From the NCBI GenBank assembly GCA_002742935.1, contig PDON01000043.1, positions 1 to 20,164 on the forward strand: a stretch of 20,164 nucleotides of DNA, in the 5' to 3' direction. Below the pieces are notes generated by a model. That model saw only the letters and a program-made list of their open reading frames with translations. It was not told the origin of the DNA and searched no databases. Below, in pieces: positions 1 to 20,164 of this stretch (positions within the stretch are counted from its first letter, which is position 1; every line of letters begins with the position of its first letter). A program made the position numbers and the translations under genes. This stretch comes from Candidatus Cloacimonadota bacterium. Its GTDB lineage: Bacteria > UBA4055.

Positions 1-99
1 CAATAAAAAAAATACTATTACTTACAGAAGAGCAAAAATATCTTGCTAAATTATTTGGATTTTAAAATGGGTGTTAAATTTCGGAAGACAGGAAAAAGT
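1..99. repeat. Left terminal inverted repeat (99 bp). It is the exact reverse complement of 20066-20164.
   Basis: I reverse-complemented 20066-20164 by hand and got the same string as 1-99 (caataaaaaaaatactatt...ggaaaaagt), 99/99 identical. Identity stops at position 100 (t versus c). Confidence 0.95.
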
Positions 100-235
100 T
101 TACACTCTTTTGTTTTAGTTTATATTTTCTCTCTCTTTAATTGTTGGATTTATTGATTAAAATTTATTATATTAGCCCTTTACATTGTTGCTGGGTATTT
201 TATCCGATTGATTGGTATCTTTATTAAAACTACTC

Positions 236-265
236 TTGTTGTAAGAGTTATTTCTTTATCATAAT
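236..265 (+). promoter_or_regulatory. Candidate sigma70-type promoter for the ABC operon: TTGTTG, 18-bp spacer, CATAAT.
   Basis: The -35-like hexamer is at 236-241 and the -10-like hexamer at 260-265. An AGGA RBS at 271-274 precedes the GTG at 281. The background is AT-rich, so the motif is weak evidence. Confidence 0.25.
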
Positions 266-280
266 TTTATAGGATTTAAT

Positions 281-1831
281 GTGGATTCTACTTATGTAAA
301 AATGGAAAATATTACTAAAACATTTGGAAGCGTTGTAGCTAATAAAAATGTAAGTTTCAAAGTAAAAAAGGGTGAAATCTATGCTCTTTTAGGTGAAAAT
401 GGAGCAGGTAAGAGTACCCTTATGAATATGCTTTCAGGTATATATAGACCTAATAGTGGTACCATATACATTAAGGGTAAAAAGGTTGATTTTACAAAAC
501 CTTCAGATTCTATTGAATCCGGTATTGGTATGATACATCAACACTTTAAGCTTGTTGATGTTATGACTGCTAAGGAAAATATTATACTGGGTCAAGAGCG
601 TAGTATTTTCATTAATAAAAAAAAGCTTAGTGAAAAAATAAATAAAATATGTGAAAGATTTGGTCTCTACATTGATCCTGATAAAAAAGTTTATGATATG
701 TCTGTAAGTGAAAAGCAGACTGTTGAGATTTTAAAGGTTCTCTATAGAGGTGCAGATATCCTTATTCTTGATGAGCCAACAGCTGTTTTAACTCCTCAAG
801 AGACTGAAAAGCTTTTTGAAATTCTTAGAACTATGAAAAAAGAGGGTTGTGCAATTATTATTATCACCCACAAGCTCAATGAGGTTATGGAGATAAGTGA
901 TTGGGTAACTGTTTTAAGAAAGGGTGAGAGTGTAGGTTCTGTTAAAACTTCCGATAGTACACCTAAAAGTCTAACGGAACTTATGGTTGGGAGATCTGTT
1001 GATTTAAAGATTTCAAAGGGAGCTTTAGGAAGTAGAGATGATATTCTTACTGTTGACTCTTTAACCTATAAAGATGGGGAAGGGGTAAAGAAGCTTGATA
1101 ATGTGAGTTTTAAAATGAGAGCAGGTGAGATTTTAGGTGTTGCAGGGATTGCAGGTTCCGGACAAAAGGAGCTTTGTGAAATTTTAGCAGGATTACTAAA
1201 GGCTGATTCCGGTAGTATTCTTTTTAAAAATGAGAATATTGTAGGTAAAAACTCCAGAGATATTATCTCTTTAGGTATAACAATGAGCTTTATTCCTGAA
1301 GATAGGCTTGGTATGGGTCTTGTAGCCTCAATGGATATGGTTGATAATATTATTTTGAAGGATTATTATAAGCAAAAATCAATCTTTTTGGATAGAAAAC
1401 CTTCGGCTGAAAAAGCTAAGAAGATCATTAAAGATTTAGATGTTCAAACTCCGGGTATCTTTAATCCTGTAAAGGAGATGTCAGGTGGAAATATCCAAAA
1501 AGTTTTACTTGGAAGAGAGCTTGATTTTAATCCTAGTCTAATTATTACCGCATATCCTACAAGAGGCTTGGATATTGGTTCTTCACATCTTATTTATGAT
1601 ATACTAAACGAGCAGAAAAGCAAAGGTGTTCCAGTTTTATACATTGGAGAAGATTTAGATGTTCTTATTCAGCTGTGTGATAAGATTATGGTTTTGGCTG
1701 ATGGTAAAAATGGTGGTGTTGTTAATGCTGAAGAGACCAATAAGGAGGAGCTTGGATTGATGATGACCTCAGGAGCAAATAATCCTAAGGCTAAGGCTCG
1801 TAAAATTTTAGGTAGAACAGGGGGGGAGTAG
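281..1831 (+). CDS. ABC transporter ATP-binding protein with two tandem NBDs (CUT2/BMP sugar-nucleoside type).
   Basis: NBD1 has Walker A GENGAGKST, the CUT2-like signature MSVSEKQ and Walker B ILILDEPT. NBD2 has GIAGSGQKE and the signature MSGGNIQKV. The start is GTG at 281 with AGGA 6 nt upstream; an in-frame ATG at 302 is an alternative start. Confidence 0.9.
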   Translation: MDSTYVKMENITKTFGSVVANKNVSFKVKKGEIYALLGENGAGKSTLMNMLSGIYRPNSGTIYIKGKKVDFTKPSDSIESGIGMIHQHFKLVDVMTAKENIILGQERSIFINKKKLSEKINKICERFGLYIDPDKKVYDMSVSEKQTVEILKVLYRGADILILDEPTAVLTPQETEKLFEILRTMKKEGCAIIIITHKLNEVMEISDWVTVLRKGESVGSVKTSDSTPKSLTELMVGRSVDLKISKGALGSRDDILTVDSLTYKDGEGVKKLDNVSFKMRAGEILGVAGIAGSGQKELCEILAGLLKADSGSILFKNENIVGKNSRDIISLGITMSFIPEDRLGMGLVASMDMVDNIILKDYYKQKSIFLDRKPSAEKAKKIIKDLDVQTPGIFNPVKEMSGGNIQKVLLGRELDFNPSLIITAYPTRGLDIGSSHLIYDILNEQKSKGVPVLYIGEDLDVLIQLCDKIMVLADGKNGGVVNAEETNKEELGLMMTSGANNPKAKARKILGRTGGE

Positions 1832-1832
1832 T

Positions 1833-2879
1833 TTGTTTAAAGTTGAAAAGCGTAACGGGTGCTCAAAAACTCTTAATTTAAAGGTTAGAATTAGTGCTGT
1901 TATTTTAGCTCTTTTAACATCAGCACTTTTTGTTCTTATTATGGATAAAAATCCTATAGATGTTTATGGTTCAATGATAAATGGAGCTTTTGGAACTTCT
2001 TACAGAATTCATGAAACATTTATAAAGTCTATACCTCTTATTATTACCTCTATTGGTATCTCTATAGCTTTTAGAATGAAGTTTTGGAACATTGGTGCTG
2101 AAGGTCAGATTATGATGGGGGCTTTTGCTGCTACATTTATGGCTTTAACTTTTGATAACTTACCATCATATATCCTTCTTCCTCTAATGTTTGTATCAGC
2201 TTCCATTATGGGTGGTCTATGGGGGCTTATTCCCGGATACTTTAAAGCCAGATTTAAAACAAATGAGACAATATTTACTCTAATGATGAACTATGTTGCA
2301 ATAAAATGGATAACTTACTTACAATATGGTCCTTGGAAAGATCCTAAATCGTTGGGTTTTCCTAAAATAAGAAATTTTACTGAAAATGGTGTTCTACCAA
2401 ATTTCCTGGGTATTCATCTGGGGTGGGTAATAGCTCTTTTAATAGTTGTTTTTATTCATTTTTACATAAAAAAAACCAAAAGTGGTTTTGAGATAAATGT
2501 AGTTGGAGAAAGTGAAAACACTGCAAGATACGCAGGAATGAATGTTAAAGCCATAATAATGAGAACAATTTTTTTGAGTGGTGCAATCTGTGGAATAGCG
2601 GGTATGATTCAAGCCAGTGCCGTAAACAAAACATTGAATGTTCAACTTAGTGGCGGTGTTGGTTATACTGCAATTATAACAGCTTGGCTTTCGGGACTTT
2701 CAGCTCCAATTATAATTGTTGTTTCATTTCTTTTTGCTGCAATGGTTCAAGGAGGAACTTTTATTCAGCTTGTATATCAGATACCTCAAAGTGCAGCAGA
2801 GATACTTCAAGGTATGATCCTCTTTTTTGTGCTTGGAAGTGAATTTTTTATAAGATTTAAATTAGTTAAAGTTAAATAG
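1833..2879 (+). CDS. ABC transporter permease (BPD_transp_2-like, multi-TM).
   Basis: The protein is hydrophobic with many TM segments. It lies 1 nt after the ATPase stop. The TTG start is preceded by GGGGGGGAG (1820-1828), which serves as the RBS. Confidence 0.85.
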   Translation: MFKVEKRNGCSKTLNLKVRISAVILALLTSALFVLIMDKNPIDVYGSMINGAFGTSYRIHETFIKSIPLIITSIGISIAFRMKFWNIGAEGQIMMGAFAATFMALTFDNLPSYILLPLMFVSASIMGGLWGLIPGYFKARFKTNETIFTLMMNYVAIKWITYLQYGPWKDPKSLGFPKIRNFTENGVLPNFLGIHLGWVIALLIVVFIHFYIKKTKSGFEINVVGESENTARYAGMNVKAIIMRTIFLSGAICGIAGMIQASAVNKTLNVQLSGGVGYTAIITAWLSGLSAPIIIVVSFLFAAMVQGGTFIQLVYQIPQSAAEILQGMILFFVLGSEFFIRFKLVKVK

Positions 2880-2888
2880 GTTTAAGAT

Positions 2889-3818
2889 ATGTTGACTACA
2901 TTTTTAGCGGCAACTGTGGTAGCAGGAACTCCTCTATTATTCGCAATACTTGGAGAACTTATTACTGAAAAAGCAGGAAAACTTAATCTTGGTGTTGAAG
3001 GTATGATGCTTTTAGGTGCAGTCTCTTCATTTTTGGCTGTTCTTTATACTGAAAGTCCCTATTTTTCACTGTTAGCAGCAATGTTAGCAGGAGCATCGGG
3101 AGCTTTTATTTTTGCATTCCTTACCATATCTCTAAGAGCTAATCAGGTGGTAACGGGTTTAGCTCTAACAATATTTGGAACCGGTGTTTCAAGCTTTCTT
3201 GGTAAAGATTTGATGGGTTTGGTTGTCCCTGATTCCGTTAAGCTGTTTTTTAAAGAGTTTAAAATCCCTTTTTTAGGTGATATTCCCGTTATAGGAGAGG
3301 CTTTTTTTAATCAAGGTATATTTGTATATTTAGGTTATTTATCTGTTATTTTAGTTGGAATTTATCTGTTTAACACAAGGTTCGGTTTATATTTAAGAGC
3401 TATTGGTGAAAATAATTCAGCTTCAGATGCTGCGGGTATTGGTATAACTTTATATAAATATGTTCATGTTTTAATAGGTGGTGCTTTATGCGGTCTTGCA
3501 GGTGCATATCTTTCTCTTGTTTATGTTCCTTCATGGCAAGAAAATGTTACTGCCGGTAGGGGATGGATAGCTGTTGCTTTAGTTATTTTTTCTAAATGGA
3601 GTCCTTACAGGGCTTTATTAGGAGCTTTTATTTTTGGAGGATTGGATATTATAGGCTTTAGGTTACAAAAGTTTGAGATACATATTTCTCAATATTTAAT
3701 AGATATGTTGCCATATTTAGTTACAATTATTATTCTTGTTTTGGCATCTATTAGAAAATCCAAGGAAAGTTCTCCACCTGCAGAGTTGGGAAACTCATAC
3801 TATAGAGAAGATAGATAA
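2889..3818 (+). CDS. ABC transporter permease, second heterodimer partner.
   Basis: It is a hydrophobic multi-TM protein whose ATG at 2889 lies 9 nt after the upstream permease stop. The arrangement matches the usual ATPase-permease-permease operon layout. Confidence 0.85.
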   Translation: MLTTFLAATVVAGTPLLFAILGELITEKAGKLNLGVEGMMLLGAVSSFLAVLYTESPYFSLLAAMLAGASGAFIFAFLTISLRANQVVTGLALTIFGTGVSSFLGKDLMGLVVPDSVKLFFKEFKIPFLGDIPVIGEAFFNQGIFVYLGYLSVILVGIYLFNTRFGLYLRAIGENNSASDAAGIGITLYKYVHVLIGGALCGLAGAYLSLVYVPSWQENVTAGRGWIAVALVIFSKWSPYRALLGAFIFGGLDIIGFRLQKFEIHISQYLIDMLPYLVTIIILVLASIRKSKESSPPAELGNSYYREDR

Positions 3819-3960
3819 TTTTAAATGAATAGATCTCTTTTTATGTTTATAATAGTATAATTTATTTCTGTTATTTTATCTGACTTTTCTTATATTGTAG
3901 AGGGGTGAACTTAGAGAATATTTTTACTCTTGGTGTTGAATAATTTTATATATTTTAACC

Positions 3961-4012
3961 AGCTTTCTTGTTTTATTGTTAGGATTAAGTTGTTCTAGAA
4001 AGCTCTTTTTTT
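3961..4012 (+). terminator. Possible intrinsic terminator or attenuator between the ABC operon and the kinase gene.
   Basis: The stem is agctttct (3961-3968) paired with agaaagct (3997-4004), followed by a T7 run (4006-4012). The 28-nt loop is long for a canonical terminator. Confidence 0.3.
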
Positions 4013-4073
4013 GTTAGATTCTTAATATGTTTAAATTTTAAAATTTGAACCAGTCTTAAAAGGTTAAAACAGT

Positions 4074-6725
4074 ATGAATTTTAGATATAAAGGTATATTA
4101 CCAAGTCAAGCTAAAAAATTGATAGTATATATTTTTTTAATCTTTGCTTTTTTTTCAGTTTTTTTTATAAGTGCAAATCTATATTTTTTTAATATCTCCC
4201 TTGATCTACACATAGAAAGAGTTGCTTCTATTCAATCTCAACTTGATATATCATCAATTATGCAGACTAAGTTTCAATCAACTTTGAATATTTTTTATGA
4301 GTTGAAAGATAGTAAAAATATTGATGAAGCTAATTTAAATAAAGGTAGACTCAATAAATTTATTAATGATTTTAATAAGGTTGCTTCTGTTTTAGAAAAT
4401 GGAGGAGTTTTTGATTACTTAGTTCCTTTAAGTTTTAATAATAAAATTGAATTTAGGGATAGAATAAGGTATAAAAAAAGATTTAGTAAAGAGTTTGATA
4501 TCCAACTTAAAGGTATTAAACCTCTTATTTCTCGAATAGAGCTTTTAATTGAACAGTTTTACCAACTAAAGATAGAGAGTTTAGAAAGCTCTGAAAAATT
4601 ACCTTTTGATTCTTTTTTTAAAAATCTAAATAATACTTTTATAGAGTTGGAAGAGAGTATAAACCATCTCTATTTTGAAGCGAAAGGTAATTTAGATAGC
4701 GAAAATAAAGATTTTTACGATAGTGAAAATTTTATTAAAAACTTCAATATAGTTTCCTTTTTTATTATTCTATTTCTCACCGCTCTTTTTATATTTATAA
4801 GTTTTAGAAAAGTTTTACATATTATATATGAAAAAGAGAGTGTGAAAAGGTTAAATGATAAACTTCTAAAAGCTGTAAACTGGGCTTCTTGTTCAATAAT
4901 TATAACGGATCAAAGTGGAAATATTGAGTATGTTAACCATGCTTTTGAGAAAAATAGCGGATATTTAGCAGAAAATGTATTGGGAAAAAGACCGTCTATT
5001 TTAAAAAGTGGTCATCACAAAAGCAGTTTTTACGAAGATTTATGGGATACAATTTCTAAAGGTAAGATTTGGAACTCCGTAATTTGTAATAAGAGAGCTG
5101 ATTCTACTCTTTTCCGTGAAAAAGTTTCTATTATTCCTATAATTAAAGAGGATAATAGTATAGATGGTTACATTGGTATAAAAGATGATATTACAGATGT
5201 ATTAGATCTTATCTCTAAGTTTGAAGATAGTAAAGCGATGGAGATGATTTTTGATAAGGCACCAATAGGAATAATGCTCATTAGTATGGATAAAAAAATT
5301 ATTAAAATGAACAATGAAGCTGCTTTAATTCTGAAATATGATAGCTTAGAGGAAGCTGAAAGATCTATGTACGGAAAATTATGCTTTGAGAATTTTTGCT
5401 CTGCTACCAAGGATAGTTGTCCTATAATTAATCTAAAAAAGAAGAGTGTTATTCTGGAAGAAAAATTAATGTGGACAAAGGATAGAAGTTTAACACCTGT
5501 ATTAAAAAGCGTCATACCTATTAAATATAATTCTAAAAATATTCTTCTTGAGATGTTTGTAGATATAAAGAGTATTAAAACAGTTGAGATGAAAGAGAGA
5601 AAATTAAGTAAAGCAAAAACTAATCTTCTAAACAACATTATTTATGAAGTTGAAATTTTTATGGATGAAGTTATAGAAAAAGTTGCTGCTTTAGAAAACA
5701 AAAAAGAAAATACTCATAAAAATAATCTACTTACCTCTATTGAAAATTCTAAGTCTAATCTTTTGAATTTTATTAATACTACTGTTGGTTTTTTAGATTT
5801 TGAGATTGAAAAAACGAAGGTTAAGGAGCATTCAATTGAGCTCGATTCTCTCATTTTTTCTATTGTAAAACAGTTTAAAGTTCCTGCTATGAAAAAATCT
5901 TTAGAACTGTTAGTTGATATATCTTACAATATTTTTAATTGTTATATATGTGATTCTATAATAATTGCCAATATCCTTATGAATTTAATTGATAATGCAA
6001 TAAAGTTTACAAAATCAGGTCAGGTTGTTACGAAAGTATCGCTAATTGACAGTAAGGATGATAGTGAAGTTTTAAAGTTTAGTATTGAAGACTCCGGTAT
6101 TGGTATAACTTCTGAGAATAGAGATAAGGTTTTTGAAGAGTTTATACAGTTGGATGAAAATAATAAAGAAAATTCTAAAGGTTCCGGCCTTGGTACAACC
6201 ATAGCTAAAAATTTAACAGAGCTGATAGGTGGAAGTATAGAGCTCCTTTCTCCTAACCCTAATTTGTATATATCTAAAGATCCCGGTTCAGTATTTTCTT
6301 TTAAACTTAAACTAAAAAAGGATAAGGTAAACAAAGAGATAACTAAGAACCCTATCCATTTGGAAAATTTATCTGTACTAATAATAGATGCAAATCAATT
6401 TTCTATTGAGATTCTTTATAATCTTTTGAGTAACCACTATACTGTTAGTGCTGAGATTAACCCTAAAAATATTGATAACTACTTTCATAAAATTAAAGAT
6501 TTGATAATTGTAGATGTTAACTCTTTGGAAAAATCTTTTAGTAAACTACAAGAGTTTAAAAAAATAGTACCGACAATAAAAATTGTACTCATTGGTCTTG
6601 ATTTGACTAATATTACTTCTAGTATGGAAGCAATAATTGATTTAAAATTAAAGAAACCAATAATGAAAAATTATCTGATTGACGGTATTTCAAATCTATT
6701 TCCGGATAAAGTTTTTTTTGAATAA
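4074..6725 (+). CDS. Membrane sensor hybrid histidine-kinase homolog with two TM segments, two PAS-like domains, HisKA-like and HATPase_c domains, and a C-terminal receiver-like domain. The H-box is atypical.
   Basis: TM segments lie at about aa 17-37 and 216-236. The PAS region includes NWASCSIIITDQSGNIEYVNHAF. The HATPase_c N-box is NLIDNAIKFT, G1 is IEDSGIGI and G2 is GSGLGTTIAKNL. The C-terminal REC-like region has VLIIDAN...IIVDVN...KLKKP. The H-box aligns as AKTNLLNNIIYEVEIF, which puts Tyr where the phospho-His is expected. Confidence 0.85.
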   Translation: MNFRYKGILPSQAKKLIVYIFLIFAFFSVFFISANLYFFNISLDLHIERVASIQSQLDISSIMQTKFQSTLNIFYELKDSKNIDEANLNKGRLNKFINDFNKVASVLENGGVFDYLVPLSFNNKIEFRDRIRYKKRFSKEFDIQLKGIKPLISRIELLIEQFYQLKIESLESSEKLPFDSFFKNLNNTFIELEESINHLYFEAKGNLDSENKDFYDSENFIKNFNIVSFFIILFLTALFIFISFRKVLHIIYEKESVKRLNDKLLKAVNWASCSIIITDQSGNIEYVNHAFEKNSGYLAENVLGKRPSILKSGHHKSSFYEDLWDTISKGKIWNSVICNKRADSTLFREKVSIIPIIKEDNSIDGYIGIKDDITDVLDLISKFEDSKAMEMIFDKAPIGIMLISMDKKIIKMNNEAALILKYDSLEEAERSMYGKLCFENFCSATKDSCPIINLKKKSVILEEKLMWTKDRSLTPVLKSVIPIKYNSKNILLEMFVDIKSIKTVEMKERKLSKAKTNLLNNIIYEVEIFMDEVIEKVAALENKKENTHKNNLLTSIENSKSNLLNFINTTVGFLDFEIEKTKVKEHSIELDSLIFSIVKQFKVPAMKKSLELLVDISYNIFNCYICDSIIIANILMNLIDNAIKFTKSGQVVTKVSLIDSKDDSEVLKFSIEDSGIGITSENRDKVFEEFIQLDENNKENSKGSGLGTTIAKNLTELIGGSIELLSPNPNLYISKDPGSVFSFKLKLKKDKVNKEITKNPIHLENLSVLIIDANQFSIEILYNLLSNHYTVSAEINPKNIDNYFHKIKDLIIVDVNSLEKSFSKLQEFKKIVPTIKIVLIGLDLTNITSSMEAIIDLKLKKPIMKNYLIDGISNLFPDKVFFE

Positions 6726-6802
6726 TACTCTTTTGTATATTTTTATTCTTAATTATTTTATGCAGATATACTTTTAAAGCTTTGTAAAAATACGGAGATT
6801 TA

Positions 6803-8278
6803 ATGAAAAACTATAAAGAGGTTGTATACGCTTTAAATGAGATTGGTATTGCTTTAAGTTTTCAAACCGATATAAATAAACTTCTTGTCATTATGGTGGA
6901 TAAGATAATTAATTTTATAAATTGTGATGCTTGTTCAATATTTTTGAGAGAAAGAGATCCTGACAGATTGTTTTTTAGGGTCAGTAAAACTATATCAATG
7001 AATGTTCAATCAATTAAAGATATACCTATACCTTTTTCTGAAGAGTCTATTGCCGGATACTCTGCGGTAAATAAGAAGCTGTTAAATATAGATGATTGTT
7101 ACAATCTAAAGAGTACTCTTCCTTATAAGTTTAATAGAAACTATGACAAAATTTCAGGATATAGGACTAAATCTATGCTTTGTGTACCTATAGTAGATAG
7201 AAATAAAGATCTTTTGGGGGTACTTCAAATAATAAATAAACTTAATGAAATAACAGGCGAGGTTGTATCTTTTGATAAAGAGTGTGAATTAATAGCTGAA
7301 TCTTTAGTTAGTCAAGCATCTATAGCAATTTCAAATTTTAACTTAATTGAAAAGAATAAAAATCTGTATAAAAGTTTAGTTGCATCATTTACTGAAGCTA
7401 TTGAAGCAAGAAGCCCCCATACAGCAGGACATTCAAGTAGAGTTAAACTCCTTTCAGTCCTCATTGCTAAAGCTATAAATAGAGTTAAATATGGAAAATT
7501 TAAAGATTTTAGTTTTAGTGATAGTCAAATTGAAGAGTTAAGTTTTTCGGCTATATTGCATGATGTAGGAAAGATCTCTATTCCTGAAAAAATTTTAGAA
7601 AAAGTAAATAAATTAACAGATGAAGAGATGAGAGCTATTGAGGAGAGATTTGAAGCTATACGACTCTCTATCTTGAAGTATGATGGCAATAATAGTGCAA
7701 AAGCTATTAGAGAAATAGATGAAGATTATAAATTTTTGAAGAGTAAATCTATTTCGGGAAAGCCTTTAACCAATGAGGAGATAGATAGGATTAAATATAT
7801 ATCAAAAAAAGAGTTTTCTCTTTCGAACGGTAAATATAAACTTTTTTTGAACAATGATGAGGTAACAAAACTTCTCATTAAAAACGGATCTTTTACAGTT
7901 GATGAGTATGAGATTATGAAAAAGCATGTGTTATATACACATGAAATTTTAAAAGAGATACCTTTTACAGATGAACTAAAAAATGTTTGTGAGTACGCTT
8001 CCAAACATCATGAGCTTTTAGATGGTAGCGGATATCCAAATAATTTAACAGAAAAAGCTATACCTTTACAATCAAGAATTTTAACAATAGCAGATATATT
8101 TGAAGCTCTTACAGCATTGGACAGACCTTATAAAGAATCTAAGCCAATTGATATCTCTTTAAAGATTTTATATGATCAAGTTTCAAAAGGTAAGTTGGAT
8201 AAAGATGTTTTTGATGTATTTGTTAAAGAAAGGGTTTATGAAGAGTATCTTAATAGTAGAGATATAAAAGAGGATTGA
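6803..8278 (+). CDS. GAF-domain HD-GYP phosphodiesterase (predicted c-di-GMP hydrolase).
   Basis: The HD motif is AILHDVGKI and the GYP motif is HHELLDGSGYP. The N-terminal ~190 aa are GAF-like. A GGAG RBS sits 5 nt before the ATG. Confidence 0.85.
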   Translation: MKNYKEVVYALNEIGIALSFQTDINKLLVIMVDKIINFINCDACSIFLRERDPDRLFFRVSKTISMNVQSIKDIPIPFSEESIAGYSAVNKKLLNIDDCYNLKSTLPYKFNRNYDKISGYRTKSMLCVPIVDRNKDLLGVLQIINKLNEITGEVVSFDKECELIAESLVSQASIAISNFNLIEKNKNLYKSLVASFTEAIEARSPHTAGHSSRVKLLSVLIAKAINRVKYGKFKDFSFSDSQIEELSFSAILHDVGKISIPEKILEKVNKLTDEEMRAIEERFEAIRLSILKYDGNNSAKAIREIDEDYKFLKSKSISGKPLTNEEIDRIKYISKKEFSLSNGKYKLFLNNDEVTKLLIKNGSFTVDEYEIMKKHVLYTHEILKEIPFTDELKNVCEYASKHHELLDGSGYPNNLTEKAIPLQSRILTIADIFEALTALDRPYKESKPIDISLKILYDQVSKGKLDKDVFDVFVKERVYEEYLNSRDIKED

Positions 8279-8318
8279 ACCAATTCTCTCTCAAAACTGT
8301 AAAAAATAATAACAAATG

Positions 8319-8347
8319 TTGATTTTTGTATATTTTTGTTCTATACT
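8319..8347 (+). promoter_or_regulatory. Candidate sigma70 promoter for the lipoprotein-SPFH operon: TTGATT, 17-bp spacer, TATACT.
   Basis: The -35-like hexamer is at 8319-8324 and the -10-like hexamer at 8342-8347, about 100 nt upstream of the lipoprotein start. Confidence 0.35.
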
Positions 8348-8446
8348 TAATATATTAGGTGGTTAAAAATATGCAATTATACTTTTGCTTTTTCTGACAC
8401 AGACTAATTTATAAATTAACTATCTTAATTAAATGTGGAGTTGTAT

Positions 8447-9571
8447 ATGAGGTTTTTAATCTTGTTTATTGTTGGTGTTACCATTTTTTCCTGTTCCTTA
8501 GGTAAAAAATCAGATGGTAATGTTGAAGTGGTGAAAAATGGAGTAAAACCTTTGGATCCAAATTTTAAAATTGATCTTGAGTATGTTGGAGAGATAAAAT
8601 CTGATGAAAAAAACTCATTTGGTCAAGCTTATGCTATTAGCATGGATTCAAAAGGGGATATCTATTTAACTGAGCAGTATAGAATGATCCACAAATATAA
8701 CGGCAAAGGTAACTTTATCAAGAACATTGGTAAAAATGGTGGAGGTCCCGGTGAATATTCATATCTTGTTACATCATTTGTCTCTATGGATACTGTCTAC
8801 GCTATAGATGCCGCTTCCCAGAAATGTATAAAGTATGATCTAGATGGTAACTATCTAAGTGATTTCCCTCTCAAAGGGTCATTTCCTGGAATGGTGTACA
8901 GTTCTAATGATAATCTTGTTGGGTTAGTTATCAAGAATGTTATGAATGAAAATAAGATTATGATGAGGTACTATCTCTCAATACTTAACAGGGATATAAG
9001 TTTTAAAGAGATTCTTTTTGAAGATAGTCTTTTCTTGGATCCAAATAATATGGGAGCTCTTATGGATATGGGTATGCTTGCAATGCTTGTAACTTTGGAT
9101 AAAGATGGATACTATATGGCTGAGAGTAGTGAGAACATATATAAGATAAACTACTATGATAAAGATGGAAATTTAACAAAGGAGATAACAAAAAACTACG
9201 CTAAGATACCATACTCCAAAAAAGAGATTGAGCTTACCAACAAAGTTATTGGCGAAATGTTTAAGAAGGCTCTAACCCCTCAATTGGCAGAGAGTATGAA
9301 GTTTGACAAGAAGTATAAAAGAGCTATTAACGATATAAAGTCAGATCATCTAAACAGATTATGGGTTAATGGTGGAAACAAAGATATTCAAACCTTTGAC
9401 TTCCCTTTAAAATATGATATTTTTAAGGATGGTAAGTTTATAAATAGTGTACCTCTAATGGATGGCGACAATCCTATTCTTATGACAGGACAAACATTTA
9501 TTTTAGGTGATAGACTCTTTGTTAACGATATGAAAAACAGTAAGGTTAAAATGTATAAAATATTAAATTAA
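8447..9571 (+). CDS. Lipoprotein, beta-propeller/NHL-like (BF3164-type GxGPGE motif).
   Basis: The lipoprotein signal is MRFLILFIVGVTIFSC. The motif is SKGDIYLTEQ...GKNGGGPGEY. I prefer the ATG at 8447, which has a GGAG RBS at 8437-8440, over the GTG at 8435 given in the ORF track. The protein is a paralog of the one encoded at 17243-18322. Confidence 0.75.
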   Translation: MRFLILFIVGVTIFSCSLGKKSDGNVEVVKNGVKPLDPNFKIDLEYVGEIKSDEKNSFGQAYAISMDSKGDIYLTEQYRMIHKYNGKGNFIKNIGKNGGGPGEYSYLVTSFVSMDTVYAIDAASQKCIKYDLDGNYLSDFPLKGSFPGMVYSSNDNLVGLVIKNVMNENKIMMRYYLSILNRDISFKEILFEDSLFLDPNNMGALMDMGMLAMLVTLDKDGYYMAESSENIYKINYYDKDGNLTKEITKNYAKIPYSKKEIELTNKVIGEMFKKALTPQLAESMKFDKKYKRAINDIKSDHLNRLWVNGGNKDIQTFDFPLKYDIFKDGKFINSVPLMDGDNPILMTGQTFILGDRLFVNDMKNSKVKMYKILN

Positions 9572-9584
9572 TTTGGAGAATAAT

Positions 9585-10469
9585 ATGACAAAAGGACAAA
9601 TAAGAATTACTGTAGTAATAGGAATATTGATTCTTATCTTACTTTTTGGAAGTAAAACATTTATCAGTATCCCTGCAGGACAAACAGGAGTTGCAACTCT
9701 GTTTGGTAGTGTACAGGATAAATCCTATAAAGAGGGTTTACATTTCCCTATAAATCCTCTTTATGAGTGGCATATCTATGATACAAGGGAGCAGACACAC
9801 TTAGAGGTTGCAAATGTACCTTCCCAAGATCAACTTCAGACAAAACTTGAAGTTAGCGTTCAGTATAGAATAGTAAGCGATCAAGCACCTCTAATTCTTC
9901 AAGAAACAGGTAGCTTTAACAAGCTTATTCAGGTTCATTTAGTTCCAAAGCTTAGATCTCTTTTAAGAGAGCAAGGTAAGACAATTAAAAGAGCTGAAGA
10001 TTTTTTTAAGGAAGAAACTCAAGAAACATTACAAGCTCAACTTCTTTCGGGTCTATCTGAATATTTAGCTCCAAAGGGTATAGATGTTAGTGCTGTTTTA
10101 ATTAGAGATATTCAACTTCCTCCTTTTATTACAAAGGCTATTGAATCTAAAAAGGAGAGAGAGCAAGAGGTTGAAAAGCAGAAAGCTGAGCTTGAAAGGT
10201 ATAAAACAGAGCAGCAACAAAAAATTGCTTTTGCAAAGGCTGAAAGAGTAGCAGCTGAAGAGGAAGCTAAAAAGATCAAAACTTTGGCAGATGCTGAATC
10301 TTACAGAATCTCTAAAATTAATAAAGCTATTGCTGATAACTCAAACTATATCAAATTGCAATCTTTGGAAGCTTTAAAAGCTATATCTAAAGATAAGACT
10401 GCTAAAATATACTTTATTAACGGAGATAGTCCTAATCCTCTACCTCTTATGAATATTGGTAATAAGTGA
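9585..10469 (+). CDS. SPFH/band-7 (HflK/C-prohibitin-like) membrane protein with a C-terminal charged coiled-coil.
   Basis: It has an N-terminal TM segment (ITVVIGILILILLFG), an SPFH core and a KKEREQEVEKQKAELERYK coiled-coil. I prefer the ATG at 9585 with GGAG 6 nt upstream; the ORF track uses TTG at 9573. It starts 14 nt after the lipoprotein stop, so the two are probably co-transcribed. Confidence 0.85.
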   Translation: MTKGQIRITVVIGILILILLFGSKTFISIPAGQTGVATLFGSVQDKSYKEGLHFPINPLYEWHIYDTREQTHLEVANVPSQDQLQTKLEVSVQYRIVSDQAPLILQETGSFNKLIQVHLVPKLRSLLREQGKTIKRAEDFFKEETQETLQAQLLSGLSEYLAPKGIDVSAVLIRDIQLPPFITKAIESKKEREQEVEKQKAELERYKTEQQQKIAFAKAERVAAEEEAKKIKTLADAESYRISKINKAIADNSNYIKLQSLEALKAISKDKTAKIYFINGDSPNPLPLMNIGNK

Positions 10470-10573
10470 ATTTAAAAAGTAGTTTTTTGACTATATTTAG
10501 GAATAAAAACAATATTATAATTGCACTCATAAGTTGTATGTTTTATATTCTCATAGTTATTCATTTCTAATTG

Positions 10574-10609
10574 TCCTTTCTTTAAACCTTGAGCAGTTCG
10601 AGGAAAGGA
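10574..10609. terminator. Hairpin between the convergent SPFH gene and the MutS-like gene; a possible bidirectional terminator.
   Basis: The outer stem is tcctttc (10574-10580) paired with gaaagga (10603-10609). An inner cuugag/uucgag stem with two G-U pairs is also possible. There is no clean U-tract on either strand. Confidence 0.3.
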
Positions 10610-10619
10610 TGGTTAGAAA

Positions 10620-12440
10620 TTAAGAATAAGTTAAACTTTGTGATTCCTCCAGTGGAACAGGAGGTTTACCGATTTTAATTATTTTCATCTTTTTCATAAT
10701 AAATATAGCATTTTTATTTTTACATATTCCATTTTTTAATTTATAATCAAATATCAATTCATTATCAACTATCTTTGACTCAAAGCATTTATTGAATAAT
10801 CTGTTAGGATAATCATTTGCTATTTTACAAATTTCTAAATCGTGAGTAGCAATAATACCTATGGCATTTTTATTTATAAGATTCTCAATTATCTTGATTG
10901 TACCTGCTTTTTTATCATCTGAGTTAGTTCCTCTTAAAATCTCATCAAGAATTACAAAACATTTAGATACTTTTAAATTATCTATAATTTCTCTCAACCG
11001 CCTGATTTCAGCATAAAAATACGATTCTTTTCTATCTAATGAATCTGTCTGACGCATTGAAACAACTATTTTTAAAGGATTGATATTTGCTTTAGTTGCA
11101 CAAACGCAAGACCCTATTCCAGCCAAAAGCATATTTATTCCTAAAGTTCTTAAAAATGTACTTTTACCAGACATATTGGAACCTGTTAAAATAATTAAAT
11201 TATTATTATTAAAGCTGATTGAATTACAAATTCGTACATTTCTATTAACAAGAGGGTGTCCTAAGTTCTCAACATCAATACGATTTTCATTATTCAATAA
11301 AGGAAACACGAATTTAGGGTTATTATATGAAAAATTTGCCAAACTATTTAACATTTCAAATTCACCTATAACACTTAACCATTTTTCTATTTCTCTACAA
11401 TGATTTTGTTTCCATTTCAAAAGAGAGTTTAATGCATGCAAATGAAACAAAAATATTCCATTTAAAAATAAAAAAGCCATCCCATTTTGAACACTTTCAA
11501 TATTTGAAAATAACATAGAAAGTGTCTTTATTTTCCTACTTGCTGAATTAGAGTTATCAGAAAGTTTTGTTTGTAATTCACTAAGTCTACTACTTTTAAA
11601 TTGTTTTTTCTCTATTTCCGATAAAATATCTCCATACTTGTTAATTATTTCAGAAACTTTATCCACCTCTAATAGATTTTTTTTTACTTCTTTAATCTTA
11701 CAAGAAGCAATGATTAGATTAATAATGAAAATTGAAGTTGTTATCGATATATACGAAGGATTGTAGATAGTAGCAATAATAGAAAACACAAATATTATCG
11801 GCAAAATATAAATTAGAATATTTAATAATTTTGAGAATTGTTTTTCTTTTTTCTTTGACCAAGAAATTAAGTTTTCGTAATTTGATTTGCTGTCTTTATT
11901 TATTTTAGCAATAGCCATTAACTTTTGTCGCCATTCAATTTCTTTTGTCAATTCTTGAACTGCCTGTTGATTTAGTTTTATTTCATTTTCAGGAAGTTTT
12001 TCTAACAATAAATTAGATAAGTATTTATACCCTACGTAAGTTGATGTTCTATTTATATTTTGAAATAACGAATTTTCTCCAAAAATATCTAAATCATAAG
12101 TGTATATATGTTTATGGTCAATAAATTCTTTTCCGTTCTCAAAAGGTATGGTTATTCCATCTAAATATGATATTTCATCTGAATTTATAGATATGATATT
12201 CTTATTAAATAATTTTTCCCAAGATATAGTATTATGTATTTTAATTAACACCAAGAAAATAAAAAATAGTAAAACACTACAAACTTCAAAAATATGATGT
12301 TCTGTAAAAAATGGATTATATATGCAAAAAACAAATAGTATTACAACCAACAACCGAATTACGCTTATTGTATTATATCTCTTTTTTAATTTATTGTAAT
12401 TTTCTAAATGTTTTTCTTTTGCTTTCTTATAGTATGTCAT
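10620..12440 (-). CDS. Membrane-anchored MutS-related protein: multi-TM N-terminal region and a MutS domain V ABC-ATPase C-terminal region, with no Smr domain and no mismatch-binding domain.
   Basis: Walker A is LTGSNMSGKSTFLRT and Walker B is CFVILDEILRGTN, followed by IIATHD. Hydrophobic segments include LLVVILFVFCIY and LLFFIFLVLI. Confidence 0.8.
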   Translation of the reverse strand: MTYYKKAKEKHLENYNKLKKRYNTISVIRLLVVILFVFCIYNPFFTEHHIFEVCSVLLFFIFLVLIKIHNTISWEKLFNKNIISINSDEISYLDGITIPFENGKEFIDHKHIYTYDLDIFGENSLFQNINRTSTYVGYKYLSNLLLEKLPENEIKLNQQAVQELTKEIEWRQKLMAIAKINKDSKSNYENLISWSKKKEKQFSKLLNILIYILPIIFVFSIIATIYNPSYISITTSIFIINLIIASCKIKEVKKNLLEVDKVSEIINKYGDILSEIEKKQFKSSRLSELQTKLSDNSNSASRKIKTLSMLFSNIESVQNGMAFLFLNGIFLFHLHALNSLLKWKQNHCREIEKWLSVIGEFEMLNSLANFSYNNPKFVFPLLNNENRIDVENLGHPLVNRNVRICNSISFNNNNLIILTGSNMSGKSTFLRTLGINMLLAGIGSCVCATKANINPLKIVVSMRQTDSLDRKESYFYAEIRRLREIIDNLKVSKCFVILDEILRGTNSDDKKAGTIKIIENLINKNAIGIIATHDLEICKIANDYPNRLFNKCFESKIVDNELIFDYKLKNGICKNKNAIFIMKKMKIIKIGKPPVPLEESQSLTYS

Positions 12441-12747
12441 TTTTTATAACCTACTTTTATTTTATATTTTATTGTATTGTTTATCATAATATATTGCTAG
12501 ATTTTTCTTCAGTTTTATAGCATTTTATCTAATACTTGCTAATAACGATCGAAGTATGCTCTTTGCATCTACTTTCTTTCTGCTATATCAACTTATATTG
12601 CTCCAAAAGTTAGATTGCCTAGAAATTAGTAGTTAAAGGAATTCATCTATTAATTATCAATTTTCAGTTAAGACAAAACCTTACATTTTACTTTAAAAGT
12701 ACATGTATAAGGTTAAATAGATTTAGTTTGAGGTGGTTTAGGGTATT

Positions 12748-13209
12748 CTACTTAATAAAAAAACTTTTCTCTCCTAAATAGCTCCCATCTTTAATAAATT
12801 TAAGGGTATATGATCCTGATTTAAGTTTTTTTTTACAATTTCCATCTATGGTATATTTACCCATTGATACATCATAACTTTTACTATAAAACTCCACTCT
12901 TTTTCCATCTTTATACCACTCTTCAGTAAGTTCAAAAGATCCACTATTTTCAGAAATTAGTGATAGAGTATAACCTATTTTCCCAAATTCAAAACCATTA
13001 AAAATATCATTTTTTACTCTGTATTTAGAATCTAACCCTTTTTCTCCAAGTGGATAAAAATCCAGATCAACAAATTTTAGATTTACTCTACTCTCTTCAA
13101 TCCTTTTTATATTTTCAGGATTTTTAACCGGAGTTTTTTTTATAGTTTGCTGTTGTAAAATACAAGACGTAAGCATAACAGCTAAAATTATTGTTAATAA
13201 AAATCTCAT
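12748..13209 (-). CDS. Small lipoprotein of unknown function (153 aa).
   Basis: The signal and lipobox are MRFLLTIILAVMLTSC. A GAGGG RBS lies upstream. It is co-directional with the hexosaminidase gene and 86 bp downstream of it. Confidence 0.6.
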   Translation of the reverse strand: MRFLLTIILAVMLTSCILQQQTIKKTPVKNPENIKRIEESRVNLKFVDLDFYPLGEKGLDSKYRVKNDIFNGFEFGKIGYTLSLISENSGSFELTEEWYKDGKRVEFYSKSYDVSMGKYTIDGNCKKKLKSGSYTLKFIKDGSYLGEKSFFIK

Positions 13210-13295
13210 ATTACCCTCACTTTATAACTAATCCACTAAATCATTAGCCTATAAATATAAGCTTTTATCTATAAATTTCTAAATCTTTTAACACT

Positions 13296-15488
13296 CTATT
13301 CAATAGTAACCTGATCTAAAAATAACCACATAATTGGAATATTAAGATCTTTTGCTACCTCTTCTCGATTAAATGAGTTAGCTTTAACCCTAATATATCT
13401 GGCTTTAAAATCTCCGAATACAGAGTACTCCTTAATAGATTTGCCCTCTTTACTACTATAGTTGCTATTATCGCTGTATACTGTTTCATAATTTAGATTA
13501 TCTGAAGAGATACTTATCTCCAACTTTTTTGGAAGAAAGATATGCACCTCTTTCCTTTCAAGTAGATTTAAGTTAACCTTACTAAAGTTTACAATCTCTT
13601 CTAAATCTATATAGAGATTAATACCCTCTTCAAACCCTTGCCAACCTTCGCTAGTGTGATCTAAACCTCCATAAACACCATCACTTAAACCATATTCAAA
13701 AGTTGAAGGATATTTATGGCTAAAAGGCTTATTGTAATAGCTCCTCTTTCCAAAACCCTTATGACTACTTATCACTAAAGTTTGATCCTTACCTATCTGC
13801 TTCCCATTTAGTAGTTGTCTTGCTACAAATTTTACAGAACTCTCAATCTCAATAGGTTTTTCATAAAGCTTAAACTCTCCACCCATTGAGTAGTAGATCT
13901 CAGAACCTATAATCTCAGAATCAACGGTGATTAAATATCTTCCATCTATAAATTTTCTGGTTATATCCAATACTGTTGAACCGGTTCCATGATTATATCC
14001 TAAACTATCCAAAATCTTATACTGATACGGTAATTTAGCCTTAAATTTTTCCCAACACTTATCCTCACTGCTACACCAAGCTGTCTCAGAAAGAGCAACT
14101 AATCTCGGAAGTAACATATATTCAGCATGAGATTCAGTTGGAACCCACTCTGTCCAAAGGCACCCTTCCGTTCCAAGTATAAAATCTTTCTCTTTACCTT
14201 CTAGTTTAGAAGGTATAGGGTTATAGCTATAGACCCTTTTTATAGGACTATATCCACCAAAAGCTCTTGCTTCACTTCCCTCATCACTCTGATAATGATC
14301 AAAATATAGATGTGAATTAGGTACCATTACAGCCCTGTTACCATTTTTACAAGCCTCAATTCCACCATCCTCATTCTGCCAAGAAAAAACAATAGCATTT
14401 GGAGCTAATCCACCCTCTAAAATTTCATCCCAACCCAATAGATCCTTTCCTCTACTATTGAGAAACTTCTCTATCCTCTTTATGAAGTAACTTTGAAGCT
14501 CCTTACTATCCTTTAAACCGTGCTCTTCCATTCTCTTTTTACACAATGGACACTTATCCCAATTGGTTTTGCAAGCTTCATCACCACCAATGTGAAAATA
14601 TTTTGAAGGGAAAAGAGGTATAACCTCATCTAAAACATTTTCAATAAAGGTAAAAACCTCCTCTTTACCACCACAGAAAATATCATCGTTTGGCCAGTAT
14701 GACCCTGTTGGAACAGTAACCTTTTGATTAAAACAACCAAGCTCCGGATAAGCAGCTATAACCTCAACACTATGACCCGGCATCTCTATTTCAGGAATAA
14801 TCTCAATAGATCTATCCTTTGCATACTCAACTATCTCTCTAATTTCATCTTGGGTATAGTAACCACCGTAACTTCTCTCTTCCCCCTCCTTCTCCTCTTC
14901 ACGAGAGAGCCAGCTACCGGTTCTAGGAGCTCTCCACGCAGAGATCTCTTGAAGTTTAGGATATTTTTTTATCTCAACTCTCCAACCATTATCATCTGTT
15001 AGATGCCAGTGAAAACTATTTAATTTATAAAATGCTAATATATCAATATATTTCTTAATAAAATCAGCTTTAAAAAAGTGTCTGCTCACATCTAAGTGCA
15101 TACCTCTATAACCAAGGCTAGGCTTATCCTCAATATATATCTTTTTAAGCTTTAGCTCTTCTCTATCAGAGTCAAAAATAGATTCATCAAACAATTGTAT
15201 TAGGGATAGCAGACCATAAAGAAACCCCTTCTCCTCTTTGGATTTTATAGTAATACTCTCATCTATATCCAAAATATAGGACTCATGGGAAAGAGAGCTA
15301 TTGAGTTCTAGATCTATCTTAAACTTACTATCCCTTTTAAAACCAATATTAAACTTAGAGTAAAGATCTTTTATAAAGGTACTAAATTTATAGTTTTCAA
15401 AATTTTCTATATATATCGAAAGGTTTTTGGGAAGTTTAATAAAACCTTCTCTTTTGCTAATTTTATATGGTTTAGGCACAATATTCAT
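13296..15488 (-). CDS. GH20 beta-N-acetylhexosaminidase with a C-terminal discoidin-like (F5/8 type C) domain and no signal peptide.
   Basis: The GH20 catalytic motif is HIGGDE (YFHIGGDEACK). It has GH20b-like N-terminal and TIM-barrel regions and a C-terminal ...ARYIRVKA... segment. The N-terminus MNIVPKPYKISKREG is not hydrophobic. Confidence 0.9.
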   Translation of the reverse strand: MNIVPKPYKISKREGFIKLPKNLSIYIENFENYKFSTFIKDLYSKFNIGFKRDSKFKIDLELNSSLSHESYILDIDESITIKSKEEKGFLYGLLSLIQLFDESIFDSDREELKLKKIYIEDKPSLGYRGMHLDVSRHFFKADFIKKYIDILAFYKLNSFHWHLTDDNGWRVEIKKYPKLQEISAWRAPRTGSWLSREEEKEGEERSYGGYYTQDEIREIVEYAKDRSIEIIPEIEMPGHSVEVIAAYPELGCFNQKVTVPTGSYWPNDDIFCGGKEEVFTFIENVLDEVIPLFPSKYFHIGGDEACKTNWDKCPLCKKRMEEHGLKDSKELQSYFIKRIEKFLNSRGKDLLGWDEILEGGLAPNAIVFSWQNEDGGIEACKNGNRAVMVPNSHLYFDHYQSDEGSEARAFGGYSPIKRVYSYNPIPSKLEGKEKDFILGTEGCLWTEWVPTESHAEYMLLPRLVALSETAWCSSEDKCWEKFKAKLPYQYKILDSLGYNHGTGSTVLDITRKFIDGRYLITVDSEIIGSEIYYSMGGEFKLYEKPIEIESSVKFVARQLLNGKQIGKDQTLVISSHKGFGKRSYYNKPFSHKYPSTFEYGLSDGVYGGLDHTSEGWQGFEEGINLYIDLEEIVNFSKVNLNLLERKEVHIFLPKKLEISISSDNLNYETVYSDNSNYSSKEGKSIKEYSVFGDFKARYIRVKANSFNREEVAKDLNIPIMWLFLDQVTIE

Positions 15489-15520
15489 ATTTAAACCCCT
15501 TTTTCATTTTATGAAATATA

Positions 15521-15539
15521 ATAGGATATCCTTTCCTAT
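15521..15539. promoter_or_regulatory. Dyad-symmetric element in the divergent hexosaminidase / ATPase-nuclease intergenic region.
   Basis: The sequence ataggatatcctttcctat contains a perfect 10-bp palindrome aggatatcct (15523-15532) and an ATAGGA/TCCTAT inverted repeat. Confidence 0.3.
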
Positions 15540-15585
15540 CAAATATTAAATAAAAATTTCTATAAAAAGTTTAATCCATATTTAT

Positions 15586-15651
15586 AATTTCATTTTCAAA
15601 CTAAAATTGATTATAATATAAAGGTAAGTGTATATCACATAAGGAAAGATA
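15586..15651 (+). promoter_or_regulatory. Conserved leader/promoter of ATPase-nuclease copy 1, with -10 TATAAT at 15612-15617 and RBS AAGGA at 15641-15645.
   Basis: The same block occurs at 18443-18508 upstream of copy 2, with TATAAT at 18470-18475 and RBS AAGGAGAG. Confidence 0.5.
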
Positions 15652-17181
15652 ATGAAACTACCAATCGGAATACAAACATTTAGTAAAATTCGTGAAGATG
15701 ATTATGTATACATAGACAAAACTAAAGAAGCACTAGAGTTAATAGAACAATATCAATACATATTTCTTTCTCGTCCTCGAAGATTTGGGAAATCTCTATT
15801 TTTAGATACCTTGAAATCTATTTTTGAAGGCAATAAAGAATATTTTAGGGGCTTATATATTGAGGATAGATACGATTTTAATCAAAAATTTCCTGTAATT
15901 CATATTAGTTTTGCCGGAAACCTTTCAACAAAAGAGGGTATAGATGGAGTTTTTAACTATATTCTAAAAAAAAATATTGAAGCTCTAAAGGTAAATATTG
16001 ATAATGATTTAGATATTCCCAACAAACTATCAGAACTAATTCAAAAAACCTATGAAAAGTATAACCAAAAAGTTGTCGTTTTAGTTGATGAGTACGACAA
16101 ACCTATCTTAGATAATATTACAGAACCAATAATGAGGGAATATGCAAATAAGAGCTTAAAAGCTTTTTATGAAATATTAAAAAGATCGGATAAATATCTA
16201 AAGTTTGTATTCTTAACCGGAGTAAGTAAGTTTTCAAAAGTTTCCATTTTTTCAGGATTAAATAATCTAAAGGATATATCTTTAGAGGAGAAGTTTGGTA
16301 ATATTTGTGGCTATACCCATGAAGATATAGAAACAAATTTTAATCCATTATTACAAGGTGTTGATTTAGAGAAGTTAAAAGAGTGGTATAATGGGTATTA
16401 CTTCTTAAAAGATAAGGTTTATAACCCTTTTGATATTTTGCTATTTATCAGTGAAAATTTCACTTATAAGAACTATTGGTTTGAAACAGGGAACCCTTCA
16501 TTTTTAATTGAGCTTATCAAAAAGAACAACTACTATCTACCAAATCTTGAAAATATAGTTGTTGGAGAGGAGATTTTAAACTCTTTTGATGTCGAAAATA
16601 TCAATTTAGAAACACTGCTTTTTCAAACAGGGTATTTGACTATAAAAAAGAGGTTTGAAAAGAGAAATAAAATAAAATTCTCTTTAAAAATTCCAAACTT
16701 AGAAGTAAAAGTTTCTCTAAACTCTGCAGTTTTAAATAAACTTGTAAGCAATATATCTCAAAAAGAGAAGAATCAAGATGATGCTTATGACTCCCTATTT
16801 GATGCAAAACTAGAGGATTTTAAAACTAGTTTAATCTCACTATTCGCTTCGTTACCATATCAAAATTATGTTAAAAACAATATAAATATCTATGAAGGGT
16901 TTTATGCTAGTGTAATCTACTCCTATCTTGCTTCTCTTGGATTCCCCATAAGCGTAGAGGAGAGTACAAATATGGGTAGGTTGGATATGAGTCTTCTTGT
17001 AAATAATCACAGATATATTTTTGAGTTTAAGGTTGGTAATGAAAATGCTCTTTCCCAAATTAAATACAACAGATACTATGAAAAGTTTATCAGTGAGAAT
17101 AGCGATATATATTTAGTGGGAATAAATTTTGATGAAGAGAAGAAAAATATAAGAAGTTTTGAGTGGGAAAAATTTAGATAG
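15652..17181 (+). CDS. pfam09820-type AAA-ATPase fused to a PD-(D/E)XK nuclease domain (copy 1).
   Basis: Walker A is RPRRFGKSLFLDT and Walker B is VVVLVDEYDKP. The C-terminal nuclease motifs are GRLDMSLL and IFEFKVG (D...E-x-K). Confidence 0.85.
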   Translation: MKLPIGIQTFSKIREDDYVYIDKTKEALELIEQYQYIFLSRPRRFGKSLFLDTLKSIFEGNKEYFRGLYIEDRYDFNQKFPVIHISFAGNLSTKEGIDGVFNYILKKNIEALKVNIDNDLDIPNKLSELIQKTYEKYNQKVVVLVDEYDKPILDNITEPIMREYANKSLKAFYEILKRSDKYLKFVFLTGVSKFSKVSIFSGLNNLKDISLEEKFGNICGYTHEDIETNFNPLLQGVDLEKLKEWYNGYYFLKDKVYNPFDILLFISENFTYKNYWFETGNPSFLIELIKKNNYYLPNLENIVVGEEILNSFDVENINLETLLFQTGYLTIKKRFEKRNKIKFSLKIPNLEVKVSLNSAVLNKLVSNISQKEKNQDDAYDSLFDAKLEDFKTSLISLFASLPYQNYVKNNINIYEGFYASVIYSYLASLGFPISVEESTNMGRLDMSLLVNNHRYIFEFKVGNENALSQIKYNRYYEKFISENSDIYLVGINFDEEKKNIRSFEWEKFR

Positions 17182-17242
17182 AAGTATAGTGTAAATATAT
17201 AGTGGGTTAGAAATAAGTGTTAAATTTTAATGAGAATTGTGA

Positions 17243-18322
17243 ATGAAATCATTAAATTTTTTTATCATAGTTTTACTTTGTCTACTCTCTCTTAGTTGTT
17301 CTAAAAAGAGAGAAATTAAACTTAATCTTCCTCAGAAAACAAGAGATTATAAGATTATTCATAACAAAAATCAGCCTTTGGATAAAGATTTTTATTATAA
17401 AACAGAGAAACTGTTTACAATCAATAGTGAAAATTCTAACCCATATATTAGCTTCCCTTTGTCGTTTGATGTTGATTCCAAAGGGGATATTTTCATTTTG
17501 GATAGTAGAGAGTCCATTATCTATAAATATAATAGAGATGGTAAATTTCTTAAAAAATTTGGTAAAAAGGGTCAAGGTCCAGGGGAAACAGTCGATCCTA
17601 GTTTTTTGTGTATAATTAATGATACAATCTATTACGGTGGAGTTAGAACCCAAAATATTGTTATCTGTTCAAATGAGGGAGAGTTTATCAAAAAAATAGA
17701 ACTACCTATTCGAAATGGTAACCCTGAGTTTACTACTAGATTTAATAATGATAAGATTATCTCTCAAATATTCTCTATTGAAAAATCGGAAGGTAAAACG
17801 AGGATTAGAGTTGCTGTTTTTGATAAAGAGTTTCAGCTTAAAAACCTACTCAGTGATGTGAGTTTTGAGATGGGAGGTCTCCCTAACTCTTTAACACCTT
17901 TTACCTGTTCAGAGGATAAAATTTATGTGGCTCACAATAGTGACAATGAATATGCTATCGATATTTATAACAGGTATGGAGAATTAGAGACTACTATAAA
18001 AAAGAATTATCATAAAATAGAGTTTAATGATATAGATTTTGGTAAAAAAATTAAGAGTAAGCTTACCAAAAAGTCTATAGTTGGAATGTTTTATGATAAA
18101 AAAAGATCCTTACTACTTGTGAAAAGATCTTTTAAGAGAGATGAAAATAATAGAAATAGATTTTTAGTTGATGTTTTCAAGGATAATAAGTTTATCAATA
18201 CCGTCGACTTGGATATAGGTAAAAGTCGTGATTTTTTCAATCCTCTGTTGCAGGTTAAAATTATAGGGGATAGAATTTATGTTAAAAATCAAGATTTATC
18301 TGTATATAAAATAAAAGATTAG
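17243..18322 (+). CDS. Lipoprotein, beta-propeller/NHL-like paralog of the protein encoded at 8447-9571.
   Basis: The signal and lipobox are MKSLNFFIIVLLCLLSLSC. The motif SKGDIFILDSRESIIYKYNRDGKFLKKFGKKGQGPGE parallels the first lipoprotein. Confidence 0.75.
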   Translation: MKSLNFFIIVLLCLLSLSCSKKREIKLNLPQKTRDYKIIHNKNQPLDKDFYYKTEKLFTINSENSNPYISFPLSFDVDSKGDIFILDSRESIIYKYNRDGKFLKKFGKKGQGPGETVDPSFLCIINDTIYYGGVRTQNIVICSNEGEFIKKIELPIRNGNPEFTTRFNNDKIISQIFSIEKSEGKTRIRVAVFDKEFQLKNLLSDVSFEMGGLPNSLTPFTCSEDKIYVAHNSDNEYAIDIYNRYGELETTIKKNYHKIEFNDIDFGKKIKSKLTKKSIVGMFYDKKRSLLLVKRSFKRDENNRNRFLVDVFKDNKFINTVDLDIGKSRDFFNPLLQVKIIGDRIYVKNQDLSVYKIKD

Positions 18323-18430
18323 AGGAGTTTTTAGTAAATTTATTTACCTTAGGGGATAGGCTATTATTTTAAAATAAATATTTCATTGGTAAAACAATAA
18401 ATTCCTCTCTACTGTAATAAGCTAATTATG

Positions 18431-20038
18431 GAATCATATTTATCATTTCATTTTCAAATCAAAATTGATTATAATATAAGGTAAGGGTATATCACATAAG
18501 GAGAGAGTATGAAATTACCAATTGGAATACAGACATTTAGTGAAATTCGTGAAGATGACTATATCTATATGGATAAAACTAAAGAAGCACTGGAGCTAAT
18601 AGAACAATATAAATATATATTTCTTTCTCGTCCTCGAAGATTTGGGAAATCTCTATTTTTAGATACTTTAAAATCTATTTTTGAAGGCAAGAAAGAGTAT
18701 TTTAAGGGCTTATATATTGAGGATAGATACGATTTCAATCAAAAATTTCCTGTAATTCATATCAGTTTTTCCGGAGATTTACAAACAGATGATGGCTTAA
18801 AACAAACCTTTCAAAGAATATTTAGAGCGAACCAAGAATCTTTGGATATTTCTTGTCCAAAGGATTTTAATTTTGAAAGTTGCCTTGTTCACTTAATAAG
18901 AGAAGCTTATAAAAAATATAACCAAAAAGTTGTTGTTTTAATTGATGAATATGATAAACCAATTTTAGATAATATAGGTAATAATGAAGTTTTAAAAAGG
19001 AGAAGAGAACAACTAAAAAGTTTTTATGGCGTATTAAAAGATAACGATAAATATCTAAGATTTGTATTCTTAACAGGAGTAAGTAAGTTTTCAAAAGTTT
19101 CTATTTTTTCAGGATTAAACAATCTTGAGGATATAACTTTAAGTAGCAATTTTGGAAATATCTGTGGTTATACACATAATGATATAGAGACAACTTTTAA
19201 ACCATTATTAGAAGGTGTTGATTTAGAGAAGTTAAAACATTGGTATAATGGGTACTACTTTTTGAAGGATAAGGTTTATAATCCTTTTGATATTCTACTC
19301 TTTATAAGAGGTAATTTCAGCTATAAAAACTATTGGTTTGAAACAGGGAACCCTTCATTTTTAATTGAGCTTATCAAAAAGAACAACTACTATCTTCCAA
19401 ACCTTGAAAATATAGTTGTTGGAGAGGAGATTTTAAACTCTTTTGATCTTGAAGATATCAACTTAGAAACACTACTTTTTCAAACAGGGTACTTAACTAT
19501 AAAAAAGAGGTTTGAAAAGAGAAATAAAATTAAATTCTCTTTAAAAGTTCCAAACTTAGAAGTAAGAGTTTCTCTAAACTCTGTAGTTTTAAATAAACTT
19601 GTAAGCAATATATCTCAAAAAGAGAAGAATCAAGATGATGCTTATGATTCTCTATTTGATGCAAAGCTAGAAGATTTTAAAACGAGTTTAATCTCTCTAT
19701 TCGCTTCTCTTCCTTACCAAAACTATGTTAAAAACAATATAAATGTTTACGAAGGTTTTTATTCTAGTGTAATCTACTCCTACCTCGCTTCTCTTGGATT
19801 CCCTATAAGTGTAGAGGAGAGTACAAATATGGGAAGATTGGATATGAGTTTACTTGTAAACAATCACAGATATATTTTTGAGTTTAAGGTTGGTAATGAA
19901 AATGCTCTTGCTCAAATTAAAGAGAGTAGATATTATGAAAAATTTCTTAGTGAGAATAGCGATATATATCTAGTTGGGATAAATTTTGATGAAGAGAAAA
20001 AAAATATAAGTAGTTTTGAATGGGAAAAGTTTAGATAA
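18431..20038 (+). repeat. Direct repeat copy 2 (leader plus ATPase-nuclease gene).
   Basis: See copy 1. Similarity is highest across the C-terminal half of the gene and the leader. Confidence 0.9.
18509..20038 (+). CDS. pfam09820-type AAA-ATPase fused to a PD-(D/E)XK nuclease domain (copy 2).
   Basis: It is the same length as copy 1 (509 aa). The N-terminal 87 aa and the C-terminal ~330 aa are nearly identical to copy 1; two internal segments diverge strongly. Its stop lies 27 bp before the right TIR. Confidence 0.85.
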   Translation: MKLPIGIQTFSEIREDDYIYMDKTKEALELIEQYKYIFLSRPRRFGKSLFLDTLKSIFEGKKEYFKGLYIEDRYDFNQKFPVIHISFSGDLQTDDGLKQTFQRIFRANQESLDISCPKDFNFESCLVHLIREAYKKYNQKVVVLIDEYDKPILDNIGNNEVLKRRREQLKSFYGVLKDNDKYLRFVFLTGVSKFSKVSIFSGLNNLEDITLSSNFGNICGYTHNDIETTFKPLLEGVDLEKLKHWYNGYYFLKDKVYNPFDILLFIRGNFSYKNYWFETGNPSFLIELIKKNNYYLPNLENIVVGEEILNSFDLEDINLETLLFQTGYLTIKKRFEKRNKIKFSLKVPNLEVRVSLNSVVLNKLVSNISQKEKNQDDAYDSLFDAKLEDFKTSLISLFASLPYQNYVKNNINVYEGFYSSVIYSYLASLGFPISVEESTNMGRLDMSLLVNNHRYIFEFKVGNENALAQIKESRYYEKFLSENSDIYLVGINFDEEKKNISSFEWEKFR

Positions 20039-20065
20039 GGTTTTACGGACTTTCGAGAAACTTTG

Positions 20066-20164
20066 ACTTTTTCCTGTCTTCCGAAATTTAACACCCATTT
20101 TAAAATCCAAATAATTTAGCAAGATATTTTTGCTCTTCTGTAAGTAATAGTATTTTTTTTATTG
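20066..20164. repeat. Right terminal inverted repeat (99 bp), exact reverse complement of 1-99.
   Basis: See the left TIR entry. The repeat ends exactly at the last base of the window. Confidence 0.95.

Follow-up and report, generated by a model that had tools for sequence, protein, structure and literature searches.

At both termini of the 20,164-nt contig analyzed here, which is referred to throughout as the window, the same sequence appears in opposite orientation, and the question raised by this locus is what a perfect terminal inverted repeat of this kind delimits. Positions 1 to 99 and 20066 to 20164 are exact reverse complements (99/99), and from position 100 onward similarity is no better than random, in agreement with an initial annotation that described a perfect 99-bp repeat with an abrupt inner stop. 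Shuffling the window 2000 times gave terminal inverted repeats of at most 6 nt, which rules out chance as the cause; the runner-up inverted repeat inside the window reaches 32 nt at 78% identity. The features discussed below are collected in Table 1.

Table 1. Coordinates of the features of the window
Feature	Positions	Strand	Remarks
Left arm of the 99-nt inverted repeat	1–99	+	3' end of an insertion sequence (IS; 1–92) plus 7 nt of flank; k-mer node common to both contig ends
Last 20 codons (IKKILLLTEEQKYLAKLFGF) and TAA stop (63–65) of an IS1634-family transposase gene that begins upstream of the contig	3–65	+	C-terminal motif
Right terminal inverted-repeat region of the IS, 27 nt: GGGTGT box ... 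CGGAAGACAGG	66–92	+	CAGG at 89–92 is the conserved element end
AAAAAGT, flank common to both window junctions	93–99	+	Beyond the conserved CAGG; probably not IS
Unique spacer, IS end to ABC ATPase start codon	100–280	+	Three-frame translation
ABC importer operon: fused double ATPase and two BPD_transp_2 permeases	281–3818	+	Lacks the usual upstream Bmp/PnrA binding-protein gene
Assembly-graph branch point in the second DUF5128 gene	18019–18020		PDWJ01002580.1 departs from the window path
AAA-ATPase_like + PDDEXK_9 gene, second copy	18509–20038	+	Final gene ahead of the right IS junction; convergent with the transposase gene beyond the contig
Right arm of the inverted repeat, anatomy as left arm	20066–20164	-	Flank 20066–20072, IS end 20073–20164, transposase stop 20100–20102; the gene runs off the contig

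The identity of the arm was approached through its short open reading frame, which matches the conserved C-terminus of 502-aa IS1634-family transposases, LLL[NTS][DE]EQKYLA.LF.F* (also written ...LLLxxEQKYLAxLFxF*). A homologue search was performed with the arm's 22-aa peptide tail, repeated once to satisfy the minimum query length, and returned two small ORFs with the same terminal motif. One of these (P0002, 65 aa) is located on a JGI contig (L005), directly 3' of a 432-aa DDE_Tnp_1 gene whose product scores 312 bits against the NCBIfam model NF033559 ("IS1634 family transposase"; cutoff 100). P0002 is the C-terminus of the L005 transposase, split off by a frameshift at L005 1487–1501 that divides the gene into the 432-aa and 65-aa ORFs; either this copy has decayed or the frameshift is an error of sequencing. 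The frame-repaired (hybrid) transposase of 502 aa has more than 8000 homologues, most of them also 502 aa long; those with names are annotated as IS1634 family and come mostly from Bacteroidota. Among the transposases listed for this hybrid query, the exact 22-aa arm tail was absent (best 17/22), and the sample's own full-length copy was not recovered. On the contig itself, the transposase is represented only by its last 20 codons, which match the conserved C-terminal motif.

The nucleotide sequence downstream of the stop codon also has the properties of an IS1634-family end. The arm aligned without gaps to L005 1638–1730, with ~78% identity over 92 nt, and both finish in CGGAAGACAGGAAAAA. In L005 this sequence forms the right terminal inverted repeat, the partner of TTTTCCTGTTTTCCGCAC at the left end. 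The right end of the arm is likewise ungapped and in register with the right ends of L005 and of further related copies (L088–L092), and all of them have the same 27-nt stop-to-CAGG spacing. Multicopy relatives in long-read assemblies extend from CCTG to CAGG over 1640–1644 bp and terminate in perfect 14-bp inverted repeats (for example, CCTGAGTTCCGCAC / GTGCGGAACTCAGG); complete relatives are ~1.64 kb long, encode a DDE transposase of 502 aa, and have 14-bp ends CCTG....TTCCGCAC / GTGCGGAA....CAGG. The terminal consensus of the IS1634 family is C-----YT (De Palmenaer et al. 2008, PMC2266710); read from the outside, the window end is CCTGTCTT, which fits this consensus, and the corresponding ends of relatives are CCTGTTTT or CCTGAGTT. 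Multiple copies with differing flanks are a further criterion for IS1634, and at least three junctions with unrelated flanks were observed directly, at the left and right ends of the window and on a third contig (L003) described below. The arm is almost certainly the last 92 nt of an IS1634-family element followed by 7 nt of flank, with the element extending outward past both contig ends. A high-GC contig (L004 456–594 and 1191–1439) likewise retains a short piece of this IS 3' end but no transposase body. The remnant comprises a 36-aa ORF ending LILLSEEQKYLAKLFGF together with a GGGTGT...GCGGAAGTCAGG end, and the far end of L004 contains repeated 15-nt units (cttaggttggca..), as is typical of pentapeptide-repeat genes.

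The shared bases past CAGG probably reflect a target-site preference and lie outside the element. In L003, CAGG is followed by AAGAGTA, and this copy parts from those of the window at position 95. Elsewhere, AAAAAG or AAAAAA directly follows CAGG in 4 of the 10 related copies examined, and several of the others have purine runs of the AGAG- or AAAG- type. Around related copies (L092–L097, L088–L091, and L005), many have a pyrimidine-rich left flank (cttttt, tttttt, cccttt) and most have a purine-rich right flank (AAAAAG, AAAAAA, AGAGAA, AGAGTT), a pattern that suggests either that palindromic Y-run/R-run targets are preferred or that the end bases vary. Target duplications of 5–6 bp, rich in AT, are described for the IS1634 family (PMC2266710); no clean direct duplication of 5–6 bp was seen around the 10 related IS copies.

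An IS end explains the sequence of the arm, and its length and position were compared with contigs of a metagenome assembly. Two contigs of metagenome assembly GCA_002754885.1, PDWJ01002580.1 and PDWJ01053779.1, end at the very bases where the window ends. An exact-match search with 47 nt of the arm covered species-representative genomes, viral contigs, and a metagenome collection. No match was found in the species-representative genomes or the viral contig collection, and the only match in the metagenome collection was L003 (PDWJ01001430.1; 46.6 kb), a third contig of GCA_002754885.1. This contig (32% GC, compared with 29% for the window) starts with TAAAA followed by window positions 1–94, and its divergence from the other copies sets in at base 100 of its own numbering. 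Each of the three contig ends in contact with the repeat (window left, window right, and L003) therefore begins exactly 99 nt before the branch. Contigs that adjoin in a de Bruijn graph, as built by assemblers of the MEGAHIT and SPAdes type, share k bases, and 99 was the default largest k of MEGAHIT 1.0. A graph with k = 99 gives precisely this rule, and it follows that the assembler, for which we infer k = 99, determined how long the repeat is and why it lies at the termini. No paper or record on PDWJ01, GCA_002754885.1, or SRR6011892 was found in the literature. Among the listed homologues of the 502-aa transposase, most are encoded on contigs of 1.64–1.7 kb, equal to the length of the element, indicating that the IS routinely collapses in, and breaks, short-read metagenome assemblies.

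These observations are brought together in a model in which the metagenome would have been assembled as a de Bruijn graph with k = 99, identical IS copies would have collapsed into one path, and every unique contig leaving that path would have retained the last 99 shared bases. The window would then be a unique, low-GC chromosomal stretch of 20 kb with a copy of a multicopy IS1634-family element on either side, the two copies being oppositely oriented and each having its right-hand end toward the segment. Because the window departs from one and the same IS end at its two termini, in opposite orientations, a single 99-mer would occupy both termini and appear as a perfect inverted repeat. We infer full-length, untruncated IS copies beyond both contig ends; with 92–97 nt of the element visible in this sample, one or both could be truncated remnants. 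Taken as a whole, the explanation of a chromosomal segment between inverted IS1634-family copies, trimmed to k = 99, is very probably correct. It corresponds to the first of three readings offered by the initial annotation, a chromosomal segment between inverted copies of a longer repeat of which k bases had been captured, and the longer repeat can now be named. The third of those readings, an assembly artefact, applies only to how long the repeat is and to its place at the termini; the sequence and both junctions are real.

The content of the window is in keeping with a chromosomal origin. The interior encodes a fused double ABC ATPase with two BPD_transp_2 permeases, a PAS histidine kinase, a GAF-HD-GYP protein, two DUF5128 β-propeller lipoproteins, an SPFH protein, a protein with MutS domain V, a GH20 hexosaminidase, a 153-aa ORF without matches, and two copies of an AAA-ATPase_like + PDDEXK_9 gene. 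Searches of Pfam, NCBIfam, and PHROGs identified no transposase, integrase, replication, partition, or phage-structural gene in the interior, as originally reported. The accompanying statement that the repeat contains no recombinase holds for the interior but not for the arm, where the last 20 codons and the stop of a transposase gene are present and the gene runs off both ends. The transposase gene is situated just beyond either contig end, and this accounts for the lack of a recombinase in the interior.

Several features of the interior genes were noted separately. The AAA-ATPase_like + PDDEXK_9 gene is duplicated together with 45–75 nt of upstream sequence (15577–17181 and 18435–20038; spacing 2857 nt, 82–93% identity), with a DUF5128 lipoprotein gene between the copies. 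The other DUF5128 paralogue of the window, at 8435–9571, is 28% identical. On the minus strand, 10620–12440 encodes a 606-aa protein that has a hydrophobic N-terminus and only the domain III and domain V ATPase part of MutS. It scores below the curated cutoffs for MutS1, MutS2, and KamC and is an unclassified MutS-related ATPase.

The left junction raises the possibility that the IS copies have done more than interrupt the assembly. In 9/10 related loci checked, a gene for a Bmp/PnrA-type substrate-binding protein lies directly upstream of the homologous ATPase gene. In the window, its place is held by the IS end, 181 nt before the ATPase start, which bears out the earlier observation that the left repeat sits where the binding-protein gene of the ABC operon belongs. 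Three-frame translation of positions 100–280 revealed no recognizable remnant of that gene. A genome scan with the ABC ATPase gave no close relative; the best hits are 64–66% identical and are scattered over several phyla, so that synteny bore only on the binding-protein question. The simplest reading is that the IS inserted between the binding-protein gene and the ATPase gene. Alternatively, the inverted IS copies may have recombined, or may still recombine, so that the 20-kb segment was flipped and the ABC ATPase-permease genes were cut from their binding-protein gene and promoter. The inverted arrangement of two copies, identical over at least 92 nt of each, would permit this, and the binding-protein gene that should precede the ATPase gene is indeed missing at the left junction. 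However, a simple IS insertion accounts for the same facts, with the binding-protein gene located just past the left IS copy, and the strand-composition profile merely tracks gene orientation. Inversion is thus unlikely; it would add to the favored explanation and would not replace it.

A different concern is whether the two junctions belong to one molecule. At the branch listed in Table 1, the linkage of the window's two ends depends on the path taken, and a mis-join could have brought together a left part of 18 kb and a right part of 2.1 kb from different loci or strains. The concern arises from PDWJ01002580.1 (L098), which is identical to the window over 1–18019 and then follows another path of 954 nt (L098 12369–13322), and from the gene duplication in this region, whose copies are 83–93% identical. 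Against it, a Logan contig from an independent assembly of SRR6011892 spans 17023–18460 with a sequence identical to the window, and PDWJ01053779.1 (L002) matches 18082–20164. The proteins also favor the window path: in its DUF5128 product, paralogue homology continues through the branch to the C-terminus, whereas the alternative path has an atypical in-frame ORF that remains open for 577 aa to the contig end, with no further domain and no match in the window, and would be longer than 577 aa. The path of PDWJ01002580.1 is either a chimeric join in GCA_002754885.1 or a strain or paralogue variant. On the strength of the Logan contig, PDWJ01053779.1, and the DUF5128 homology, the window's path was accepted and both IS junctions were taken to flank one molecule; a mis-join is improbable, and the residual doubt about the linkage is correspondingly small.

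Movement of the two inverted IS copies and the intervening 20 kb as one unit, in the manner of the composite transposons Tn5 and Tn10, would formally suit the layout, in which the IS copies are inverted with like ends inward. The cargo, however, consists of ordinary chromosomal genes and includes no typical accessory or selectable trait. The edge and inner proteins of the window were found only on contigs of one sample, and no second context was found. Moreover, with at least three IS copies, a neighboring pair will be inverted by chance about half the time. Composite-transposon movement is therefore very improbable, and less likely than an IS-mediated inversion. The perfect terminal inverted repeat, and nothing else, speaks for the termini of a linear plasmid or phage or for a nonautonomous TIR-bounded element mobilized in trans, and these can be dismissed with near certainty: the arm is a transposase 3' end with an IS inverted repeat, and an unrelated contig of 46.6 kb has a third copy that follows the same 99-nt rule. 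Searches for genes encoding a terminal protein, polymerase, partition, or phage function gave nothing, and the exact search with 47 nt of the arm had no match in the viral contig collection. The initial annotation had also argued against a linear plasmid or protein-primed phage; its second reading, a trans-mobilized cargo element, is unsupported.

Two related candidates were rejected. An invertible segment driven by a dedicated invertase does not fit, as the window encodes no serine or tyrosine recombinase and the inverted sequence is an IS end. A MITE-like cargo element was discarded because the 99 nt are not a unit: the IS end stops at ~92, and the third copy is on an unrelated contig.

For practical purposes, the result is a caution. 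Some pipelines take a perfect inverted repeat at the two termini of a contig as the mark of a complete linear element or virus; where the length of the repeat equals the assembler's k and the repeat contains a transposase tail, it marks merely a contig between two inverted IS copies. The biological content is an IS1634-family element with three or more copies in an uncultured bacterium of low GC content, one of which occupies the place of the binding-protein gene of a Bmp-type ABC importer.

A contig bracketed by IS copies is ordinary and already known in kind, and three described systems come closest to it. With the IS1634 family (PMC2266710; NF033559), the arm shares the transposase C-terminal motif and, equally spaced from it, the right terminal inverted repeat, along with the fit to C-----YT and multicopy occurrence; related complete elements, at 1.64 kb, fall inside the family's length range of 1.5–2.0 kb (1500–2000 bp). 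The window differs in that the last 92 nt alone are on the contig, so the transposase body, left end, and target duplication are outside view. With the composite transposons Tn5 and Tn10, it shares two inverted copies of one IS around a central segment, but here the IS belongs to another family, the cargo is ordinary, the outer ends are out of view, and there is no sign of unit movement. With the contig breaks that repeats induce in de Bruijn assemblies, the window has in common a shared sequence at the exact termini, a length of 99 nt at three contig ends, and a stop at the branch. Its sole peculiarity in that company is that both contig ends leave the same repeat end, so that the overlap mimics a terminal inverted repeat.

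Follow-up and report, generated by a model that had tools for sequence, protein, structure and literature searches.

The gene for MAG hypothetical protein CR982_04125 (NCBI entry, Candidatus Cloacimonadota), which lies within the 20,164 nucleotides of DNA analysed here (the window), probably encodes a membrane-bound pseudo hybrid histidine kinase; the protein would be dead for phosphotransfer yet under selection, and would signal through protein contacts, possibly to the HD-GYP protein of the adjoining gene. As read from its sequence, His-to-Asp transfer and HisKA-type phosphatase activity are impossible for it, because the acceptor histidine, the phosphatase threonine, the receiver-docking surface, the second receiver domain (REC2) and residues of the first (REC1) have been lost. 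The features of the gene and its neighbour are collected in Table 1.

Gene and family

The reading frame contains no internal stop codon, whereas the other five frames have 25-152 stops. This DNA is of 26% GC and would by expectation have a stop every ~11 codons; the probability that 883 codons would be free of one by chance is ~2e-38. Three contigs bearing the gene in other assemblies (two from NCBI and one from Logan) are 100% identical to the window, and when population variation was sought in these fetched contigs no difference from the window was found.

The closest relatives form an unnamed family of SBP-associated PAS/Cys-PAS hybrid kinases (P0121, P0122, P0123 and others), colinear proteins with the order TM, sensor, TM, PAS, Cys-PAS, HisKA, HATPase, REC1, REC2. 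Similarity of the query protein to this family is colinear at full length, through the sensor, PAS1, PAS2, DHp, CA and REC1 regions; the phmmer alignments with relatives run, for example, from 6-875 of the query on 6-888 (E 1e-121) and from 16-808 on 15-789 (E 7e-127). No ortholog of more than 35% identity was found among ~15 billion proteins, covered by a word-indexed search and an exhaustive search of 1.84 billion representatives, and the protein is a singleton within the hybrid kinase family. A pattern made from the PAS2 signature, [NED][IV]LLE[AMT]F[MV]D, picked out 65 genome loci, while a profile of the N-terminal half (A3) run against the word-indexed database returned generic PAS proteins only, with the family absent.

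In 7 of the 8 family loci an SBP_bac_11 gene lies directly upstream of the kinase. The pairing of a membrane sensor with an adjoining binding-protein gene is reminiscent of TorT/TorS. Upstream of the query are genes for an ABC ATPase and two BPD_transp_2 permeases, and no SBP_bac_11 gene; tblastn of the window for an SBP_bac_11 remnant gave nothing below E 0.2, and the 5' fragment that precedes the ABC transporter (L001) gave no match to Pfam.

Table 1. Coordinates of the pseudo-kinase gene, its domains and the downstream neighbour within the window
Feature	Position	Strand	Basis
Whole ORF, 883 aa, pseudo hybrid histidine kinase	4074..6725	+	Intact frame
TM1, ~aa 14-38	4113..4187	+	Hydropathy windows; helix in AlphaFold model
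Extracytoplasmic helical sensor domain, ~aa 39-222, colinear with family	4188..4739	+	Alignment A2; model
TM2, ~aa 223-248	4740..4817	+	Hydropathy
PAS1, aa 263-380	4860..5213	+	Pfam PAS_9 at 273-375, E 2.2e-20
PAS2, aa 381-505	5214..5588	+	Pfam PAS_8; 8/8 invariant positions kept
Degenerate DHp helical hairpin, aa 506-585	5589..5828	+	Profiles; AlphaFold helices 498-542 and 546-577
Codon TAT (Tyr524), column of the phospho-acceptor His	5643..5645	+	Alignments
CA / HATPase_c domain, aa 586-750	5829..6323	+	Pfam HATPase_c 73.9 bits; pLDDT 86-97
Pseudo-receiver, aa 765-877, homologous to family REC1	6366..6704	+	Alignments; AlphaFold fold
77-bp spacer, GGAG before next ATG	6726..6802	+	
GAF-HD-GYP phosphodiesterase, 491 aa, PmGH-like, candidate partner	6803..8278	+	Pfam GAF, HD_5

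The input half of the protein resembles that of its relatives. In the sensor domain, which is helical in the AlphaFold model though of low pLDDT, residues G110, G111 and E194 are invariant in alignment A2. The PAS1 domain is modelled with a pLDDT of 89-97, and PAS2 bears both a Cys triad (C437/C443/C449-P450) and the family signature NILLEMFVD. Foldseek matched the query model to HK853 (TM 0.8), GacS and full-length ShkA. Counted over the positions that are invariant in the family, the query keeps 7/9 in the sensor, 14/18 in PAS1, 8/8 in PAS2 and 25/33 in CA, the PAS and ATPase domains thus retaining 76-100% of theirs; of the DHp positions just 12 of 33 (36%) remain, where every other member has 31-33 of the 33-37 scored.

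Loss of the acceptor histidine

The first-pass annotation of this DNA had placed a tyrosine at the phospho-His site, and every alignment made here agrees in this. The phmmer alignments with proteins of the PDB set, ungapped, KAKTNLLNNIIYEVEIFMD of the query on RIKSEFLANMSHEIRTPLN of GacS (7z8n) and KTEFIANISHELRTPL of HK853, and Tyr524 occupies the invariant His column in a profile of ~60 homologues, in a DHp-only profile and in two MAFFT alignments. The loss of the flanking R-T-P, also claimed earlier, is equally clear: the H-box SHEIRTP has become IYEVEIF, with R527E, T528I and P529F, and the longer family motif ANMSHE[IL]RTP reads NNIIYEVEIF. In the second helix the motif LINDILDFSKIEAGK has become FINTTVGFLDFEIEK. 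The E/DxxT/N phosphatase motif keeps its acid as E525, but T528 is now Ile. Pfam HisKA (PF00512) gave no match on the query protein, even at E<=1.

Two other histidines were considered as the acceptor, H548 (in ENTHKNN, which had been named beforehand as the alternative to be checked) and H586. When the H-box was left out of the DHp profile the query was nevertheless re-aligned in the same register, which leaves H548 off the acceptor column; in the model this residue is at the alpha1-alpha2 hairpin, and the position aligned with it is variable in the relatives, being mostly Glu/Asp. A histidine stands at the acceptor column in all of the 213 other HisKA-bearing homologues retrieved; the 14 colinear relatives and 19 genome-encoded relatives all have it. 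AT-bias does not account for the change in the H-box, for P0121, P0125 and P0126, which by eye are similarly rich in Lys, Asn and Ile, keep SHE[IL]RTP. These alignments exclude canonical His autokinase activity for the protein.

ATPase and receiver-like domains

The HATPase_c domain (PF02518) scores well above its cut-off of 26.4 bits. The N, G1 and G2 boxes reported earlier are all present (N637 and N641; D673xGxG677; G703xGLG707, with G705), as is the F box (F687, F690). What had been overlooked is that the ATP lid is altered, with S696N, T697N, R699E, G702K and T704S. Because of these substitutions, R699E among them, it is uncertain whether the protein binds nucleotide.

The receiver-like domain carries the residues ascribed to it in the earlier reading: D772-A773, in which the second acid is gone, the phospho-Asp equivalent D814, and K861-P862 all align as claimed. 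The end of beta4 has a residue other than Ser/Thr, so that the active-site quintet of DD, D, T/S and K is incomplete. The AlphaFold model nevertheless shows a (beta-alpha)5 fold for aa 765-877 (pLDDT 78-93), with strands at 767-771, 790-794, 810-814, 836-841 and 857-860 and helices at 775-786, 797-803, 815-831, 849-852 and 865-875. Matches to receivers of the PDB are weak (E 0.0025), and Pfam Response_reg (PF00072) gave no match on the query protein at E<=1. The description of this domain as semi-degenerate is right as to the degeneracy, but this is not peculiar to the query; the domain is the family's REC1, and in the relatives too this is degenerate to a varying extent. The truly distinctive loss, overlooked in the first-pass annotation, is that of the canonical REC2. 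The query stops after REC1, whereas its relatives are 914-1263 aa long and end with a canonical REC2; tblastn of the window for a REC2 remnant gave nothing below E 0.2. Together, the preserved nucleotide-binding domain and the attached pseudo-receiver bear out the pseudokinase profile that had been proposed.

The HD-GYP neighbour

The gene that follows the kinase does encode a GAF-HD-GYP protein, as had been reported from the letters alone and as the Pfam matches now confirm (124.7 bits for HD_5, PF13487). The motifs HDVGK and HHELLDGSGYP are found in its translation, its HD and GYP halves are separated by an insertion of ~80 aa, and it matches PmGH (PDB 4mcw) over both domains with E 1.1e-42. 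No terminator-like site was found on the + strand of the spacer between the two genes. In two of the eight family loci (L004 and L075) a gene for a REC-HD-GYP response regulator lies directly downstream of, or overlaps, the kinase, and the same is seen in the looser relatives L008, L009, L010, L021 and L028. The HD-GYP protein of the window is 31-37% identical to these REC-HD-GYP partners, and its likeness to PmGH is of the same order. The earlier proposal of a sensor module linked to HD-GYP turnover gains from the relatives, whose REC-HD-GYP genes occupy the same place, but its basis is one of adjacency and synteny, the latter in 2 of 8 family loci. By this analogy the kinase and the HD-GYP protein are possibly linked in function.

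Discussion

The ancestor of the query was presumably a hybrid kinase of the family, of the kind usually encoded after an SBP_bac_11 gene and, in several relatives, before an RpfG-type REC-HD-GYP protein. In the Cloacimonadota lineage the phosphorelay would then have been dismantled: the acceptor His was changed to Tyr and the phosphatase Thr to Ile, the alpha1/alpha2 surface to which a receiver docks was rewritten, and the canonical REC2 was deleted, leaving a REC1 from which the Thr/Ser and the second metal-binding Asp are missing. Conservation persists in the sensor, in the two PAS domains and in the core for nucleotide binding, and the protein may still sense its signal and perhaps bind nucleotide. 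Its output would be a conformational signal, passed on through contact with another protein. As the target, the GAF-HD-GYP protein encoded in the same orientation 77 bp downstream is the most plausible, and the turnover of c-di-GMP (or a related dinucleotide) could thereby be controlled without phosphorylation.

It is improbable that the gene is instead a decaying relic, one which lost its function with the histidine and REC2 and, having no role at present, is drifting into a pseudogene. [quoted passage not shown] Against this stand the 883-codon stop-free frame in 26%-GC DNA, in which the other frames have 25-152 stops, and the 76-100% of invariant positions kept in the PAS and CA domains as opposed to 36% in the DHp; a loss which is selective in this way, sparing PAS and CA but not the DHp, argues against neutral decay. 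Furthermore, the change of 21 invariant DHp positions within an ORF still free of stops implies that the pseudokinase change is old and that the reading frame is under selection. That Tyr524 is an error of sequencing or assembly, CAT having become TAT in a normal kinase, is scarcely credible. A single C-to-T change would be enough to turn His into Tyr, but it would not explain the twenty further invariant DHp positions that are changed or the missing REC2, and the same DNA, letter for letter, is found in two NCBI assemblies and in a Logan assembly made independently. It is also highly unlikely that Tyr524 is itself phosphorylated by an intact CA domain, making the protein a Tyr-autophosphorylating kinase. 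In its favour, the acceptor-adjoining E525 is retained together with the boxes N, G1, F and G2. Against it, Glu has taken the place of the ATP-lid Arg (R699E), no acceptor follows downstream, REC2 being absent and REC1 degenerate, and DivL has no autokinase activity in vitro and needs no DHp phosphorylation for its essential functions (PMC4211667).

In DivL there is a precedent (PMC4211667) for a phospho-sensor, in which a dead DHp-CA unit docks with a response regulator in its phosphorylated state and relays that state back via the PAS domains, and the query has the Tyr at the acceptor position, the PAS domains upstream and the CA motifs that this would call for. However, DivL keeps R553, P555, T557 and its docking surface (PMC4211667), where the query has replaced R, T, P and the alpha2 motif; no stand-alone receiver gene lies in the window, and the similarity to DivL is marginal (E 1.1e-3), so that this mode of action is very unlikely here. 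A role like that of RetS, in which the protein would form heteromers with a canonical histidine kinase encoded elsewhere in the genome and block or tune that kinase, and not the HD-GYP protein, is fairly unlikely. Its core is of the GacS/BarA/TorS type, with GacS 7z8n as the best PDB match (3.8e-25) and RetS 6dk7 at 1.8e-12, the helical hairpin is retained in the model, and multikinase networks of this kind are established (cited in PMC12148439 and PMC12632262). On the other hand, there is no candidate kinase partner within the 20-kb window, and the DHp no longer follows the family consensus, which does not obviously favour pairing with a family paralog. Going further than the preferred reading, a whole kinase-to-RpfG-type phosphorelay may have been converted into a phosphorylation-independent pair that works by direct allosteric contact; in the kinase the His, the docking surface and REC2 are all gone, and the HD-GYP protein has a GAF domain where those of the relatives have a REC. 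The pseudo-receiver, ShkA-like and still present, might then sense the dinucleotide broken down by its neighbour and close a feedback loop. So complete a conversion is, in our estimation, unlikely.

If the protein is functional, its input and ATP-binding domains have stayed under selection while every element of phosphotransfer was removed. With canonical relatives for comparison and a plausible output enzyme adjoining, it would also be a convenient system for the study of signalling by pseudo-histidine kinases. It is nonetheless a lone new case of a known class and no new kind of system: DivL and PsmA are known, as are the ~1% of HisKA domains that have no His, and a single MAG sequence adds one case and leaves the picture unchanged.

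Comparison with known systems

DivL of Caulobacter crescentus, to which the query had been likened, resembles it in having Tyr for His with PAS upstream, and by analogy kinase/phosphatase inactivity and signalling by protein contact would be expected of both. The likeness goes little further. Apart from the Tyr, DivL has its H, N, G1, F and G2 motifs in full, together with a conserved surface for the docking of regulators, and is without a receiver domain (PMC4211667), whereas the query has a pseudo-receiver, a core of the GacS/TorS type and a DHp remodelled throughout, 21 of 33 family-invariant residues being replaced. In phmmer against the PDB, DivL (4q20) is a weak match (E 1.1e-3, 21.6 bits) beside GacS 7z8n at 3.8e-25. 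The resemblance is one of convergence and not of orthology. It had also been said that a Tyr in this position would be unusual outside the Alphaproteobacteria, which overstates the case; ~0.9% of sampled HisKA domains are without the His (PMC12632262), and in the Streptomyces hybrid pseudo-histidine kinase PsmA the residue at the H position varies, being Tyr in S. scabies (PMC12963549). Compared by description, PsmA is like the query in its hybrid architecture with PAS, in having no acceptor His and in the loss of the E/DxxT/N phosphatase motif (PMC12963549). It is conserved across the Streptomycetaceae and binds DivIVA at hyphal tips (PMC12963549), while the query is a singleton membrane sensor of a different family and phylum.

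The order DHp, CA, pseudo-receiver is shared with ShkA of Caulobacter (PDB 6qrj, PMC6969517), with which Foldseek aligned 362 columns of the query, and the full ShkA-type order DHp-CA-REC1-REC2 is found in the query's family. The pseudo-receiver of ShkA likewise has an incomplete acidic pocket with the acceptor Asp present, although ShkA is an active kinase with its His and Rec2 and has no N-terminal sensor (PMC6969517). Its Rec1 binds c-di-GMP on the alpha4-beta5-alpha5 face, through R324, Y338, R344, S347 and Q351 (PMC6969517); by eye, these residues have no obvious match in the beta5 segment of the query, LKLKKPIMKNY. In sequence, the closest cores are those of GacS/BarA/TorS-type kinases: beside GacS 7z8n, the NCBIfam models of TorS/BarA match in part, at 1e-43 to 1e-38. 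The query is nonetheless far below the TorS equivalog cut-off (147 against 676 bits) and differs from these kinases in having no His, REC2 or Hpt domain and no upstream binding-protein gene in the window. Finally, the arrangement of the genes recalls RpfC/RpfG-type pairing, in that relatives of the query precede REC-HD-GYP genes and the HD-GYP gene of the window is in the same position. The differences are that the kinase is unable to phosphorylate anything, and that its neighbour, which is PmGH-like (4mcw), has a GAF domain where the RpfG type has a REC.

Results

A tyrosine occupies the phospho-acceptor position

The contig (20,164 bp, GC ~24-39%) comes from a Candidatus Cloacimonadota MAG, and the layout of the hybrid histidine-kinase homologue studied here (the query) is given in the table. 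HisKA and Response_reg gave no Pfam match in the query at a cut-off as loose as E<=1, and the NCBIfam models TorS, BarA, LuxQ and ArcB matched it partially and far below threshold (residues ~384-875, mostly from ~510). In an AlphaFold model based on a 45-sequence alignment (mean pLDDT 74.8), residues 498-577 form a helical hairpin, the CA domain is modelled with confidence and residues 765-877 adopt a (beta-alpha)5 fold; Foldseek matched the model to HK853 (TM 0.8), GacS, RetS and full-length ShkA.

The first-pass annotation had placed Tyr at the phospho-His site, and this is confirmed by each alignment made. With phmmer against the PDB, KAKTNLLNNIIYEVEIFMD of the query pairs gap-free with RIKSEFLANMSHEIRTPLN of GacS (7z8n, E 3.8e-25), and likewise with HK853. 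A home-built profile of ~60 homologues aligned query residues 502-877 as a single stretch (184.8 bits) with Tyr524 beneath the His; a DHp-only profile gave the identical register, scoring 17.0 bits for the query and 22.5 bits for an in-silico Y524H change, and in two MAFFT alignments Tyr stands in the nearly invariant H524 column. The codon is TAT (window 5643-5645). H548, the histidine of ENTHKNN and a conceivable substitute acceptor, was left outside the acceptor column by the DHp profile after excision of the H-box. The flanking R-T-P is gone, as had been claimed (R527E, T528I, P529F), and the HATPase_c domain retains the F box as well as the N, G1 and G2 boxes already described.

Three assemblies, two from NCBI and one from Logan, contain the query DNA at 100% identity. 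Its frame has no internal stops, against 25-152 in each of the five other frames; with this composition, an 883-codon run free of stops has a probability of ~2e-38.

Features of the query, its 3' neighbour and binding-protein genes at family loci (L numbers)
Feature	Position	Strand	Basis or context
Query ORF	4074..6725	+	883 aa
TM1	~aa 14-38 of query	+	hydropathy
Extracytoplasmic region, helical	between TM1 and TM2 of query	+	hydropathy and Pfam
TM2	~aa 223-248 of query	+	hydropathy
PAS_9	aa 273-375 of query	+	Pfam
PAS_8	from aa 390 of query	+	Pfam
HATPase_c	aa 627-748 of query	+	Pfam, 73.9 bits
GAF + HD_5 (HD-GYP) gene	6803..8278, 77 bp 3' of query ORF	+	Pfam
SBP_bac_11 gene	L004 6671-7504		directly 5' of kinase
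SBP_bac_11 gene	L005 7186-7947		directly 5' of kinase
SBP_bac_11 gene	L069 5264-6001		directly 5' of kinase
SBP_bac_11 gene	L070 1317-2150		directly 5' of kinase
SBP_bac_11 gene	L071 1740-2528		directly 5' of kinase
SBP_bac_11 gene	L072 1686-2456		directly 5' of kinase
SBP_bac_11 gene	L075 4110-4889		directly 5' of kinase

Relatives retain the histidine

A word-indexed search with the query found no protein between 100% and 28% identity, and when 1.84 billion cluster representatives were searched exhaustively, the colinear full-length relatives recovered were at 25-35% identity only, among them P0121 (E 7e-127, query 16-808 with 15-789) and P0122 (E 1e-121, query 6-875 with 6-888). Fourteen relatives (914-1263 aa) are colinear over the sensor, PAS1, PAS2, DHp and CA, and 11 of these also over the first receiver, REC1, which is missing from P0139, P0143 and P0149. 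All 14 carry ANMSHE[IL]RTP and a canonical C-terminal second receiver, REC2, to which some add an Hpt-like tail. Unlike them, the query ends right behind REC1, and no remnant of REC2 was found across the window; the domain previously called a semi-degenerate receiver is thus the family REC1. Its D-A pair (D772-A773), phospho-Asp equivalent (D814) and Lys (K861-P862) are as had been described, and it also lacks a Ser/Thr at the end of beta4. REC1 is variably degenerate among relatives, P0121 lacking the acceptor Asp and P0125, P0126 and P0153 being degenerate.

The motif [SG]HE[IL]RTP is kept in all 19 genome-encoded relatives tested that have the PAS2 signature, and His fills the acceptor column in 213/213 other HisKA-bearing proteins retrieved. 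No orthologue in which to ask whether the Tyr is shared came up above 35% identity in these searches; the 14 colinear relatives all have His.

Remodelling is concentrated in the DHp domain

Columns with 90% identity or more across the other family members were taken as invariant positions. The query retains 7/9 of these in the sensor, 14/18 in PAS1, 8/8 in PAS2 and 25/33 in CA, and 12/33 in DHp; every other member, in a leave-one-out test by the same method, retains 31-33 of 33-37 scored DHp positions. Among the DHp positions lost are those of the H-box and of the alpha2 motif (LINDILDFSKIEAGK to FINTTVGFLDFEIEK), and those in CA are concentrated in the ATP lid (S696N, T697N, R699E, G702K, T704S). 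Composition was ruled out as the cause of the H-box change, since relatives judged by eye to be similarly Lys/Asn/Ile-rich have an intact H-box.

A Cys triad is conserved in PAS2 of the family; it reads CHNNYC-x6-CPI in relatives and, with the His lost, CFENFCSATKDSCPI in the query (window 5382-5423, aa 437-450). The module is common to loci L004-L068, and the triad may bind metal or serve as a redox site. A search with [NED][IV]LLE[AMT]F[MV]D, the signature with which PAS2 ends, yielded 65 loci from MAGs and genomes, most of the lineages being uncultured (Desulfobacterota, Planctomycetota, Omnitrophota, Aegiribacteria).

Gene neighbourhoods

An SBP_bac_11 gene lies directly 5' of the kinase in seven of the eight true family loci, L073 being the exception, and frequently abuts it. 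TorT/TorS and LuxP/LuxQ are binding-protein-dependent sensor pairs, and by analogy this arrangement suggests that the family are sensors of that kind. On its 5' side the query has genes for an ABC ATPase and a pair of BPD_transp_2 permeases; no SBP_bac_11 gene or SBP remnant was found in the window.

Pfam bears out the annotated GAF-HD-GYP gene downstream of the query. No terminator-like site was found between the two genes, and GGAG precedes the ATG of the second. A REC + HD_5 gene overlaps the kinase gene or comes directly 3' of it in true family loci L004 and L075, and a REC-HD-GYP gene does so in five looser relatives with the PAS2 module (L008, L009, L010, L021, L028); the kinase-to-HD-GYP neighbourhood is therefore recurrent in the lineage. 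The window enzyme, with GAF in place of REC, is their counterpart by position. Among PDB entries it best matches PmGH, itself a GAF-HD-GYP enzyme (4mcw, E 1.1e-42), relative to which it has an ~80-aa insertion between the HD and GYP halves (window 7631-7870, aa 277-356); partial resemblance of the insertion to the flanking helix (KLTDEEMRAIEERF and SFTVDEYEIMKKHV) hints at an internal duplication.

Elsewhere on the contig, AAA-ATPase_like + PDDEXK_9 paralogues (15652-17181 and 18509-20038) share 87-91% DNA identity over aligned parts, and there are two DUF5128 six-bladed beta-propeller genes (8435-9571 and 17243-18322). A GH20 beta-hexosaminidase gene (13296-15488, minus strand) coincides with a GC of 0.385 at 14-15 kb, against 0.24-0.35 in other parts; the gene may have been acquired horizontally or may just be under strong codon constraint. 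A 606-aa protein (10620-12440, minus strand) matches the MutS domain V ATPase and, weakly, domain III only; its N-terminus weakly matches EcsB, an ABC-transporter protein, and it may be an atypical MutS2-like protein.

Discussion

Change at 21 invariant DHp positions indicates that the change is old. Were the gene a relic in decay, an unconstrained frame would have been lost over that time and decay would also have hit the PAS and CA domains; the age of the change, the surviving frame and the spared domains together make a maintained pseudokinase likelier than a relic. Judged by its sequence, the query lacks the acceptor His, the HisKA phosphatase Thr/Asn and a canonical receiver, its docking surface is rewritten and the acidic pocket of the remaining receiver fold is incomplete; the PAS domains and nucleotide-binding motifs are preserved. 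Such a protein would be a phosphotransfer-dead sensor whose output would pass through conformational or protein-protein coupling, most plausibly to the neighbouring GAF-HD-GYP enzyme. A RetS-like role in modulating another kinase is an alternative, as is sensing of a phospho-regulator in the manner of DivL, although the lack of conservation in the docking surface makes the latter less likely. A speculative extension of the pseudokinase reading is that the two partners of a former kinase/RpfG-type pair lost their phospho-sites in concert.

The first-pass annotation of a pseudokinase linked to HD-GYP was right in kind, as the phosphotransfer elements are gone and the HD-GYP neighbourhood recurs in relatives. 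Its DivL analogy does not hold: DivL is a marginal sequence match and shares the Tyr alone; it retains every other motif and the docking surface and has no receiver (PMC4211667). Nor is the loss as unusual as had been supposed, since His is missing from ~0.9% of sampled HisKA domains (722/76,471; PMC12632262) and in PsmA, a hybrid pseudokinase from Streptomyces, the H position is variable, with Tyr in one species (PMC12963549). In domain order the family mirrors the DHp-CA-pseudoRec1-Rec2 of ShkA, whose Rec1 has an incomplete acidic pocket, keeps its Asp and binds c-di-GMP (PMC6969517). The query is a singleton addition to an already known class of pseudokinases.

What the first reader, a model, noticed from the sequence alone, without database searches (positions are those of the whole stretch)
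15652..20038. Cassette of ATPase-nuclease, propeller lipoprotein and ATPase-nuclease, with paralogs identical except for two hypervariable internal segments.
The two 509-aa proteins share nearly identical N-termini (first ~87 aa, including the RPRRFGKS Walker A) and nearly identical C-terminal halves. The Walker B region VVVL(V/I)DEYDKPILDNI and the PD-(D/E)XK motifs GRLDMSLL and IFEFKVG are conserved in both. Two short stretches look almost unrelated. The first is about aa 89-131 (GNLSTKEGIDGVFNYILKKNIEALKVNIDNDLDIPNKLSELIQKTYEKY versus GDLQTDDGLKQTFQRIFRANQESLDISCPKDFNFESCLVHLIREAYKKY). The second is about aa 151-180 (TEPIMREYANKSLKAFYEILKRSDKYLKF versus GNNEVLKRRREQLKSFYGVLKDNDKYLRF). Both fall between Walker A and the end of the Walker B region. 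This mosaic of conserved scaffold and swapped variable patches fits either diversifying selection on a specificity insert or gene conversion that homogenises everything else. ATPase-nuclease fusions with variable specificity regions are a hallmark of conflict and defence genes. This family has no established function. The leader and promoter are also duplicated, so both copies are probably expressed. A paralog of the lipoprotein encoded at 8447-9571 sits between the two copies.
Basis: partly seen in the sequence, partly recalled or inferred. Interest (0 to 1): 0.65.

Follow-up and report, generated by a model that had tools for sequence, protein, structure and literature searches.

The report
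ATPase-nuclease paralogs with swapped cassettes
Two neighbouring copies of a widespread ATPase-nuclease gene of unknown function (the DUF1703 family) differ because old, well-conserved sequence cassettes have been exchanged among at least four copies in this genome, which points to the likely specificity-determining parts of the protein but does not show what it does.

Summary
ORFs 15652-17181 and 18509-20038 encode 509-aa PF09820 + PF08011 (DUF1703) proteins. They are 92% identical in the scaffold and only 32% identical at aa 88-137 and 156-180.

The same Cloacimonadota MAG has two more copies at unlinked housekeeping loci. Parsimony-informative sites group the four copies differently in different blocks:
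- Codons 85-180: 91 of 91 sites group A with C and B with D.

All four cassette combinations exist, so this is recombination among paralogs, not local hypermutation. Within a cassette type dN/dS is 0.05-0.2. The blocks have almost no indels and are predicted as confident helices or a hairpin, so they are constrained alternative modules.

Cassette reassortment recurs at the V1 and V3 positions in tandem arrays of a Pseudomonadales MAG and an Ectothiorhodospira isolate.

The fold resembles archaeal PF01637 ATPases, STAND/NLR/Avs and Orc1/Cdc6 proteins, joined to a CifB-like nuclease domain. The propeller lipoprotein is a passenger. No conserved partner gene and no clear defence-island signal were found.

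The family and recombination among its paralogs are already published. The function remains unknown.

The parts
15577..15651 (+). Conserved ~75-nt leader upstream of copy A. It contains TTTCAAAYYAAAATTGRTTATAATAT and a GGA-rich ribosome-binding region.
   Evidence: About 90% identical to 18435-18508 and to the upstream regions of paralogs C and D. The motif occurs twice in the window against 0 expected. A promoter function is inferred, not shown.
15652..17181 (+). Copy A: DUF1703 ATPase-nuclease, 509 aa, cassette combination V1V2-alpha / V3-x.
   Evidence: ORF. PF09820 at aa 4-200 and PF08011 at aa 414-501. AF2 model with pLDDT 85.5.
15772..15795 (+). Walker A (P-loop) RPRRFGKS, aa 41-48 of copy A.
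   Evidence: Read from the sequence. Family-invariant columns R41-K47. This is the non-canonical Walker A described for DUF1703 (PMC1913061).
15913..16062 (+). V1 cassette of copy A (aa 88-137). It is a two-helix hairpin between strand beta2 and the Walker B strand. Alpha type.
   Evidence: 32% aa identity to copy B but 94% to paralog C. Helices 94-112 and 122-137 with pLDDT 95-98. It is among the highest-entropy zones in the family and has almost no indels.
16072..16098 (+). Walker B strand VVVLVDEYD, aa 141-149 of copy A.
   Evidence: Read from the sequence. V142, L144, D146, E147, Y148 and D149 are invariant.
16117..16191 (+). V2 cassette of copy A (aa 156-180). It is the helix after Walker B and before the sensor-1 strand. 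Alpha type, inherited together with V1 in this genome.
   Evidence: 32% aa identity to copy B and 92% to paralog C. Helix 159-178. Only about average variability in the wider family.
16606..16785 (+). V3 cassette of copy A (aa 319-378). It comprises a winged-helix-like beta-hairpin and the following helices leading to the nuclease. Type x, shared with copy B.
   Evidence: 96% nt identity between A and B, but 45-60% nt identity to C and D. All 60 of 60 informative sites give AB|CD. It is a family-wide entropy peak at aa 331-340 and 361-380. Net charge is +4 to +6.
16891..17154 (+). PD-(D/E)XK nuclease domain of copy A (aa 414-501), with E415, D445, E458-x-K460 and Q469.
17243..18322 (+). Propeller lipoprotein gene between the two copies. 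It is a passenger, not a partner.
   Evidence: PF17170, E 4.5e-9, with a lipobox-like LSLSC. Only its frameshifted 3' end survives upstream of paralog C. It is absent next to A and D and is not a recurrent neighbour elsewhere.
18435..18508 (+). Conserved leader upstream of copy B.
18509..20038 (+). Copy B: DUF1703 ATPase-nuclease, 509 aa, cassette combination V1V2-beta / V3-x (locus tag CR982_04170).
   Evidence: ORF. PF09820 and PF08011. Named. AF2 model with pLDDT 83.5 and the same secondary-structure elements as A.
18770..18919 (+). V1 cassette of copy B (aa 88-137). Beta type, which keeps the family-consensus Cys-x8-Cys pair.
   Evidence: 90% aa identity to paralog D and 32% to A. Sequences and consensus.
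18974..19048 (+). V2 cassette of copy B (aa 156-180). Beta type.
   Evidence: 76% aa identity to paralog D and 32% to A.
19463..19642 (+). V3 cassette of copy B (aa 319-378). Type x, the same as copy A.

Best explanation
The two genes are ordinary, intact members of the DUF1703 family, which joins a PF09820 ORC/STAND-like NTPase to a PF08011 PD-(D/E)XK nuclease in one protein. They belong to a set of at least four paralogs in this Cloacimonadota genome.

Shown: the copies differ because discrete, ancient cassette alleles have been reassorted among the paralogs by homologous recombination.
- V1+V2 (codons ~85-180) exist as two types, alpha and beta.
- V3 (codons ~319-378) exists as two types, x and y.
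- The four genes carry alpha/x, beta/x, alpha/y and beta/y.
- The rest of the gene and a 75-nt leader stay similar among the copies (dS about 0.5, dN/dS about 0.08) and show further small exchange tracts.
- Each cassette type is itself under strong purifying selection.
- Both cassette types encode the same predicted structural elements: a helical hairpin between beta2 and the Walker B strand, the helix after Walker B, and a wing-like hairpin plus helices after the winged-helix-like domain.

Inferred mechanism: nucleotide binding by the NBD/helical/winged-helix module acts as a switch or drives oligomerisation, and this licenses the C-terminal nuclease. The exchangeable cassettes form the recognition surfaces for a nucleic acid, a ligand or a partner. 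Several paralogs with shuffled cassettes would then give the cell a small combinatorial repertoire of specificities. That fits a conflict role (defence, or a toxin-like selfish nuclease) but does not prove one.

The propeller lipoprotein is a neighbour that was partly carried along in one duplication.
For: Family membership: and PMC1913061.

Four paralogs in one MAG assembly (GCA_002748965.1).

Mosaic structure:
- Sliding nt identity for all six pairs.
- Informative sites: 91 of 91 AC|BD in codons 85-180, 60 of 60 AB|CD in codons 319-378, and 13 of 15 AD|BC in codons 201-270. Chi-square p is about 1e-56.

Age and constraint of the cassettes:
- Between types, dS is saturated and dN is 0.5-1.0. 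Within types, dN/dS is 0.05-0.21.
- A and B are 32% identical in V1+V2, lower than A or B against 66 and 73 of 116 homologs from other organisms. In the scaffold A and B are 92% identical, higher than either is to any outside homolog (maximum 79%).
- V1 has almost no indels across 122 diverse representatives.
- Both models place the same helices and strands in these blocks, with pLDDT 87-98 in V1.

Recurrence elsewhere:
- 19 of 83 loci carry two or more copies within 6 kb.
- A Pseudomonadales tandem array of four copies has a 97-100% identical scaffold, two V1 types and three V3 types in different combinations.
- The complete genome of an Ectothiorhodospira shaposhnikovii isolate shows the same V1/V3 mosaic.

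Literature: recombination among DUF1703 paralogs in Cardinium (PMC6387759).
Against: Function is entirely inferred. No activity, ligand or phenotype is known for any family member in the searched literature.

V1 is about neutral in charge (net -1), which does not favour direct DNA contact. Only V3 is basic.

The periodicity of conservation on the V1 and V2 helices is only marginal (p 0.04-0.09).

I could not obtain model coordinates, so surface exposure and the equivalence of V1 to the Orc1/Cdc6 initiator-specific motif rest on topology alone.

V2 is not a hotspot across the wider family.

For a defence role: PADLOC gives no hit, all four local copies sit in housekeeping contexts, there is no recurrent neighbour, and scaffold conservation across phyla is unusually high at 56-60% identity.

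High sequence divergence alone can block gene conversion. Persistence of distinct cassettes therefore does not by itself prove selection for diversity.
Confidence: 0.6

Rival explanations
1. Neutral mosaic. V1, V2 and V3 are simply the least constrained parts of the fold. Random gene conversion among paralogs homogenises whatever is similar enough and stops at diverged stretches. The cassettes would then have no role in specificity, and the 2 x 2 set of combinations would be a by-product.
For: V1 and V3 are entropy peaks across the whole family. Conversion tracts also occur outside the V blocks (codons 201-270). Divergence of ~50% nt is enough to block homologous exchange inside the blocks (established knowledge of mismatch-limited recombination).
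Against: Within a cassette type dN/dS is 0.05-0.21, as strict as the scaffold. V1 length is conserved with almost no indels. The blocks are predicted as confident helices in both types. Distinct types persist in arrays whose scaffold is 97-100% identical.
Confidence: 0.2
2. Paralog insulation. The variable helices lie at subunit interfaces of an ATP-dependent oligomer. Different cassette types would keep co-expressed paralogs from forming mixed, non-functional assemblies, rather than recognising different targets.
For: The closest folds (ORC/Cdc6, STAND/NLR, TnsC, Avs) all act as oligomers, and elements between beta2 and Walker B contribute to subunit packing or to the central channel (established knowledge of AAA+ and STAND assemblies). 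V1 and V2 are inherited together in this genome. V1 is not basic.
Against: No oligomer model could be made here. In the Pseudomonadales array V1 varies while V2 is invariant. V3 is basic and wing-like, which fits nucleic-acid contact better.
Confidence: 0.12
3. Metagenome assembly artefact. The mosaic would arise from chimeric assembly of strain variants or of similar repeats in the MAG.
For: The window and the other copies come from a short-read MAG and its parent metagenome assembly. The paralogs share 85-100% identical stretches that could confuse an assembler.
Against: A and B lie on one contig with unique flanks and an unrelated gene between them. C and D have their own unique flanks, and D was recovered in two assemblies. 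The same block-wise mosaic at homologous positions occurs in the complete genome of an isolate (Ectothiorhodospira) and in a tandem array on a 110-kb contig of a Pseudomonadales MAG. Block boundaries coincide with structural elements rather than with random positions.
Confidence: 0.03
4. Diversifying selection acting in place. The patches would be hypervariable because point substitutions are fixed rapidly under positive selection, or through a targeted mutagenesis system such as a diversity-generating retroelement or silent donor cassettes.
For: dN is very high between types at 0.5-1.0, and V2 gives dN/dS about 1 in two pairs, although on only 25 codons with saturated dS.
Against: Synonymous sites are saturated in the same blocks. 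Each type has a close counterpart in another paralog (90-94% aa in V1). Within-type dN/dS is 0.05-0.21. No extra partial copies of the V blocks exist in the window or in the other paralog loci. No reverse transcriptase was seen among the window proteins that were scanned.
Confidence: 0.05

Closest known systems
DUF1703 family (Pfam PF09820 AAA-ATPase_like + PF08011 PDDEXK_9), defined by Knizewski et al. 2007. Paralog expansions and recombination among paralogs were described in Cardinium cCpun (Siozios et al. 2019).
   Same: The domain pair is the same, as are the non-canonical Walker A RPRRFGKS, the DEYD Walker B, the E/D/ExK/Q nuclease motifs and the length of ~510 aa. The genes are multi-copy within a genome and the paralogs recombine.
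   Different: Nothing differs in kind; these are members. New here is the localisation of the differences to three discrete cassettes and their combinatorial reassortment, the purifying selection within each type, and the recurrence at homologous positions in unrelated phyla. None of this appears in the passages of those papers that I read (keyword extracts only).
Archaeal PF01637-type ATPases SSO1545 (2fna) and PABY2304 (2qen)
   Different: Sequence identity is only 14-17%. The match covers only the N-terminal ~260 residues, and I did not check whether those proteins carry a nuclease domain. I found no functional description of them in the library.
STAND NTPases with effector domains: plant NLRs, CED-4, and the bacterial antiviral Avs3, Avs4 and Avs5
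   Different: There is no C-terminal TPR, LRR or WD40 sensor domain; the 509 residues are fully taken up by the NTPase module, a helical linker and the nuclease. PADLOC models give no hit. The variable parts lie inside the NTPase module and its wing rather than in a repeat sensor.
Orc1/Cdc6 replication initiators
   Same: They are the top Foldseek matches (2qby_A probability 0.99, 1fnn, 1w5t, 2v1u). There are two helices between beta2 and the Walker B strand, where the initiator clade carries its extra helical insert, and a winged-helix-like domain follows the lid (topology argument from established knowledge).
CifB / CinB cytoplasmic-incompatibility nucleases of Wolbachia and other symbionts
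   Different: CifB has two nuclease domains and a cognate CifA encoded upstream. Here there is one nuclease domain and no conserved partner. The Cardinium study judged the DUF1703 and Cif nuclease cores to be considerably different (PMC6387759).

Membership tests
DUF1703 (PF09820 + PF08011) | N-terminal PF09820 AAA-ATPase_like domain scoring above Pfam's gathering score | tested here: met
   206 and 215 bits against a cut-off of 26.1, covering aa 4-200 and the full profile 1-201.
DUF1703 (PF09820 + PF08011) | C-terminal PF08011 PDDEXK_9 domain scoring above the gathering score | tested here: met
   70.8 and 70.3 bits against a cut-off of 25.5, covering aa 414-501.
DUF1703 (PF09820 + PF08011) | Non-canonical Walker A RPRRFGKS and Walker B DEYD | tested here: met
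   Present in both copies. R41-K47 and D146-D149 are invariant in 120 homologs. Matches PMC1913061.
DUF1703 (PF09820 + PF08011) | PD-(D/E)XK motifs I-IV: E, D, ExK and Q | tested here: met
   E415 and K460 are invariant; D445, E458 and Q469 are at least 90% conserved. All are present in A and B.
DUF1703 (PF09820 + PF08011) | ATP hydrolysis and nuclease activity | not testable with these tools
   No biochemical data for any member were found in the searched literature.
STAND / Avs-type antiviral NTPases | Fold of nucleotide-binding, helical and winged-helix domains | tested here: met
STAND / Avs-type antiviral NTPases | Separate C-terminal repeat sensor domain (TPR, LRR or WD40) | tested here: not met
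   No such Pfam domain was found. The model assigns all residues to the NTPase module, a helical linker and the nuclease.
STAND / Avs-type antiviral NTPases | Match to the profiles of a known defence system | tested here: not met
   PADLOC gives 0 families at E <= 0.1 for both copies.
STAND / Avs-type antiviral NTPases | Protection against phage or plasmid | not testable with these tools
   This needs a challenge experiment.
Orc1/Cdc6 initiators | AAA+ initiator-clade fold with an extra helical insert before Walker B, followed by a winged helix | tested here: inconclusive
Orc1/Cdc6 initiators | Canonical sensor 1, sensor 2 and arginine-finger residues | not tested
   Knizewski et al. report that DUF1703 lacks them. 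I did not re-derive this.
CifB / CinB | Two tandem PD-(D/E)XK domains | tested here: not met
   There is a single PF08011 stretch per protein.
CifB / CinB | Cognate cifA gene immediately upstream | tested here: not met
   Upstream of A is a divergently oriented GH20 hexosaminidase, and upstream of B is the propeller lipoprotein. No neighbour recurs across 83 loci.
Targeted hypervariation systems (diversity-generating retroelements, silent-cassette antigenic variation) | A template or donor copy of the variable region outside the expressed gene | tested here: not met
   blastn with the V blocks finds only the full-length paralogs in the window and in loci L001, L003 and L085-L087. The rest of the genome was not searched.

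The most novel reading that the evidence does not exclude
DUF1703 proteins would be a very widespread class of minimal, single-protein immune-receptor-like or toxin-like nucleases. Target or partner specificity would be written in exchangeable cassettes inside the NTPase domain (the hairpin before Walker B) and in the wing after the winged-helix-like domain. Genomes would build and maintain a combinatorial repertoire by recombination among paralogs. This would be a prokaryotic counterpart of NLR repertoire diversification that needs no separate sensor domain.
Probability: 0.2. Interest if true: 0.75.

Novelty: new member of a known kind. Interest (0 to 1): 0.42.

Why it matters
DUF1703 is a large family. 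A search found 16,887 clusters at 50% identity with E <= 1e-3, and 2,420 with E <= 1e-30. It occurs in many bacterial phyla and in methanogens and has no known function.

Relatives or members turn up around selfish genetic systems:
- CifB relatives.
- A homolog in the Tribolium Medea element, as stated in PMC6387759.
- AAA-ATPase-like genes on a mealybug B chromosome.

The analysis shows that paralogs differ by three discrete, constrained, exchangeable blocks, and that this recurs in unrelated genomes. That marks the parts of the protein most likely to carry specificity. Natural chimeras such as alpha/x, beta/x, alpha/y and beta/y are a ready-made experimental design for finding the substrate or ligand. 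This is a useful handle on an uncharacterised family, not a new kind of system.

Tried and rejected
- PADLOC and NCBIfam scans of both copies gave nothing.
- Sequence searches of the PDB, with a single sequence and with a 120-sequence profile, found no relative.
- The sigma-70 promoter and terminator scan is uninformative in 27% GC DNA: 38 hits against 28 expected, and none on the + strand in the leader.
- tRNA and Rfam scans of the window found nothing.
- I looked for a conserved partner gene by clustering all ORFs of 83 loci. Only the family itself and antisense shadow ORFs recur. Scans of 130 nearest neighbours gave no family in more than 3 of 130, in either Pfam or PADLOC. Without a background rate, the few defence-like neighbours cannot be called an enrichment.
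- The phage collection holds only 33 unannotated 'Bacteriophage sp.' records from human faecal samples, of which the 15 listed are 4-25 kb. Only 67 of 72,556 plasmid records carry a homolog, mostly large non-mobilizable replicons. The family is therefore not mainly carried by phages or mobilizable plasmids.
- I searched for silent donor copies of the V blocks and found none.
- The leader motif is confined to this MAG's paralogs.
- The helical-periodicity test of conservation was only marginal.
- Literature searches for SSO1545, PABY2304 and PF01637 returned nothing on their function.
- P0005, P0008 and P0018 lie on unbinned contigs of whole-metagenome assemblies, so they could not be used to raise the copy number of this organism.
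- The idea that the propeller lipoprotein is a functional partner was rejected.

Full report
**1. What is in the window**

The region holds three + strand ORFs:
- A at 15652-17181 (509 aa).
- A lipoprotein-like ORF at 17243-18322 (359 aa).
- B at 18509-20038 (509 aa).

The window has ~27-30% GC here. It comes from a Candidatus Cloacimonadota metagenome-assembled genome; B is locus tag CR982_04170. A and B both match PF09820 (AAA-ATPase_like, E 5e-61 and 1e-63, full profile) and PF08011 (PDDEXK_9, E 1e-19). The middle ORF matches the 6-bladed propeller family PF17170. It is only a distant paralog of the 8435-9571 product (28% identity).

**2. Checking the observation**

A and B align without gaps at 83.5% aa and 84% nt identity. 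In 30-codon windows, identity is 87-100% aa over most of the gene. It drops to 30-50% over aa ~88-137 (V1) and ~156-180 (V2). The Walker B strand between them is conserved.

Both copies carry the following, at columns that are invariant or at least 90% conserved in 120 homologs:
- Walker A RPRRFGKS.
- Walker B VVVL(V/I)DEYD.
- The nuclease residues E415, D445, E458-x-K460 and Q469.

These are the motifs defined for the family by Knizewski et al. (PMC1913061).

About 75 nt upstream of each start codon is duplicated. Homology stops at the stop codon. The description is therefore correct, with three provisos:
- The scaffold is not identical. It differs at ~10% of nucleotides, with dS about 0.5.
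- Promoter activity of the leader is not demonstrated.
- Third-codon positions inside the patches are as diverged as the other positions (identity 0.33-0.5). That already argues against simple positive selection on an otherwise young duplicate.

**3. The pair is part of a four-member set, and the patches are exchanged cassettes**

The homology search found two further copies from the same MAG assembly (GCA_002748965.1):
- P0002 (here C), which lies between an RND efflux operon and the suf operon.
- P0004 (here D), which lies between tex and smpB.

By segment, V1 and V2 of A are 94% and 92% identical to C. V1 and V2 of B are 90% and 76% identical to D. A third block, aa ~319-378 (V3), is 95% identical between A and B but only ~47% identical between either of them and C or D.

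At the nucleotide level the six pairwise profiles switch partners block by block. Among 203 parsimony-informative sites:
- All 91 in codons 85-180 support AC|BD.
- All 60 in codons 319-378 support AB|CD.
- 13 of 15 in codons 201-270 support AD|BC.

Heterogeneity across the blocks gives p of about 1e-56. The four genes carry the four possible combinations of two V1V2 types and two V3 types. No single tree fits, so the copies have recombined.

I found no silent donor copies of the V blocks in the window or in the other loci.

**4. Selection**

Nei-Gojobori estimates:

| Comparison | dS | dN/dS |
|---|---|---|
| Scaffold, all pairs | 0.49-0.78 | 0.07-0.09 |
| V1V2, A vs C (same type) | 0.35 | 0.06 |
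| V1V2, B vs D (same type) | 0.83 | 0.06 |
| V3, A vs B (same type) | 0.12 | 0.18 |
| V3, C vs D (same type) | 0.44 | 0.15 |
| Any V block, between types | saturated | not estimable (dN 0.5-1.0) |

Each cassette type is therefore conserved as strictly as the rest of the protein.

The two types are also old. A and B are 32% identical in V1+V2, which is lower than A's or B's identity to 66 and 73 of 116 homologs from other organisms. In the scaffold A and B are 92% identical, closer than either is to any outside sequence (maximum 79%).

Two histories fit these numbers. In one, the scaffold evolves in concert while the cassettes are kept apart. In the other, cassettes are repeatedly imported into similar scaffolds. 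I cannot separate these two here.

**5. Is this peculiar to one MAG?**

No. Of 83 loci retrieved from other genomes, 19 carry two or more family members within 6 kb.
- In a Pseudomonadales MAG, four tandem copies have a scaffold 97-100% identical in nucleotides. V1 nevertheless occurs in two types ({a,d} and {b,c}, 63-68% nt identity between types). V3 occurs in three types, in different combinations.
- In the complete genome of an Ectothiorhodospira shaposhnikovii isolate, three tandem copies again switch partners at V1, at codons ~196-272 and at V3. This rules out a metagenome assembly artefact as the general explanation.

Across 120 close homologs, and across 122 diverse representatives, the entropy peaks lie at aa 91-140, 291-320, 331-340 and 361-380. 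V2 is clearly variable among close homologs but about average in the diverse set. V1 has almost no indels.

Recombination among DUF1703 paralogs was already reported for the 25-copy expansion in Cardinium cCpun (PMC6387759).

**6. Structure**

AlphaFold2 models of A (pLDDT 85.5) and B (83.5) have the same secondary-structure elements in all three variable blocks:
- V1 is a two-helix hairpin (94-112 and 122-137, pLDDT 87-98) between strand 82-86 and the Walker B strand 141-146.
- V2 is the helix 159-178, which precedes the sensor-1 strand.
- V3 is a beta-hairpin (330-346) followed by helices 350-383, which lead to the nuclease domain.

- Plant NLRs at 12.6-12.8, CED-4 at 10.6, and Avs5 and Avs3 at 10.5 and 9.9.
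- ORC/Cdc6 at 8-9.8.
- For the C-terminal domain, Wolbachia CinB and CidB at 10.7 and 10.5.

The protein is thus an ORC/STAND-like module of nucleotide-binding, helical and winged-helix-like domains, fused to a PD-(D/E)XK nuclease, with no separate sensor domain.

By topology, V1 occupies the place where the initiator clade has its extra helical insert, and V3 resembles a wing. In Orc1/Cdc6 these two elements contact DNA; that statement is established knowledge and was not tested here. V3 is basic (+4 to +6) but V1 is not (net -1), so the DNA-contact reading is plausible for V3 and uncertain for V1.

**7. Context and the defence question**

PADLOC gives no match. All four copies of this MAG, and three related metagenomic copies, sit among housekeeping genes. 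Clustering all ORFs of the 83 loci shows no recurrent neighbour. Among 130 nearest neighbours no Pfam or PADLOC family occurs more than three times, although a few are defence- or toxin-antitoxin-like: a type IIG restriction-modification enzyme, a DRT-type reverse transcriptase, Cas8g, DrmMI, SoFic and minimal nucleotidyltransferases.

The family is rare on plasmids (67 of 72,556 records, mostly non-mobilizable). Among phage records it appears only in 33 unannotated 'Bacteriophage sp.' entries from faecal samples. One Calditerrivibrio plasmid carries a tandem pair next to a methyltransferase/HNH pair and transposases.

The literature links relatives to selfish systems:
- CifB is described as an AAA-ATPase-like region plus PD-(D/E)XK nucleases (PMC12445526).
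- A DUF1703 homolog lies in the Tribolium Medea element, as stated in PMC6387759.
- Two AAA-ATPase-like genes lie on a mealybug B chromosome.

A conflict role is therefore a reasonable hypothesis. It is not supported by local context and could not be tested here.

**8. The lipoprotein**

Copy C is preceded by a frameshifted remnant of the last ~200 nt of the propeller gene, followed by the same intergenic region as at B (79% identity over 428 nt). One duplication therefore copied [propeller tail + leader + ORF]. The propeller gene is absent at A and D and is not a neighbour elsewhere. It is a passenger.

**9. Verdict**

It does not come from in-place hypervariation, and the three genes are not one functional cassette.

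The genes are ordinary members of a known but uncharacterised family whose paralog recombination is already published. The added value is the cassette map (V1, V2, V3), its 2 x 2 reassortment, its recurrence in unrelated genomes, and its placement on an ORC/STAND-like fold. Together these give a concrete experimental route to the family's specificity and function.

Noticed in passing
L001:7590-7790 (contig PDTR01000012.1 of the same MAG): A frameshifted, truncated 3' remnant of the propeller-lipoprotein gene lies directly upstream of paralog C. It records a segmental duplication whose left breakpoint lies inside the lipoprotein gene.
   Followed up: yes
window 18854-18886 (aa 116-126 of copy B); the same position in paralog D: The beta-type V1 cassette keeps a Cys-x8-Cys pair (SCPKDFNFESC) that is also the majority residue pattern of the family. 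The alpha type (A and C) has lost both cysteines. The significance of this is unknown.
   Followed up: partly
window 10620-12440 (- strand): A 606-aa protein has MutS domains III and V, but its N-terminal part looks like membrane-spanning segments, and no mismatch-binding domain was found. It resembles a MutS-related ATPase rather than MutS1 or MutS2.
   Followed up: no
L056:5986-12345 (Pseudomonadales MAG, CBDATE010000004.1): Four or five head-to-tail DUF1703 genes are separated by about 20 nt or overlap by 4 nt. Their scaffold is 97-100% identical in nucleotides, but their V1 and V3 cassettes differ. This is the clearest natural example of cassette reassortment.
   Followed up: yes
L086:5001-6545 and L087:5001-6545 (metagenome contigs): Here DUF1703 genes sit inside same-strand gene runs with spacers of 0-40 nt. 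One lies after a giant cadherin-like protein and before type I secretion genes. The other lies after a chemoreceptor gene and overlaps an amine oxidase gene. They may be co-transcribed with unrelated genes.
   Followed up: no
L084:19106-25643 (Calditerrivibrio nitroreducens plasmid pCALNI01): A 58.7-kb plasmid carries a tandem pair of diverged DUF1703 genes (40-70% nt identity), among five places in this plasmid that match the query. The pair lies near a DNA methyltransferase/HNH pair and IS200/IS605 and IS256 transposases.
   Followed up: partly
window 13296-15488 (- strand) and 12748-13209 (- strand): A GH20 beta-hexosaminidase with a C-terminal F5/8 type C domain is followed by a small lipoprotein-like ORF with no family match. 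They are transcribed divergently from copy A.
   Followed up: no
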